DNA of 64,000 bases, from assembly GCA_044344255.1 (NCBI GenBank), contig JBIJDH010000016.1:124937-188936 (forward strand), given 5' to 3'. The notes beneath the pieces were generated by a model. That model did no database searches. It was not told the origin of the DNA and saw only the letters and a program-made list of their open reading frames with translations. Source of the stretch: Myxococcota bacterium. GTDB lineage: Bacteria; Myxococcota_A; UBA796; UBA2385. Shown here in pieces: positions 1 through 64,000 of the stretch. A program made the translations under genes and the position numbers. Each line of letters opens with the position of its first letter. Positions within the stretch are counted from its first letter, which is position 1.

Positions 1-1
1 T

Positions 2-922
2 CCGGAGCCCGCTGCGATCGAGCGCGTCGTCGAGCGCGTCGTCGAGCGCCGCGTCGAGGTGCCGGTCGAGCGGGTGGTGGAGCGCGTGGTCGAGGTGCCG
101 GTCGAGCGGGTGGTGGAGCGTGTGGTAGAGCGTGTGGTGCGCGTGCCGGTCGAGCGGATCGTCTATCGGGACGCCCCCGGCGGTGGCGACGCGGTCTTCC
201 CTGCTGGGGCCGGCGGAGGTGTCGAGGCCGGGGCTCCGCTCGAGGGGCCGGCGATGGGGCCGGTCGACCTGGCGGCCCTCGATCGCGCCCTCGACAAGGC
301 GTCTCGGCCCGTCGTGCCGGAGCCCGAGGGGCCCCCGGCGTCGCCCCTGGCGGCGGGGGAGGCGACGCCCCCGGAGGAGGCCCCCTCGACCGATCCCGCC
401 CTCGACGCGGCGCGCCGCTCGCTCCGCCTCAAGGGGCAGGTGGCCGCGGGGACCACGATCGTCGGCGCGGGCCCGCTCGACAACCGCACCCTGCTCACCG
501 CCGGCCTCCGCCTGCAAGGCGCCAGCGCCTGGTCCCCCTTCGCGGGGCTCTACGCCGAGACCCGCATGCACCCGGGAGAGAGCCAGATGTACGTCGAGCC
601 TGGGCTCGTGGGCGAGCTCGGCCTGCTCTGGCAGGGCCGTCACGTCGGCTTCGACCTCGGCTGGGGCCTCGGGGTGGGCAGCTACCTCCGCCAGGACGAG
701 GCGAAGAAGGGGCCGATGATGGGGACCGGCCCGAAGGACACGGTCGCCGCCGACGCCCTGCACCGGGAGGTCGAGCTCTTGAACGGCCCCACCCTCGGCC
801 TCCGCCTCGGCGCCGACGGCCTCGCCCGCGTCGCCGCCCGCGCCCTGTCCACCGGCCCGGACGATCACAACGTCATGCTCACGGCCGGGGTCGAAATTCC
901 ACTCAAGAATTTTTCCAGGTAG
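2..922 (+). CDS. 5'-truncated protein with VERVVE/VPV repeats and beta-barrel-like C-terminus
   Basis: Frame is open from the window start (PEPAAIERVVERVVERRVEVPVER...); C-terminal alternating hydrophobic/Gly strands. Confidence 0.7.
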   Translation, partial: PEPAAIERVVERVVERRVEVPVERVVERVVEVPVERVVERVVERVVRVPVERIVYRDAPGGGDAVFPAGAGGGVEAGAPLEGPAMGPVDLAALDRALDKASRPVVPEPEGPPASPLAAGEATPPEEAPSTDPALDAARRSLRLKGQVAAGTTIVGAGPLDNRTLLTAGLRLQGASAWSPFAGLYAETRMHPGESQMYVEPGLVGELGLLWQGRHVGFDLGWGLGVGSYLRQDEAKKGPMMGTGPKDTVAADALHREVELLNGPTLGLRLGADGLARVAARALSTGPDDHNVMLTAGVEIPLKNFSR

Positions 923-958
923 TTTTCCAGATCGTGGTCCAGATTCTTGTCCAGGTCT
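911..958. repeat. four degenerate 12-bp tandem units with TCCAG core
   Basis: ttttccaggtag / ttttccagatcg / tggtccagattc / ttgtccaggtct. Confidence 0.6.
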
Positions 959-1095
959 GAGACCCCCGCCCGTTGATGTGGATGTGAGCACGCAGGGCGA
1001 CGGCGCCGCGGGCTCACCCCCAGCGCCCGATCCCATCGGCGCGCTCCGGTCCAACCCCGAGGTCTATCGACCTCTCCCCCCGTCGGAGGCACTCC

Positions 1096-1911
1096 ATGCG
1101 TCTGTCGCTCGTATCCCTGTCCCTGTTGACCGCTTGCTCTCTGTTCGGTGAGCAGGACGCCGAGACGGCCATCCTGATGACCGCCATCTCCGGTGAGGAG
1201 GAGTACAGCACCGCCCGCTCCGACGGCCCGCCCGATCCCTTCCGCCCCGAGCTCGGCCGCGAGTGCGACGCCAGCGGCGAGTTCGACCGTATCTTCGGCC
1301 TCTTCGATGAAGACTCCGACAAGGCCCTCAACCGGACCGAGCGCGGCGACGTGAAGGACGAGCTCGGCTCCATGGTGGGACAGGGTGGGGACAGCGAAGG
1401 CGGCGGGATGGGGCACCACGGCCAGGAGGGCGGCCCGCCGCCCCCGCTGATGGATCTGCTCACCCTCGTCTACGACCTCGATGATGACGGCGCCTTCAGC
1501 GAGAGCGAGCGGGCCACCATCTTGGATGACTTCACGGTGCGCTGCGAGTCGATCCAGGCGATGCTGCTCGAGAGCTTCGACGCCGACGGCGACGGCGCCC
1601 TCTCCGAGGCCGAGCTCGACACCGCCCGCGAGGCCCTCGACGCGCTCCGCGAGGAGCACGGCCACGACATGGACGGCGCCTGCCCCGAGGGTGAGGGCGG
1701 CGAAGGCGGCCACCGCGGGCCCCCGGAAGGCCCCCCCGAGGGCCTCTCCCCCCTGGCCCAGGAGTTCGACGCCGACGGCGACGGTGAGCTCTCGGACAGC
1801 GAGCACGAGACGCTCCGCAGCGTGATGCGCGAGCGGATCCGCACCGGCGCCCCGCCCTCCGAGGACGCTCCTCCCCCGATGCCGGGCGCCGAAGAGGCGA
1901 GCGAGGAGTAG
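1096..1911 (+). CDS. EF-hand Ca-binding lipoprotein
   Basis: GGAGG RBS; lipobox LTAC; loops DEDSDKALNRTE, DLDDDGAFSESE, DADGDGALSEAE, DADGDGELSDSE. Confidence 0.85.
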   Translation: MRLSLVSLSLLTACSLFGEQDAETAILMTAISGEEEYSTARSDGPPDPFRPELGRECDASGEFDRIFGLFDEDSDKALNRTERGDVKDELGSMVGQGGDSEGGGMGHHGQEGGPPPPLMDLLTLVYDLDDDGAFSESERATILDDFTVRCESIQAMLLESFDADGDGALSEAELDTAREALDALREEHGHDMDGACPEGEGGEGGHRGPPEGPPEGLSPLAQEFDADGDGELSDSEHETLRSVMRERIRTGAPPSEDAPPPMPGAEEASEE

Positions 1912-1942
1912 CGCGGCCGAGCTCAGCGGCGAACAGAAGCGA

Positions 1943-3559
1943 TCAGCGGGGGTCGGGCCGGGGTCGGGCGCGGCGGGAGAGGAGCGCGAGCCCGAGCCCT
2001 AGCCCGACGGTCGCCCAGCCGCGGGGCGGTGGCGCGCCGCTGCAGCCGCAGCCCGCCTTATCCGCGTCGTCGGCGGCGGCCCCCGGGGGCGGGTCGGCGG
2101 AGTCTTCCACCGGCCCGGGGCTGTCGGTCTCACCCGGCCCCGCGCCGCTGTCCGTCGGCTCCTCCTCGCCGCCCCCGGTGTCTGTGGCGCCGGTGTCTGC
2201 GTCGGCGAGGGCGTAGGTGAGCGTGAGCTCGTCGAGCTCCACCTGGCCGGTCGCGGTGAGGGTGAGGGCGTCGGCGGTCGCGAGCGGCGTCTCCAGGACG
2301 GGGCCGCCGTCCACCTGCGCGCGGAGCACGGCGCCGTCCCAGCGCAGCGAGAGGGTGAGCGCCTGTCCGGGGAGGGGCGCCGAGCGGGCGTGGGCGATCA
2401 CCTCGTCGTCCACCGCGTAGTCATAGGCGTTGAACCAGAGGTGATAGGTGTTGCCCTCGAGGTGGACGCTCGGGGCCTGGATATAACCGCTGCTCCAGTC
2501 GGCCCAGCCCTTGGACAGCACCGGCTCCGGCCAGTCGGCCCAGGTCTGGAGATCGGCGAGCTCTGCGACCGAATAGCAGAACACGTCGGCGCAATTCCAC
2601 CACTGCTCGACGCCGTAGACGGTCTCGACCATCCCGCCGCCCTGGAGGCGGGTCTCGTCCTCGGTGATCGCGCCGTGCTTCTCCCAGGTCCAGCCGTCTG
2701 CGCTCGTGGCGTAGCCGGTGGGCCCGTAGTGTTGTTCAGGGTCTGTGCCGTTGTAGAGCATGTGCCAGAGGCCGGCGCTGTCGAGCAGCACGTCTGGCAT
2801 CCGGAGGCTGCCGCTGTCGAACTCGCCGTCTGCGCCGCGGTCGAGCACCACCCCCTCCGGGCTCCACGCGTATCCATCGGCGCTCGTGGCGTGGCAGATG
2901 CGGTTGCCGACGTCGTTCTGGTAGCAGGCGTAATACATGTGCCAGACGCCGTCGGGGCCGACGGTGACGGTGGGCATGTGGACGTGGATGCCGTCGACGC
3001 TGCTGCGGTCGTAGTCGATCGTGAGCACCGGGTTGCCGGGATAATCTGTCCAGGTCACCCCGTCGGGGGAGGTGGCGAGGCCGATCTGCCGATAGGGATA
3101 GCCGCTGCCCATCTCGCCGGTCCAATAGAGGAGCCAGGTGGCGCTCGCCGCGTCATAGATCACCTCACAGTGCAGCGCGTTGGCCCCGTACCAGTAGACG
3201 GCGCCGGGCTCGATGGTGGGGGTGGTGTCGGGGATCAGTTCCCGATGCCCCTCCGGGAAGGGGATCGAGCGACCGCCGAGCGAGAGGCCGCCCCCTTCGA
3301 GATAGTCCGCCGCCCAGCGAGCGTCCCCCGCCTCGAGCCCCAGCGCCCCGGCGTCGGTCTTGGTGAGCCGGAGCTCGGCCTCGAAGCGGAGGAGCGGGCC
3401 GAGGGACAAGGTGGCGACGCCCTCCTCGACCACGAGCCGCCCCGCCTCGACCCGCCCGCCCGACCAGCGCCCGAGGTCGCTGTCGAAGGTGTCGGTGTAG
3501 ACGGTGTCAGCGGCGGCGGCGGAGCCAGCAAACAGGGCGAAGGCGAGGATCGGCTGCAT
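1943..3559 (-). CDS. secreted five-bladed beta-propeller glycoside hydrolase-like protein with MYXO-CTERM-like anchor
   Basis: Signal peptide; repeated blades (IGLATSPDGVTW, ICHATSADGYAW, TGYATSADGWTW); C-terminal GCGC + hydrophobic helix + RR. Confidence 0.75.
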   Translation of the reverse strand: MQPILAFALFAGSAAAADTVYTDTFDSDLGRWSGGRVEAGRLVVEEGVATLSLGPLLRFEAELRLTKTDAGALGLEAGDARWAADYLEGGGLSLGGRSIPFPEGHRELIPDTTPTIEPGAVYWYGANALHCEVIYDAASATWLLYWTGEMGSGYPYRQIGLATSPDGVTWTDYPGNPVLTIDYDRSSVDGIHVHMPTVTVGPDGVWHMYYACYQNDVGNRICHATSADGYAWSPEGVVLDRGADGEFDSGSLRMPDVLLDSAGLWHMLYNGTDPEQHYGPTGYATSADGWTWEKHGAITEDETRLQGGGMVETVYGVEQWWNCADVFCYSVAELADLQTWADWPEPVLSKGWADWSSGYIQAPSVHLEGNTYHLWFNAYDYAVDDEVIAHARSAPLPGQALTLSLRWDGAVLRAQVDGGPVLETPLATADALTLTATGQVELDELTLTYALADADTGATDTGGGEEEPTDSGAGPGETDSPGPVEDSADPPPGAAADDADKAGCGCSGAPPPRGWATVGLGLGLALLSRRARPRPDPR

Positions 3560-3627
3560 CCGAGGACGCTACCACGGTGGGCGCTGGGGCTCCGCCGCGG
3601 CCAGCCGCAGGGCCGCACCGCCGCCGC

Positions 3628-4491
3628 TCAGCCCCGCCGGTCGCGCATCAGGCCCTCTTGGGTGACGGAGGCGACGAGCTGGCCGTCGCGGGTGTAGAAG
3701 CGGCCGTGCACGAGGCCGCGGGCGCTCGAGGCCGAGGGGCTGTCGAGATCGTAGAGCAGCCACTCGTCGAAGCGGAAGGGGCGGTGGAACCACATCGCGT
3801 GGTCGAGGCTCGTCACCTGCATGCCGGGCGTGAGCCAGCTCACCCCGTGGGGGAGCATCGCCGTGGTGAGGAAGTTGAAGTCGGAGGCATACGCGAGCAG
3901 CGCGCGGTGCACGGCCGGATCGTCGGGCAGGGAGCCGTTGGCCCGGTACCAGAGCTGCCGGCGGGCCTCCATCTTCTTCGGGGAGAGGTGGTTGACCACC
4001 TGCACCGGGCGGATCTCGATCGGCCGGTCGGCCAGGGCCATCTTTCGGAAGAACTCGGGGATGCGGTCGGCGATGCGGTGGGCGAGCTCCTGCTCGGAGG
4101 CTAGGCCCTCCGGGGGCGGGACCTCGGGGCAGGCCGTGCCGTGATCGAAGCCGGGCTCCTCCCCCTGAAAAGAGGTGGCGAGGCTGAAGATGGGCTGCCC
4201 GCCTTGTACGGCCACCACCCGCCGCGTGGTGAAGCTGCCGCCGTCGCGGATGCGGTCGACCTCGAAGACGACGGGGCGGCTCGCGTCGCCCTGGCGCAAG
4301 AAGTAGGCGTGCATCGAGTGCACCACGCGGTCGGGCGGCACCGTCTGCGAGGCCGCCGACAGCGCCTGCCCGAGCACCTGGCCGCCGAAGATGGCGCCCC
4401 AGCCGAGATCCTGGCTCTGGCCCCGAAAGAGGTTCTCTTCGATTCGTTCGAGGCGGAGGAGCTGCAGGAGCTCGGAGAGGACGTCGCGCAT
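3628..4491 (-). CDS. tesB: acyl-CoA thioesterase II
   Basis: FGGQVLGQAL, HSMHAYF, AYASD, SLDHAMWFHRP, SVTQEG motifs. Confidence 0.95.
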   Translation of the reverse strand: MRDVLSELLQLLRLERIEENLFRGQSQDLGWGAIFGGQVLGQALSAASQTVPPDRVVHSMHAYFLRQGDASRPVVFEVDRIRDGGSFTTRRVVAVQGGQPIFSLATSFQGEEPGFDHGTACPEVPPPEGLASEQELAHRIADRIPEFFRKMALADRPIEIRPVQVVNHLSPKKMEARRQLWYRANGSLPDDPAVHRALLAYASDFNFLTTAMLPHGVSWLTPGMQVTSLDHAMWFHRPFRFDEWLLYDLDSPSASSARGLVHGRFYTRDGQLVASVTQEGLMRDRRG

Positions 4492-4537
4492 GGCCCGGCG
4501 GCTAACCCGGTGCCGCGCGCGGCGCAGAAGGCGGTGC

Positions 4538-5098
4538 CTACTGAGCAGCCGTCCAGGTCTCGGGTCGCCAGTCGGCGCTGTTGGTGACAGCAGGTGGCGC
4601 CGTGGTGACGGCCGAGCTCAAGACCTGAGCCACGCGCCCCGGGGCAGCGAAGCGGATCTGGTAGACGATGTCAGGGGCTGAGTTTTTGACTGCCCGATAG
4701 GCCCAAGGCTGACCCATGGCGTCGTCCAGCTTGTAAAAGGTGTAGCTGGAGGGGAGGCCGTCGAGGGATTGCTTGGGCCCGAACTTGATAGTCCCCACGG
4801 GGTTCCAGACGACGCCCTCCGGGAGGGGCGGCTTCGAGTCCTCTCCGATGATCGTGAGGATCGGCGTCACGTCAATCAGATCGTTTTCTTTCCAGAAGAG
4901 GTCCGCGTCGAAGCACGCTGTCGTCGCGTCCGAGCGGCGGTAGAAGAGCTCCTGAGCCCCGTCGTACTTTACCCTGACGAAGAGGCGGCCGGAGAATTTG
5001 TCGGAACGCAGCCACCAGGGGCCGTCCGAGAGCTGATTAATTGACAGGTCTGGGTGGGGTTCACCCTGGTGAGTATCAGAGGGATGGCGATGAGTCAT
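4538..5098 (-). CDS. hypothetical protein (lower GC), coupled to kinase
   Basis: ATG at 5098 overlaps the kinase TGA (ATGA); 186 aa open frame. Confidence 0.65.
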   Translation of the reverse strand: MTHRHPSDTHQGEPHPDLSINQLSDGPWWLRSDKFSGRLFVRVKYDGAQELFYRRSDATTACFDADLFWKENDLIDVTPILTIIGEDSKPPLPEGVVWNPVGTIKFGPKQSLDGLPSSYTFYKLDDAMGQPWAYRAVKNSAPDIVYQIRFAAPGRVAQVLSSAVTTAPPAVTNSADWRPETWTAAQ

Positions 5099-7959
5099 GA
5101 GTAGAGCTCCTCCACGCTGAAAATGTCCATTCGTTTGTCCGTGTGATGAGGTGGAACGGCGTTGAGGAGGTGGGCCTTCTCCTCTCGCCACAGCCGGGCC
5201 GCGAATGCGTCTCGCCGACTCCATGCTCCCAGGGCCTGCAAGCGAGTGCGAGTGCGATAGGGTGCCGTCTCGGACAGACGACCGGAGTGACTCTCGAAAG
5301 GCGGAACGTGCGACTCACCGATGAACAGTGCGAGCAGCGTTCCGTCCGGGCGGTTGCGTCGGGTGTACGCAGAGGCGGCGATTGCAGCGATGCGGCCAGA
5401 GGGGCCGCCCGCCCGCCATTGTACCGCGGCCTCGTTGAGGGCGATGAGGCCGAGCAGATCGTCATCCCCGAGGCGCTCAGCCGCGGCGACGAGCGCCTCG
5501 TCGGGCTCGGTGCTGAAGTCACGGCGATAGGCGACGGCTCGGATCACAGAGCGAGCGTAGCCCTCCAAGATGGGGGCGCGCAAGTCCGCGGACAGACAAG
5601 CTGCCTCTCTCGCGATCTCTTCCGCCTCGTCCCAGGCGAAGTCATCGAGCTCGGCGCGGGCGGCGCGCACGAGGGCGCTCGCGCGCTGGATCGGATCGAC
5701 GGCGAGGCGGGCGGCCTCTCGGTGAAAGGTCGCGGCGGCGGAGAACTCGGCGCGGGCGTTGGCGAGGTTGCCCCACCAGCCGCTCCTTCGTGAGCGGACA
5801 GAGAGGTCCGTGGTGGGTCGATCGACCTCCACTGCCCGGAGGAGGGCGAGGGCCGGCTCCATCCCCTCGGCCTGGACAGACTGGAGGCGGAGCGCGTCGC
5901 GACAGGAGTCGAGCCAGGGATCATCGAGGGAGGCGAGGTTCATCGTCTCGGCGGCGCCGAGGACCCTGCCGCGGGCGGCGCGGGCCATGTGGAGGAGGGG
6001 CAGGGTGGGGTGGCCCTCGGCGGAGAGGTCGGCGATGGCGGCGTTGAGCTGGGCGGGCGTGGGATCGGTGAGGGCGGCCTTGGCGAGGACCGTGGAGAGC
6101 CGCTCCCGGAGCGGGGGATCGGCGGCGACGGCGTCGCGGGCCTGGAGCAGGACCCCCACGGCGGCGGCGGCGCGCCCGTGGGCGAGGTGGACGCCGGCGA
6201 CGTGCTCGGCCTCCTCACAGATGGCCAGGGGCTCATCGACGGCGATGAGGAGGTCGAGCCGCCCGGGGGCGCCCTGGGGCATCCGATGGGCGAGCTCGGC
6301 GGCGGCGGTGGCGCGCTGATCGGGGCCCCAGTGGTCGCGGGGGGCCGACTCGGCGCGGAGGCGCCCGGCCGGGTCGCGGTGGAGGTGCCCCTGGGCCTCG
6401 AGGGCCTCGATCATCGCCTCGACCTCCCAGACCTCGGAGCCGGTGAGGTCGGAGAGGAGGCCGAGCTCGGCGCCCTCGGCGTGGAGGGCCAGCCACTCGA
6501 GGAGGTCGAGCAGCGGCGGCTCGAGGGCGCGCGCGGCGAGGTCGGCGAGCGGCGCGGGCTGGGCGCGCTCGGTGCGCAGGCGCTCGAGGTTCGGGCGGGG
6601 CAGGTGGAGCCGGCGGCCGTCCCAGCTCGCCTGGCCGAGGCCGACCCAGGCGCCGAGCTCGTCGACCACCCGCCGCGGGTTGCCGCCGCTGCGCCGATAG
6701 AGGAGCGCCGCCCCGTCGCTGGCCCCGTGGAGGAGGAGCTCGGGATCAGCGAAGAGGGGCTCGAGGTCGAGCTCGCGGAGGGGCTGGAGCAGCAGGGCGC
6801 CGCCGCCGAAGAGGGGATCGGGCCCCGCCCAGAGCACGGGGCCGACGTCGGTGAGGCGGCCAAGCAGGGCGCGGCTCCATCGATCGGCCTGATCGTCCAC
6901 CAGCACGGGCTCCCCGGCGGTGAGGCGCGCTCGGAGGGCGCGCTCGACGGCCTCCGGTCGCCCCGGCGGCACCAGGGCGGCGAGGGAGGCCCAGGGCCGA
7001 TCGGCGGCGGGGAGCACGCGGAGGCCGAGGATCGTGCCCGCCTCGCGGAGGACCCGGCTCCGACCGCTGCCCGGCCGGCCGATCGCGCCGAGGCTGCGGC
7101 CGGCGCGGGCCGCCTGGACGAGGTCCTCGATCGGCGCCCGGCTCCCGAGCCAGGGCACGTCGAGGCCGCTCACCGGAGCGCGGCCCTCCTCGAGGGCGTC
7201 GGCGGCCTCGCCGGCGGTGGCGGGGCGGTCGCCCGGGCGGTGGGAGAGCAGGGCGTCGACGAGGGCGATCACGGAGGCGGGGAGGTCAGGGCGCCGGCGG
7301 GCGACCGACGGCAGGGCCTCGCGGGCGCGGGCGGCGAGCATGGCGTGCAGCTCGGCCGGCTCTTGGGGGAGGAGGCCGGTGAGGGCCTCGTAGAGCATGA
7401 CGCCGACGCTGAAGAGGTCGGTGCGGGCGTCCACGCGGGCCCCGCTCGCCTGCTCGGGGGACAGGTAGCGGGGGGTGCCGACGACCGCCCGGCTGCGGGT
7501 GATGGTGGAGCCGAGCGCGCGGCCGCGGGCGAGGCCGAAGTCGAGCACGTAAGGCCGCCCCGACTCGTCTACGAGCACGTTGGCGGGCTTCAGATCGCGG
7601 TGGACCACCCCCTGGCGGTGCACGCGCTCAAGGGTGCGGAGCAAGGAGAGGGCGGTGGGGCGGAGCTGCTCCCAGGTGCAAGGGGCGGGCCGGCCAGGGA
7701 AGGGCTTGCCACGCACGAGATCGAGCACGAGCACGGGGGCACCGTCTTCGGTCCAGCGGTCTCGGAGCCGGACCACCCCCTCGCCGCCCACGAGCTCGAG
7801 GGCCCGCAGCTCCCGCTCGAAGCGCGTCCGATCTCTCGCCTCGAGGTGAATGAGCCGCTTGATCGCGACCTCTTCGCCGGTCTGCTGGTCGAGCGCGCAC
7901 CAGACCTCGCCAGACGCGCCGCGCCCGAGGAGGTGCAAGGGGAGATATCGGCCGCTCAT
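5095..7959 (-). CDS. Ser/Thr protein kinase with P-loop-like domain and helical/TPR-like C-terminus
   Basis: GRGASG, VAIK, HRDLKPAN, DFG, GTPRYLSPE; GRPGSGRS. Confidence 0.9.
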   Translation of the reverse strand: MSGRYLPLHLLGRGASGEVWCALDQQTGEEVAIKRLIHLEARDRTRFERELRALELVGGEGVVRLRDRWTEDGAPVLVLDLVRGKPFPGRPAPCTWEQLRPTALSLLRTLERVHRQGVVHRDLKPANVLVDESGRPYVLDFGLARGRALGSTITRSRAVVGTPRYLSPEQASGARVDARTDLFSVGVMLYEALTGLLPQEPAELHAMLAARAREALPSVARRRPDLPASVIALVDALLSHRPGDRPATAGEAADALEEGRAPVSGLDVPWLGSRAPIEDLVQAARAGRSLGAIGRPGSGRSRVLREAGTILGLRVLPAADRPWASLAALVPPGRPEAVERALRARLTAGEPVLVDDQADRWSRALLGRLTDVGPVLWAGPDPLFGGGALLLQPLRELDLEPLFADPELLLHGASDGAALLYRRSGGNPRRVVDELGAWVGLGQASWDGRRLHLPRPNLERLRTERAQPAPLADLAARALEPPLLDLLEWLALHAEGAELGLLSDLTGSEVWEVEAMIEALEAQGHLHRDPAGRLRAESAPRDHWGPDQRATAAAELAHRMPQGAPGRLDLLIAVDEPLAICEEAEHVAGVHLAHGRAAAAVGVLLQARDAVAADPPLRERLSTVLAKAALTDPTPAQLNAAIADLSAEGHPTLPLLHMARAARGRVLGAAETMNLASLDDPWLDSCRDALRLQSVQAEGMEPALALLRAVEVDRPTTDLSVRSRRSGWWGNLANARAEFSAAATFHREAARLAVDPIQRASALVRAARAELDDFAWDEAEEIAREAACLSADLRAPILEGYARSVIRAVAYRRDFSTEPDEALVAAAERLGDDDLLGLIALNEAAVQWRAGGPSGRIAAIAASAYTRRNRPDGTLLALFIGESHVPPFESHSGRLSETAPYRTRTRLQALGAWSRRDAFAARLWREEKAHLLNAVPPHHTDKRMDIFSVEELYS

Positions 7960-8082
7960 CCGCCGGATGCTCGCACAGGGGAGGGGGCGGGTCTACTCGA
8001 GGGGGCCGGTGGGCCGCCCCCGGCGGGCCTTGCCGCATCCGCAGGGACCGGTGAAGACCAACGAAAGAACGGGAGACCACGC

Positions 8083-8814
8083 ATGTCCGCCGAGCCGAGC
8101 GTCGCCAAGATCCTCTCCACGATCTCCTTCTTCGAGCCGCTCGACGCGGGCGAGGTCGAGCGCCTCGCGGCGGCGGGCCAACGTGTGACGGTGCCGGCCG
8201 GTGAGGTGATCTTCTCCGAGGGGGACGAGGGCGAGACGCTCTACGTGCTCCTCTCGGGCGCCGCGGAGGTCACCGCCTGGGGTGCCGACGGCGAGCAGAT
8301 CGTGGTGGCCACGGTCAGCGACGGTGACTTCTTCGGCGAGATCGCCCTCCTCGATGGCTGCCCGCGCTCGGCCACCGTCACCACCACTGACGCCTCCACC
8401 CTCTTCACCCTCGAGCGCGGCGAATTCCTCGGCGTGGTCGGCACCAACCCCGAGGCCCTGTCTCGGGTGCTGGTGGAGCTCGGTCAGCGCCTCCGCGAGA
8501 CGAACGAGCGGTACCTCCAGGCGGTGGCCCTGCGGCGGCACGCCGAGGACGGCACCGACGCCGGGCGCCTCCACGCTCACCTCGACGCCGCGGTCGGCCT
8601 CGGCCGCGCGATCGGCGCCCCCCTCGGCGTGGCCCGCTCCGCCTTGCAGATCGCCCAGCGCCGGCTCGGCGCGGTGCAGGCCGGCCTGAGCGACCCCGAG
8701 GACCGCCGCGCCCTCCAGGAGGTGCTCGGCACGCTGGGCATGGTCACGGAGAACCTCGATCAGGCCCGTCGGATCGCCGTGCGCATCGTAGACTCGGCCG
8801 ACGACGAGAGCTGA
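8083..8814 (+). CDS. cyclic nucleotide-binding protein with degenerate DHp-like tail
   Basis: ATG 8083 after GGGAG; IFSEGDEG, FFGEIALL, PRSATV. Confidence 0.85.
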   Translation: MSAEPSVAKILSTISFFEPLDAGEVERLAAAGQRVTVPAGEVIFSEGDEGETLYVLLSGAAEVTAWGADGEQIVVATVSDGDFFGEIALLDGCPRSATVTTTDASTLFTLERGEFLGVVGTNPEALSRVLVELGQRLRETNERYLQAVALRRHAEDGTDAGRLHAHLDAAVGLGRAIGAPLGVARSALQIAQRRLGAVQAGLSDPEDRRALQEVLGTLGMVTENLDQARRIAVRIVDSADDES

Positions 8815-8872
8815 CCCAGGCCGCTCGACCGGAGCGGCGGGCGCGGTAGCTTGGGGGCCCCTGGAGGTCTCC

Positions 8873-9430
8873 TTGGCTCAGCTCAAGTCGCTGCTCCCCC
8901 TCGCCGCCGCCGCGCTCGCCGGCGCCGCCCTCGCCGCCGCGGCGCCCATCTCCGCGATCCCGCTCCGCCAGCTCGACGAGAGCGCGCTGCCGGTCGAGGC
9001 GATCAAGGGCAAGGTGGCCCTCTTCGTCAACGTGGCCAGCCGCTGCGGCTACACGAAGCAGTACAAGGGCCTCGAGGCCCTCTACCAGAGTCACAAGGCG
9101 GCCGGCTTCACGATCGTGGGCGTGCCCTGCAACCAGTTCGGCGAGCAGGAGCCGGGCTCTGCGGCGGAGATCAAGACCTTCTGCTCCACCACCTACGGCG
9201 TGACCTTCCCCCTCCTCAGCAAGCAGGAGGTCAACGGCGCGGGCCGGAGCCCGCTCTACACCGCCCTCATCTCGAGCCCGGTGGGCGGGGGCGGTGACGT
9301 GGGCTGGAACTTCGAGAAGTTCCTGGTCGGCCGCGATGGCGCGGTGAAGGGCCGCTACAAGAGCTCGGTGACCCCCGAGGACCCCAAGCTCGCCGCCGAC
9401 ATCGCCCGCGAGCTGGCCGCGGCTCCCTGA
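8873..9430 (+). CDS. Cys-type glutathione peroxidase-family protein with signal peptide
   Basis: GGAGG + TTG start; NVASRCGYT, PCNQFGEQEPG, WNFEKFLV. Confidence 0.93.
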   Translation: MAQLKSLLPLAAAALAGAALAAAAPISAIPLRQLDESALPVEAIKGKVALFVNVASRCGYTKQYKGLEALYQSHKAAGFTIVGVPCNQFGEQEPGSAAEIKTFCSTTYGVTFPLLSKQEVNGAGRSPLYTALISSPVGGGGDVGWNFEKFLVGRDGAVKGRYKSSVTPEDPKLAADIARELAAAP

Positions 9431-9435
9431 TCGGC

Positions 9436-9458
9436 GCCCTCAGCGGCGTCCTGAGGGC
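9436..9458 (+). terminator. inverted repeat downstream of the peroxidase gene
   Basis: GCCCTCAG-N7-CTGAGGGC; no U-tract. Confidence 0.4.
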
Positions 9459-9510
9459 CGGGTCGGCGGCCCGCCCTGGCGGGGGCGGCCGGGCAGGGCT
9501 ACCCGCGCGC

Positions 9511-10032
9511 ATGACCCACCGCGCTCTGCCCCTTCTCCCGCTCCTTGGCCTCGCCTTCGTGCTGCTCGGCGCCGCCCTGGGCCCCTCGGTCGCCCGCGCC
9601 GACCAGTGCGCCTATGTCTCGGAGGCGGTGGCGGTGCGGGCCGCCGAGTCGCTGGCGCTCCAGCACAAGGTGGCCGAGTACTGCGAGCCCTGCGGGGACA
9701 AGCGGCCGGGGCTGCGGGTCTTCGAGTCGGCCAAGGCGGGCCCCGTCGACGGCGCCGATCCCTACTGGGAGGTCACCCTCGAGGGGGCCGTGATCGTCGG
9801 TCCCACGGGGGGGAGCCAGATGGAGGCCAGCCTGTCGGGCTCGGTGGCGGTCGACCTCGCCTATGTCTACGTCCCCATCGGCTTCGGCGACTGGAAGAAC
9901 CTCGCGCTGCTCGCCAACTGCCCCACCACGGGAGTGAGCCCCGCCATCCCCGAGCCCATCGGGGCCGATCGGCTGAAGGTGAGGGACCAGCCGCCGAAGG
10001 GTCATCGGAACAGACGGCGGCGCGCCCGCTGA
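9511..10032 (+). CDS. secreted 4-Cys hypothetical protein
   Basis: Signal peptide ending ARA; DQCAY, YCEPCGD, LANCP. Confidence 0.7.
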   Translation: MTHRALPLLPLLGLAFVLLGAALGPSVARADQCAYVSEAVAVRAAESLALQHKVAEYCEPCGDKRPGLRVFESAKAGPVDGADPYWEVTLEGAVIVGPTGGSQMEASLSGSVAVDLAYVYVPIGFGDWKNLALLANCPTTGVSPAIPEPIGADRLKVRDQPPKGHRNRRRRAR

Positions 10033-10144
10033 GCCGCCCGCCCCGGCGTCCGCGCTCGACGGTGCCCCGGATCGAATTGGTGGGGGTGAGCGAAGGACAG
10101 AGGGTGGGTGCGGTAGATTCCATCGACTCCTTCCAGGTGGACAC

Positions 10145-11191
10145 ATGGGCAGGCCGCGCATCCTCATCGCCGATGATGATCGTACGCTCCGGGTCTTCCT
10201 CGGCGCCCTCGCCGAGCAGTGCGGCTTCGATGTCCTGCTGGCCGAGGATGGCGCCGTGGCGCTCGAGCTCGCCCGCCGCTGCGGGCCGGCCTTCGTGGTC
10301 ACCGATCTGCACATGCCGATCCTCAGCGGGCAGCGGCTGATCCCGCTGCTGCGCGCGCTCCCGGGCATGGTGGAGGTGCCGGTGATGGTGGTCTCCGCCG
10401 ATCCGAGCCGCACCACCAAGGTTGACCTGCTCAAGGCCGGGGCGGACGACTTCATTCAAAAGCCCGTCGATCCCGAGGAGTTCATGGCGCGGCTCCTGGC
10501 GATGGCCCGCCGCGGCAACGTCGCCACCGAGCTGTACAGTGCGCGGGCCGAGCGAGATCTCGCCCTCGTCCGGCTCGAACAGAACCACCAGGAGCTCGAG
10601 CGGCTCACCATCGGCCTCGTGGCGGCCCTCGAGCGGGCGAGCGAGCTCAATGACACCGACACCGGCAACCACATCCGGAGGGTCTCGGCCTTCGCCGCCC
10701 ACCTCGCGCGGGCCGTCGGGCAGCCCGCGGAGTTCGTGGACGCGCTCGGGCGGTACGCGGGCCTCCATGACGTCGGCAAGGTGGGCATCCGCGACGCCAT
10801 CTTGAAGAAGCCCGGCCCCCTCACCGCGCTCGAGTTCGACGAGATGAAGGGCCACACGCTGATCGGCGCCGACCTGCTGCGCTCGGCGGGCCTGCCGGAG
10901 ATGGCCGCCAACATCCCGCTCTGCCACCACGAGAAGTGGAACGGCCGGGGCTACCCGCGGGGCCTCGAGGGGGAGCAGATCCCGATCGAGGCGCGCATCG
11001 TCGCCGTGGTCGACGTCTTCGACGCGCTCAATTCCCGTCGCTGCTACAAGGCGGCCTTCGGCTTCTCGGTCTCCTGCCAGATGCTGCGCGAGATGGCCGG
11101 CCGCGACCTGGACCCCATGTTGGTGGAGGTCTTCTTCCGCGACATGGGCGCCATCTCCGAAGTCATGGAGCGGTTCAGCGACAATGGCTGA
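10145..11191 (+). CDS. response regulator with HD-GYP phosphodiesterase domain
   Basis: REC: ILIADDD, TDLHMP, QKP; HD-GYP: HIRRV, HDVGK, HHEKWNGRGYP. Confidence 0.93.
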   Translation: MGRPRILIADDDRTLRVFLGALAEQCGFDVLLAEDGAVALELARRCGPAFVVTDLHMPILSGQRLIPLLRALPGMVEVPVMVVSADPSRTTKVDLLKAGADDFIQKPVDPEEFMARLLAMARRGNVATELYSARAERDLALVRLEQNHQELERLTIGLVAALERASELNDTDTGNHIRRVSAFAAHLARAVGQPAEFVDALGRYAGLHDVGKVGIRDAILKKPGPLTALEFDEMKGHTLIGADLLRSAGLPEMAANIPLCHHEKWNGRGYPRGLEGEQIPIEARIVAVVDVFDALNSRRCYKAAFGFSVSCQMLREMAGRDLDPMLVEVFFRDMGAISEVMERFSDNG

Positions 11192-14100
11192 CTTCACCCC
11201 GCTCCCCGGGCGGCCCTTCGGCCGCTGGACCCCGCACCGCCAGCTCGGGCGCGGCTCCTTCGGCGCGGCCTGGTACGCCACCGATCCCGAGGGTCGTGTG
11301 GGCGCCCTCAAGATCTTGAGCGAGGACCCCGGTGATGAGGTGCGGGCCCTGGCGATGGTCTGCCACCCCTCGATCCCCACCCTGCTCGACTCGGGCACCT
11401 GGCCGGCGCCCTTCGTCGTCATGGAGCTGATGCGAGGGCGAACGCTCGGGGCGCTGCTCCGAGCGGAGGCGGTCGATCTCGACCTCGCGATCGACGTCGC
11501 CGCGAACGTCGCCGACGCGCTCGCGACCGTCCACCACACCGGCCTGCACCACGGAGACGTCAAGCCAGACAACATCCTCGTCGCCCAGGGGGTCGAGCGC
11601 GCGGTGTCGCTGGTCGACTTCGGCCTCGCGCTCCGGGGGGGAGGCGGCACCTTGCGCTACGCCTCCCCGGAGGCCCTGATCGGCAACAGCCGGGGCACCG
11701 CCGCTGACGTGTACAGCCTCGGCCTCGTGCTCTGGGAGATGCTGCACCGGCGCCGCGCCTGGTCGGAGCTCGATCTGGGGCAGTCGCTCATCCGGCGGCG
11801 AATGGAGGTGCCGCCGGTGGAGGTGGGCCCGCCGTGGCTCCGACGGCTCACCGAGCAGATGCTGGCGATCGACCCCGCCCATCGCCCGAGCGCGGCCGAC
11901 GTGGCCGACGCCCTCTCGGCGCACGGGGCGCACACGGCCGAGCCCGGGCCCGACCTGCTGCGTCGACGCGCGCGCGTGGTTCACGTCCCGTTGGCGGGCG
12001 TCGATGATGCGCTGCTGGGCTGGGTCTCCGCGCTGGCGGGCGCGACGGCCCGGGCTCCGACCGCGGTGTCGACCGGGGTGTCGGCGGGCGGCCCCGAAGA
12101 CGCGGACGGCGGTCGGAACCTCGCGCTGATCGGCGGCGCGGGCGCAGGGCGCACCCACCAGATCGATCGGCTCGTGCGAGAGCTCCGGGTGCGCGGCATC
12201 CCCGTCGTGCGCCTCGCCCCCGCCGACGAGCCCTGGGCCTCCGTCAGCGTCGCGCTCTCCGATCCCTCCCTCCCCGAGCCCCCCGTCGCCCTGCCGACGA
12301 TCGCCGATCCCCTCGATCGGGCCGAGGCCGCCGCCGAGGCCCTCGAGGCGCGGGGCAACGGGAGGCTGGTCGTCGTCGTCGATGATGAGGACACCCTCGA
12401 TCCCAGCGCCCGCCTCCTGGTCTCCGCCCTCGTGCGGCACCGGGTGGTCTACCTGTGCTCTGCGGGCGCCGCGCCGCCGGAGTGGGCGGCGCGCCTGGTC
12501 CGGCTGCGGGCCTTCGACGCCGCCGAGCTCGCCGACCTCACGCGCCAGATCCTCGGCCCTGACCTCAACCTCGGGCCCCTGATCACCTCGCTGCAGATCG
12601 CCTCGGGCGGAGTGCCGGACGCGGCGGTCGCCTTCATCGTGGCGGCCGGGGAGCGCGGCGCCCTGCTCTTGCGGCGCCAACGCTGGCTGGTCGACGAGGG
12701 CGCGCTCCAGGCCCTCGTGCACGAGGGCTCGGGCGCCGCGGGGGCCGACGTCTCGCTGCCGACGGACGCGGCCTTGCTCGGCGCCTTCCTCGCGGTGATC
12801 GGCCGCCCCACGCGTCGGGAGAGCCTGCTCGCTTCGGCGCCCCTCCCCTTCGACCGGGCGCAGGCGGCGCTGCCCGTGCTGCTCGACAGCGGCCTCGTGC
12901 GGCTCGACGAGCACACCCTCCTGCCGCGGTCGGCGGCGGCCGTGGCGAGGCTCCGCGCCCTGTCCCCCGACCTCCCGGCCCTGCATCGGCATTGCCTCCT
13001 CACGCTCCGGTCTCAACCGGAGGTGCCCTACGATCGGCTGGGCCGGCACATCGTGGGCGCCGGGGACGCGGTCGAGGCCGCTCGGCTCGGTGCGCAGGTG
13101 ATCGCCGCGGTGGCCGCCCTCGATCCCGCCGAAGCGGCGCGGATCGCCGACGGGCTCTGGGGTGTCGCGCCTGTCCCCGAGCTGGCCCTCGCCCGCGCGC
13201 GCGCCCTCGTCGGCGCGGGCCGCACGGAGGAGGGCTTCGCCGCCGCCGAGCAGGCCCTCGCGGGGCGGGAGCACGGCCCTGACGACGTGGGCCTCCTGAC
13301 GCTCCAGGCCGACGTCCACCGGGCCTTCCACGATGACGGCGCCGCCGCCCTCGCCTCCATCGTGGCCGCGCACGCGGCGCTCGGCGGCGCCCCACCCACG
13401 CCGAGCCTCCGGGTGGCCGAGGCGAACGTTCACTTCGCCGCTGGGCGGGTCGAGGAGGCCATCCGGGTCGCGCGGCCCTTCGCCGAGGCCGAGCCCCCCG
13501 AGGCTGAGGAGGACCTCGAGCAGTGGCTCCGCCTCCGCGGCATCTGGGCACAGTCCACCCACAAGGCCGGCGACACCGCCGGCGCGATCGCGATCCTCGA
13601 GCTGCCCGACCTCGGCGGTCGCGGCGGCCCCGCCCGGGCCCTGCTCGAGGGGATGAGGGGGCGCCTCCTGCTCCACGCCGGCCGCATCCGCGAGGCCGCC
13701 GCGGTGATGCAGTCGGCGGCCCGGGTGGAGACGGGCCTCTCGGTGCTCGACCGGGCGCGGATGATGAACAACTGGGGTTTGGCGAGCTACTCAGCGGGAG
13801 ATCGCCAGGAGGCCCTCGGTGCCTGGGAGGACGCCCTCCTCCTCTTTGAGCGGATCCAGTCCCCCTTGGAGCAGATCCGCGTCAGCATCAACCTCTGTGT
13901 CGGCTACCAGGAGGGCGGCCGCTGGGAGCGGGCGCGCCAGGTGGGCCAGTGGGCCCACGACGAGGCGACCCGCCGCGGGCACCCAGACCTCGTCGCCATC
14001 GCAGCCGGGAACCTGGGTGACGTCTTCCTCGGCCAGGGCGCCTATGAGGAGGCCGAGGCCCTCTTCGCCCGCGGGGCCCGCCTCGCCGACGAGCTCGGGA

Positions 14101-15719
14101 TGGCCAGCGAGCTCGTAGAGCTGGCGCGTCGGGACGCTGAGCTGGCCGTGCTCCGCGAGGAGGAGGGCTCGCTCGTGAAGGCGGAGCGCGCGCTCCGGCT
14201 GGCCGGCGAGCAGGGGATGGTGGTGGAGGAGTGCCGCTCTCACGCCCTCATCGCCGTCTGCCTCGCGCGTCGCGGCCGGCTCAACCGGGTCGACCGACAC
14301 CTGGGCCTCGCCGTCGCCCCGCTCCGGGAGGCCGGCGCGGCCGGCGAGCTCGCCCGGGTGCGCCTCTGGGCCGCCGAGGCCTACCTCGCCGCGGGCCGCA
14401 CCCGCGACGCCGCCGCGGAGTGTGATCGGGTCTCCGCTTACGCGCAGGAGGCGGGCCTGCTGCCGCTGCGCACCCGCGCCGATCACCTGCTCGCGCTGGC
14501 GAGGGCCGGATCACCGGAGTCGTTGAACGGGCGCCTCGAGGAGCTCTTGGCGCTCGCCGTCGCCATGACCCGCGAGCGCGACCTGCCCACCCTCCTCCAG
14601 GGCATCGCCGGGGCGGCGCTGACGCTGCTCCAGGCCGACCGCGCCTTCGTCGTGCTCGGCACCGCGGAGGCCCCCGAGATCGCGGCGGGGCGAGTGCGGG
14701 ACGGGGTGGACGCGGGCCTGCCCGCGATGTCGATCGTTCGCCGCGTGATGCGCCAGGCCCGCGAGGTGCTCGCCGCGGACATCGGGGAGCGCGGCGACCT
14801 CCGGGCCGCAGAGAGCGTGCTCGCGCTGCACCTGCGCTCGGCGATGTGTGTCCCCCTCGTCGAGGGCCGCGAGACGGTGGGCGCCATTTACGTCGACAGC
14901 CGGATGGAGAGCGAGGAGGAGCTCACCGAGGCCGCCAAGCTGCTCCGGGCGCTGGCCAGCCACGCCGCGGCGGCGGTGACCAACGCCCGCCGCGTGGCCG
15001 CCCTCGCCGACCGCACCGACCGCGTCGCCGAGCTCGCCCATGACATCCGAAACCCGCTCTCCGCCCTGATCGTCATCGCGCGGAACCTCGCCCGCCGTGA
15101 CCTCGCCCCGACGGTCGTCGAGGCGGAGCTCCGCAAGCTCGATGAGCTCTCGCGCGACACGATGGTGATGCTCGACCAGATCGTCGAGCCCGTGGCGGTC
15201 CCCGTCGCGGTGGTCGAGCTCGACCGCCTGGTGGCCCACGTGGGAGACATGCTGGCGGTCGAGGCCCGCTCCCGGGGCGTCGCGCTGGACATCGACATCG
15301 AAGAGGGCCTCCCCGCGGTGCAGGGGAACACCGCCGAGCTCTTCCGGGCCTGGTCAAACATCGTCTCCAACGCCATCAAGTACTCGCCGGCGGGTGGGAG
15401 GGTCTCCGTCCGGCTGCGGGTGGCCGGCGGCGAGCTCGTCGGCGTCGTCGAAGACCAGGGCCCGGGCATCCCCGAGGATCAGCTCGAGGCCGTCTTTCGT
15501 CGGGGCGTGCAGGCCCCCGGAGCCCTCGGAGGGCACGGCCTCGGGCTCGCTATCGCCAGTCGTGTGGCCTCCGAGCACGGCGGCCGCCTGGTGGCCGAGA
15601 ACCGCGCAGAGGGCGGCGCGCGGCTCGTCCTGACCCTCCCCTTGGAGCGGCGGCCGCCCCCGCCCGTTGCGGCGAATCCGTCCATCGGGGGAGGGACCGA
15701 TGACCCGATCGGCCGCTAA
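11184..15719 (+). CDS. hybrid Ser/Thr kinase - P-loop - TPR - GAF - histidine kinase
   Basis: GRGSFG, HGDVKPDN, DFG; GGAGAGRT; GAF SAMCVPL...AIYVD; AHDIRNPL, NAIKY, DQGPGI, GLGL. Confidence 0.9.
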   Translation: MADFTPLPGRPFGRWTPHRQLGRGSFGAAWYATDPEGRVGALKILSEDPGDEVRALAMVCHPSIPTLLDSGTWPAPFVVMELMRGRTLGALLRAEAVDLDLAIDVAANVADALATVHHTGLHHGDVKPDNILVAQGVERAVSLVDFGLALRGGGGTLRYASPEALIGNSRGTAADVYSLGLVLWEMLHRRRAWSELDLGQSLIRRRMEVPPVEVGPPWLRRLTEQMLAIDPAHRPSAADVADALSAHGAHTAEPGPDLLRRRARVVHVPLAGVDDALLGWVSALAGATARAPTAVSTGVSAGGPEDADGGRNLALIGGAGAGRTHQIDRLVRELRVRGIPVVRLAPADEPWASVSVALSDPSLPEPPVALPTIADPLDRAEAAAEALEARGNGRLVVVVDDEDTLDPSARLLVSALVRHRVVYLCSAGAAPPEWAARLVRLRAFDAAELADLTRQILGPDLNLGPLITSLQIASGGVPDAAVAFIVAAGERGALLLRRQRWLVDEGALQALVHEGSGAAGADVSLPTDAALLGAFLAVIGRPTRRESLLASAPLPFDRAQAALPVLLDSGLVRLDEHTLLPRSAAAVARLRALSPDLPALHRHCLLTLRSQPEVPYDRLGRHIVGAGDAVEAARLGAQVIAAVAALDPAEAARIADGLWGVAPVPELALARARALVGAGRTEEGFAAAEQALAGREHGPDDVGLLTLQADVHRAFHDDGAAALASIVAAHAALGGAPPTPSLRVAEANVHFAAGRVEEAIRVARPFAEAEPPEAEEDLEQWLRLRGIWAQSTHKAGDTAGAIAILELPDLGGRGGPARALLEGMRGRLLLHAGRIREAAAVMQSAARVETGLSVLDRARMMNNWGLASYSAGDRQEALGAWEDALLLFERIQSPLEQIRVSINLCVGYQEGGRWERARQVGQWAHDEATRRGHPDLVAIAAGNLGDVFLGQGAYEEAEALFARGARLADELGMASELVELARRDAELAVLREEEGSLVKAERALRLAGEQGMVVEECRSHALIAVCLARRGRLNRVDRHLGLAVAPLREAGAAGELARVRLWAAEAYLAAGRTRDAAAECDRVSAYAQEAGLLPLRTRADHLLALARAGSPESLNGRLEELLALAVAMTRERDLPTLLQGIAGAALTLLQADRAFVVLGTAEAPEIAAGRVRDGVDAGLPAMSIVRRVMRQAREVLAADIGERGDLRAAESVLALHLRSAMCVPLVEGRETVGAIYVDSRMESEEELTEAAKLLRALASHAAAAVTNARRVAALADRTDRVAELAHDIRNPLSALIVIARNLARRDLAPTVVEAELRKLDELSRDTMVMLDQIVEPVAVPVAVVELDRLVAHVGDMLAVEARSRGVALDIDIEEGLPAVQGNTAELFRAWSNIVSNAIKYSPAGGRVSVRLRVAGGELVGVVEDQGPGIPEDQLEAVFRRGVQAPGALGGHGLGLAIASRVASEHGGRLVAENRAEGGARLVLTLPLERRPPPPVAANPSIGGGTDDPIGR

Positions 15720-15733
15720 CGCCGACTCCGTGG

Positions 15734-15749
15734 TTGGCACGCGAAGTGC
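15734..15749 (+). promoter_or_regulatory. putative sigma54 (-24/-12) promoter
   Basis: TTGGCACG-cgaa-GTGC; GG (15736-37) and GC (15748-49) separated by 10 nt. Confidence 0.65.
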
Positions 15750-15760
15750 GTAGAGGGGAG

Positions 15761-15934
15761 GCATGGACCCTCCGCGGTCCCCCCTTCCCCTCCCACCCGC
15801 GCGCATCGAGCACCTCTGCTTCGGTCGATCAACGTCTCACACGTCATGCTGTTCCTCTCCTCCGTCTTCGTCCGAGCTGCGCGGCTCGGAATTTGGTCGG
15901 GGCAAAGGCCGGGCCCGCTGGGTGGGGGCTTTTT
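15761..15934 (+). ncRNA. putative structured small RNA
   Basis: Follows the sigma54 motif; hairpins 15765-15780, 15805-15829, 15871-15890; stem + T-run 15904-15934; no convincing CDS. Confidence 0.4.
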
Positions 15935-16522
15935 ACGTCCGTCTATGTGCGCGGGTCTCTCGCGCCTCACCACCCATGATGTCGAATGGGCGCTGCTTCG
16001 GCCGTCGACGGAGGGCCTTGGCCTCGCGGTCCTCGGATCCGCCCGTAGCGCCGCAGCGTGAGTGGCCATCCTCGGCGCGAATGAACCAGAACCAAGCGCC
16101 GACCGAGGAGGCGAGGATGTCCGTGCGGGCCTTCCACCACCGGCGGAGCTGGAGCACGTCGATCTGGGCGTCTCCGTGCAGGGGTCGATGCCCAGGGGTT
16201 CGGAGAGGCGGAGGTGCATGACCGGACGATAGCACCCAGAGCGCTGGCAGGACACCCGGTCGGGTTTGGGGGTCGACTCGGCTGGGTGGTGAACCAGCGA
16301 TCAAGCCCGCGCAGGACCACGGCGACGGCCCACCTGCGGTGGACCGCCAGTCCACCCGCGCTCCTGCGATCCGGCCTCCCGATGCCGCCCCGCTCTCCGT
16401 GCAGACGGCCCCGAGCGGCCTCTGGTGGGGCTGGCCCGTCCTACGCCCGTCTGTCCGAGTTGGAGGAGTGGCTGGCTCGGGCTCCTGCTCGGCGTCGCCG
16501 CCCTCGGCGCGCGTCGCCGTCG

Positions 16523-19078
16523 TCAGGGCGCCGCGGTCTCTGCCCCTTCGAGAGCGGCCGTCTCCTCGCAGGCGCCCTCGGCCTCCTCGGCGCAGTAGCA
16601 GGCGTCGCCCACGTCGCAGGTGGCGGCCTCGGCCTCGATCGCCTCGATCTCGGTGCCGTTGAAGTGCACCGATGACATTGCCAGCTCGCCGCTGCTCGCG
16701 CTGAAGACGGCCGCGCCCTCCTGGAGGCCCGACCCGGTCACCCAGCCGCCCGCGCCGAGCAGGCCGGCGGTGGGGGAGGTGGGATCGATGATGGTGCCGA
16801 AGCCTGCGTTGTATCCGAGCGGGCTCGAGACGAGGCCGCTGCCGAGCATGAGCGGCTGAAAGCCGAGCGGGCTCGAGACGAGGCCGGAGCCGGAGAGCAC
16901 CGTCTGGGCGGTGGGCGCTCCGGGATAGGCGGAGAGACCCTCGCCGTCGATGGAGAGCGCCGTGAGCACCGGCGAGGAGGCGAGGCCTGTGGGCAGGGAC
17001 CAGATCGTGAAGCCCAGCGGCGAGGAGACGAGGCCAGTGCCGCGGGTGAAGGTGAAGCCCAGCGGCGAGGAGACGAGGCCGGAGCCGTCCGACCACTCCA
17101 CCTCACCCTCGGCGACGACCGTGGCGCTGTCGAGCCGGGCCGGCGTGAGCAGCAGGGCGGTGGGCGTGTTGAAGATGCCGACGCCGTGGTTCACGAGGGC
17201 GTAGGACTCGGCGAGGGGGCCGAGGTCGGCGTCTGCGCCTGCGCGCCAATGAAAGGAGAGCAGGGCGTCGGCGGCGTCGGGGTCGTCCTGCATGGCGGCG
17301 ATGAGCTGGTCGAGGCCCTCGCTCCAGACGAGGCCGGGGCGGGGGTGGTGGCCGACGCCGTCGGAGATGATCTGGTCGACGCTCACCCGCCAGGAGGCCG
17401 TGGTCGCGCCGGCCCCGCCCTTGGCCGGACCGGTGATCGTGCACATCCCATCGACCGTGACGCAGGAGAGCGCCGCGAAGCCGGAGCCCCACATCGAGGC
17501 CGCCACGGTGACCCCGTCCGCCAGCGCCCCGTCTTCGTCGAAGACCGTGACGCGGGCCTTCGGCAGGACGACGCCCGGGCTCGTGTCAGCCAGCAGGTAG
17601 GGCATGATCGACACGTGGTAGTGGCGGGCCTCCGGGGTGCCGGGTGAGCCCACCGCGGCGAGGGCCGCCTCGATGTTCAAGCGGCCAGCGCCCCAGAGGC
17701 CGGTGTAGGGGCTCTGGGTCCAGGAGAGGGGCGTGGTGGTGCTCTGGAGGAGCTCCTTGACCTCGCCCGGGGCGGCCCCCTCGGCGAGGAGGGCGGCGAC
17801 GGCGCCGGTCACGAGGGCGGTGGCCTGGCTGGTGCCGGCCATGAAGACGTAGCGCGGGGTCGCGGGGGCCCCGGGGGTGATGGTCTCGGCCAGCACCCCG
17901 TCGACATAGCCGTCTTTGTTGAGGTCAAAGCTGAGTGAGCCGCCGGATGCCACGAGGTCGGCGCGGGTGCCGTTGTTCGAGTATCCGGCGGGGAGGAAGG
18001 TGGTCTTGCTGGCGGGGCGGTCGGCGGCGACCGCGATGACCAGCGGATTGGAGGCGGGGTAGGTGATGTCGTGCTGGGCTGTGTTCCCGGCCGCCGACAC
18101 GAGCACGGCGCCGCCCAGTGACACCTCCTCGAGCGCCGCCGCGAGGGCGTGTGAGGGGGCGTAGCCGAGGCTGAAGGAGAGGCTCATGTTGACCACGTCG
18201 GCGCCGTGGTCTGCCGCCCAGGACAGCGCGTTGACGAGGGCGAGCTCGGTGCCCTGGTTGTTGGCGTCGAGCACCTTGAGCGGCATCAGGCTCATGCCGG
18301 GGCAGACCCCCTCCATCGCCCCGGTGGAGGCGAGCAGGCTGGCGATGTGGGTGCCGTGCATGTGGTCGTCATTGGGATGAGCGTCGTTGTTCACGAAGTC
18401 CCACGGGGCGACGAAGGGCGTGGCCTGCAGCGTCGGTGCGACGGCGTAGGAGACGCCGCCCACCGTCGCGGTCTCGAAGGCGACGCCGGTGTCGATCACC
18501 GCCACGGTGACCCCAGTACAGTCGAGGGTACCGACAGGGGGGGTGTGGATCGCCGCGAGGTGCCACTGGAATTTGTTGCCCCGGGTGGTGCTCGGGCCCA
18601 CCGGGAGGGCCGCGCCCGTAATGCGGCCCTCCGGGGCGGCGTCGGCCACCTCGGGGTCCTCGAGGAGGCCGGCGATGAAGGTGTCGCGGTCGGCGCCCTC
18701 GGGGACGGCGAGGCCGGCCCACCCGGAGGGGCCGCGCGGCACGGTCACGCGGCTGCCGTGGCGGGAGGCGACGCGGTGCAGGGCCTCGGCGTTGGCCGCG
18801 GAGACCATGACCTCGTGGGTCAGGTACGGGGACGGCCCCCCGGCGCCTGAGTCGGCGCGGCCGGCAGAGGCGGGGGCAAGAGCGCCGGAGAGGGGCGCCG
18901 GCCCGCGGGAGTGGGACGCCCCGCCCGCCTGGGCGCCCCGACGGGCGGCAGCACCCTGCGCAGCCGCATCGGAGGGCGCCGACGGGGGTGCGAGCATGGA
19001 GCGAGCCGCCCAGAGGCCCAGGAGCCCGAAGAGAGAGAGGAGCGCGGTGGGCACGACCAGGGATGGACGGCGGTTCAT
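16523..19078 (-). CDS. S8 subtilisin-family serine protease with C-terminal repeats
   Basis: Triad VAVIDTG, HGTHIA, GTSQAT; oxyanion AAGN; N-terminal hydrophobic helix; ATG 19078 preferred over 19162. Confidence 0.92.
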   Translation of the reverse strand: MNRRPSLVVPTALLSLFGLLGLWAARSMLAPPSAPSDAAAQGAAARRGAQAGGASHSRGPAPLSGALAPASAGRADSGAGGPSPYLTHEVMVSAANAEALHRVASRHGSRVTVPRGPSGWAGLAVPEGADRDTFIAGLLEDPEVADAAPEGRITGAALPVGPSTTRGNKFQWHLAAIHTPPVGTLDCTGVTVAVIDTGVAFETATVGGVSYAVAPTLQATPFVAPWDFVNNDAHPNDDHMHGTHIASLLASTGAMEGVCPGMSLMPLKVLDANNQGTELALVNALSWAADHGADVVNMSLSFSLGYAPSHALAAALEEVSLGGAVLVSAAGNTAQHDITYPASNPLVIAVAADRPASKTTFLPAGYSNNGTRADLVASGGSLSFDLNKDGYVDGVLAETITPGAPATPRYVFMAGTSQATALVTGAVAALLAEGAAPGEVKELLQSTTTPLSWTQSPYTGLWGAGRLNIEAALAAVGSPGTPEARHYHVSIMPYLLADTSPGVVLPKARVTVFDEDGALADGVTVAASMWGSGFAALSCVTVDGMCTITGPAKGGAGATTASWRVSVDQIISDGVGHHPRPGLVWSEGLDQLIAAMQDDPDAADALLSFHWRAGADADLGPLAESYALVNHGVGIFNTPTALLLTPARLDSATVVAEGEVEWSDGSGLVSSPLGFTFTRGTGLVSSPLGFTIWSLPTGLASSPVLTALSIDGEGLSAYPGAPTAQTVLSGSGLVSSPLGFQPLMLGSGLVSSPLGYNAGFGTIIDPTSPTAGLLGAGGWVTGSGLQEGAAVFSASSGELAMSSVHFNGTEIEAIEAEAATCDVGDACYCAEEAEGACEETAALEGAETAAP
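16811..17086 (-). repeat. five intragenic GL(V/A)SSP(LG) repeats
   Basis: GSGLVSSPLGF, GTGLVSSPLGF, PTGLASSPVL, GSGLVSSPLGF, GSGLVSSPLGY. Confidence 0.9.
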
Positions 19079-19284
19079 CGGGTGCCTCGTTTGTCGGGGG
19101 TTTTCCGCTGCGACCCTCCACAGAGGGCAGTGGGGCGCCTCGAGCCGTAGATCGGTCCTCACCCACCGACCACCCGGCGAGCGGGTGGCGGGAGGGTGTG
19201 AACATCGCGGATATAGCGGCTGAGGGCGCTCGCGGCGGGGACGGTGACCTGGGACCTGCTCTGAACCTCAGGTGGGATCACCGG

Positions 19285-19848
19285 TCACTTTTGTACCACA
19301 CCGCGTTCCACGGTCCGCTCTTCGTCCAAAGAAAGACCGTCTGGGCAGAGCGCGGCGAGAGCGGCGCCCAGGGCGGGGTGGTCGATGCCGCGGAGGGCGC
19401 TCTCGACGAACTGCGCGGTGTTTACGCCCTGCGTGGAGCGATAGCGCTGGGCCTGGACGAGCATGTCCAGCTTGTCGAGCTGGTGTACGAAGTGGGCCTC
19501 TGGGCTCCTATTTTGTTCGTAGTCTTCCCAGAGCGCCCAGAGGGGGGGGCGCCCTGCGAAGAGCCGCGCGGCGGCGATTCGCTCGCGGCGGGCCTTCTCT
19601 TCGCGGGAGATGCCGTCGAAGGGGGTGATGTCTCCGACGGTCGCTTCGGCGAGGTCGTGGAGGAGGGCGAGCAGCACCACCCGACCGCGGTCGAGCTCCG
19701 GCGGACAGAAGAGGAGGCCGAGCATGGCCACACCCCAGGAGTGGGCGGCCACGGACTCGGCCTCCACCACGCCCACGCGCGCCCAGCCCGCGCGCTCGAC
19801 CTCCTTGAGGGTCATCACCTCGTCGAGCAGCGTGTCGAGGGGCTTCAC
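19285..19848 (-). CDS. HD-domain hydrolase (YfbR/HDDC2-like)
   Basis: RAGW, ESVAAHSW, LLHDLAEATVGD, DKLD. Confidence 0.88.
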   Translation of the reverse strand: MKPLDTLLDEVMTLKEVERAGWARVGVVEAESVAAHSWGVAMLGLLFCPPELDRGRVVLLALLHDLAEATVGDITPFDGISREEKARRERIAAARLFAGRPPLWALWEDYEQNRSPEAHFVHQLDKLDMLVQAQRYRSTQGVNTAQFVESALRGIDHPALGAALAALCPDGLSLDEERTVERGVVQK

Positions 19849-20873
19849 CGGACCACGAGGGCGCGCTGGTCGGGCCAGCGGGTGCTGATCAAGATCGGCT
19901 CCCGGCGCTGGCGCTCGAGGAAGGCGTCCTTGTCTCGGAGCCCGGCCCAGCCGAGCGAGACGAGGACCTGCCCCACCGCCCCGCCGAGGTTGCTGCCCGG
20001 GCCGGGGAGGAGGATGACGTCCGGCCCATAGTCGCCGAGGGCGCGGCGGAGCATCGTGCTGAAGTCAAAGGGGCCGACGACCTGCTCCCCGAGCGTGTAG
20101 TCGCGGAGGGCCGCGGGATCGGCGAAGCGGGGGCGCCAGGAGCGGCCGGCCCCGTCGATCAGGGGCAGGGTGGGGGCCCGCCAGCGGAGGCCGGCGAGCT
20201 CGGCCTCGGCCCGCGCGCGGGTCGCGGCGAGCAGCGGGGTGTGGAACGCCGAGTGCAGCGGGAGCCGCAGGGGAAATTGCTGGGCGCCGATGTCTACCTT
20301 GGGGAGGGCCGCCACGGCTGCGGAGAGCGCGGCCTCTGTCCCACCGAGCACGATCTGGCCACCAAGCAGGATGGATCGGTATAGTTCGGGGATGGTGTCG
20401 AGGAGCCCTGCGACGAGCCGCTCCCGCGCCGCGTCGGGCCGCCAGGTGTCGAGGTCGACCAAGGGGTAGACGAGCTGCCCGCCCACCACGTTGCCGGCCT
20501 GGAACTGGCCCAAGGTCTCGATCAGCCGGCCGCCCTCGTCGAAGGGGAGGGCGCCGGCGTAGGTCAGCGCCGTGTACCAGCCCATCGAATTGCCGCAGAC
20601 GGCCACCACCTCGACCTTCTCGGGGTCGAGCTGGTCGAGGTCGGCGAGGGAGGCGCCCGCGGTGAGCAGGCTCGCGTTCTCGCCAGCGACGTGGCTGCGC
20701 AGCGAGAAGGCGCTGAGCCCGTCGAGCTCGCGCACGGTGGGGCGGCCGGCGGCGGCGCGGAGCGCGTCGAGGCGGTCGAGGGCCGGGGAGGCGAGGCCCT
20801 GCAGGCTGCCGAGGGAGTCGCGGCCGTAGCTGCCGCGGCCAGGGCAGAGGACGAGGGCGCGGAGGCGGCTCAT
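19845..20873 (-). CDS. FabD-fold acyltransferase (ACP S-malonyltransferase-like, atypical)
   Basis: ATG 20873 overlaps the E1 stop; CPGRGSY, GNSMG, SAFHT. Confidence 0.85.
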   Translation of the reverse strand: MSRLRALVLCPGRGSYGRDSLGSLQGLASPALDRLDALRAAAGRPTVRELDGLSAFSLRSHVAGENASLLTAGASLADLDQLDPEKVEVVAVCGNSMGWYTALTYAGALPFDEGGRLIETLGQFQAGNVVGGQLVYPLVDLDTWRPDAARERLVAGLLDTIPELYRSILLGGQIVLGGTEAALSAAVAALPKVDIGAQQFPLRLPLHSAFHTPLLAATRARAEAELAGLRWRAPTLPLIDGAGRSWRPRFADPAALRDYTLGEQVVGPFDFSTMLRRALGDYGPDVILLPGPGSNLGGAVGQVLVSLGWAGLRDKDAFLERQRREPILISTRWPDQRALVVR

Positions 20874-23140
20874 GGGCGGGCTCCCGGGGCGGGCTCGGCG
20901 GGGAGGGGGGCGCCGTCTGGGGCCCGCCCGAGCAGGCGCAGCGCGGCGGCGAGGATGTCGGGCTCCTGCACCAGCACGAGGTTCGCGGCGGCCCCGAGCG
21001 GGATGTAGGTGTCGACGCTCGTGACCCGGGCCACCCGGACGCCGGGGAGGCGCTCGGCGAGCAGGGCCAGGATGGGCTCGGCGAGGCCCCCGCTGCGGCG
21101 GCACTCGTCCACCACGAGCACCCGCCCGGTCGCCTCCGCCTCGCGGAGGATGTCGGCCTCGGGCAGGGGGGCGATCCAGCGCAGATCGACGTTCCGGCAG
21201 CGGACGCCCAGCGCCTCGAGGCGGGCGGCCACCCGCAGGCTCATCCAGTGGCCGTTGGCGTACGAGATGAGGGTGAGGTCCGTGCCGTCGCCCCAGGTGC
21301 GGGCGGTGCCGGGGGCGGCGAAGCGGCCGGGCTCGGGGTAAGCGAAGCTCCAGCGGCCGTCCTTGTCCTCGTGGAGGTCCTTGGTCATGTAGAGGGCGAT
21401 GGGCTCGAGGAAGACGGCCACCCGCCCGAGCGCCTGGGCCATCGAGAGGCAGCCCCGCAAGAGCAGCACGGCGTCTTCGCCGTTCGAGGGGCAGGCGACG
21501 ATGAGGCCCGGGATGTCGCGCAGCGAAGCGAGGGCGTTGTCGTTGTGGAAGTGCCCGCCGAAGCCCTTCTGATAGGCGAGGCCGGCGATGCGCACCACCA
21601 TGCCGTTCGTGTACTGGCCGTCGCTGAAGAACTGTAGCGAGCAGGCCTCCCCGCGGAGCTGGTCGATCGCGTTGTGCAGATAGGCGAGGTACTGGATCTC
21701 CGGCACCGGCAGGGCGCCCTGGTGGGCGGCGCCGATTGCGAGGCCCAGGATGGCCTGCTCGTCGAGGTGGGTGTTGAAGACGCGCCCCACGCCGGCGCGG
21801 CGCTCGAGGTCGGTGGTGACGTTGTAGACGCCGCCCTTTCGGGCCACGTCCTCGCCGAAGAGGAGGAGGTCGGGGAAACGCACGAGGGCGTCGCCGAGGG
21901 CGCGGTTGATCTGCACGGCCATGTGGCGCGGGCGGTCGGCCTCGGGGAGGCGGCCCTCGAAGAAGTCGGCGCGGCCGGCCTCGGGGGCGAGCGTGGCGGC
22001 GTGCTCGGCGAAGCGCGCAGGGTCCCATGGGGCGAGGGGGGCGATGACCGCGGCGGCGCTCTCGAGCTTGGGACGACGGCTGGCCTCGCGCCCGAGGGCG
22101 GCGGTGCGGGCCCGGAGCTCCTCGTAGACGGCGCGCAGCTCTTCGGGGGTCGCCCAGCCGCCTTCGACGAGCAGGCGCGCTGTGGAGAGCAGCGGGTCAG
22201 CGGACTCGGTGGCCTCGATCTCCTCGTGGCTGCGGTAGCTCTGCTCGACGTCCGAGCCGGCGTGACCGAGCAGGCGCACCGTCTTGAGGTGCAAGAAGGC
22301 GGGGCGGCGGGTCTCGCGGACGAAGCGGACGGCGGCGAAGGCGGCGTCGGCGGCGTCGGGGAGGTCGAGGGCGTCGCCGTGGAAGTATTGGAGGCCCGGC
22401 CAGCTCGAGAAGCGCTTGCCGACCCAGCCCTCGGGGGTGCGGGTGGAGATGCCGATGCCGTTGTCTTCGCAGACGAAGAGCACAGGGCAGGGCAGGCGCT
22501 GGTGATCGGCCAAAGCGGCCGAGTTGAAGGCGCCGCAGGCCGTCGAGTGGTTGGAGGAGGCGTCGCCGAAGGTGCAGACGATGACGCTGTCGTCGGGGAT
22601 GGCGGAGCGCAGGCCCAGGCGCCGCCGGCGGGCCAGCGTGAAGGCCGCGCCTACGGCCTTCGGCAGGTGGCTGGCGATGGTGCTCGTCTGCGGGGGGATG
22701 CAGAGCGGGACGCTGCCGAAGACCTTGTGGCGGCCCCCGGCGATGGGCTCGTCCAGGCTGGCGACGAGGCCGAGCAGCACGTCGAGGATGGGGGTGCTGC
22801 CCGGCACCTGGCGGGCGCGCTCGGCGAAGAAGCCCCCCGAGCGGTAATGGAGGAAGGCCATGTCGGTGGGGCGGGTGGCGGCCGCGACGACCGCGTTGCC
22901 CTCATGCCCGCTCGAGCCGATGGTGTAGAAGCTCTGGTCTGTTGCCTTGAGGTTTCGGGCCTCGAAGTCGAGGTGACGGCTGCCGACCATCGACTCGAAG
23001 AGCCCGAGCGCCAGTCGGGCGCTCAGCTCACTCCCGGCGCGCACGGGGCGGTCGAGGTCATCCCGCCGGGGCGCGGCGTGGAGGCCGTCGAGGAGGCGGA
23101 GGAAGTTCTGATCGACGACGGCGGCGCGGCTGACGGCCAC
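20870..23140 (-). CDS. fused alpha/beta ThDP-dependent 2-oxoacid dehydrogenase E1
   Basis: HYRS, GDA...EDNGIGIS, GHAGSD, GEDV, EIQYLAY, GGHFHN. Confidence 0.9.
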   Translation of the reverse strand: MAVSRAAVVDQNFLRLLDGLHAAPRRDDLDRPVRAGSELSARLALGLFESMVGSRHLDFEARNLKATDQSFYTIGSSGHEGNAVVAAATRPTDMAFLHYRSGGFFAERARQVPGSTPILDVLLGLVASLDEPIAGGRHKVFGSVPLCIPPQTSTIASHLPKAVGAAFTLARRRRLGLRSAIPDDSVIVCTFGDASSNHSTACGAFNSAALADHQRLPCPVLFVCEDNGIGISTRTPEGWVGKRFSSWPGLQYFHGDALDLPDAADAAFAAVRFVRETRRPAFLHLKTVRLLGHAGSDVEQSYRSHEEIEATESADPLLSTARLLVEGGWATPEELRAVYEELRARTAALGREASRRPKLESAAAVIAPLAPWDPARFAEHAATLAPEAGRADFFEGRLPEADRPRHMAVQINRALGDALVRFPDLLLFGEDVARKGGVYNVTTDLERRAGVGRVFNTHLDEQAILGLAIGAAHQGALPVPEIQYLAYLHNAIDQLRGEACSLQFFSDGQYTNGMVVRIAGLAYQKGFGGHFHNDNALASLRDIPGLIVACPSNGEDAVLLLRGCLSMAQALGRVAVFLEPIALYMTKDLHEDKDGRWSFAYPEPGRFAAPGTARTWGDGTDLTLISYANGHWMSLRVAARLEALGVRCRNVDLRWIAPLPEADILREAEATGRVLVVDECRRSGGLAEPILALLAERLPGVRVARVTSVDTYIPLGAAANLVLVQEPDILAAALRLLGRAPDGAPLPAEPAPGARP

Positions 23141-23229
23141 GGGGGCCTCCTGGGCGGCCGGCCTCTTATCCCGAGGCGAGGGCGTGGTCGACCGGCGGCT
23201 GGAGGCATAGAGGATGGGGAGAGGCCCAC

Positions 23230-23718
23230 ATGCCGACCCCGCTCGTGCTTGTCACCGACCCTGAGGGGCGCATCACCCACCAGAACGCCTCGGTCCGCGC
23301 GCTCTGCGGGGACTGCGTCGGGCTCCACTGCTGCGAGGTCTTCAAGCGCGCGACGGGCAGCGCCTGTCCAGGCCCCGCCCCGGGCGGCGGGAGCGTGGAG
23401 GGCCACCACGAGCCGATCGGCTTCGTCGAAGCGCGGGGGGTGGTCGGCCCGCTCAGCGTCTCCAACGTGGGGGAGCTGCGCGTGCTGGTGATGCAGCCGA
23501 AGGGGGTCTGTCCGGGGCCGCCGATCGAGATCTCCCCGCGTGAGACCGAGGTGCTGCGCCTCGTCGCCGAGGGCTACACCGACCCCGAGATCGCCGCCGA
23601 GCTTGGCCTGCAGGCGGCCACGGTGCGCAGCCACGTCGAGAACCTGCGGGCCCGGCTCTCGGCGCGCACGCGGGCCCAGGCGGTGGCCCGGGCTCACAAG
23701 CTCGGCCTGCTCGCCTGA
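23230..23718 (+). CDS. PAS-like + LuxR HTH transcriptional regulator, Cys-rich sensor
   Basis: VLVTDPEGRITHQN; CGDCVGLHCC; SPRETEVLRLVAEGYTDPEIA...TVRSHVENL. Confidence 0.88.
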   Translation: MPTPLVLVTDPEGRITHQNASVRALCGDCVGLHCCEVFKRATGSACPGPAPGGGSVEGHHEPIGFVEARGVVGPLSVSNVGELRVLVMQPKGVCPGPPIEISPRETEVLRLVAEGYTDPEIAAELGLQAATVRSHVENLRARLSARTRAQAVARAHKLGLLA

Positions 23719-23736
23719 TGTTTCGGAGCGAGGGCT

Positions 23737-25464
23737 TCAGCGCCCGAGGGTCAGGAGCCCGTCTGCGACGAGGTCGTTGACGATCTCCTCGTCTTCGGGG
23801 GGCTCGGCGCCGAGCGCGCGGGCGAGGGCGAGCAGGGCGTCGCGGGGGACCGGCTCGAGCGCGCCCTCGAGCAGGCGGCCGATGGCCTCGTTGCCGTCGC
23901 CGATCGAGGGGCGGCCCGTCGAGTCGGTCTCGATGATGATCCAGGTCGGCGGCTCGACCAGCGACGGCCGCGGGGCGGGACCGTCCCGCTGCACGAGGTT
24001 GGCCAGGGGGTCGGGGCCGAGGCTGTCGCGCAGGCGCGCGTAGTGGAGGGGGATGTCACCGGGGAGGCTGCAGAGCGCGGCGCCCTCGGCCAGCGCGATC
24101 TGCCCCGGCCCAGACGCCCCGCGCGGGCGGCGGGCGCGGGCGAGGGCCAGCTCGAGCTCGGCGAAGGGGCCGGCGGCGGGGCGCAGCCAGGCGCCGAAGG
24201 TGAGGGCGAGGGAGCCGCCCCCGGCGATGCAGGCGTGGAGCTCCGGGCTGTCGAAGAAGGCCTCGAGGCCCGGCACCCCGCGGAGGAGGACGGAGACCGG
24301 GAATTCGGGGACGAGGCCGGTGAGGGTCCGGGCGCGGCGGTAGCGGTCGGCAGACCAGGCCCGCCGGTCGATCGCGAGCAGCCAGCTGCGCTCGTCCTCG
24401 GTCAGGGGGGGCTGGCCAGCGGCCTCGAGGGGGCGGCCCTCGTGAAGGTCGTCGACGAGGCGGGGATCGTAGAGCAGCCGGGCGATCGTGGTCTGGACCC
24501 TTCCGTCCGGGGTCTCGAACAGGCCGGGGCCCTTCGGGCGGGGCGCGGGCTCGGCGGGCTCCCAGGAGGGCGCGATCGGGCTCAGGCCAGGGCGCCGGCT
24601 GCGATCGTGAAAGAAGGCGCCGGCGACTCGGCGGAAGAGCGGCCCGACCGCCTCGATCGTGTTGCGCTCGCACTCGACGATGACCGCCTTCAGGTTGGGG
24701 GCACGATCGATGATGTGGTCGAAGATCTGCCAGGTGTCATCGAGCACCTCGGGGCTGTGGTCATCGTCGACCCAGGCGAAGCCGTCGGTGTGGACCGTCC
24801 GGCCCCCCGCGACGTGCAGCTCGACGATCCGCTCGAGGGGGAAGCCGTCGAGGCCTGCGGTGGGCGAGCGGCCGCGGAGGCGCTGGTAGATCGCGAGGTG
24901 GGCGCAGTCGAGCAGCATCCCGGTGTCGGCTCGCTCGCAGAGGCGTGCGTAGTAGTCGAGGAGGTCCATCGGGCCGACGAAGGCCACGCCGGGCGGGTTC
25001 TCGGGCAGCACCTCGAGCCCGGTGCGGCTCCGCAGGTAGGCGATTCCGGCGGCGGTCGCGTCGGCGGAGCGGGGGCTCAGCACCGGCGGCAGCAGCAGCA
25101 TGTGGTCGCGATCGCGGCGGCCGAGGTGCCAGAGGCCGGCGTCGCCGCAGAGCCAGGCGGGCCGCAGCACGGCGACGAGGGCCGCCACCTCCTCGAGCCA
25201 GCGCTCGTCCATGTCGTCGGGGTCATCGAGGTTGACGTCGAGGAAGTGGTAGGTGGTGGGCAGCTTGCGGGCGGCCCAGGCCAACGCGCCCGGGTCGAGG
25301 CCCTTCGCCGTCTCGACCCCCACCTCGAGGAAGGCGCAGAGCAGGGGCAGCGCCTCGTGCAAAGCGAGCGGATCGAGGGCGCTGGGCGCATCGGCGGCGC
25401 CGTACTCGGTGGAGACGCCCACCCCGAGGACCGGCAGGGCGCGGACGCGGTCGAAGAAGCTCAT
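23737..25464 (-). CDS. DUF692 (MNIO) enzyme fused to a DUF2063-like partner domain
   Basis: LGVG, FLEV, PENPP, MLLDCAH, ELHVAGG, DDH, VECER; about 270-aa C-terminal extension. Confidence 0.8.
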   Translation of the reverse strand: MSFFDRVRALPVLGVGVSTEYGAADAPSALDPLALHEALPLLCAFLEVGVETAKGLDPGALAWAARKLPTTYHFLDVNLDDPDDMDERWLEEVAALVAVLRPAWLCGDAGLWHLGRRDRDHMLLLPPVLSPRSADATAAGIAYLRSRTGLEVLPENPPGVAFVGPMDLLDYYARLCERADTGMLLDCAHLAIYQRLRGRSPTAGLDGFPLERIVELHVAGGRTVHTDGFAWVDDDHSPEVLDDTWQIFDHIIDRAPNLKAVIVECERNTIEAVGPLFRRVAGAFFHDRSRRPGLSPIAPSWEPAEPAPRPKGPGLFETPDGRVQTTIARLLYDPRLVDDLHEGRPLEAAGQPPLTEDERSWLLAIDRRAWSADRYRRARTLTGLVPEFPVSVLLRGVPGLEAFFDSPELHACIAGGGSLALTFGAWLRPAAGPFAELELALARARRPRGASGPGQIALAEGAALCSLPGDIPLHYARLRDSLGPDPLANLVQRDGPAPRPSLVEPPTWIIIETDSTGRPSIGDGNEAIGRLLEGALEPVPRDALLALARALGAEPPEDEEIVNDLVADGLLTLGR

Positions 25465-26219
25465 CGGCCCACCGCCGCGAAGTCGGCGAACACCGCGGAC
25501 AGCGGGCTCGACTCTCCATGGGCGACCACGGCGAGCGCCGAGCCGAAGAGGGGCCCGGGGCTGCGGAGGAGGCGGCCGAGGGTGCTCGCGTGGCGATCGA
25601 GCTCTTCAAGGGTGCCGACACGGTGGTGGGGGGCCTCGCGGTGGAGCCGGAGCACGCTGCGCCACGCGGCGTCCCGCGCCTTCTGGAGGCCGAACATGCC
25701 GAGCCACTCGTCCTTCTGGCCGCCGAGGCGGTCGAGCACGTTGAGCCAGGGCGAGTGGCGGTCGAGCGTGGCCTGGATGTCGTCGAGGAGCTCGGCGAGC
25801 ACGGCGTTGATCTGCATGAAGTCGCGCTGTATGCCCGCGGGATTGGCGCCCTCTAGAACGTCGATCACCGTGGGCGCGAGGTCGAGGTTGATGTGGGCGT
25901 TCATGCCGAGGAGCAGGTGTTGGATGAGCGCGTGGTCGCGGTCGCGGGTGGCCTCGAAGGCCACTCGCCAGGCGCGGCTCGGCGGCTGGCCGACCGACCA
26001 GGCGGCCTCGGCGTCGAGGTAGCGGTTGGCGAAGGAGACGACGAAGCGGCCCATCCGGGGCCCGTCGTCGAAGCGGCCCGCGGTGATCGCCTCGCCCACC
26101 CGGCCCGTCATCTGGCGGTAGAGCGAGGGGAAGAGGCCGATGGGATCCTGCTTCAGCGCGGCGCCGGCGATGATGCGCTCGAGCTCCACCTTGACCTGAT
26201 CCAGACTTGAGACGCGCAT
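25461..26219 (-). CDS. DUF5995-like protein
   Basis: FPSLYRQMT, FANRYLDA, LLLGMNAHINLDL, DFMQIN. Confidence 0.7.
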   Translation of the reverse strand: MRVSSLDQVKVELERIIAGAALKQDPIGLFPSLYRQMTGRVGEAITAGRFDDGPRMGRFVVSFANRYLDAEAAWSVGQPPSRAWRVAFEATRDRDHALIQHLLLGMNAHINLDLAPTVIDVLEGANPAGIQRDFMQINAVLAELLDDIQATLDRHSPWLNVLDRLGGQKDEWLGMFGLQKARDAAWRSVLRLHREAPHHRVGTLEELDRHASTLGRLLRSPGPLFGSALAVVAHGESSPLSAVFADFAAVGR

Positions 26220-26276
26220 GAGACCTCCCGGCGCGCCGTTATCCCGGGCCCGGGGGGCCCCGCAGGGCGCGGCCGG

Positions 26277-26729
26277 TCAGAGGTCGCGCTTGCCGGGCGC
26301 CGCAGCGGCGTCGGTCGGAGCCTTGTTGGCCTCCCGCGCCCGCTTCATCTCCTCGAGGGTGCGCTTCGCGCGGGCGACGGGGTCGTCCACAGGCGGCTTT
26401 GGGGCCTCCGCGGCCCCGTACCGCTTGCGCAGGCGCTCGAGCGGATCGGCCTCCTCCTCGGCGGCCACGGCGGCCGCGGCGCCGCCCACCTTGCCGAAGA
26501 TCGCGCTCTCCAGGCCATCGAGGAGGCTCGAGGCGGCCCGCTCGACGCTGGCGAGGGCGGCGCGGGCGGCGAGCTCAGCGGCCTTCTCGGCGGCCTGGGC
26601 GCGGGCGGCCTGCTCCACCTCGTCGAGGGCGCCCTGGAGGCGCTCCCGGCCTGCGGCGGCGGCGCCCGCGAGGGAGGTGCCGGAGGGCGAAGGGGCAGGG
26701 GGAGCGTCGGGCTTGGGATCGTCGGCCAT
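26277..26729 (-). CDS. Ala-rich helical hypothetical protein
   Basis: 150-aa ORF co-oriented within the operon; GC3-rich. Confidence 0.7.
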   Translation of the reverse strand: MADDPKPDAPPAPSPSGTSLAGAAAAGRERLQGALDEVEQAARAQAAEKAAELAARAALASVERAASSLLDGLESAIFGKVGGAAAAVAAEEEADPLERLRKRYGAAEAPKPPVDDPVARAKRTLEEMKRAREANKAPTDAAAAPGKRDL

Positions 26730-26759
26730 GCCAGAGGGTAGCCTGCTGGCGGGGTCCGG

Positions 26760-28253
26760 TCACCGGCCGTGGGCCCCGCCGGAGACCGAGGGCTCGTCGA
26801 GGTCGACCTTCAGTCCGCTGAGCGGCCCGGGCTGAAGGTCTTGGGGCCAGGCCTCGAGCGTGACGAGGGTGTCGTCTTGATCGGGCCCGTCGCCGTCCTC
26901 GTCGAAGTAGGCGCGGAGGTGCACGGTGGTGGCCGCCCCGCAATCGAGGGTGAAGGGGCCGGGTCCGCGCAGCGAGGCGCTGCCGACGATGGTGACGGGG
27001 CCGCCCTCCCCGCCGGTCGGTCCGGTGACCGCGTCGAGGCGGATCATCCCAGCGGTCCACCGCGCGGCCTGCACCACCCCGGTGAGTCGGCAGGGGCTCG
27101 TGGCGGTGGAGGGCTGCGGCGCGGCTGGGGGGCCGCTGCTCTGCACGAAGGGATCGACGTAGTCGGGGACCTCGCCCCCCGAGGCCGCGGTGCCGATCCG
27201 ATCACCCTTGGCCCAGCCGGCGAGCTGCTGGGCCAGGGCCTGCCCGAGCAGCCGGTGGCCGAGCGCGGTCGGGTGCATCTCATCCTGGAAGAGCGCCGCC
27301 TTGCTGTGGCCGCTCTCCTGGAACAACCGAGGGACCTCGATCACCGGCGAGCTCCACCGGGCGGCCGTGTCCCGGAGCACCGCTCGGTAGGGGTCCCACG
27401 CGGCGCGACCGACGGGGCCGGCGATAGCGCCGGCATCGAGGTCCTCGTTGTTGGCGAGCACGACGAAGACCAGCTCGGCGCCGCGATCGACGGCGATGCG
27501 GGCGAGGGTGTCGAGGTTGTCGGCATAGTCCTGGATGGCCACCCGTCGCTGGCCGATGTGGGCGGCGCCGTCCTTCTGCCAGGTGACCGTGCGCGCGAGG
27601 CGGCTCTGGGACTCCACGCGCAGCTCCCAGTCGAGCCAGCGGAAGATCGCGCTCTTCGAGAGCAGGCGCTGGGCCTGCCCCATCGGGCCCTCCTCCCAGC
27701 CGGCATACTCGGCGAGGGTCTCTCGATCGACGAAGGCGTCGAAGTTGTTGTCGGACCACAGGTTGGCGATGACGAAGAGATCGGGCTCGGTGGCCAGGGC
27801 CCGCATGCGCAGCAGGTTCAGCGTCTCGAAGGTGGAGTAGCCGGGGATCGCGGCCGAGACGGCCTCGACGCCGGGCCCGAGGGCCTCCGCGGCCACTTGG
27901 GAGAAGACCTCCCCCTCGGCGACGCCGAAGCCGAAGACGCTGGAGTCCCCGGTGGTGAGGAGGCGGCGGCGCCCGGCGGGCTTGGGTGTCTGGACCTCTG
28001 GCCCGCGCAGGCCGAGGCCGTTGATGCGCACCGTCACCCCCTGTTCAAAGTACGTCCCTGGCGGGTACTCGTAGAGCAGGTAGGGGTTTCCCTTCAGCAC
28101 GGTGTGCCCGGCCTTGCTCGCCGGCAAGGGCGCCTCCCAGGCTCGGATCTCGGCGCCGAAGAGGGCCGTCACCATCGCCTCCGCGAAGAACCACAGGCCG
28201 ACCGCCGTGAGGCCGGCGACGACGAGCTTGCGGCGGAGGGGGACGTGGGGCAT
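26760..28253 (-). CDS. membrane-anchored SGNH/GDSL hydrolase
   Basis: ATG 28253; TM helix; INGLGLRG, GDSSVFG, PGYS, DEMHP. Confidence 0.85.
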   Translation of the reverse strand: MPHVPLRRKLVVAGLTAVGLWFFAEAMVTALFGAEIRAWEAPLPASKAGHTVLKGNPYLLYEYPPGTYFEQGVTVRINGLGLRGPEVQTPKPAGRRRLLTTGDSSVFGFGVAEGEVFSQVAAEALGPGVEAVSAAIPGYSTFETLNLLRMRALATEPDLFVIANLWSDNNFDAFVDRETLAEYAGWEEGPMGQAQRLLSKSAIFRWLDWELRVESQSRLARTVTWQKDGAAHIGQRRVAIQDYADNLDTLARIAVDRGAELVFVVLANNEDLDAGAIAGPVGRAAWDPYRAVLRDTAARWSSPVIEVPRLFQESGHSKAALFQDEMHPTALGHRLLGQALAQQLAGWAKGDRIGTAASGGEVPDYVDPFVQSSGPPAAPQPSTATSPCRLTGVVQAARWTAGMIRLDAVTGPTGGEGGPVTIVGSASLRGPGPFTLDCGAATTVHLRAYFDEDGDGPDQDDTLVTLEAWPQDLQPGPLSGLKVDLDEPSVSGGAHGR

Positions 28254-28278
28254 CTCGGGGAGCGCTCCTGCGGTTCGT

Positions 28279-31200
28279 TCAGCCGGGGTCGGAGCTGGAG
28301 CCGGGGGCGGTCGCGGGCGGCGGTGCCGCCGGGCGGGCGAGGTCGATGCGGCGCAGGTTCTCACGCGCGGCGCCGTTGTTCGGGTCGATCGCGAGGACCG
28401 AGCGGAAGGCCTCTGCGGCCTGATCGAGGTCCCCCGCCATGGCGCGGATCTGCCCGATCCCGCCGCGGGCCTCGACGAGGTTTGGATCGGCGAGCACGGC
28501 CCGCCGGAAGTCCTCCTCCGCCTGATCGAGCTTGTCGAGGTCGAACCAGCAGCGGCCGCGGAGGTACCAGGCGTAGGCCCCACCGCCCTGCAGGACCGCG
28601 CGCTCGGCGTGGACGAGGGCGGTGGTGGGCTCCCCGCGGGCGAGGAAGAGCGCGGTGAGCGCGAGGGCCGGCTCGGGGTGCTCGCCGCGGCTGAGCGCGA
28701 GGGCCCGCTCGAGGGGGGCCTGTGCGGCGTCGTCTTCGCCGATCTCGCTCAAGAAGACGCCGAGGTTCTGCCAGGCGGACCAATCCTGCGGCCAGGCCTC
28801 GGTGGCCTCGCGCAGGCGGCGCTCGGCCTCGACGTTGTCCTTCCGTGCCCGAGCGACGCGGGCGAGGCCGGAGAGGGCGTCCCGGTTCTTGGGGTCGAGG
28901 CGGAGCACCTCTTCGAAAGCGTCGCGGGCGCGAGCGAGGTTGCCCTGTGCCAGCGCGATCTCGCCCTGCACCAGGGGAGGAGCGGGGCTGCGGGGGGCGA
29001 GGAGCCGCGCGGTGGTGGCCTCCCGGGCGGCGTCCTCCCAGCGGCGCGAACCGGTGCCCTCGGCGCGCGCGGCCACGAGGTGGGCGTGGGCCCGCTCCAT
29101 CTGGGGCTCAATCAAGGCCTCGAGGGCGCGCAGCTCGGAGGCGTCGGCGCTGCCCTGAGACAGCGCCTGCGCTCCCGCGAAGACCCCCTGTACGTCGCCG
29201 CGCGCTGCGTCTCCGAGCAGCTTGAGGTAGCGGCCGCGGGCCGCGATACGGGCGTCGAGCGGCGCCGCTTGCGCCTGGAGCTCGGCGCCACCCTCCCGGA
29301 GATCCCACAGCGCCTCCGCCGTAGCGGTGCGCTCGGCGAGGGCCGTGAGGTGCTGGACCGGCGGTCTGAACACGGCCTGAGACAGCCCGCGCGCGGCCGT
29401 GAGCGGCCCGAAGCCGGGCGCGATGTGGGTCCAGGAAGCGAGGCTCTCGCGGTCGCCGAGGGCGAAGCCGGCGAGCAGGAGCGGGGAGGGGAAGCCGAGG
29501 TCGCGCAGGGGCTGGGCGGCGGCGGGGTGTCGCGCGAAGAGGCGGGAGAGGGGCAGCGGGCGGTCGGAGGCGACGACGAGGAGAGAGTCGGCCCCCGTGG
29601 GGGGCAACCAGAGCTGCACCACCTCGAACTGGTCGAGGAGCGGCCCGAGCGCAGCGGCGGGGGCCCCCTCGGCGAACCAGCCGAGGTGCAGACAGATCAC
29701 GTACACGCCGTCGTCGGCGAGGGCGCGGTGGGCGGCGCGGAGGTGCTCGGGGTCGAGGGTCGCGTGGAGGGCGTCGCGCCAGGGGGCGCGGATCACGTCG
29801 ATGATCGCGTCCTGGCTTTGATTCGTGCGGAGGAGGAGCTCGGGGTGGACAGGCCGGAGCTGGACGCCGGGGGCGAGCGCGGCGGTGCGAAAGGGGGCGT
29901 CGAGGGCGGCCTGAGCGCGGGTCAAGCCGGGGAGCGGCGTGGTGATGCGCGTGAGCCCCGGCTGGAAGGCTGATGCGCCGATGAGCGCGCGCCCGGCGTC
30001 ATCTCCGAGGATCAGCACCTCGTCGAAGCGAGGCGCGAGCAGCCCGGCGAGCAGCCCGGCCATCCGCTCGGCCTCGGCGGCGCGGCCCGTGGTCTCGACG
30101 ATCTGCCCCTCGACCTCGAGGGTCAAGGGCCAGCTGTCCTGGTCGACGCGCAGCCGGTCGGCGCGCCAGGCGGTGGAGGGGGCGCGCAGGGCGGCGGCGC
30201 CGGCCGCGCCGGCGGCGGACCAGGCCACCCGCTGTCGAGCGCGGATGTCGCGGTCGACGCCAGCCTCTCCCACGCCGCGGAGCAGCCGCCAACGAGACAC
30301 CGTCAGGAGCTCGTCGGAGGGCCCGCCCAGCGCCCGCATCCCGATCAGCGTGGTGAGCGCGGTGATGAGGCCGCCGACCTGCAGCCAGCGGCGCTCGGCG
30401 CCAAAGGCGAGGGCCGCCGTGAAGGCCAGGCTGAGGGGGAGGAGGCTCCGCTCGCCCTCGAGGCCGCCCAGCCCACCGAGCGCGACCGCTACACCCTCCC
30501 ACCGGGAGGGGCGAAGACCGGCGCCGAGGCCGAGGAGCAGGCCGCCGCCGAGCCCGATCGCCAACAGCGGGAGCGTGAGCAGGAGCCGGCCGTCGAGGGG
30601 ACCGCTGTCGGCCACCGCCCACGTATCAAGGGCGGGCAGGGCGGGACCGGCGAGGCCGAGGCCTCCGAACACCCCCACCGCGGCGAGGCCGCTCAAGACG
30701 AGGCCGGCGCCCGGCCCGAGGCTCAGCGTGCCGCCCAGCCGCGCGCCGAGCAGCAGCCCGCCCAGGATCGCGAGCGCGCCATCGAGCGAGGGGTTGAGGG
30801 CGCCGCGCAGGTGGGCGGTCGCGAGGCCGACCATCCAGCCGACGAGCAGCGCGGCGGGGAGGCTGGACAGGCCGGCCGACCGCGCGCGGGGCTCCGCGCC
30901 GCTCGGGGCCCGGGAGCCGAGGAGGGCCAGCAGCGCCAGGGCGACTGCGAGCGGAGTCGGCAGCGCCAGAGCGGAAAGCGCGCCGCCGGCAGCGGCGACC
31001 AACCTGGCCCAGGTTCGGCGTTCATCATTGGTTTCTGCGGGATGAGAGAGGGCGAGAGATCCCCCCCACGCCAGTAGAAGTACGACCTTTGCGGCGTTCT
31101 CTGGGACGAACCCGATGCTGGAGCCGAGCCCGGCCGCGATCGAGGCGACGAAGCCGGGCGCGAAAAGCAGGCTCAGCAGGAGCAAAGCGCCCAACGGCGC

Positions 31201-31371
31201 CCGCCAGGCCGGGCGGGGGGAGTGGGCCTGACCCACTCGACGGGCGAACAAAGAGACGATCGTGATCAGCCCCAGGCTCTGCGGGCTCGGGCCGATCACG
31301 TCACCGATCGCGCAGAGCCCGGACACCAACAGCGCGGACGAGGCGGCGGATCTCCAAAGGGCAGCGGACAT
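28279..31371 (-). CDS. multi-TM protein with spermidine-synthase-like domain and C-terminal TPRs
   Basis: Many hydrophobic helices; VLILGDD...DAIID...ALADDGV; TPRs (AWQNLG, ARGGIG, ARENL). Confidence 0.7.
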   Translation of the reverse strand: MSAALWRSAASSALLVSGLCAIGDVIGPSPQSLGLITIVSLFARRVGQAHSPRPAWRAPLGALLLLSLLFAPGFVASIAAGLGSSIGFVPENAAKVVLLLAWGGSLALSHPAETNDERRTWARLVAAAGGALSALALPTPLAVALALLALLGSRAPSGAEPRARSAGLSSLPAALLVGWMVGLATAHLRGALNPSLDGALAILGGLLLGARLGGTLSLGPGAGLVLSGLAAVGVFGGLGLAGPALPALDTWAVADSGPLDGRLLLTLPLLAIGLGGGLLLGLGAGLRPSRWEGVAVALGGLGGLEGERSLLPLSLAFTAALAFGAERRWLQVGGLITALTTLIGMRALGGPSDELLTVSRWRLLRGVGEAGVDRDIRARQRVAWSAAGAAGAAALRAPSTAWRADRLRVDQDSWPLTLEVEGQIVETTGRAAEAERMAGLLAGLLAPRFDEVLILGDDAGRALIGASAFQPGLTRITTPLPGLTRAQAALDAPFRTAALAPGVQLRPVHPELLLRTNQSQDAIIDVIRAPWRDALHATLDPEHLRAAHRALADDGVYVICLHLGWFAEGAPAAALGPLLDQFEVVQLWLPPTGADSLLVVASDRPLPLSRLFARHPAAAQPLRDLGFPSPLLLAGFALGDRESLASWTHIAPGFGPLTAARGLSQAVFRPPVQHLTALAERTATAEALWDLREGGAELQAQAAPLDARIAARGRYLKLLGDAARGDVQGVFAGAQALSQGSADASELRALEALIEPQMERAHAHLVAARAEGTGSRRWEDAAREATTARLLAPRSPAPPLVQGEIALAQGNLARARDAFEEVLRLDPKNRDALSGLARVARARKDNVEAERRLREATEAWPQDWSAWQNLGVFLSEIGEDDAAQAPLERALALSRGEHPEPALALTALFLARGEPTTALVHAERAVLQGGGAYAWYLRGRCWFDLDKLDQAEEDFRRAVLADPNLVEARGGIGQIRAMAGDLDQAAEAFRSVLAIDPNNGAARENLRRIDLARPAAPPPATAPGSSSDPG

Positions 31372-31438
31372 GACACCTGCGCGCGAGGGGCGAGGCGAAG
31401 TGTAGCCCGGCGCGGCGGCCGCGCCGTGACGAGGGGGC

Positions 31439-31534
31439 TTGACCGGGCCCTCACGCAGTTGGTACACCGGAGCAGGACCGGCTCGATGGCGAAGGTGGTT
31501 TCCCTGCGAGGTCTTTACTTGTCAATAGTTGTCA
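31439..31534. promoter_or_regulatory. putative divergent promoter region upstream of pilM
   Basis: TTGACC-18-TACACC (+); TTGACA on the minus strand at 31520-25; TTGTCA direct repeat at 31519 and 31529. Confidence 0.4.
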
Positions 31535-31630
31535 GGTTAGGGTGTTGGCCCGCTCCCCGCGGGTGGCGCCTCGGCCCCGTTCCCCTGCTCCCTCCCGTGT
31601 TCTGCCCTCCCATGGCTTGGGTGTAGCCGT

Positions 31631-32704
31631 ATGGCGCTCTTCTCCCAAAACAAGACGTCAATCGGCCTGGACATCGGGTCGAGCCACGTGAAGCTCATGG
31701 AGCTCGAGCGGGACAAGCGCTCGGGGAAGTTCCGGCTCGTCAATTTCGGCATGACCCGCCTGCCCCCCGAGGCCATCGTCGACGGCGCGGTGATGAACAC
31801 GAACGTGATCGTCGACGCCATCCGCGAGCTCGTCCAGAAGCACCGGGTCAAGACGAAGAACGTGGTGGCTTCTGTCTCGGGCAACGCCGTGATCATCAAG
31901 CGGATCAACCTGCCGCTGATGAGCGCCGATGAGCTCGAGGAGTCCATCCAGTGGGAGGCGGAGCAGTACATCCCCTTCGACATCAACGACGTCAACATTG
32001 ACGTCCAGATCTTGGAGGGAGCAAGTGAAGATCCGGGTCAGATGGAGGTCCTCCTCGTCGCGGCGAGGAAGGAGCTGGTCAACGAGTACCAGTCCCTCAT
32101 CAGTCAGGCGGGCTTGAAGGCCTCGGTCGTCGATGTGGACGCCTTCGCCGTCGCCAACATGTTCGAGCTCAACTACGACGTGCAGCCCGAGACGGTGGCG
32201 CTGATCAACATCGGCGCCAGCAACGTCAACATCCACATCCTCCGCCGCGGGGTGAGCGCCTTCACCCGCGACGTCGGCATCGGCGGGCGGCAGTTCACGG
32301 AGGAGATCCAGCGCACGCTGAACATCTCCTACGAAGAGGCCGAGGCGATGAAGGTGGGCGGGGATGAGCACGACGCCTCCGCCGTGGTCCCGGAAGAGAT
32401 CGAGCGAGTCCTGGCTTCGGTGGGCGACAACTTGTCGGTGGAGATCCAGCGATCCCTCGACTTCTACCGCTCCACCTCGTCCGACTCCGCCATCGCCCGC
32501 ATCTACCTGTCTGGCGGCGCCGCGCGCACCCCGGGCCTCTCGCGGGCTATCGGTCGGCAGACCAACCTCCCGGTCGAGGTGGTAGACCCCTTCCGGCGGA
32601 TACAAATCGACGAGCGGAGCTTCAACCCCGCTTTTCTCAATGATGTCGCCCCGCAGGCCGCCGTGGTGGTGGGGCTCGCCGTTCGGAGGCCGGGCGACAA
32701 GTGA
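31631..32704 (+). CDS. pilM: type IV pilus assembly protein PilM
   Basis: IGLDIGS, WEAEQYIPF, INIGA, LSGG, GLAVR. Confidence 0.96.
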   Translation: MALFSQNKTSIGLDIGSSHVKLMELERDKRSGKFRLVNFGMTRLPPEAIVDGAVMNTNVIVDAIRELVQKHRVKTKNVVASVSGNAVIIKRINLPLMSADELEESIQWEAEQYIPFDINDVNIDVQILEGASEDPGQMEVLLVAARKELVNEYQSLISQAGLKASVVDVDAFAVANMFELNYDVQPETVALINIGASNVNIHILRRGVSAFTRDVGIGGRQFTEEIQRTLNISYEEAEAMKVGGDEHDASAVVPEEIERVLASVGDNLSVEIQRSLDFYRSTSSDSAIARIYLSGGAARTPGLSRAIGRQTNLPVEVVDPFRRIQIDERSFNPAFLNDVAPQAAVVVGLAVRRPGDK

Positions 32705-33339
32705 TTCGGATAAACCTACTCCCCGTCAAGACCTCGCGTCGCCAGGAGGCGGTGCGAAACGAGCTCATCCTCGCGGGTGTGGGCGTCGTGGTGCTCCTCC
32801 TCTTCCTCGCGGTCGCCCAGGTCGCGGTCACGGCGCGCGTGAACACGATCCGCCAGGAGAACGTGAAGCTCGGAGAAGAGATCCGGCGCACCCAAGAGAT
32901 CGTCAAGGAGGTCGAACGCCAGGAGAAGCTCCAGGCTGACCTTCAGAAGAAGCTCGAGGTCATCAAGCGGCTCAAGGCCAACAAGTCGGGCCCGGTCCAC
33001 ATGATGGAGGAGCTCGCAAAGGCTTGCCCCGAGAAGCTCCAACTCGAGGGCCTCGACGAGAAGAAGGGGCGAATTGAGCTCACCGGCACCGCGGTCAGCA
33101 ACGAGATCATCTCTCAGTTCCTGAGCAACCTCGAGCAGTCCGACTACTTCGAGGAGGTCTACCTGAACGCCATCGATCAGGTCGAGAAGGAAGGAGTAAA
33201 GCTCAAGAATTTCTCCATCACGGCGCGTCTCATCGTGCCCGGCACCGCCATCGTCCCGCCCGCGCCTGAGGCGGCGACCCCCGCGGCGCCTGCAGCGCCT
33301 GCGGCCCCTGCGGATGACAAGGGCCAGAAGGCCGGCTGA
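32701..33339 (+). CDS. pilN: type IV pilus protein PilN
   Basis: IRINLLP PilM-binding motif, TM helix, coiled coil. Confidence 0.95.
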   Translation: MIRINLLPVKTSRRQEAVRNELILAGVGVVVLLLFLAVAQVAVTARVNTIRQENVKLGEEIRRTQEIVKEVERQEKLQADLQKKLEVIKRLKANKSGPVHMMEELAKACPEKLQLEGLDEKKGRIELTGTAVSNEIISQFLSNLEQSDYFEEVYLNAIDQVEKEGVKLKNFSITARLIVPGTAIVPPAPEAATPAAPAAPAAPADDKGQKAG

Positions 33340-33356
33340 GGCCCAGGAGAGCACCC

Positions 33357-34019
33357 GTGCAACTTTCACAGATCATCGAGCGGCTCGCCAAACTTCAGCG
33401 TGTGCAGCGCCTCGTGGGCTACGGCGCCACCTACATGGTGGTGCTGCTGCTGTATGTCTTCCTGTTTTACCTGCCGAAGAACAGCGACCTCGGGACCCTC
33501 CAGACGGAGCAGGCGAACCTGATCAAGCAGAAGCAGCAGGTGGAGGACCGAGTCAAGAACAAGGCGGCCCGAGACGCTGAGCTCCAGCAGCTCAACGCTG
33601 ACCTCACCGCCGCGCTGAAGGAGCTCCCGAACGACCGGGAGATCCCCGGACTCCTCAAGGGCATCAGCACCCTCGGCAAGAAGGTCGGGCTGGAGGTCAA
33701 GAAGTTCCAGCCGCTCCCCGAGGTGAAGAAGGAGTATGTGGCCGAGGTGCCCGTTCAGCTCGAGGTGGAGGGCGCGTACCACGAGGTGGGCATGTTCTTT
33801 GACCGCCTCGCCAAGATGAACCGCATCGTCTACGTGCAGGACATCGAGATGAGCGCCCCCCAGGAGCGCGGCGGGAAGGTGGTGTTGGCCGTCTCCGGCA
33901 ACGTCGTCACCTTCCGCTTCCTCACCGATGAGGAGATCGCCGAGCAGGTGGCCGCCGAGAAGGCGAAGAAGGGCGGACGCAAGGGCAAACCGGCCGCCGC
34001 GGCGGGAGGTGAAGAGTGA
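33357..34019 (+). CDS. pilO: type IV pilus protein PilO
   Basis: TM helix; LPNDREIPGLL, GAYHEVGMFF, RIV. Confidence 0.95.
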   Translation: MQLSQIIERLAKLQRVQRLVGYGATYMVVLLLYVFLFYLPKNSDLGTLQTEQANLIKQKQQVEDRVKNKAARDAELQQLNADLTAALKELPNDREIPGLLKGISTLGKKVGLEVKKFQPLPEVKKEYVAEVPVQLEVEGAYHEVGMFFDRLAKMNRIVYVQDIEMSAPQERGGKVVLAVSGNVVTFRFLTDEEIAEQVAAEKAKKGGRKGKPAAAAGGEE

Positions 34020-34597
34020 CCGCGTCTCCCACGTTCGGGTGCCGGCGGCTGGCGGAGCGCGGCGTCCGTGGCTCGGCCCTGTGCCTCGGCCTCGCCTTGC
34101 TCGGTGGCTGTGACTTCTTCATCTCCGGCAAGGGAGAGGGCGCGTCAGGCCCTCCCAAGGCGGTCGTGGCCGCGGCCCCAGCGGCGGTGGCGCCGGTCAA
34201 GAAGGTTGACCCCCTCACCGAGGCGATCGCGGCCCAGGAGGAGTACGTCTACAACCCGATCGGGCTCCGTGACCCCTTCCGCACCTTCCTGAGCTTCGCG
34301 GACGGTAGCCGCGACGACACGCCTCGGACGCCGCTGCAGGCCCATGACATCGAGCAGTACCAGCTGGTCGGCATCATCTGGGGCGTCGATCGCCCGCGCG
34401 CCCTCGTTCAAGACCCTGAAGGGACGGGCCACGTGATGGAGATCGGAACCTACATCGGGAAGAATTGGGGCAAGGTCACTCAGATCAACAGCAATGAAGT
34501 GGTCGTGACCGAAGAATATCAGACGATTGACGGTGAGCTGGTGGTCAACAACATCAGCATGACGCTGCCCGTTGCTCCTGAAAAGGCGGTGCAGTGA
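34016..34597 (+). CDS. pilP: type IV pilus lipoprotein PilP
   Basis: Lipobox LGGC; YNPIGLRDPF, TPLQ, IGKNWGKV. Confidence 0.93.
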   Translation: MTASPTFGCRRLAERGVRGSALCLGLALLGGCDFFISGKGEGASGPPKAVVAAAPAAVAPVKKVDPLTEAIAAQEEYVYNPIGLRDPFRTFLSFADGSRDDTPRTPLQAHDIEQYQLVGIIWGVDRPRALVQDPEGTGHVMEIGTYIGKNWGKVTQINSNEVVVTEEYQTIDGELVVNNISMTLPVAPEKAVQ

Positions 34598-34674
34598 TGG
34601 ATCGGATTCGAACGGGCCCGAGCTCGGTGCATCGAAGCGGGATGCACAGACGTACGACGAAAAGGGGAGAGACG

Positions 34675-37059
34675 ATGCAAGGCAAGCGTGCAGGTGCCGG
34701 GCTGAGCTGGATCGCGGGCTGCCTGCTCTCCGTCCTCCTCGCGGGGTGGACGGGTGAGGCCAGCGCAGCGACGCTCCAGGGCGTTCAGGTGGTGGGCGGC
34801 GACGTCACGCAGGTGGTGTTGAACCTCGACAGCGACGCCGTGGAGACCGCGGTCAGCGCCTTCACCATGTCCGACCCTGACCGCCTCGTCATCGACGTGA
34901 CCGGGGTGAAGCTCGACGCCGCGCTGACGCAGGCCGCGGGAGACGGCCTTCTCATCGACCACGCCGAGGTCGTGGAGATGAGCTCCGGGCCCGATGACCT
35001 CGTCACCCGCGTCACGCTCTTCCTCAAGGCGCCGGTCGAGCATGTCGTCCGCGTCAGCGGCAGCCAGGTGTACGTCCAGGTGAGCGCGGCCGGCGCTCCG
35101 GCCGAGGACCCGCTCGCGCAGGCCCTCGAGACCACCGGCACCGCCAGCACCGATCAGGGCACGATCACGGTGTCCTCCGCCACCCCCCGCCAGCTCTCCG
35201 GCCCCGCCGCGGTCGCGCCGCAGGTCGCGCTGAGCTCCCTCGACTTCCAGAACCTCCCCGACGTGAGCCGGGTGGTGATCGGCATCAAGGGCTCGGAGGA
35301 CTTCACCGCCGCGCAGCCGCAGGCGAACCTGATCGTCATCGACGTTCCCACTGCCTTCCTGCCCCAGAGCCTCGGCCGCGTGCTCGACACCAGCCAGTTC
35401 ATCTCGCCGGTGCGGATGGTGCGGGCTTACCGCACGGGCCGCGGCACCCGGGTGGCGATCTCCTTGCGGGAGAACTCGGGATACCGCGCCTATATGGGCG
35501 GCCCCGGGCTGCTCTTCGTGGACGTCGAGGTTCCGGAGTCGATGAAGTCGGAGCGCAGCACCGCCTCCCAGACCTGGTCGGCGGTCTCCCCGGGCGGCTC
35601 GAGCTCCGGCATCTCGAACGCGACCTCGAGCGAGATCCTCATCGGCAGTGACGGCCGCACCACCAACCCGCAGGCCTCCTTCCAGACGGGCGGCGGTGCC
35701 AGCGACCCGTCCGCGATGATGGGCTTCGCCGCGGGGATGTCCTACGACTCCCGCTCGGCGAGCTCCCCCTACTCGGGGCAGCGCATCAGCCTGGACTTCG
35801 TCAACGCCGACATCCACAGCATCTTCCGCTTGATCAGCCACGTCTCGCGCCTGAACATCGTCTCGGGAGACGACGTGAAGGGCTCGATCACGGTGCGCAT
35901 GGTTGATGTGCCCTGGGACCAGGCCCTGGCGGCGATCCTCCAGGCCAAGGGCCTCGGCTCGCAGCGCTTTGGGAACATCGTGCGGGTGGCGCCGATCGAC
36001 ACCATCAAGTCCGAGCAGCAGTCCGCCCTCGAGGCCAAGCGCGCCAAGGACGAGCTCACCGAGCTGCAGCTCCTCGTGCTCCCGCTCAACTATGTGCAGG
36101 CCGCCGAGCTCTCGGAGCAGATCAAGGCCCTGTTGACCACCCGCGGATCTGTTCAGGTCGACAACACGAGCAATCAGATCATCGTCAAAGAGACCGAGCA
36201 GCACCTCGCGCAGATCCGCGAGCTCGTGCGCCACCTCGATCGCCAGACCCCTCAGGTGCTCATTGAGGCCCGGGTGGTGGAGGCCAACAGCAACTTCACC
36301 CGCTCGCTCGGCATCCAGTGGGGCACCTCCTTCGATGTGTCCTCCAGCACCGGCTACGGCACGGGGCTGCTCTTCCCGAACAGCATCCAGGCCGGCGGCG
36401 GCGTGGCCACGGCCAACCAGTCGGGCTTCATCGGCGGCGATCTCGGCGACCGCAACCTGATGGTCGACCTCGGGGCCTCCGGCGCCGAGTCCGGCATCGC
36501 GATGCACTTGGGAAGCCTCCCGGGCCTGGTCGACCTCGACGCTCGCCTCTCGGCGATGGAAGCGGACGGCTGGGGCAAGGTGGTGTCTGCACCCCGGGTG
36601 ACGACCCTCGACAACCAGTCGGCCAAGGTGCGGCAGGGCCAGAGGATCCCCTTCCTCAGCACGTCGGCAGGCGGCACGAACGTCCAGTTCATCACCGCCG
36701 CCCTCCAGCTCGAGGTCACGCCGCACATCACGAGCGACGGCAAGGTCTTCCTCAAGGTGAAGGTCGAGAACAACCGGGCCGACTTCTCCCAGCTCGTGGC
36801 GGGCCAGCCGGCCATCCAGATCAAAGAGGCCGAGACCGAGCTGCTCGTCGCCGACGGCGACACCACCGTGGTGGGCGGCGTCTTCGCCACCACCGAGAGC
36901 CAGAGCCAGCATCGCACGCCGGGCCTCTCGAAGATCCCGCTCCTTGGGTATCTGTTCAAGAACTCGACGCACGAGATCACCCGGAACGAGCTGCTCGTCT
37001 TCATCACCCCGCACATCATCACCAAGGCGAACGCGGCCACCTCGACCTCGACGAACTGA
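34675..37059 (+). CDS. pilQ: type IV pilus secretin PilQ with AMIN domains
   Basis: ATG 34675 after GGGGAG; YSGQRISLDF, VPWDQAL, QVLIEARVVE, ELLVFITP. Confidence 0.96.
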   Translation: MQGKRAGAGLSWIAGCLLSVLLAGWTGEASAATLQGVQVVGGDVTQVVLNLDSDAVETAVSAFTMSDPDRLVIDVTGVKLDAALTQAAGDGLLIDHAEVVEMSSGPDDLVTRVTLFLKAPVEHVVRVSGSQVYVQVSAAGAPAEDPLAQALETTGTASTDQGTITVSSATPRQLSGPAAVAPQVALSSLDFQNLPDVSRVVIGIKGSEDFTAAQPQANLIVIDVPTAFLPQSLGRVLDTSQFISPVRMVRAYRTGRGTRVAISLRENSGYRAYMGGPGLLFVDVEVPESMKSERSTASQTWSAVSPGGSSSGISNATSSEILIGSDGRTTNPQASFQTGGGASDPSAMMGFAAGMSYDSRSASSPYSGQRISLDFVNADIHSIFRLISHVSRLNIVSGDDVKGSITVRMVDVPWDQALAAILQAKGLGSQRFGNIVRVAPIDTIKSEQQSALEAKRAKDELTELQLLVLPLNYVQAAELSEQIKALLTTRGSVQVDNTSNQIIVKETEQHLAQIRELVRHLDRQTPQVLIEARVVEANSNFTRSLGIQWGTSFDVSSSTGYGTGLLFPNSIQAGGGVATANQSGFIGGDLGDRNLMVDLGASGAESGIAMHLGSLPGLVDLDARLSAMEADGWGKVVSAPRVTTLDNQSAKVRQGQRIPFLSTSAGGTNVQFITAALQLEVTPHITSDGKVFLKVKVENNRADFSQLVAGQPAIQIKEAETELLVADGDTTVVGGVFATTESQSQHRTPGLSKIPLLGYLFKNSTHEITRNELLVFITPHIITKANAATSTSTN

Positions 37060-37062
37060 GCG

Positions 37063-37560
37063 GTGGAGCGGCTTCCGGTCGCGCTGGGCGGCTTCATGGG
37101 GACAGGAAAGAGCACGATCGGCCCGCGGGTGGCGCGCCACTTGGGCCTCGACTTCGTCGATCTCGATCGGGTCGTCGAGGCCGAGGCGGGCTGCTCGGTC
37201 GCCGCCTTGTTCGAGGCGGAGGGAGAGGCGGGCTTTCGGGCTCGGGAGCGGCTCGCCCTCGAGCGGATCGTCGCCGGCCCGCCGGTGGTGCTCTCCTTGG
37301 GCGGAGGCACGCTGCACCAGGCCGGTAACCGCGTGCTGCTCGAGGGCCGCTACCGGGTGATCATCCTCGACCTGTCGTGGCCGATGGTGCGGCGCCGCCT
37401 CGGCGGTCGGTCGAATCGACCGCTGGCGGGGGACTCCGAGCGGCTCTACCTGGAGCGGCGGCCGGGCTATCTTCAGGCCGGCACGGTGGTCTCGGTGGAG
37501 CGAAAGACCCTCGGGCAGGCGGCGCGAGCGGTCCTTCAGGCCCTCGGGGAGGTCGCGTGA
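37063..37560 (+). CDS. aroK: shikimate kinase
   Basis: GFMGTGKS, DLD, GEAGFR, LGGG, RPL. Confidence 0.93.
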   Translation: MERLPVALGGFMGTGKSTIGPRVARHLGLDFVDLDRVVEAEAGCSVAALFEAEGEAGFRARERLALERIVAGPPVVLSLGGGTLHQAGNRVLLEGRYRVIILDLSWPMVRRRLGGRSNRPLAGDSERLYLERRPGYLQAGTVVSVERKTLGQAARAVLQALGEVA

Positions 37561-38666
37561 GCGAGCTCGGCGCCGCGCAGACCACCGTGCCGGTCCGCCA
37601 CCGCGGCGGCCAGTACCCGGTCGTGGTGTCCGAGGGCGCCCTCGAGGGCCTCGGCGCGGCGCTCGGGGCGGTGGTGGCTCCCGCGCGGGTCTTCCTCGTG
37701 ACGAACCCCGTCGTGGATGCCCTCTACGGCGACGCCGCCGCGGCCAGCCTCTCCCGGGCCGGGGTCTCTGTCACCCGGCTGCTCATCCCCGACGGAGAGG
37801 CCCACAAGCACCTCGAGACCTACGCTGCCCTCGTAGACACCCTGCTCAGCGCCGGGGTCGAGCGGGGCACGCCGATCGTGGCGCTCGGCGGCGGCGTCAC
37901 GGGTGACCTCGTCGGCTTCGCCGGCGCGACGGTGCTCCGGGGGGTCCCGGTCGTCCAGGTTCCCACCACCCTTCTGGCGATGGTCGATTCCGCCGTGGGC
38001 GGCAAGACCGGCGTGAACAGCCTGCGCGGTAAGAACCTCATCGGGGCCTTTCACGCGCCGATCCTGGTCTACGCCGGCCTCGCCACGCTGCGCAGCCTGC
38101 CCGAGGCCGAGCTGCGCTCCGGGCTCGGCGAGGTGGTCAAGCACGCGATGATCTGCGACGACGGCCTCTTTGAGCGGCTGGAGGCCGCCGCGGGAGCCCC
38201 CTGGTCGGAGGCGCTCCTCGCCGACATGGTGGTGCAGAGCTGCCGGATCAAGGCTCGCATCGTGAGCGCCGACGAGCAGGAGGCCGGCGACCGCGCCCTG
38301 CTCAACTACGGGCACACGGTGGGGCACGCCATCGAGGCGGCCCTCGGCTTTGGAGAGCTTCGCCACGGCGAGTGTGTAGCCATTGGGATCATCGCCGAAT
38401 CCCGCTGGGCCGCTGAGCGGGGGCACGCCCCTGCGGCCATCGCGCTCCGGGCCACCGCGCTCATCGACGCGCTCGGCTTCCCGACGCCCCCCCCTCGCCT
38501 CAGCCCGAGCCGCCTCCTCGAGGCGGTCGGCTACGACAAGAAGCTCACGCGTGGTACACTCGCCACGGCCATCGTCAACCCCCTCGGCAGCGCGACGCTG
38601 CGGCGAGTGGGCTCGGCGGAGGTCGAGGTGATGCTGCGCTGCATCCCTGGATCCTCGGAGGAATGA
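37557..38666 (+). CDS. aroB: 3-dehydroquinate synthase
   Basis: GTG 37557; GGGVTGD, PTTLLAMVDSAVGGKTG, LNYGHTVGHAIE. Confidence 0.95.
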   Translation: MSELGAAQTTVPVRHRGGQYPVVVSEGALEGLGAALGAVVAPARVFLVTNPVVDALYGDAAAASLSRAGVSVTRLLIPDGEAHKHLETYAALVDTLLSAGVERGTPIVALGGGVTGDLVGFAGATVLRGVPVVQVPTTLLAMVDSAVGGKTGVNSLRGKNLIGAFHAPILVYAGLATLRSLPEAELRSGLGEVVKHAMICDDGLFERLEAAAGAPWSEALLADMVVQSCRIKARIVSADEQEAGDRALLNYGHTVGHAIEAALGFGELRHGECVAIGIIAESRWAAERGHAPAAIALRATALIDALGFPTPPPRLSPSRLLEAVGYDKKLTRGTLATAIVNPLGSATLRRVGSAEVEVMLRCIPGSSEE

Positions 38667-39358
38667 TGCGTTCCGCTGCTGCCCCCTCTCTCCTCCCCCT
38701 CTTCGCCCTCACCGTGCTCGCCGCGGGCTGCTCGCGAGGCCCCTTCAACGCGCCTCCTGGCTCCCGGGTGAGCTTGACGCCCTCCGAGCGCATCGTCATC
38801 GCAGGGGAGTTCTACTGCTACTCTGACCTGAACGGTCAGATGGGCGCGGTGGATGCGATTGTGGTTGACTCCGCCGGCCTGCCCTTGAACAACGTCTACG
38901 TCGAGATCTTCGCCGAGCCGGGCGTGTATGTGTTGCCGGCCGAGGCCCTCAAGCTCGTCGAGTATCCCGAGGCTCCCGCCGATTATGCCGCGCAGTACGC
39001 TGAGTCCTGTGACAACGGCAGCGGCGGCGTGAAGGCGGGCGCGCCCGACTGGTGTGTCTGGTACTTCGACACGGTCGCCGGGGAATTCTACGACTTCAGC
39101 GGCGAGTACGCAGACGCCTACGGCACCTCTGACAGCGGAGTGCCGTACGCCTTCCGGCCGGACTACTTCAAGGGCGTGACGAACAGCTCCGGCGTCATCC
39201 GTTTTTGGTACTTCATCGATCAGCTCCCGGTGAAGGCTGCCTCCGGCGAGGACACCGCCGCTGACGCCCTCTGTGATACCTCCGCCTTTACGAACTCGAG
39301 CGTGCTGATCACGATCGGCGTAGACAGCCAGTCCTTTGACATCCGCGCCGGGACCTGA
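38663..39358 (+). CDS. hypothetical lipoprotein, possibly Ig-like
   Basis: Lipobox AAGC; VVDSAGLPLNNVYV...TNSSGV. Confidence 0.7.
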   Translation: MMRSAAAPSLLPLFALTVLAAGCSRGPFNAPPGSRVSLTPSERIVIAGEFYCYSDLNGQMGAVDAIVVDSAGLPLNNVYVEIFAEPGVYVLPAEALKLVEYPEAPADYAAQYAESCDNGSGGVKAGAPDWCVWYFDTVAGEFYDFSGEYADAYGTSDSGVPYAFRPDYFKGVTNSSGVIRFWYFIDQLPVKAASGEDTAADALCDTSAFTNSSVLITIGVDSQSFDIRAGT

Positions 39359-39365
39359 GCGGCTC

Positions 39366-39647
39366 GTGGCGGAGCGCCCCGCAGCAGACCCCTTCGCGAC
39401 CCCGGTCGTGGCGGCGCGGCTGGAGGCCGCCGGTCGTCGCGCCGATGCCGTTCGAGTGTGGGCGGCGATCGCCGAGGGAGACGCGACGCGGGCCGAGGAG
39501 CCGCTCAGCCGGCTGCTCTCCCAGCCGGTCCGGGTCCCGCCCGCTCCACGGCCCGAGCCCCCCCTGCCGCCGAGCTGGCAGATCGAGGCCTTGCCGGAGC
39601 CCGCCCGCAGCCTTTGGCGTTGGGCGCGCTCCGTTCGAGAGGGATGA
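39366..39647 (+). CDS. small hypothetical protein (single TPR-like remnant)
   Basis: Fills the gap before aroQ; PFATPVVAARLEAAG...LWRWARSVR; start uncertain (39336 or 39366). Confidence 0.5.
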   Translation: MAERPAADPFATPVVAARLEAAGRRADAVRVWAAIAEGDATRAEEPLSRLLSQPVRVPPAPRPEPPLPPSWQIEALPEPARSLWRWARSVREG

Positions 39648-40112
39648 GTGCGGATCCTCGTGCTCCACGGCCCGAACCTCAACCTGCTCGGCCGCCGCGA
39701 GCCGGCCGTCTACGGGCCGGTGACCCTCGCGAGCATCACGGCCGAGCTCGATCGGGTCGCGGCTGAGCGCGGCGTTGTGCTCGAGCACGCGCAGTCAAAC
39801 CACGAAGGGGCCTTGATCGACCTCATCCAGGGCGCGGCCGGTCGCGTGGAGGGGATCGTCTTCAACCCGGGCGGCTACACCCACACCTCGGTGGCCCTTC
39901 GTGACGCGCTGCTCGCGGTCGGGCTGCCCTTCGTCGAGGTCCACCTCTCCAATGTGCACGCCCGAGAGCCCTTCCGGCATCGCAGCCTGATGGCGGACGT
40001 CGCGGTGGGGCAGATTGCGGGCTTCGGCGCGTCCAGCTACACGCTTGGCCTCCTGGGGCTGCTCGGGCACCTCGGCAGGCCACCTGGCCCTCGTCCACCT
40101 GCTGCTTCGTAG
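39648..40112 (+). CDS. aroQ: type II 3-dehydroquinate dehydratase
   Basis: [34 protein letters not shown]. Confidence 0.96.
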
Positions 40113-40121
40113 GTCATCTGG

Positions 40122-40568
40122 ATGGAACTGGAACGGATTGAATCCCTGCTCAAGCTGATGCGCGAGTACGGTCTCGGGGAGATGGAGATCGAGTCGGACG
40201 GATCGCGGATCGCGCTCCGCATGCCGGTGGCCCAGGTCGTGGCGACGGCGTCGGTGGCTCCGGCCGTCGCGGCGCCGGCGGCCGCCCGTCCAGGTGGCGG
40301 GGAGGGCGCCAAGATGGCCGGCCCGGCTGACCTCTTCATCCGGTCGCCGATGGTGGGCACCTTCTACCGGGCCGCGCGCCCGGATGCGCCGCACTTCATC
40401 GAGGTCGGTGACAAGGTCCGGAAGGGGCAGCCTGTCTGCATCCTCGAGGCCATGAAGCTGATGAACGAGCTGGAGAGCGACGTCTCGGGCACGATCGCCG
40501 AGATCCTGGTCGAGAACGGCCAGCCGGTGCAGTTCGGCCAGCACCTCTTCCGCGTCACGCCCGGGTAG
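40122..40568 (+). CDS. accB: biotin carboxyl carrier protein
   Basis: [15 protein letters not shown]. Confidence 0.96.
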
Positions 40569-40615
40569 GGCGTCCCTACTTTCCATCGCGGGGAGGGCCA
40601 CCCCCTCGGGAGGGC

Positions 40616-41965
40616 ATGGTGTTTCACAAGATCCTGATCGCCAACCGTGGCGAGATCGCCCTCCGGGTCATCCGGGCTTGCCGCGAGCTCGGTGTGCGCA
40701 CCGTGGCGGTGTACTCCGAGGCCGATCGCAACGCGCTGCACGTGCGCTTCGCCGATGAGGCGGTCTGCATCGGCCCGCCGATGGCGAAGAAGAGCTACCT
40801 GCACATCCCCAACGTGATCAGCGCCGCCGACATCACCGGCGCCGACGCGGTGCACCCCGGCTACGGCTTCCTCGCTGAGAACATCGCCTTCGCCGAGGCC
40901 GTGCGCGCCCACGGCATGGAGTTCATCGGCCCCTCCACCGAGCACCTCGGCGTCTTTGGCGACAAGCTCTCGGCCAAGGCCGCCGCCCGTGACGCCGGCG
41001 TGCCCCTCCTGCCGGGCAGCGGCGGCGCGGTCGCTGACGTCGAGGAGGCCGTCGTCGTGGCCCGGGCCTGCGGCTTCCCCGTGCTGCTCAAGGCGGCCTT
41101 CGGTGGGGGCGGCAAGGGCATGCGGATCTGCGCCGACGAGGTCGCCCTGCGGCGGAACTTCGACATCACGAGCGCAGAGGCCGAGGCCGCCTTCAGCAAC
41201 GGCGCGGTCTTCGTCGAGCGCTTCCTGCCCGCCCCGCGCCACATCGAGGTGCAGGTCGCGGCGGACAAGTATGGCAACGCCATCCACGTCGGAGAGCGCG
41301 ACTGCTCGATGCAGCGGCGCCACCAGAAGATCATCGAGGAGGCCCCGGCCGCCAACCTCGACCCTGCGCTGCGCGCTCGCATCCTCGCCGCCGCCGTCCG
41401 CCTCGTCGAGCACACCGGCTACTACTCGGTGGGCACCTGCGAGTTCCTCGTGCAGGGAGACGAGTTCTTCTTCCTCGAGGTCAACCCGCGCATCCAGGTC
41501 GAGCACCCCGTGACCGAGCAGGTGACGGGCATCAACCTCGTGGATCTTCAGATCCGACTCGCTGCGGGCGAGAAGATGCCCTACCGACAGGAGGATGTCC
41601 GCTTCCACGGCCACGCGATCGAAGTTCGGGTCAACGCCGAAGATCCCTGGACCTTCCTCCCCTCTCCGGGCCGCATCACCGGCTACCACGCGCCGGGGGG
41701 GCTCGGGATCCGCATCGACTCTGCGGTGCACGAGAACGCCGTGGTGCAGCCCTTTTACGACTCCCTCGTCGCCAAGCTCATCGTCACGGGTCACGACCGG
41801 CCGGCGGCGATCCAGCGCCTGCGTTGGGCGATGCGGGAGCTCGTGGTTGAGGGCATAAAGACCACGCTGCCCTTGCAGCGAGAGCTCGTGGACGATCCCG
41901 CCTTCGTCGCCGCCGCTGTACACACCCGGTACATCGACGAGTGGCTGGGCGGTCGTAAGGCCTGA
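40616..41965 (+). CDS. accC: biotin carboxylase
   Basis: ANRGEIA, HPGYGFLAEN, GGGGKGM, RIQVEHPVTE, YDSLVAK. Confidence 0.96.
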   Translation: MVFHKILIANRGEIALRVIRACRELGVRTVAVYSEADRNALHVRFADEAVCIGPPMAKKSYLHIPNVISAADITGADAVHPGYGFLAENIAFAEAVRAHGMEFIGPSTEHLGVFGDKLSAKAAARDAGVPLLPGSGGAVADVEEAVVVARACGFPVLLKAAFGGGGKGMRICADEVALRRNFDITSAEAEAAFSNGAVFVERFLPAPRHIEVQVAADKYGNAIHVGERDCSMQRRHQKIIEEAPAANLDPALRARILAAAVRLVEHTGYYSVGTCEFLVQGDEFFFLEVNPRIQVEHPVTEQVTGINLVDLQIRLAAGEKMPYRQEDVRFHGHAIEVRVNAEDPWTFLPSPGRITGYHAPGGLGIRIDSAVHENAVVQPFYDSLVAKLIVTGHDRPAAIQRLRWAMRELVVEGIKTTLPLQRELVDDPAFVAAAVHTRYIDEWLGGRKA

Positions 41966-42057
41966 GCAGCCCCTCTGGGCGGCGGTGACCCGCTCCGCCC
42001 GCCCCTCGCCTCCGCAGGTTGTCCCTTCGCCCCCCTTGCCCGCCCGGATGGTGCCTC

Positions 42058-44484
42058 GTGCTGACCGAACGCGACAAGCTCGAACAGGAGGCCCTCAAGC
42101 TGCTTGAGAAGGGGCAGACCGATCGAGCCCTCGAGCGCTACCAGGCGCTGCTGAAGGCCGACCCTCGCGACCGGCGGGTGCGGCAGAAGGTGGCGGAGCT
42201 CCTGCTCAAGCTCGGGCGCGCCCCCGAGGCGGAGCGGCACCTGCGTGAGATCGTGAAGGCGCTCGTGAGCTCGGGCCAGGAGCGGGCCGCGATCTCGGTC
42301 TTCCAGCAGCTCGTCAAGATGCGGGCCGACGACGCCGAGCTGCGCACCCAGCTCGGTGACGCCTACCTCGCCGCCGGCTTCCCCAACGACGCCCGCGCGG
42401 CCTATGAACAGTCGGTGGAGATGCTGCGGATCCAGCCGGCCAAGGCCGTGGAGGTCCAGCGGCGGATCATCAAGCTGGCGCCCGGTGAGTTCCCCCAGAA
42501 GGTCAAGCTCGGCGAGCTGATGGAGGCCGCCAACTGGACAGAGGCGGCCTTCCTCGAGTGGCGGGGCCTCTCGCAGGAGGCGCAGCGCCTCGGCCGCCCC
42601 GATGATCGGGCCCGCTTCCTCGAGCTGGCCCTCCGCCTCCGCCCCGACAACGTCGAGGTCAAGGTCGACGCCGCCGAGGCGCGGGTGGCGATGGGGGAGC
42701 CCCGCCTCGCTGTGCCGCACCTCGAGGCGGCGATCAAGGCCGCTCCGGGCAACGCCCGCGCCCTCGCCTTGCTCGGCACCGCCTACGAGAAGCTCGACCA
42801 GACCGAGCTCGCGCGGGGGATCTGGCTCACGGTCGCCCGCAACCTGAAGGACGCTGGTGATGTGGTTGGGCGGGCCGACGCGCTCCGCCACGCCGTCTCC
42901 TGCGGGGCCACCGATCCAGTCATCACCGCCGAGCTGTCCGTCGCCGACCTGCAGGCCGAGCGCGCCCGCCTCCGCCTCGACGGGCAGGACTGGGCCCAGC
43001 CCGAGGTCGACGCCGAGCTGCTCCCCGTGGTGCGCGCCTCGGTGCAGGCTCGCTACGGCTTCCCCGATCGTGCCCGGCGCACGTTGGAGGGGTCGGGGGC
43101 CGTGCGCGGCAGCCGGGCGGTGCGGGTGGCCCTCGCCGAGCTGTTGGCCGCCACCGGCGACGCCGCGGCCGCGGTGCGCGAGCTCGCGGAGATCGCCCCG
43201 CCGAGCCCCGCCGCCCGCGACCAGCTGGAGATCCGGAGCGCGGCGCTCGCGGGGCGGCTCGACTCGCTCAGCCTCCGCCCCGCGCCTTCGGTCAGCGCCT
43301 CGCCCAGCCCCTCTGCCGGCCGCGGGTCCACCTCGGCCAGCCCCTTCGGCGGAGACCCCGACGACGAGGTCATCGACGACGAGGAGCTCGTCGCCAGCCC
43401 CGCGCCTGCGCGGCCGACCCCGCTCGCCGTCCGGTCCGCCGCGGGCTCGCTCGACGAGATCATCGACGACGACTTGGTGGTCGACGAGATGGTGGTCGAC
43501 GAGATCATCGACGACGAGGTCGACGATGACGAGATCGTCGACGACGAGGTCGTGGTGGATGAGGTCCTCGACGACGAGATCGTCGAGGACGACGCCACCG
43601 ACCACGGGGCGGGCCCGACCGCCAGCGATCCCTGGGCTCGTGCCCTGCAGGAGCCCGATGGAGGGGAGCGGGTGGAGGATGAGCCGACCGACCCCGGTCT
43701 CGACGCAGATGAGTGGGACATCGGGGCCCAAGGCTTCGATTCGCCTCCCGAGCCCCGCCCCGAACGGCGGCCCGAGCCCATCTGGTCGGAGGATGCGGAC
43801 CTCGCGCGGGTCGAGGAGGCCGCTGGGGACGCCCTCGCCGCCAGCGGGCGGATCGAAGAGGCCCTCGCCGCCTACCGCCGCTCGCTCGGCGCCGATCCGG
43901 GGAGCCAGGAGGTGCTGCTGAAGGTCGGCGACCTGATGAGCGCCGCCCGGCGGCCGTCCGCCCCGGTCGCGCCGCCTGCGCGGCTCGTCCCGGTGGCGCC
44001 ACCCGCGCCGATGGCCTCGGCGGCCCCACCGATCGAGCCGACGCTCGACTTCGGCGGCGCGCCCGACTTCGGCGAGATCTTCGGCGGCGCGCGGATCGCC
44101 GCCGGCCTGGATCCCCTCGAGCTCGACGACCCCCAGGGCCCCCTCGGCACCGCGCGGGCCTGGCTGCTCGTCGGCCGCGGTCGGGAGGCCCTCGCGGCCC
44201 TCTCGGCGTCAGAGGGGCTGGAGGCGCGGCTGCTCAGCGCCCGGGCCCGCCGGCTGCTGGGTGAGCTGCCCGTCGCCACGGCCGAGCTGGCGGCGGCGGT
44301 CTCCGAGGCCGCGGAGACCGATCCCCTCTACAACGAGGCCCTCTTCGAGCTCGCCTGCTGCAACGCCGCCACCGGCAAGGTGCGCGCAGGGAGGCGCCTC
44401 GTCGAGGAGCTGGTCGACCTCGATCCCCGCTGGCGCCCGGCCGACGTCGCCGCCCTGCGGCGCGCCTTCGAGCTCCTCAGCTGA
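42058..44484 (+). CDS. TPR protein with acidic linker, SgmX-like by architecture and synteny
   Basis: N-terminal TPRs, Asp/Glu-rich middle, C-terminal TPRs; lies between accC and tamB-like; GTG 42058 preferred. Confidence 0.75.
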   Translation: MLTERDKLEQEALKLLEKGQTDRALERYQALLKADPRDRRVRQKVAELLLKLGRAPEAERHLREIVKALVSSGQERAAISVFQQLVKMRADDAELRTQLGDAYLAAGFPNDARAAYEQSVEMLRIQPAKAVEVQRRIIKLAPGEFPQKVKLGELMEAANWTEAAFLEWRGLSQEAQRLGRPDDRARFLELALRLRPDNVEVKVDAAEARVAMGEPRLAVPHLEAAIKAAPGNARALALLGTAYEKLDQTELARGIWLTVARNLKDAGDVVGRADALRHAVSCGATDPVITAELSVADLQAERARLRLDGQDWAQPEVDAELLPVVRASVQARYGFPDRARRTLEGSGAVRGSRAVRVALAELLAATGDAAAAVRELAEIAPPSPAARDQLEIRSAALAGRLDSLSLRPAPSVSASPSPSAGRGSTSASPFGGDPDDEVIDDEELVASPAPARPTPLAVRSAAGSLDEIIDDDLVVDEMVVDEIIDDEVDDDEIVDDEVVVDEVLDDEIVEDDATDHGAGPTASDPWARALQEPDGGERVEDEPTDPGLDADEWDIGAQGFDSPPEPRPERRPEPIWSEDADLARVEEAAGDALAASGRIEEALAAYRRSLGADPGSQEVLLKVGDLMSAARRPSAPVAPPARLVPVAPPAPMASAAPPIEPTLDFGGAPDFGEIFGGARIAAGLDPLELDDPQGPLGTARAWLLVGRGREALAALSASEGLEARLLSARARRLLGELPVATAELAAAVSEAAETDPLYNEALFELACCNAATGKVRAGRRLVEELVDLDPRWRPADVAALRRAFELLS

Positions 44485-44579
44485 TCGGTGGTCGGCGTCG
44501 GGTGGGCCGCCAGCGCCGGGGGGGGCTTGCCAGTCGAGCGCAGACGTGTGATGGGTGGGGGTCAACGGAAGTCCTGTTT

Positions 44580-44655
44580 GCGGGCGTAGCTCAGTTGGTA
44601 GAGCATGAGCTTCCCAAGCTCAGGGTCGCGGGTTCGAATCCCGTCGCCCGCTCCA
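44580..44655 (+). tRNA. tRNA-Gly (CCC)
   Basis: Acceptor GCGGGCG/CGCCCGC; anticodon arm TGAGC-TTCCCAA-GCTCA; TTCGAAT T-loop; encoded CCA. Confidence 0.97.
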
Positions 44656-44689
44656 GCTTCCGGCACCGGGCGCAGCAGAGGGAGGGCTG

Positions 44690-47600
44690 ATGGCCACGAG
44701 GCCCCGCCGCTTCCTCCGCGTGCTCGCGTGGTTGACCGTCTCTCTGTTGTTGTCGGTCGTGGTGCTCCTCCTGGTGCTCCGCTCCGACCGCTTCGGGCTC
44801 TGGCTGGCGCGCCTCGCGGAGGCCACGATCGCCGCCGAGACGGGCGAGCGGGCGCTGATCTCGTCGGTGGACGTAGACCCCCTCCACGGGCGCCTCCAGC
44901 TCCGCGGGCTGGTGCTCAGCCACCGCGATGAAGACCCCGGGCGGGACGGCGCGACCCTCCTCGCCGCCGAGTCCGTGGCCGTGACGATGGAGCTCCGCGA
45001 CGGGAGGCCGGCGCTGCGGCGGGTGGAGCTCGCGCGGCCGGTGCTCCACCTCCACATCGACCCCGACGGCCTGCGGGAGCTGCCGGGGCGCCGCGGCGGC
45101 GGAGGCGGCGGGGATGACGCGGAGGTCGAGCTCCCTTGGCGGGAGCTCTGGGTCTATGGCGGCGCGGTGCGGGTGGACGGCCCGGACTGGCTGGTCTCGG
45201 CGGAGGGGGTGAGCGTCACCCCCGAGGCGCAGCCGGGTCGGCAGGCCGTCGACGTCGATCGGGTGCGCCTCGGCTACCGCGGGGCCGAGCAGCGCTCGAC
45301 CTCCGTGCACTTCGGCGGGGTGCGGATCGGCGGCGGCGTGGTCGAGCTGCCCGAGGTCGCCCTCCGCTTCCCCGACCTCGACGTCAGCGGCGCCGTCGCG
45401 GTCTACAGCGGGCGCCGCTACGAGGGCGACCTCAACATCCGCCTCGACCTCGCCGCCCTCAACCCCCTCACCCTGCCCGGTGTGGGCCTGTCCGGCGTGA
45501 TCCGCGCCGACGCAGAGCTGGGGGGCACCGTCGATGAGCCGGCCTTCGTGGGCTCGCTCATCTCCGACGGCCTCTCGGTCGCCCGCCACCAGCAGAGCGG
45601 CGACCTCCTCTACGATCCTGGCCCCATGCGGAGCTCCTGGGGGCTGCACGGCCGGGTGGTGAGCTTCGGCCCGCTGGCGACCCGCTTTGGAGATGGGCTC
45701 TTGGTCGCGAGCGGCAGCTACGACCTCGCCAGCACCGGCTTCCAGGTCACGGTGGCGGGGGAGGACCTCTCCCTCTACGACGCCTTCCAGCAAGGCCACG
45801 TCAACCCGGCGCCCTGGGTGGATCTGCGGCTCGACGCCGAGCTCCAGGGTGCAGGCACCCTCTCGCCCCTGCGCATCTTCGGCAGCTTCGACATCGCGGC
45901 GCGTGACCTCGTCGTGCGCTCCGGTCCGGCCCGCGATCCGAGTCGCTCGGTCATCCTCGGCATGCCTGCGGTGGCGCTCGAGGGGCAGCTCGACCTCGAC
46001 CCCGACCGCCTGCGCCTGCTGGCCCGCCGGATCTACAGCCGGGGCTCCAGCGGGCGAGTGGACGCCCTGATCGACTTCGCCGGAGACGGCGATCTGGACG
46101 TGCAGATCGACCTCCCCGTGCTCTGGCTCGAGGAGCTGCGGCCCCTCGGCGGGGTGGAGCTCGGCGGCTCCACCACGGCCCACCTGCGCTTGAGCGGCCC
46201 CTACTCCCGGCTCGCCCTCAGCGGGGACCTCGCGGTGCGCGACTTCTCCCTCGCCGGGATCCCGCTCGCCGACGAGCTCCGCTCCCCGGTGGACAGCGCC
46301 AACCTGCGCACCTTGCGCTTCACCGACCTCCAAGGGCGGCGGCGGGACACCGACTATGCCGGCTCCCTCGACCTCGACTTCGTGCCGCCCGAGGGCCGGC
46401 CGGGCCCCGAGCTCGACCTCGCCCTGCACCTCGATCCGGGCCGCCTGCGCGACCTCACGAGCATGTTCCTCGACCTCGGAGACCTCGACGCCAGCGTCGC
46501 CGGCACGATGACGCTGCGCGGCGCCGTCGATGCCCTCGAGGGCGACATGGAGCTCGCGTTGAGCGACATCGACCTCTACGGCGAGCGCTTCCCGACCGGG
46601 AGCTTCCGGGGCGCGATGCGGGCGGGCCGCTTCACGATGCCCGAGCTCTCGATGGAGCGCGGCGGGGCGGCCCTGCTGGCCCGGGGCAGCGTCGACACCG
46701 ACTGGAGCTTGAACATCGACGTCCTGTCGAGCGGCCTCCGCCTCGAGACCTTGGACCACCTCGCGCCGTCCGAGGCGGATTGGCGCGGGCGGCTGGAGCT
46801 CGACGCGCGGGTCGGCGGCACCCTCTTCGCCCCCGAGCCCCACGGGCGCCTCGCCCTGCGGGACACCTGGATCGGCACCCGCTCGGTGGGCGACAGCACC
46901 GTGTACTTCGACTCCGAGCCGGGGCTGCTCCGGTACACCGGGGGCCTCGCGGGCGATGAGCTCGGCGTGGAGGGCACCCTCGCGCTCGAGGGGGAGGGGG
47001 CCTGGACGCTGGCCGCCGACGCCGACGCCTTCCGCATCAGCACCTTCTACCCCTCGGCGGTCGATGGGACGCCGATCACCGGCACGCTGACCGGCCGGGC
47101 CACCGCCGCGGGCGCGCTGTCGAGCGTCGGGCCGCCCCTGCGCTTCGACGTCTGGGCCGACGCCGTCGCCATCGGCTGGTCGGGCCACCAGCTCGGCTTC
47201 TCCGGCCCCGTCCCCTGGCACTGGCACCAGGACGGCTCGACCTTCGCGCTCAGCGGCGTCCAGCTCTCCGACGGGGACGCCACGCGGGTGACCTTCTCCG
47301 GGGAGCGAGATGAACAGGGCAACCTCCAGCTTCAGGGGGGGGGTGACATCGAGCTCGACCTGCTCCGCGCCGTGGTGCCCGGCCTCGAGCGCGCGGCGGG
47401 CCTGGCCCGGGTGGAGGTGGAGGTGGCCGGCCCCCGCGGAGGCGCCCAGCCGGTGGTGCGCGCCTGTGTCACCAATGGACTGATCCAGGGGGACTGGTTC
47501 CCCGAGGCGGTGGAGGACATTCACGCCACGCTCGTCGGGACGGCCGATGGGTACGAGATCCGCGGCGTCTCGGACGGGCCCGATCCCTGCTCGGGCGAGC

Positions 47601-48724
47601 TGGCGGCGAAGGCGAACGGGCGCCTCGGCGGCGGCACCTGGACGGGCGGCGGGCGCATCGACGCCGAGGGCTGGGCCCCCGAGCGCTACGAGCTCTCGGT
47701 GGACGTAGCCGACGCCCGGGTGCGCTATCTCGACTTCCTGCCGCCCTTGGTCGGGGACGCGCACATTGGCTTCGACGGCCCCAAGGGCGCCCTGCTCCTC
47801 TCGGGCCAGATCGACGTCGTCGACATGCTCTTCGCCGATCGGATCGACTGGGAGGACTGGGTGCTCGAGGTGTCGGGCGGCCACCTCGCGGGCGCCGCGG
47901 CCGCCGAGACCAGCGACTACTTCGCGATCGACCTCAACGTGAAGGCCGACGAGACCATCCGCGTGCGGAACAACATGGGCGACTTCGTGGCCTCCGCCGA
48001 CCTCCACTTCGAGGGCAACACCGCCCGCCCGGGCATGGTGGGCGACGTGCGGGCCCGGCCGGGTGGGCGGGTGTACCTCAAGGAGCGAGAGTTCGAGATC
48101 GCGCGCACCGAGCTTCACTTTGTCGATCCGTACACCTACGATCCCGACCTCGACGTGGCGCTCGGCACCGAGGTGCGCACCCGCGACGACCGCTACAACA
48201 TCGACTACCGCGTCACGGGCGCCTACAGCGACTGGCGGGCGGAGACCCGCTCCGACCCCCCGCTCCCCGAGGCCGACATCAACGCCCTGCTCGTCTTCGG
48301 CATGACCACCGAGGAGCTCGACCGCTACGGCGGCCTCACCGGCGCCCTCGCCGCCGAGGGCTCCGACCTGCTCGCCTCGAAGCTCGGCATCGTCGAGAGC
48401 ATGGGCCAGGGCGTGGGCAGCATCTTCGGCATCGACGTGCTGCGCCCCGAGCGCATCGACCTCGTGTCGGGGGTCAACGAGCGGGGCTCGGGCACCATCT
48501 CGTCGGAGGTGCGCGTGTTGGCCGAGTGGGACGTGGGCTGGGGCACGACGTTCATCTACGAGCAGAACGCGGTCCGCCCGCGCGACCTCTACCTCGGCTT
48601 CGAGAAGCGCCTCGCCCGCAAGCTCTACCTGCGGAGCTACTGGGCCACCGAGCAGGTGGGCCGCACACTCCCGATCAACGGCGCCGTTGGCCTGGAGACC
48701 AACCTCCGCTGGGAGTTCGACTGA
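44690..48724 (+). CDS. tamB: TamB/AsmA-like translocation-assembly protein
   Basis: N-terminal TM helix; 1344 aa beta-rich; DPDLDV, SDPPLPEADINALLVFG; adjacent Omp85 gene. Confidence 0.85.
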   Translation: MATRPRRFLRVLAWLTVSLLLSVVVLLLVLRSDRFGLWLARLAEATIAAETGERALISSVDVDPLHGRLQLRGLVLSHRDEDPGRDGATLLAAESVAVTMELRDGRPALRRVELARPVLHLHIDPDGLRELPGRRGGGGGGDDAEVELPWRELWVYGGAVRVDGPDWLVSAEGVSVTPEAQPGRQAVDVDRVRLGYRGAEQRSTSVHFGGVRIGGGVVELPEVALRFPDLDVSGAVAVYSGRRYEGDLNIRLDLAALNPLTLPGVGLSGVIRADAELGGTVDEPAFVGSLISDGLSVARHQQSGDLLYDPGPMRSSWGLHGRVVSFGPLATRFGDGLLVASGSYDLASTGFQVTVAGEDLSLYDAFQQGHVNPAPWVDLRLDAELQGAGTLSPLRIFGSFDIAARDLVVRSGPARDPSRSVILGMPAVALEGQLDLDPDRLRLLARRIYSRGSSGRVDALIDFAGDGDLDVQIDLPVLWLEELRPLGGVELGGSTTAHLRLSGPYSRLALSGDLAVRDFSLAGIPLADELRSPVDSANLRTLRFTDLQGRRRDTDYAGSLDLDFVPPEGRPGPELDLALHLDPGRLRDLTSMFLDLGDLDASVAGTMTLRGAVDALEGDMELALSDIDLYGERFPTGSFRGAMRAGRFTMPELSMERGGAALLARGSVDTDWSLNIDVLSSGLRLETLDHLAPSEADWRGRLELDARVGGTLFAPEPHGRLALRDTWIGTRSVGDSTVYFDSEPGLLRYTGGLAGDELGVEGTLALEGEGAWTLAADADAFRISTFYPSAVDGTPITGTLTGRATAAGALSSVGPPLRFDVWADAVAIGWSGHQLGFSGPVPWHWHQDGSTFALSGVQLSDGDATRVTFSGERDEQGNLQLQGGGDIELDLLRAVVPGLERAAGLARVEVEVAGPRGGAQPVVRACVTNGLIQGDWFPEAVEDIHATLVGTADGYEIRGVSDGPDPCSGELAAKANGRLGGGTWTGGGRIDAEGWAPERYELSVDVADARVRYLDFLPPLVGDAHIGFDGPKGALLLSGQIDVVDMLFADRIDWEDWVLEVSGGHLAGAAAAETSDYFAIDLNVKADETIRVRNNMGDFVASADLHFEGNTARPGMVGDVRARPGGRVYLKEREFEIARTELHFVDPYTYDPDLDVALGTEVRTRDDRYNIDYRVTGAYSDWRAETRSDPPLPEADINALLVFGMTTEELDRYGGLTGALAAEGSDLLASKLGIVESMGQGVGSIFGIDVLRPERIDLVSGVNERGSGTISSEVRVLAEWDVGWGTTFIYEQNAVRPRDLYLGFEKRLARKLYLRSYWATEQVGRTLPINGAVGLETNLRWEFD

Positions 48725-51700
48725 GCCTCGCCCTGCCAACGCTGTGGCTCGTGCTGGCCGCGCTCACGCCGACCGGGGTCGCCGGGGCCGCTGAGCCTGA
48801 GACGGCGACGCCCGAGGCCGACCCCGACCCGCGGGGCACCCTGGCGACGCCCTGGTACGTCGGCCAGCCCCTCGTACAGGTCAGCCTGGAGGCGCCGGAG
48901 GGCGGCCTGCCGCGGGAGAACCTCGAGCCCCTCCTCCGCGCCCGGCAGGGGGAGCGGGTCCACATCGCCGACGTGCGGCACGACATCGCCCTGCTCTACC
49001 GGGCGGGCTCCTTCGCCGCGGTCGAGGTCGTGGCCGAGCCCTGGTTCACCGTGGGGGAGGACGGCGAGGTGGAGGACGCCGTGCGCCTCACCTACAAGGT
49101 CTGGCCGCCGCCGCGGGTGGCTGACCTCCAGATCGTCGGCGCGCGCGGCGCGGCGCGGCGGGCCGTCCAGCGGGGCCTTCGGCTGCGCGAGGGGGAGCCG
49201 CTGTACGGCGAGGAGGACGAAGAGGCCGCCCGCCTCGCCGCCCTCGCCGCCCTCCGCGGGGCGGGCTTCGCCGACGCGCGTGTCGAGGTGCGGGTGGACC
49301 GCGCCGCGCCGAACGATCCGCGGGTGCTCGTGGCGGTCGAGCCCGGGGCCGCAGGGCGCTACGGCGCGATCCTGCTCTCCGGCGACATCGTGGGGCAGGA
49401 CGACTGCTCGCGGGTGGGGCACCTGCTGCACCCGGATCGCTGCGGCCTCCGAGAGGGGGAGCTCCGCCGCTGGCTGCGCCGGGCCGGGGTCGCCAAGCGG
49501 CGGCGGGTCACCGCGGAGTCCTACGAGGAGGCCCGCCGCACGGTGAGCGACGCCCTCGTCTCCCGCGGCTGGCTCGAGTCCCGCGTCACCACCTTCATCC
49601 CGCCCTTCGACGCGGCCACCGGTGAGGCCTCCCTGACGCTCAACGTCGAGGGGGGCCGCCGCCTCGTCATCGACGCCGACGGGCGCCCCGGGGTGCGGCA
49701 GGATCGGCTCCCCAGCCGCGGCGCGCTGCGCGAGGTGCTCGGCCTCTACCAGGGCGACCGGGTGACCGAGACCTCCGCCGCCGAGGCCCGCCTTCGCCTG
49801 CTCGAGTGGTACGACCACAAGGGATACACCGCCGCCGAGGTGGACATCTCGGTGGCGAGCGACGAGGACATCCACCGGCTGCGGCTGCGGGTCGAGCCCG
49901 GCCGCCGGCGGGTGCTCGACCAGGTGCGGGCGGAGGGGGCGGTCACCTTCACCGAGCGCTACCTCGGCCTCGCGCTGCGCGAGGCCGCCCCCGAGACCCT
50001 GGGCGACAACGTGCTGAGCGAGGGAGACCTCACGAAGGCGATGGGGGCGCTCGGCGAGTTCTACCGGGGCCAGGGCTTCCTCTCCGCCCGGCTGCGCCTC
50101 GGGGAGCGCACGCTCGGCCGCCCCCGCTGGACGCCGCTGCACCCCCTCCAGGTGGTCCAGCCGGTCGACCTCCGCATCGTCGTCGAGGAGGGGCCGCGCA
50201 CCACGCTCTCCGAGCTCCGCTGTGAGGGCGGCACGGGCCTCGAAGACGCGCTGATCGCCACCGCCGGCGCCGAGCTCGTCGGGGGGCCCTACCAGCCGGC
50301 CCGCCTCGACAGCCTCGCCCGCGACCTCGTCGCGCTCTACCGCAGCGAGGGCTACCTCAACGCGGACGCCGCCGTGCGGGTCGAGCAGGTGACCGAGTCG
50401 GAGGGGGCGCCGGGCGAGGCGGGGCGAGGAGAGCCGAGCGGGCCGAGCGCGCGGGCCCTGCTCCGCCTCAACCCGGGCAGCCCGGTGCGGCTCCGCAGCG
50501 TGGTGGTGCGGGGCAACACGCGCACCGCTCGCCGGGTCATCGAGCGGGAGGTGGCGCTCACCGTCGGGGAGCCGATCACGCCGGAGGGGGTGGCCGACAC
50601 CCGGTCTCGCCTCTACGCCCTCGACCTCTTCCGCACCGTCTCCCCCGAGCTCGTCGGCGAGGACGACCGGGCTCGCGATCTGCTGCTGGTGCTCGAAGAG
50701 AAGCCGACGCTGCTCTTCGAGGCCGGCGGCGGCGTCTCGACGGATCAGGGGGTGCAGCTCAACGCGCGCGCGGCCCACCGGAACCTCGGCGGCCTCGGGC
50801 ACACGGTCAACCTGATCGGCCAGGCCGGCCTCGGCTGGGAGGGCGACCGCTGGCTGCTCAACGTCGACGCCCCCACCTACAAGGCGGCCATCCGCTACGA
50901 GGCGCCCTGGGTGCTCGGGCGGGGCTTCCGCCTCAGCGTCGAGGGCCTGCTGGGCGAGCGGGTCCAAGAGCCGACCTTCCGCTTCAGCCGCACCGGGGCC
51001 GCGGTGGGCCTCCGTTACACCCGCTCGCGGCGCTTCGACGTCTTCGCCGACTACCGCCTGCAGGCGCGGCGCATCGAGGACATCGATCCCGGCGCCCTCG
51101 TGCTCGGTGACCCCTGGCTCGGCCCCCTCCACGTCGAGCGCCTCGATGACCTCTCGGGCATCGCGCTCCCCTCCGACCGCCGGGTGGTCACCGGCCCCGA
51201 GGTGGTGCTCGTCTACGACGGGCGGGACGACCGCTTCAACCCGAGGAGGGGGGCCTTCATCTCCGGGATCTTCTCGGTCTCCGACAGCCTCATCACCGAT
51301 CCGCTCTACCTGCGCGGCCAGCTCCGCCTCGAGCGTTTCGTCCCCCTCGGGCCGGTCGTGCTCGATCTCGTGGGCGACCTCGGCGCGGGCTGGAGCCCCG
51401 GCATCAGCGACACCCTGCCGATCGAGGACCGCTTCTACCTCGGCGGCGGCAGCTCCCTCCGCGGCTTCGCGGTCAACTCGGTGGGCCCGGCCAACTACAT
51501 CGGGCGGCCGGAGATCGGCTTCCCCGACGAGGTGGGCCCCATCGTCGGGGGCACCTCCCTCCGCGATCGGTCGGCCCACTGGGTGACGACCGGCGGGGAC
51601 TCCGTGCTGGCCTCGACGGTGGAGGTGCGCGTGCCCTTCCCCACCCTCGGGCTCTCCGGCTTCGACAACACCGCGCTCGCGACCTTCATGGACCTCGGCC

Positions 51701-51915
51701 ACGTCGGCTTCCTCGACAGCTTCGTCACCGCCGACTCCGCCCTGGCCACTGAGACCACCGTGGCCGATCCCTTCTTTCGGTGGAGCGTCGGCGCTGGCCT
51801 CCGCATCAGCACGCCGATCGGCCCGGCCGCCCTCGATCTCGGCTTCAACCTGGACCCACTTCCCGGGCGAGACGAGGCCTGGATCCTGCCCCACCTCTCG
51901 CTCGGCGAGCTTTGA
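48721..51915 (+). CDS. Omp85-family (BamA/TamA-like) protein with POTRA repeats
   Basis: YRGQGF, GNTRT..VIERE, RFYLGGGSSLRGF, GLRISTPIGP; start uncertain. Confidence 0.9.
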   Translation: MSLALPTLWLVLAALTPTGVAGAAEPETATPEADPDPRGTLATPWYVGQPLVQVSLEAPEGGLPRENLEPLLRARQGERVHIADVRHDIALLYRAGSFAAVEVVAEPWFTVGEDGEVEDAVRLTYKVWPPPRVADLQIVGARGAARRAVQRGLRLREGEPLYGEEDEEAARLAALAALRGAGFADARVEVRVDRAAPNDPRVLVAVEPGAAGRYGAILLSGDIVGQDDCSRVGHLLHPDRCGLREGELRRWLRRAGVAKRRRVTAESYEEARRTVSDALVSRGWLESRVTTFIPPFDAATGEASLTLNVEGGRRLVIDADGRPGVRQDRLPSRGALREVLGLYQGDRVTETSAAEARLRLLEWYDHKGYTAAEVDISVASDEDIHRLRLRVEPGRRRVLDQVRAEGAVTFTERYLGLALREAAPETLGDNVLSEGDLTKAMGALGEFYRGQGFLSARLRLGERTLGRPRWTPLHPLQVVQPVDLRIVVEEGPRTTLSELRCEGGTGLEDALIATAGAELVGGPYQPARLDSLARDLVALYRSEGYLNADAAVRVEQVTESEGAPGEAGRGEPSGPSARALLRLNPGSPVRLRSVVVRGNTRTARRVIEREVALTVGEPITPEGVADTRSRLYALDLFRTVSPELVGEDDRARDLLLVLEEKPTLLFEAGGGVSTDQGVQLNARAAHRNLGGLGHTVNLIGQAGLGWEGDRWLLNVDAPTYKAAIRYEAPWVLGRGFRLSVEGLLGERVQEPTFRFSRTGAAVGLRYTRSRRFDVFADYRLQARRIEDIDPGALVLGDPWLGPLHVERLDDLSGIALPSDRRVVTGPEVVLVYDGRDDRFNPRRGAFISGIFSVSDSLITDPLYLRGQLRLERFVPLGPVVLDLVGDLGAGWSPGISDTLPIEDRFYLGGGSSLRGFAVNSVGPANYIGRPEIGFPDEVGPIVGGTSLRDRSAHWVTTGGDSVLASTVEVRVPFPTLGLSGFDNTALATFMDLGHVGFLDSFVTADSALATETTVADPFFRWSVGAGLRISTPIGPAALDLGFNLDPLPGRDEAWILPHLSLGEL

Positions 51916-52098
51916 GTCCTTGCTGTGGGCGACTGTGGGTGACCGCGGATCCGGCGAGCCATAGATAGATTTCACCAGACGGCGGGACCAACCCAAGCGC
52001 TGGTAGCCAACCAAGCAGATTGAAGCTGCGGGTTTTCGCTCGACTGGAGCGCGACCTACGGCGTGTCACACCCCCATAGACCCCTGTTGGAGAACACC

Positions 52099-52557
52099 AT
52101 GAACGCTCTTCGGTTCCTCCCCGCCCTCGCCCTTGCCTTCGTCGCCACCACCGCTTGGGCCGGCAGCACCTACCCCGGCGCCAACTGCCTCGCGACCAGC
52201 GGCACCGCAACCTTCGACACCGATGCCCACGCCGAGAACGCCAGCTCGAGCGCCACCCTCTACCTCGTCTGTCCCGTCGTCGACCCCGACGTGACCACCC
52301 CGTCCACCACCGCGGCCGTCTGGGTGACCGACCTCCACTACTCGAGCAACGTCTGCTGCGACGCCCGCGTCAAGAACACCGGCTCCTCCGTCTCGGTCTC
52401 GAGCCAGGTCTGCTCCACCGGCTCGGCCTCCACCTACCAGGGCCTCGCCCCCACCCCGCCCTCGATGTCCTACACCTTCACCCACCGCTACTACTACTGC
52501 TCCGTGCCGGCCACCTACAGCGGCAATCGCTCGGAGATCCGCACCTACCGCTACTGA
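52099..52557 (+). CDS. secreted Ser/Thr-rich 6-Cys protein
   Basis: GGAG RBS; signal peptide ending AWA; YPGANC, LVCPV, VCC, YYYC. Confidence 0.8.
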   Translation: MNALRFLPALALAFVATTAWAGSTYPGANCLATSGTATFDTDAHAENASSSATLYLVCPVVDPDVTTPSTTAAVWVTDLHYSSNVCCDARVKNTGSSVSVSSQVCSTGSASTYQGLAPTPPSMSYTFTHRYYYCSVPATYSGNRSEIRTYRY

Positions 52558-52626
52558 TCGCTCACCATCACCGCGGTTTGTCCTGCCTCCGTGCCCTCAG
52601 GGGCGCGGGGGCGGGCCTCGTCTGTT

Positions 52627-52656
52627 CACGCCACGCCACGTCACGCCACGTCACGC
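52627..52656. repeat. (CACGY)x6 tandem pentamer
   Basis: CACGC CACGC CACGT CACGC CACGT CACGC just upstream of the AGGAG RBS. Confidence 0.85.
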
Positions 52657-52673
52657 ATCTGCAGGAGCCCCTC

Positions 52674-53312
52674 ATGAAGTCGCCGATCCTCCCAACCCTC
52701 ACCATTGTCCTCCTGTCCGCCGCGGGGGCCGCGCTCTGGCTCTCCGACGGGGGCCGCCCTCCCGCGCCCGAGGCCGCTTTGGTCGCCTCCGCCGGCGAGG
52801 CCCCCGGGGCCGCCGCCGCGCGCGGGGCCGGAACGACGGCGCCGCGCGCCGGGGAGCTCGAGGGGGTGAAGGAGGAGCTCGCCGAGCTCCAGGACCGCTT
52901 GGGGGAGGTGGAGGAGACCGTGGCCGAGGTGCCGCTCCCCGTGGAGGACTCCCCCGAGGGAGATGACGGCGACGCCTGGTCGGCCCGCGCCGCCACCCGC
53001 TACGACGAGGTGGTGGAGGTCCAGCCGGTCGATCCCGAGTGGAGCCCGGTGATGCGCCAGCACATCCAGGAGTTCATGAGCGGCGGCCAGCGCGCGGGCA
53101 TCCACAGCGGCGCCGCCGACTGCCGCAGCACCATCTGCCGGGTGGAGGTCAACGCCCAGAGCCGCGACGACCGCGACCGCCTCGTCGCCGACGTCTCGGC
53201 GATGCTCGAGCCGGAGGCCGAGGCCTTCCTGCACATCGAGGACGACGAAGACCTCGACATCACCATCTACGTGGCCCGCGGCGGCACCACGCTGCCGCCG
53301 GTCACGCTCTGA
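52674..53312 (+). CDS. membrane-anchored hypothetical protein with CRSTIC motif
   Basis: AGGAG RBS; N-terminal TM helix, coiled coil, DPEWS...DCRSTICRVEV. Confidence 0.8.
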   Translation: MKSPILPTLTIVLLSAAGAALWLSDGGRPPAPEAALVASAGEAPGAAAARGAGTTAPRAGELEGVKEELAELQDRLGEVEETVAEVPLPVEDSPEGDDGDAWSARAATRYDEVVEVQPVDPEWSPVMRQHIQEFMSGGQRAGIHSGAADCRSTICRVEVNAQSRDDRDRLVADVSAMLEPEAEAFLHIEDDEDLDITIYVARGGTTLPPVTL

Positions 53313-53351
53313 GCGGCGCGCCCCAACCCCGCGGAGGGCGCACGGCGCCTG

Positions 53352-55349
53352 TCACTCGAGCTCGGAGCGGCGGACGGTCCAGGCGTCGGCCGCCTCCCCG
53401 GCCGCGGAGACGAAGGTGGCGGTGAGGGTGGGGTCGGCCTGGGTGGTGTCGACGTCGATGAGGATGTAGGCGTCGCCCTCCTCGTAGCAGGCCACGCGCT
53501 CGTCGCCGGCCGCCCCGCAAGAAGAGGCGCCGCCGAGGGCGAGGGGCGAGGCGGTGAGCTCGGGGAGGGAGTAGCCGCCGCCCACGCCGGGCAGCAGGCG
53601 CATCTCGGAGTGGTGGATGTCGCCCGAGAGCAGCACGACGCCGCCGATCCCCTCGTCGGTCAGGGCCTGGAAGAGGCGGTCTCGGGCCTCGGGGTAGGCG
53701 GCCCAGGAGTCGCTCGATCCCTCAAGGGTCCACTGGCTGCCGAGGCCGACGAGCTTGAAGGTGGCGTCGGAGGCCCAGAGGGCCTCGAGCAGCCAGGCCT
53801 CCTGGTCGAGGCCGAGCAGGCTGTCGTCGAGGCTCCGCCAGGTGCGGCCGTCGAGCAGGAAGAGCTCCACCTCCCCCCAGCGCTGCGAGTGGTAGATGCC
53901 CGCCGCCCCGTCGCCGACGCTGGAGTTGGCCCAGTACTCGGAGAAGACCCGGCGGGCGACCTCGCCGCCAGGGCTCGAGGCGTCGGAGTTGTTGGCGACG
54001 TAGTCGTGGTCGTCCCAGATGGCGAGGATCGAGCTCTGGTGCAGCAGATCGCGGCGGAGGGCCCGGCTGTGCGCCCAGCGGTACTGCTGGCGGCTGGCCC
54101 CGAGCTCGGCGGTGTCGCCGTAGTGGTTGTCGCCGAGGAAGAGGAAGACGTCTGGATCGGCGGCGAGGAGGGCCCCGAAGATGGGCTGGGCCTCGTCCCG
54201 GGCGCAGGAGCCGAAGGCGAAGCGGCTGCGGGTGGGGCTGTGGGGATCGGGGGCGGTGGTGAAGGACCAGGGGCCGTAGCGCACGCCCTCGATCTCGAGG
54301 TCATAGGCCCAGGTGGTCTCGGCGGAGAGGCCGAAGACCTCGACCTCCTCCGTGAAGTCGTCGGCCGCCGCGGGGTAGCCCGTGTGGACCACCGGGGCGG
54401 AGGCGAGGGCGGAGGCGCTGCTGGCCACCCGCAGGGCCACCGCGCGGGTCGCGTCGGTGCGGTACCAGATGCGCGCCGACTCGGCGGACACCGCCCCCAG
54501 CATCGGCCCGTGGGTGAGGGTGAGGCCGTCGATGCCCGCGCAGTCGACGGACAGGGCGTCGGTCCAATCGGTGACCTCGGCGCCGCCCCCGTCGCCGATG
54601 TTGAGGGTGAGGCCGTCCTCGCAGTAGACCGGCGCGCCGTCGAGGGAGACGAGGAAGGCGTCGGGCTGCCAGCGGTCACCGCCGGAGCGGGTGCGGACGG
54701 TGAACCGGTCGAGGGTGGCGAGGTCAACCGCCTCCCCCTCGTAGGCGACCACGTCGGTCTGGCCGGCGACCATGTCGTCCCAGTCGGCCTGATCGGTGGC
54801 CCAGCAGGCGGTGGCGCTGAGGCAGATCTCTTGTACGTCGGCGCTGCCGGCGTACTCGGAGCGCGTCGAGGTGCGGATCGTCAGCGTCACGATCGAGGCC
54901 ACCGCTGGGAGGGCTGGGTAGCCAGGGTCCTGGCAGCCCTGGCCGTCGTTCGGCACCCCGTCGTCGACGGCGCCGTCACAGTCCTGATCGACGCCGTCAC
55001 AGCGCTCGGCCGCGGCGGGAGAGCGGGCGGGGTCGGCGTCGTCACAGTCCACGTCGGCCGCGAAGCCGTCCCCGTCGGCGTCGGGCGGCGGCGGCGGACC
55101 GGTGTCGACGGGGCTGTCCTCACCGGCCTCCCCGCCGGGGTCGCCGCTGTCTGCGCCACCGTCGGCCCCGCCGCCGTCGGCCCCGCTGTCCGTCGCGAGG
55201 ACGTCGGGCTCACCGCCGATCAGGGCCCTCGAACCCTTGGTCGGAGCGGAGGAGCAGGCCGAGAGGTGCGCGAAGAGCACAACCAATAGGCTGCCTGCGG
55301 AATGAAGGCCGCTCCGTGCGTATGGATGTGCAGTCAGAGTGGAGGACAT
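53352..55349 (-). CDS. phoD: PhoD-family alkaline phosphatase lipoprotein with extra N-terminal domains
   Basis: FGSC, LGDNHY, WDDHDY, LLDGR, LSGDIH; DADGDG...DCDD...CDGVDQDCDG motif. Confidence 0.85.
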   Translation of the reverse strand: MSSTLTAHPYARSGLHSAGSLLVVLFAHLSACSSAPTKGSRALIGGEPDVLATDSGADGGGADGGADSGDPGGEAGEDSPVDTGPPPPPDADGDGFAADVDCDDADPARSPAAAERCDGVDQDCDGAVDDGVPNDGQGCQDPGYPALPAVASIVTLTIRTSTRSEYAGSADVQEICLSATACWATDQADWDDMVAGQTDVVAYEGEAVDLATLDRFTVRTRSGGDRWQPDAFLVSLDGAPVYCEDGLTLNIGDGGGAEVTDWTDALSVDCAGIDGLTLTHGPMLGAVSAESARIWYRTDATRAVALRVASSASALASAPVVHTGYPAAADDFTEEVEVFGLSAETTWAYDLEIEGVRYGPWSFTTAPDPHSPTRSRFAFGSCARDEAQPIFGALLAADPDVFLFLGDNHYGDTAELGASRQQYRWAHSRALRRDLLHQSSILAIWDDHDYVANNSDASSPGGEVARRVFSEYWANSSVGDGAAGIYHSQRWGEVELFLLDGRTWRSLDDSLLGLDQEAWLLEALWASDATFKLVGLGSQWTLEGSSDSWAAYPEARDRLFQALTDEGIGGVVLLSGDIHHSEMRLLPGVGGGYSLPELTASPLALGGASSCGAAGDERVACYEEGDAYILIDVDTTQADPTLTATFVSAAGEAADAWTVRRSELE

Positions 55350-55587
55350 GGGCTCTCTGTGCCTCAGCCGTGAAGACCCTGGAGAATGCGCGTGCGGGCG
55401 CGAATCCGGTGTGGCAAGATGGTGGTTTCTGGCGTGTGCACGGGGGGGAGTCTCCTCGAGGGGCTTCGCCCGTTGGACTCTATGGTGTTAGGCTGTGAGT
55501 AACATGGCGAATTTGATGGGTCTAATTGTTCTGAATCGGGCGCCATCTGTGTCTGTATTTGGTGTTGAATCTGTCTCTGGAGGTCTC

Positions 55588-57234
55588 ATGAGTCTTCGTA
55601 CGGTGCTCTCTTCGGCTGGCGCTCGGACCGCCTTCACCTCCTCGGTGATCACACTGTGGACCGCTTCGCTCGGCTCCGCCGCAGCGGCCACCTTCACCGT
55701 GAGCCCCACGGACACTTATAAGACGGTCAACTCCGCGATCCTCGCCGCGACCAGCGGTGACACCATCCTCGTCGGCCCGGGCACCTACGCGACCTACATC
55801 CCCGATACAAAAGGCAAAGACCTGACGATCTCCTCGACCGGGGGCGCCGGCGTGACCTTCCTCGTCGGTAACGGCAAGCAGCCGGTGGTGACGGCGAAGG
55901 GCGGGTCGGTCTCCTTCACGGGCTTCACCATCCAGAACCCCTATGTGAGCGCCACGGCCAAGGGCGGCCGCGGGATGGTGGTGTCGGCGGGCGCCGCGGT
56001 CACCATCACCGACAGCGTGATCTCGAGCACCGGCGGCACCACGGTGAACGGCGGCGGCATCTATGTCGCGGCCTCCTCGGTCACCCTCGTGGGGAACACC
56101 TTCACCACCAACCAGGGAGCCAACGGGGCTCACCTCGCCGCGGTGTCCGGCTCGACGGTGACGGCGACCAACAACACCTTCACCGCCGGCACCGCCTCTG
56201 ACAAGGGCGGCGCGATGTCGATCGACAACACCACGGTCACGCTGAGCGGCAACACCTTCTCCTCGAACGTGGCCGCCCGCTGGGGGGGCGCGCTGCGCCT
56301 GACCCAGGGCTCGGACGTGAGCGTGGACGGAGACACCTTCACCGCCAACGTTTCCACCGCAGAGCAAGGCGGGGCGATCAGCTCCGCCGGCAATTGTGCG
56401 CTCTCCATCGTGGGGGCCACCTTCGACTCGAACACCTCCGTCAACGGCGGCGGCGCCATCTACTTAGAGGAGGGGCCCCTGAGCGTCTCCACCTCGACCT
56501 TCACTGGCAACGCCTCCTCGGTCGGCTCCGGCGGCGCCCTGCTCGTGCTCGAGCGCACCACCCCGACAGACTACGGCGTGACCTCGGTGAGCGTGAGCGA
56601 GTCTACCTTTGACGCCAACACCACGCCGGGCAACGGGGGGGCCCTCTCGGTCACCGACGTCTCCCCCCAGATCGCGCTCTCCACCTTCACCAACAACGAG
56701 GGGGCCTACGGCGGGGCGATCTACGCCGTGGACGCCGTGGGCAACGGCGGAGGCTTCGAGCTCGACGAGAGCGTCCTCGACACCAACACGGCGACCTCGA
56801 GCGGCGGCGCGGTCTACGTGAGCTCGCTCAACGGCATCATCGTCGAGCACAACGCCTTCGCCGCGAACCACGCCGACACCTCGGGGGCGGCCGTCTACCT
56901 CGACTGCAACTACTCGGGCGTGATCGGCAACAACCTCATCGTCTACCAGACCGGCGCCGTCGACGTCTTCACCTCCGGCAGCACCTGCGACATCATGGAC
57001 GTGGCCTACAACGGCTTCTTCGGCAGCGGTGTGGGCAAGGCCTCGGGCCTCGTCAACGACGCGGATCTCCCCGCCGACGGCAACCTCGAGGTCGACCCTC
57101 TGCTCGTGAACTACACGGGCAACCCGGCCACGAACAACCTCCAGCTCCAGGCGACGAGCCCGCTGCTGGAGGGCGCGAGCCCCTGGGTGCTCGACGCGCT
57201 CGGCACCCGCGGCGACATCGGAGTCTGGCCCTGA
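55588..57234 (+). CDS. secreted right-handed parallel beta-helix protein
   Basis: GGAGG + ATG 55588; repeated FxxN...GGA(I/L/V). Confidence 0.85.
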   Translation: MSLRTVLSSAGARTAFTSSVITLWTASLGSAAAATFTVSPTDTYKTVNSAILAATSGDTILVGPGTYATYIPDTKGKDLTISSTGGAGVTFLVGNGKQPVVTAKGGSVSFTGFTIQNPYVSATAKGGRGMVVSAGAAVTITDSVISSTGGTTVNGGGIYVAASSVTLVGNTFTTNQGANGAHLAAVSGSTVTATNNTFTAGTASDKGGAMSIDNTTVTLSGNTFSSNVAARWGGALRLTQGSDVSVDGDTFTANVSTAEQGGAISSAGNCALSIVGATFDSNTSVNGGGAIYLEEGPLSVSTSTFTGNASSVGSGGALLVLERTTPTDYGVTSVSVSESTFDANTTPGNGGALSVTDVSPQIALSTFTNNEGAYGGAIYAVDAVGNGGGFELDESVLDTNTATSSGGAVYVSSLNGIIVEHNAFAANHADTSGAAVYLDCNYSGVIGNNLIVYQTGAVDVFTSGSTCDIMDVAYNGFFGSGVGKASGLVNDADLPADGNLEVDPLLVNYTGNPATNNLQLQATSPLLEGASPWVLDALGTRGDIGVWP

Positions 57235-57306
57235 AGGGCGTCGGGGTCTGGCCCTGAAGGGCGTCGGGGTCTGGCCCTGAAGGGCGTCGGCGTCTGGCCC
57301 TGAGGG
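57223..57306. repeat. 23-bp tandem repeat (about 3.6 copies) spanning a stop codon
   Basis: GTCTGGCCCTGAAGGGCGTCGGG at 57223, 57246, 57269 and partial at 57292. Confidence 0.92.
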
Positions 57307-57315
57307 TGCCCCCCG

Positions 57316-58458
57316 TCAGGGCACGGTGACGCGCCGCCACTTGATGCGCACCTGGTCGAAGTGCCCGGTCCGGTCGGCTGGCTCTTCCGCCGGCTGGACG
57401 TGACCATCGGCGCTGCGGGCGCGGGCTGCCACGACGTGGTCTCCGCGCGCGGGCCCCTCCCAGCGGTAGGAGAAGAGCGCCCAGGCGTGCTTCAGCCGGG
57501 CGCCGGGCTCGTAGACCTGCTCGGGGGCCTGGAAGGTGGCCTCTGTCCAGGTCTGACCGTGGTCGGTGGAGACCTCGACCCCCACGATCGGAGCCTCGCC
57601 GCCCCAGGCCCAGCCGGAGAGCGTGAAGGCTCGGCTCGCCCCCTCGATCGGGGCGCAGCGGGTGATGAGCGACTTGAGGCCGATCCAGCGGGCCTGCTCC
57701 CGCACCCACTTGCCGTCCTTCTTGCGCTTGTTCGTGTAGACGAGCGTGTTGTTGAGGCCGTCGTGGGGCTTGTCCTTGCCCTCGATGCGGGCGAGCCACT
57801 TCACGTGCGACATCGAGTAGATGTTGGGCACGATCAGCCGTGCGGGGAAGCCGCGGGCCCGGCTGAGCGGGGCGCCGTTGAAGCGCAGCGCGATGAGGGC
57901 ATCGGACTGGCGGAGCTCCTCGACCGACAGCCCGTAGTCGTAGCCCGAGGGGCCGAGCATGCCGTCCTGGCCGTGAAAGACGAGGTCGGTGCTGGGCCCG
58001 GGCCCGCCGCAGGCCTCGATCAGCGCCATCAGGCGGACGCCGCCCCAGCGCGCCTGGCCGATGAGCCCGGCCGAGCCCATCCAGGTGTGGCCGTTGCCGG
58101 AGCACTCCACCACGCAGACCTCCTCGGACTGGGGCATGGCCAGCAGATCGTCGAGGCTGAATTCGCGCGGCGATGCTACGCCCTCCACCCGGAGCCGCCA
58201 GGTGCTGGCATCGACCTCGGGGTGCACGTAGCGGTCCCGCCGGAAGAAGCTCTCCTCGGTGGAGAGGGCGCCGGTGCGGGCCGCCTCGGGCTGCTCGGCC
58301 ATCGAGAGGGCGCGGAAGAAGGCGCTGAACCAGCTCGCCGGCACCCAGCTCGCGAGGCCCTCGAGGGGGCGGAGGAGGAGGTCACCCGGCTGGCCCTCCG
58401 CAGCGGGGGCCTTGGCATCGTCGAGGTTGGAGCTCACATCGTCACGCTGGGCCACCAC
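57316..58458 (-). CDS. sulfite-oxidase-family molybdopterin oxidoreductase
   Basis: FFRR, ECSGN, WGGV, NGAPL...GFPARLIVP, VKWL. Confidence 0.9.
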   Translation of the reverse strand: MVAQRDDVSSNLDDAKAPAAEGQPGDLLLRPLEGLASWVPASWFSAFFRALSMAEQPEAARTGALSTEESFFRRDRYVHPEVDASTWRLRVEGVASPREFSLDDLLAMPQSEEVCVVECSGNGHTWMGSAGLIGQARWGGVRLMALIEACGGPGPSTDLVFHGQDGMLGPSGYDYGLSVEELRQSDALIALRFNGAPLSRARGFPARLIVPNIYSMSHVKWLARIEGKDKPHDGLNNTLVYTNKRKKDGKWVREQARWIGLKSLITRCAPIEGASRAFTLSGWAWGGEAPIVGVEVSTDHGQTWTEATFQAPEQVYEPGARLKHAWALFSYRWEGPARGDHVVAARARSADGHVQPAEEPADRTGHFDQVRIKWRRVTVP

Positions 58459-58469
58459 AAGGGAGGGCG

Positions 58470-59918
58470 TCAGAGGGGGGACACGGGAGGAGGGGGGACG
58501 ACGGCGTCGTCCTCGGCCGCCAGGATCACCGGCATGTCGCGGATCTGCTGGATGGCGGCGGGGTCGAGCTTGTCGAGCTGGGCGATGAGCCGGTGCAGGC
58601 GCACCCCCTCGCGGGCGTAGCGGGTGAGGAATTCGCCGACCAGGGCGGCGTGCTGGGTCACCAGCTCCTCGTTCCAGCGGCGGTACTCGAGCTCGGCGTG
58701 CACCGTGGCCGCGCCGAGGCGCCGGGGGATGAAGAAGTGCTCGTGGCGCGGCTCACGGGGCTGGAGCGTGGTGTCGCTCAGCACCTTGTAGGCGACGCTC
58801 GGGTCGCTCACGGGCACCCCGTTGATGTCGCCATAGACGAGCCTGTACTTGCGGTCGTCCTCGTAGACCACCGCGCCAGCCGCGTCCTTGGCCACGAGCT
58901 TCAAGGTCACGCAGGGGGCGGTGGCGTTGCCGGTGGGGAAGGCGTGGCCGGCGCCCACGTTCTCGACGCGCACGCTCACCACCTCACCTGCGAATTGCGC
59001 CTCCACGCTGACGTCGAGGGTGGCGGTCTTGCGCACCATCTCGAGGTCTCCCCCGCCGGGGAAGGTGTGGCGGTGCAGGCCCTTTCGCTCCGGCCCCCCC
59101 ACGGCCGCGACGCCGTCGTAGGTGGGCATGTGGCACTGCGGGCAGCCCTTGCCTTCGGCGGCGTAGGGGCTGCGCGCCCACTCGGCCCAGGTCCAGTCTA
59201 CCGGCAGGGCGTTTGTGGGCCAGAGCGACATGTGGCAGGCGCCGCAGAGGTCACTGCCCTTGTGGAGGTCGGAGTGGGCGGTGCCGTGGAAAGGCGAGAC
59301 GGCGATGACAGCGTCGGGGGGCGGCGTCTCATCGCTCGTGCCCCAGAGGGGGCCGCGCTTCGGGCCCGTGGGGTCCCAGCGGATCATGCCGGGGGCGTCG
59401 TTCGGCCAGGCCTGGACGGCGGTGTGACAGACATCGCAGGTCACCCCCTCGCTCGCGACCTTGCCCACCCGCTCGAGGTCGAGCTCGGCGCCCATGAGCG
59501 CGACGGGGGCGTGGCAGTGGAGGCACTGCTGGACCTCCTCCACCGGTAGGCCGCGGAGGTCGAGGCTCGCCTTGTAGAGCTCGATCTCGAAGTTCGAGAC
59601 CCGCGAGGAGCGGCCCATGCCCGACTCCTTCCACTCCGCGTACTGCGTGGGGTGGCAGGCGCTGCAGGTCTCGGCGCTGGTGAAGTGCGCGGGGTCGAGC
59701 CCCCGATAGGCGCCGAGGTTCGGGTACTCGAGCTTCGTCTTCCAGGTGGGGTCGCGCGGGGCCCAGCCTCGGTAGGTCATGCCGACCGCGCCGGCCAGCG
59801 CGAGCAGGCCCACCAGGGCGATCTTCCCTCGGCGGCCGACGAGACCGCCGGCCGCCGCGGGAGGGGACGCGGCGGGCGCGGCGGGGGCGGGCGGGGTGGG
59901 TTCCGAGGGGGCGGCCAC
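58470..59918 (-). CDS. membrane-anchored pentaheme cytochrome c
   Basis: CSACH, CLHCH, CDVCH, CGACH, CPQCH; N-terminal TM helix. Confidence 0.9.
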   Translation of the reverse strand: MAAPSEPTPPAPAAPAASPPAAAGGLVGRRGKIALVGLLALAGAVGMTYRGWAPRDPTWKTKLEYPNLGAYRGLDPAHFTSAETCSACHPTQYAEWKESGMGRSSRVSNFEIELYKASLDLRGLPVEEVQQCLHCHAPVALMGAELDLERVGKVASEGVTCDVCHTAVQAWPNDAPGMIRWDPTGPKRGPLWGTSDETPPPDAVIAVSPFHGTAHSDLHKGSDLCGACHMSLWPTNALPVDWTWAEWARSPYAAEGKGCPQCHMPTYDGVAAVGGPERKGLHRHTFPGGGDLEMVRKTATLDVSVEAQFAGEVVSVRVENVGAGHAFPTGNATAPCVTLKLVAKDAAGAVVYEDDRKYRLVYGDINGVPVSDPSVAYKVLSDTTLQPREPRHEHFFIPRRLGAATVHAELEYRRWNEELVTQHAALVGEFLTRYAREGVRLHRLIAQLDKLDPAAIQQIRDMPVILAAEDDAVVPPPPVSPL

Positions 59919-60046
59919 CGGGGCTCCTTCAAGCGGGCCCGATGGGCCGCGCGGGGCCCCGCTCCTAGCACGTTCACCGCGGCTGGCGAGGTGAGGCCCG
60001 CCCCACGTTAGGGGCTCCGCCCGCGTCGCCGCCCCGAGGACCGCCC

Positions 60047-60820
60047 ATGCCCCACGTCGCCATCACCGGAGCCTCCCGCGGCATCGGCGAAGCCCTCGCC
60101 CGCCGCTACGCCGCCGCCGGCTGCTCCCTCACCCTCATCGCCCGGCAGCGCCCGGCCCTCGAGGCCCTCGCCGCCTCGCTTGGCCGGCCGACCTACATCG
60201 AGGCCGTGGCCCTCGATGACCTCGACGCCGCCACCGCCTGGGTCTCTCGCGCCGAGGCCGCCCTCGGGCCGATCGACGTGCTGATCAACAACGCGGGCCG
60301 GCAGACCCTCGGGCCCGCCGAGGACAGCCCGGGCGGCGAGGCCAGCATCCGCCTCAACCTGCTCTGCCCCATCCGCCTGATGGAGACGGTGGGCGCCGCG
60401 ATGCTGCAGCGCGGCCGGGGCGACATCGTCAACATCGCCTCCGCCGCCGCCCTGTCCTGGATGCCAGGGATGGTGCACTATAACGCCGGTAAGTCGGGCA
60501 TCGCCGCCTTCAGCGAGTCTGTCCGGGCCGAGTGGCTGCCCCGCGGCGTCAACGTGCTCACGGTCTATCCGGGCCCAGTCCGCACCGACATGGCGATGGA
60601 GGGCGCCGCTGCCTATGGACAGACCTGGGTGCCCATGGGCACCGCCGAGCGCCTCGCCAACCTCGTCTTCAACGGCGTCGAGCGCCGAAAGAAGCGCATC
60701 ATCTACCCTGGCTACTACTGGTTCACCTGGGCCTTCCCCAACATCACCCGCTTCGTCACCCAGCTCGCCACGCCGAAGGCCCAGGCGGGCGACTCCGACC
60801 GGACCCACCGCCGTGACTGA
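60047..60820 (+). CDS. short-chain dehydrogenase/reductase
   Basis: TGASRGIG, NNAG, YNAGK. Confidence 0.93.
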   Translation: MPHVAITGASRGIGEALARRYAAAGCSLTLIARQRPALEALAASLGRPTYIEAVALDDLDAATAWVSRAEAALGPIDVLINNAGRQTLGPAEDSPGGEASIRLNLLCPIRLMETVGAAMLQRGRGDIVNIASAAALSWMPGMVHYNAGKSGIAAFSESVRAEWLPRGVNVLTVYPGPVRTDMAMEGAAAYGQTWVPMGTAERLANLVFNGVERRKKRIIYPGYYWFTWAFPNITRFVTQLATPKAQAGDSDRTHRRD

Positions 60821-61847
60821 CCCCTCCTGCGACGCCCTCCTCCAGAACACGCGGGACATCGTCACGCTGGCCTTCTCCCACGATCCGGCCAGCGCCGGTC
60901 TCATCGTCTATGACACCGACTCCCCGCTCACGCGCCTCCTCCGTGAGGGCTACGGCGCCTGCCTGACGGGCGCGGCGCAGCTCGACGTCGCCCAGACGCC
61001 GCTCGAGCCGATCATCGCCGCCATCGACGCCCTTCCCCGCGGCGCCCTCGTGGTGCTCCTCCAGTCCGACCGCTTCGAGCTCGGCCCCTGGCGCTTCCGC
61101 CTCGAGCTCTTCAAGCGCGGCCTCAAGGTCATCGAGCACCCGCACCTCGGCCGCGTGCGCGACGAGGAGGTGGCCACCTATGTCGCGGCCCTGGCTTACG
61201 ATCCGCGCTGGCTGCGCGGCATGGGCGCGGCGCTCAAGGCCCGGATTGACCCTGCGGGCCGCATCACCCTCATCACGGCCGCGGGCCGCCTCGACTACGA
61301 GGGCCCCTTCGAGGACACCAAGCAGAACGTGGGCGACTACTCCGGCATGGAGACGGTGGGCGGCCAGTTCCCCATCGGCGAGGTCTTCACCGAGCCTGTC
61401 ACCCTCGAGTCCCTGAGCGGGCGCGTCACCATTGGCGCCTTCGGCGCCGCCGACTTCTCGGTCCGCTTCCTCACCGCGCCGATCACGCTCGAGATCGTGG
61501 AGGGCCGCGTGGTCGCCGCCCCCGGCGCCACCGAGGAGTTCGAGGAGGTGCTGCGCGTGATCACCGAGTCGGAGGGCGCCGTCTGGGTGCGCGAGCTCGG
61601 CTTCGGCCTCAACCGCGCCCTCAGCCCGGCCACTCCCCTCACGGACGTGGGCTCCTACGAGCGGATGTGCGGCGTGCACATCTCGCTCGGCACCAAGCAC
61701 ACGGTCTATCCGAAGGCCGGCTTCAGCAAGCGACACACGCGCTACCACGTCGATGTCTTCGCCGCCCTCGGACGGGTCGAGATCGACGGACAGACCGTCT
61801 TCGCCGACGGGGCCTATACGGTGGCCCCGCTGCCCATCCCCGCCTGA
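60813..61847 (+). CDS. M29/aminopeptidase T-like metalloprotein
   Basis: GTG 60813; FPIGEVF, ELGFGLN, ERMCGVHISLG, HVD. Confidence 0.7.
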   Translation: MTDPSCDALLQNTRDIVTLAFSHDPASAGLIVYDTDSPLTRLLREGYGACLTGAAQLDVAQTPLEPIIAAIDALPRGALVVLLQSDRFELGPWRFRLELFKRGLKVIEHPHLGRVRDEEVATYVAALAYDPRWLRGMGAALKARIDPAGRITLITAAGRLDYEGPFEDTKQNVGDYSGMETVGGQFPIGEVFTEPVTLESLSGRVTIGAFGAADFSVRFLTAPITLEIVEGRVVAAPGATEEFEEVLRVITESEGAVWVRELGFGLNRALSPATPLTDVGSYERMCGVHISLGTKHTVYPKAGFSKRHTRYHVDVFAALGRVEIDGQTVFADGAYTVAPLPIPA

Positions 61848-61965
61848 CCGGATAGAACGGACAGACAGGAGTGCTACGTCAAGGCGGGAGGGTGGGTCAG
61901 GGGAGGTGGACCCCGGCCCCCGCCGCGTCCTGCCAAGCCCCCGGCGCCCCCGGGCGGGGTCGCGC

Positions 61966-63780
61966 TCAGTGGAGCCGCAGATCGAGCCAGGCGGCGGTGT
62001 CGCAGCTGTACTCGGCGTTGGGGCTCACGCGCAGCGAGAGGCGCCCGGGCTCCACGCTCACGCTCCCCATGTCCACCGCGGGGTCGTAGGTGCCGAGGCT
62101 CCCGCTGCTCCAGAGCGTGACGCCCCCCTGCTCGACGAAGAAGGAGGCGCCGTCCCCGCAGACCTGCATCCAGTCCTGGAGCCCCACGCCCCCTGTGAGC
62201 GATGACATCCCCGCGGGGACGGTCACTTGAACCACGCTCGGGGCGTGGGTGAAGAGGCCGCGGCAGGTGTGCTCGCCCCGCACGGAGAAGCCGGGGCCCC
62301 AGAGCGTGGCGTCGACGCGCAGGGTGTCCCAGCCGACCGTGCCGGTGGGGGAGAGGTCGGAGAGGGAGACGCTGCCGTCTTCAGGCTCCAAACAGTCGGC
62401 GGCGTCCCGGCCGAGCACCACGCTCCCGCGCTGGTGGACGAACAGCCGCAGATCGGCGACATGTTGGTCAAAGGTCGGGCCGTATCCGAGGACATCACCA
62501 TAGACCGCCTCTCGAATCACCTCCGCGGAGGCGAGGATCTTCGCGTCAGTCGCAGCCCAGGCGTAGGGGCCGGAGAACATCTCCGAGACGATGCTGTCCA
62601 CGTCGGCCCCCATGCTGAGGTGGCGGAGGAGGACAGGGTCGGTATAGGCGGCGCCGGTGACGGGGTTCCAGCTCCAGGGGGACTGAAGCCAGGGGCTCTC
62701 CAGGCTCACGGTCATCGCGTTGGTGATGGCATAGGGATAGCCGAGGTCTGCGTCCAGATCCCACGGGATCTGCTCCAGCACGCCGTTGTGGGAGTACAGA
62801 TAGAAGTTGTTCCCGTCCCCGGAGAAGGTGTCGATGCCCCCCATCACGCTGCGGGCGACGCTGATGCGCGTAAATTCTGGGAGGTCGATGAGCGCGGCCA
62901 CCTCCCCGTCTGTGCCCGTCGAGAGGGCCTCGATGGCGGCGAGGATCTCAGCCCCGTCGGCGCTCACGGAGGTCTGCTGCTCATACCAGAGCAAGGGGTC
63001 CTCATACCCGGTCGGCAGGGGATTGAGCCCCTGGGCGTACCAGCCGCTCACCATGCCATAGAGGGGGCCCTCGTCCTCGCCGAACCAGCGCTTCACAAAG
63101 CGGTCGTCGATGGGCTCCAGCAGCACGAAGAAGCCCACCGGATCTCCGTTCACGCGCACCTGCACCCAGCCGGTGCGGGCGGCGGGAAGCCCCATGTCCC
63201 GCAGCACCTCCGTGGTGATGCGCTCGTGGAGAAAGGTGAAGTCCTGCACGCTGTTGTCGAGCTTGAGCTGCTCGAGTCCGCGCCAGTCCTGCCCCTCCAC
63301 ATAGTGATCGAAGCTGATCTTCAGGGGCGGCTTGCCCGCGTACTTCGAGCCGGCCCCAAAGGCCCGCACCCCGACGGCGGGGAGCCCCTCCACCCAGCCC
63401 TCCCCCGATCCCTCCCCCCCGGACGTGAAGGTGAGATCGGCCTCATACCAGGTCTCCGGCCAGGGGTTGTCACGGATGTCCGCCCAGGCGGCGGGGTCCA
63501 TCTCGAGGTCGAGCGTGTGGATGACCCAGGGGTCAAAGACGGCGTCGCTCGGGTCTGTGGCGGGGGCCTCGGGGAGCGCCTCGACGGGGGCGTCGGGCGG
63601 CTCGGCGCTGTCCCCGCCGCTGCCGCCGCCGCCGTCGCCCGCTCCGCCGTCGACTCCACCGTCGTCTCCGCCGCCGTCGGGAGCGGCGGCGGGCGCTGCG
63701 TCCTCGCCGAGACGAACGGGGCTGGGGCTGCAGGCGAGGAGGAGGAAGACGGGGAGGAGAGGGAGGGGGAGAGTGAACAT
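61966..63780 (-). CDS. CotH-kinase-family lipoprotein with NPCBM-like domain
   Basis: Lipobox LLAC; KPPLKISF, LKLDN, GNNFYLY, IPWDLD; C-terminal GLFTHAPS...GVGLQD. Confidence 0.85.
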   Translation of the reverse strand: MFTLPLPLLPVFLLLACSPSPVRLGEDAAPAAAPDGGGDDGGVDGGAGDGGGGSGGDSAEPPDAPVEALPEAPATDPSDAVFDPWVIHTLDLEMDPAAWADIRDNPWPETWYEADLTFTSGGEGSGEGWVEGLPAVGVRAFGAGSKYAGKPPLKISFDHYVEGQDWRGLEQLKLDNSVQDFTFLHERITTEVLRDMGLPAARTGWVQVRVNGDPVGFFVLLEPIDDRFVKRWFGEDEGPLYGMVSGWYAQGLNPLPTGYEDPLLWYEQQTSVSADGAEILAAIEALSTGTDGEVAALIDLPEFTRISVARSVMGGIDTFSGDGNNFYLYSHNGVLEQIPWDLDADLGYPYAITNAMTVSLESPWLQSPWSWNPVTGAAYTDPVLLRHLSMGADVDSIVSEMFSGPYAWAATDAKILASAEVIREAVYGDVLGYGPTFDQHVADLRLFVHQRGSVVLGRDAADCLEPEDGSVSLSDLSPTGTVGWDTLRVDATLWGPGFSVRGEHTCRGLFTHAPSVVQVTVPAGMSSLTGGVGLQDWMQVCGDGASFFVEQGGVTLWSSGSLGTYDPAVDMGSVSVEPGRLSLRVSPNAEYSCDTAAWLDLRLH

Positions 63781-63890
63781 GCGGGGATCCTACCCTGCGG
63801 GCCTCGGAGGGGCGGTGAGGGTTGTACTCGCCGAACGGGTGGTCGGTGAGGCGTGGCCGCTTCTCCCGTCGAGCGGCTGCAGCGCTCATC

Positions 63891-64000
63891 GGAAGTAGCC
63901 CGGGGGGTGCTCACCTGAAGTAGTCCACCCCCGGGTCGGGACCCTGGAGCTCAAGTCGTGGAGGCTCCTCTTCGGAGGAGGCCGTCATGGCAAGACCGAG
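63891..64000 (+). mobile_element. possible IS (IS3-like) left end and start of an ORF (MARP...)
   Basis: Inverted repeat 63899-909/63926-35; GGAGGAG RBS; ATG 63987 runs off the window. Confidence 0.3.

Follow-up and report, generated by a model that had tools for sequence, protein, structure and literature searches.

The window, i.e. the whole stretch of 64,000 nucleotides that was analysed, contains an operon of three genes on the (-) strand. The first gene encodes a fused E1αβ of a 2-oxoacid dehydrogenase (E1; positions 20870-23140; 756 aa), with the Pfam domains E1_dh, Transket_pyr and Transketolase_C. It is followed by a gene for a FabD-fold acyltransferase/hydrolase (AT; 19845-20873; 342 aa), which lacks the malonyl-binding Arg and has a predicted docking site on E1 alpha, and by a gene for an HDDC2/YfbR-like HD hydrolase (19285-19848; 187 aa; Pfam HD_3), which matched human HDDC2 at E 2e-26. 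Both junctions read as 4-nt overlaps, ATGA between E1 and AT (20870-20873) and GTGA between AT and the HD gene (19845-19848). The ORFs and both junctions agree with the initial annotation of this DNA, which had described the three genes as joined in this way. A LuxR-type regulator of 162 aa (23230-23718, (+) strand; GerE E 4e-14) is encoded divergently from the operon. It had been annotated as a PAS-LuxR regulator; the LuxR assignment and the divergent orientation hold, whereas the N-terminus resembles PAS only weakly (PAS_8 at E 0.27, which does not reach the cut-off). A promoter scan of the 89-bp gap between regulator and operon found nothing.

As the initial annotation had stated, E2, E3, a lipoyl domain and ACP are all missing from the window: E2, E3, GcvH, LipA and PP-binding searches gave no match in it. 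With tblastn, no match to E2, E3, GcvH or LipA was found in 129 related loci either. Hence, the locus does not have the layout of a canonical 2-oxoacid dehydrogenase complex operon, in which E2 and E3 are encoded with E1. The sole biotin/lipoyl domain of the window (40122-40565) was assigned to a BCCP, because a biotin carboxylase gene comes right after it. Elsewhere, the same genome carries four full E2s, E3, LipA, GcvH, a canonical FabD and SucA/SucB, so that the description 'E2-less' is true of the locus and not of the genome. Profiling across genomes was uninformative for both candidate partners, as GcvH is near-universal (39 of 40 E1 genomes and 225 of 251 background genomes) and E2 was present in 50 of the 50 genomes tested and in 10 of 14 controls.

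E1 has the features of an alpha/beta-type 2-oxoacid dehydrogenase E1, namely the three Pfam domains, a GD(G/A)...N ThDP motif, the catalytic Glu and two His. Residues G192-D193, N227, R100, H293, E461, H530 and H532 were each kept in 109-110 of the 110 aligned rows. The best PDB matches of the two E1 halves were PDH and BCKDH subunits, and all PDB matches at E ≤ 1e-10 were alpha/beta PDH/BCKDH subunits. A 2-oxoglutarate E1 model was absent from the NCBIfam matches, which places E1 outside the DHTKD1/OGDH E1 family. According to an alignment to human BCKDH, a loop of R137-H138-K139 (22724-22732, (-) strand) replaces the RQMPVH loop of branched-chain E1. We take this loop to be part of the substrate pocket, where it is a candidate site for a distal carboxylate. 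R137, H138 and K139 were found in 109, 110 and 109 of the 110 E1 rows, respectively; the exception is a eukaryote-like fusion protein, in which R137 and K139 are V and C.

The AT model (AF2, pLDDT 95.3) resembles FabD/MCAT in Foldseek, with a TM of about 0.7 at 17-24% identity. The PGRGSY, GNSMG and ETLG motifs listed in the initial annotation are all present in the translation. The nucleophile Ser96 lies in GNSMG (20580-20594, (-) strand), its partner His211 is encoded at 20241-20243, and L121 (20511-20513) takes the place of FabD Arg117. We carried out the alignment to E. coli FabD R117 that had been proposed at the outset, and it puts L121 opposite the Arg of 'VEMRGKF'. Likewise, counting 25 residues on from the nucleophile Ser leads to R in the FabD of this genome and to L in AT. 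Among 72 family members, position 121 was M (61), T (4), L (3), A (2), I (1) or V (1) and never Arg, while S96 and H211 were invariant (72 of 72 each), R13, R39 and H207 were kept in 71, 68 and 66 members, and the GNS motif in 69. All NCBIfam scores of AT were far under cut-off (TIGR00128: 36.6 bits, with the cut-off at 260.9). Thus AT has the fold and the Ser-His dyad of FabD/MCAT and lacks Arg117, the GHS motif and a TIGR00128 score above cut-off. When proteins were ranked by the AT profile, FabD/MCAT scored 60-75 bits and the hydrolase PksD 41 bits. An ESM Atlas search with protein P0221 gave only MCAT-like leads, all sub-threshold. Sequence and model together agree with the earlier proposal of a non-malonyl FabD-like protein, here recognised as a Ser/His enzyme. 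Current annotations call E1 a 'thiamine pyrophosphate-dependent enzyme' and AT an 'ACP S-malonyltransferase', and we estimate that AT occurs in about 2200 GTDB stretches.

The initial annotation had made its proposal dependent on conservation of the E1-AT pair, and the pair is indeed conserved: the gene immediately 5' of AT is E1 in 79 of 80 loci. In a sample from the phylum of the window, all 31 genomes with AT also carried E1, and none of the genomes sampled had AT but no E1. AT was absent from 23 of 62 E1-bearing genomes (14 of 45 in one sample and 9 of 17 in the other), which implies that AT is an accessory protein. This does not fit the earlier claim that the FabD-fold protein replaces E2, as an obligate substitute would not be missing so often. 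Since E1 persists without AT, the job of AT must also be achievable by other means. Near relatives with and without AT occur in Halomonas, roseobacters and Alteromonadales, which makes its role directly testable. A natural in-frame E1-AT fusion was found in the eukaryote-like protein P0288. A seeming second fusion of 1082 aa (P0275) was rejected, because its E1 tail had been read out of frame into AT.

Complex prediction of AT with E1 scored 0.85, whereas the best of three controls scored 0.00. Contact agreement between runs was 100%, with a partner pLDDT of at least 89; the score mark is reached by 116 of 157 solved pairs and 2 of 215 mismatched pairs, counts that apply only roughly to the three-chain job used here. 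The predicted docking surface is centred on E1 alpha residues 110-119 (22784-22813, (-) strand) and is contacted by AT residues 242-252 and 273-285, with Ser96 and His211 outside the contacts. Within this surface, T116 was kept in 79% of 84 AT-linked E1s versus 4% of 25 AT-less E1s. Retention of interface residues in AT-less E1s was 0.56-0.64, compared with 0.78-0.91 for other alpha residues. AT is therefore predicted to dock on E1 alpha, and the decay of that surface in AT-less E1s lends the model evolutionary support.

Gene context points to lysine catabolism. A glutaryl-CoA dehydrogenase (GCDH) gene lay within 7 kb in 36 of the 80 loci and was not found within this distance in the other 44. 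In most gammaproteobacterial loci GCDH matched the search query at 78% or more, and the query itself matched solved GCDH at E 1e-192. Genome-wide, GCDH was found in 17 of 17 E1-bearing versus 90 of 234 E1-lacking genomes (38% background) in one sample and in 42 of 45 versus 108 of 206 (52% background) in the other, although related genomes and loci in these counts are not independent. Other neighbours of the E1-AT pair were HglS (three loci), piperideine-6-carboxylate dehydrogenase (AmaB; three), saccharopine/lysine dehydrogenase-like proteins (three) and 2-aminoadipate transaminase (one), so that five different lysine-pathway genes adjoin E1 in unrelated lineages. The association extends to E1s without AT: GCDH adjoined 4 of 9 such loci in Pseudomonadota, and a saccharopine dehydrogenase-like gene precedes AT-less E1 in two loci (L099 and L101). 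E1 is thus both linked to and co-occurs with GCDH and lysine-catabolic genes, as expected of a 2-oxoadipate dehydrogenase. Among the neighbour families that recur across the 80 loci there was no ACP, ketosynthase, FabH or other branched-chain gene. Given GCDH and lysine genes as neighbours and neither ACP nor ketosynthase, a glutaryl (dicarboxylic acyl) group is likelier than the branched-chain primer that had been suggested as the product. Its conserved catalytic residues and this context make a bacterial 2-oxoadipate dehydrogenase E1 the likely identity of the fused protein.

In the lineage of the window itself, GCDH is usually unlinked to E1, and here it lies on another contig. In its genome (95% complete), GCDH and AmaB both scored above cut-off; searches for HglS, saccharopine dehydrogenase and, above cut-off, lysine 6-aminotransferase gave no match. 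A search for 3-HAO was negative as well, but the same search found none in controls either. Passages of PMC5653290 and PMC7645780 describe 2-oxoadipate/glutaryl-CoA flux in alphaproteobacteria and name no gene for the step. No paper on the E1-AT pair was found among the main texts of CC-licensed PMC and bioRxiv articles.

The reading that we favour, with a probability of roughly one half, is that E1 is a 2-oxoadipate dehydrogenase that loads glutaryl on a borrowed lipoyl arm, and that docked AT takes the glutaryl on Ser96 and hands it to CoA for GCDH. E1 would carry out ThDP-dependent decarboxylation and reductive acylation with glutaryl, gene context suggesting 2-oxoadipate as the substrate. 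The lipoyl carrier and E3 would come from other complexes in trans, with the SucB arm as a first guess. AT, in its predicted position on E1 alpha, would form a glutaryl-Ser96 intermediate to be resolved by CoA. AT-less lineages may use an ordinary E2 core for this last step, as human DHTKD1 uses DLST, and AT would then be a private, dispensable stand-in for the catalytic domain of E2 only. There is precedent for the borrowed parts: OdhA uses lipoyl in trans (PMC10415282), and DHTKD1 borrows E2o and E3 (PMC5986005). The latter source also gives 22 per second for glutarylation by E. coli E1o of its own lipoyl domain, so that a dedicated 2-oxoadipate route is not strictly needed. Several observations count against the favoured mechanism. 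Arg117 and the His that precedes Ser are both missing from AT, and PMC11775670 gives such losses as features of acyl hydrolases; GCDH is usually unlinked and lysine entry genes are missing from the searches in the lineage and genome of the window; and the residues read as a carboxylate site, R137 and K139, are V and C in the fusion.

The main rival keeps the same E1 and substrate but makes AT a glutaryl-lipoyl thioesterase, a bacterial analogue of ABHD11 or acyl hydrolases, which would free the borrowed arm as glutarate for re-activation by a CoA-transferase. Position 121 is never Arg and Asn replaces His before Ser, Arg loss being treated as diagnostic for trans-AT PKS acyl hydrolases in PMC11775670; moreover, a dispensable AT agrees with such a role, and the genome has two family III CoA-transferases. 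According to PMC12643935, glutaryl-lipoyl adducts stall OGDHc and human cells need a Ser hydrolase to deal with them. We nevertheless consider a thioesterase unlikely, as a thioester would be wasted directly upstream of GCDH, none of the neighbour families that recur across the 80 loci is a CoA-transferase, PksD ranks below FabDs in the AT profile, and the near-invariant basic R13, R39 and H207 contrast with the neutral or negative entrances reported for hydrolases. The substrate could instead be another 2-oxoacid of amino-acid catabolism (e.g. 2-oxoglutarate, 2-oxopimelate or a tryptophan-derived acid), with shared regulation behind the GCDH link. The 44 loci without nearby GCDH, the loss of the RHK loop in the fusion and the missing upstream lysine entry step would suit this idea, yet lysine-pathway genes beside E1 across unrelated lineages and the presence of SucA/SucB in the genome make it quite unlikely.

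A lipoyl-independent two-protein enzyme, in which the E1 enamine gives up its electrons to O2 or some other acceptor and the glutaryl group moves directly from ThDP to Ser96 of docked AT and on to CoA, appears very unlikely. The 129 loci without lipoyl, E2 or E3 genes, the predicted direct docking and the natural E1-AT fusion speak for it, and O2 oxidation of the enamine is known for E1o with 2-oxoadipate (PMC5986005). Against it, all 50 genomes tested have an E2, the Ser96/His211 dyad falls outside the predicted AT contacts, and AT-less E1s would be left without an acceptor. Furthermore, E1 retains both active-site His, which are used with lipoyl arms. The least probable reading is that of the initial annotation, in which AT stands in for E2 obligatorily and carries non-carboxylated (branched-chain) acyl groups from a stand-alone lipoyl carrier to CoA or ACP as primers for fatty acids. 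An Arg-less FabD fold, PDH/BCKDH subunits as best PDB matches and a GcvH in the genome are in line with it, but the neighbours are GCDH and lysine genes rather than branched-chain genes, the BCKDH loop is exchanged for RHK, and more than a third of E1 genomes (23 of 62) lack AT.

The conversion proposed here, of 2-oxoadipate into the glutaryl-CoA used by GCDH, is that of human DHTKD1 with borrowed E2o (DLST) and E3, and DHTKD1, like the present E1, has no E2 or E3 of its own (PMC5986005). In contrast to DHTKD1, however, the present E1 is nearest to alpha/beta PDH/BCKDH subunits rather than the OGDH/DHTKD1 type, and has a private FabD-fold partner. With branched-chain E1 (alpha2beta2) it shares fold and catalytic residues, and differs in its fused chain, RHKV for the RQMPVH loop, the operon without E2 and E3, and the GCDH context. 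In OdhA the transferase is an E2o catalytic domain, whereas AT is a Ser/His FabD-fold protein, usually a separate chain and dispensable; AT gave no 2-oxoacid_dh match, so the pair is not a two-in-one enzyme with an E2o-type domain fused to E1o. AT shares the fold, the Ser-His dyad and the PGxG and xFH motifs with FabD (TIGR00128) and MdcH, but differs from FabD in lacking Arg117, in GNS for GHS and in Arg13 for Gln11, and the genome carries a separate canonical FabD. PksD and PedC, acyl hydrolases of trans-AT PKS, have an Arg-less FabD fold and, in PksD, a non-His residue before Ser, as in AT (PMC11775670). Unlike them, the AT family carries Met/Leu in place of the Arg, a site that is usually Gln/His in these hydrolases; it also lacks a PKS/ACP context, and PksD scores low against its profile. 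Human ABHD11 strips glutaryl off lipoyl arms (PMC12643935), but is an alpha/beta-hydrolase different from AT.

If the favoured mechanism is true, genes are assigned for the step from 2-oxoadipate to glutaryl-CoA in many aerobic bacteria, in a pathway that is an alternative to the HglS route. A FabD-fold Ser enzyme would then be able to service lipoyl-bound acyl groups, either as a stand-in for the E2 core or as a rescuer of glutarylated arms, as ABHD11 is in mitochondria. A bolder version, which we regard as doubtful, is a core-less 2-oxoacid dehydrogenase in several bacterial phyla, present as one chain in the eukaryote-like protein. Here E1-alpha-docked AT would perform the E2-core transfer, converting glutaryl from a free lipoyl carrier (e.g. 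GcvH) or from ThDP to glutaryl-CoA; the E2 step would have been invented independently, and the two genes would be the missing bacterial pair for 2-oxoadipate to glutaryl-CoA.

The two remaining genes differ in their association with the pair. The LuxR regulator was rejected as a dedicated regulator of E1-AT, because it was absent beside the operon in all 80 related loci and all 12 own-phylum loci. The HD gene follows AT in 18 of the 80 loci and in 10 of the 12 own-phylum loci; its coupling to AT is restricted to this lineage.

The fused E1αβ ThDP enzyme (E1) and the FabD-like protein (AT) form a real, widespread and uncharacterised module of the 2-oxoacid dehydrogenase kind. All four reading frames of the locus were confirmed, with the overlaps and placement given in the initial annotation. 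On the reverse strand, the E1 gene (20870-23140) overlaps AT (19845-20873) by ATGA, and AT overlaps an HD hydrolase gene (19285-19848) by GTGA. The LuxR regulator gene (23230-23718, forward strand) was also confirmed, but its PAS label was weak, and it accompanied the operon in none of 80 homologous loci and none of 12 own-phylum (Myxococcota_A) loci. The HD gene followed AT in 18 of the 80 and 10 of the 12 loci. As annotated, E2, E3 and ACP are absent from the window, and so are GcvH and LipA; across 129 loci, no E2 or lipoyl partner was found near the intact E1. The genome itself (8.2 Mb, 95% complete) encodes four E2s, E3, LipA, GcvH, SucAB and a normal FabD.

A GTDB scan covering 18 of 64 parts confirmed 579 AT relatives. 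Among the best 80 of these, a biased set with two loci from one genome, E1 lay directly upstream of AT in 79 loci, and elsewhere in the same genome in the single exception. Of 251 own-phylum genomes, 31 contained AT, all with E1 and 30 with both genes adjacent. E1 occurred in 45 of these genomes, including 14 (92-99% complete) without an AT-family member, where AT searches gave best matches of 46-70 bits or none, compared with 480 bits for a true member. In 251 Pseudomonadota genomes, E1 was present in 17 (seed genome included), with AT in 8 and without it in 9. Phylogenetic profiling thus upheld the pair in one direction only: AT was never found without E1 in the genomes sampled, but 23 of 62 E1 genomes were AT-less. 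In the E1 tree, AT-less sequences nest within AT-linked clades several times (L131, L135 and L138 among others). A frameshift splits AT at G050:C29:20536-21550 and an internal TGA interrupts it at G201:C101:13758-14765; either defect could reflect an assembly error or gene loss in progress. Next to AT-less E1s of three unrelated lineages (L126-L131, L102, L104; Pfam-checked for L127, L131, L102) lie glutathione S-transferase or DsbA/kappa-GST-like genes, which may be chance neighbours or substitute partners.

The pair also occurs as a 1128-aa in-frame E1α-E1β-linker-AT fusion (P0288; five members), 35% identical to the window E1 and 43% to the window AT. Its N-terminus looks like a mitochondrial presequence, and together with P0221, a second fusion-type fragment 55% identical to it, it is probably eukaryotic. 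P0275 was rejected as a fusion because of a frameshift. Where branched-chain 2-oxoacid dehydrogenase has an RQMPVH loop, E1 carries RHKV, in an ambiguous alignment register; this loop presumably lines the substrate pocket. R137 and K139 were kept in 109 of 110 aligned E1s. The fusion has V and C at these positions, and its loop, GVHC in place of GRHK, suggests that its substrate may differ.

AT is not a FabD. It had no Pfam match, every NCBIfam score was far below cut-off, and its predicted structure (pLDDT 95.3) has the FabD fold (TM about 0.7). Among 72 diverse family members, Ser96 and His211 were invariant and R13 (71/72), R39 (68/72) and H207 (66/72) nearly so. The absence of the malonyl-binding Arg, noted earlier for this one protein, extends to the family, with no Arg at the FabD Arg117 position in any of the 72.

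E1α (residues 5-350), E1β (409-734) and AT (4-331) were folded together from custom alignments, as a single αβ unit without the linker. The complex scored 0.85 in three runs, against 0.00 for the best of three controls; contacts agreed 100% between runs, and partner pLDDT was at least 89. Of 157 solved pairs, 116 attained the score mark, as did 2 of the 215 mismatched ones, counts that apply only roughly to a three-chain, custom-alignment job. All E1 contacts listed are on the α part (41-49, 110-119, 330-349), while on AT they fall at 242-252 and 273-285, taking in the invariant residues G243 and P284 but neither Ser96 nor His211. In an alignment of related rows with 25 AT-less E1s, of which L123 and L125 are so labelled from the searched record only, retention ratios of the 22 interface positions were 0.64, 0.56 and 0.63, compared with 0.78, 0.86 and 0.91 for similarly conserved other α positions. 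T116 fell from 79% in AT-linked to 4% in AT-less E1s. This decay of the modelled interface supports E1-AT binding.

The commonest third gene beside the pair encodes an acyl-CoA dehydrogenase with about 640 bits to solved glutaryl-CoA dehydrogenases (GCDH) and at most 246 bits to other specificities. GCDH lay within 7 kb in 36 of the 80 loci, not counting three weaker matches of 27-31% identity, and was absent from this range in 44; a frequent order was LysR ← → gcdH-E1-AT. Also near the pair were HglS (L051, L060, L084), the piperideine-6-carboxylate dehydrogenase AmaB (L051, L080, L092), saccharopine/lysine dehydrogenase-like genes (L053, L063, L080), 2-aminoadipate transaminase (L060) and, in six loci, a homocitrate synthase-like gene. 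Annotated records gave LysR, aminotransferase, GCDH, E1 and AT in Ruegeria sp. THAF33, GCDH, E1 and AT in Shewanella aestuarii, E1 and GCDH in Legionella adelaidensis (AT absent on that replicon), and E1 alone in Nonomuraea. AT-less E1s keep the AT-linked gene context: GCDH adjoins 4 of 9, and a saccharopine dehydrogenase-like gene precedes E1 in L099 and L101. Genome-wide, GCDH occurred in 17/17 Pseudomonadota genomes with E1 versus 90/234 without, and in 42/45 versus 108/206 own-phylum genomes (Fisher p about 1e-7, overstated because kin are not independent). In the own genome, GCDH stands behind a class III aminotransferase on a separate contig and AmaB scored above cut-off; HglS had no match there, and no clear lysine entry enzyme was found. 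In Marinimicrobia, the homocitrate synthase-like gene lies between AT and GCDH (L050, L052, L068, L071, L082, L094).

We infer from this context that the substrate of E1 is 2-oxoadipate, with a probability of roughly 0.8. The initial annotation had AT replacing E2 and moving the acyl group, for example as branched-chain primers, from a stand-alone lipoyl carrier to CoA/ACP; the primer reading finds no contextual support and is very improbable. Acting on 2-oxoadipate, E1 would rely on a lipoyl arm and E3 supplied in trans, and AT, predicted to dock on E1α, would form a glutaryl-Ser intermediate and pass glutaryl to CoA for GCDH. Genome profiling did not single out the lipoyl carrier. We favour transfer to CoA, at about even odds, because GCDH needs a CoA ester, no CoA-transferase recurs among the neighbours, AT keeps its basic residues, and the AT profile ranks FabDs above PksD. 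Hydrolysis of glutaryl-lipoyl by AT is the less probable but serious rival, since Arg loss and a non-His residue before Ser are described as acyl-hydrolase marks in the available part of PMC11775670, and glutaryl-lipoyl adducts in human cells need a Ser hydrolase, according to the accessible text of PMC12643935.

The module likely works like DHTKD1, which borrows E2o and E3 (excerpts of PMC5986005), and its design can be likened to OdhA, an E1 paired with its own transferase and using lipoyl in trans (sections of PMC10415282); it belongs to neither family. A full-text literature search, covering papers outside subscription and without supplements, returned no description of the pair. Flux through 2-oxoadipate and glutaryl-CoA is documented, with genes unnamed in the text examined of PMC5653290 and PMC7645780.

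Elsewhere in the genome, a second E2-less fused E1 (773 aa; G000:C52:201874-205492), of a different subfamily, stands behind a glycine-oxidase-like FAD enzyme. Another cluster (G000:C18:357420-362657) holds LipA, an apparently frame-shifted or misread E1β-like gene, E2, a 200-aa short E1α-like gene and E3. Within the window, an MNIO (MbnB/TglH/ChrH, DUF692) RiPP-maturase domain is fused to a 300-aa C-terminal region (23737-25464, reverse), and its gene overlaps a DUF5995 gene (25461-26219, reverse). Downstream of an HD-domain response regulator (10145-11188) lies a 1511-aa hybrid (11184-15719, forward) that joins a Ser/Thr kinase, through a long middle region, to GAF and histidine-kinase ATPase domains. 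A subtilase S8 protease (16523-19162, reverse) has a C-terminal region with a short motif repeated several times. A TesB-like acyl-CoA thioesterase (3631-4491, reverse) and a pilMNOPQ, aroB/aroQ and accB/accC run (31631-41962, forward) are ordinary.
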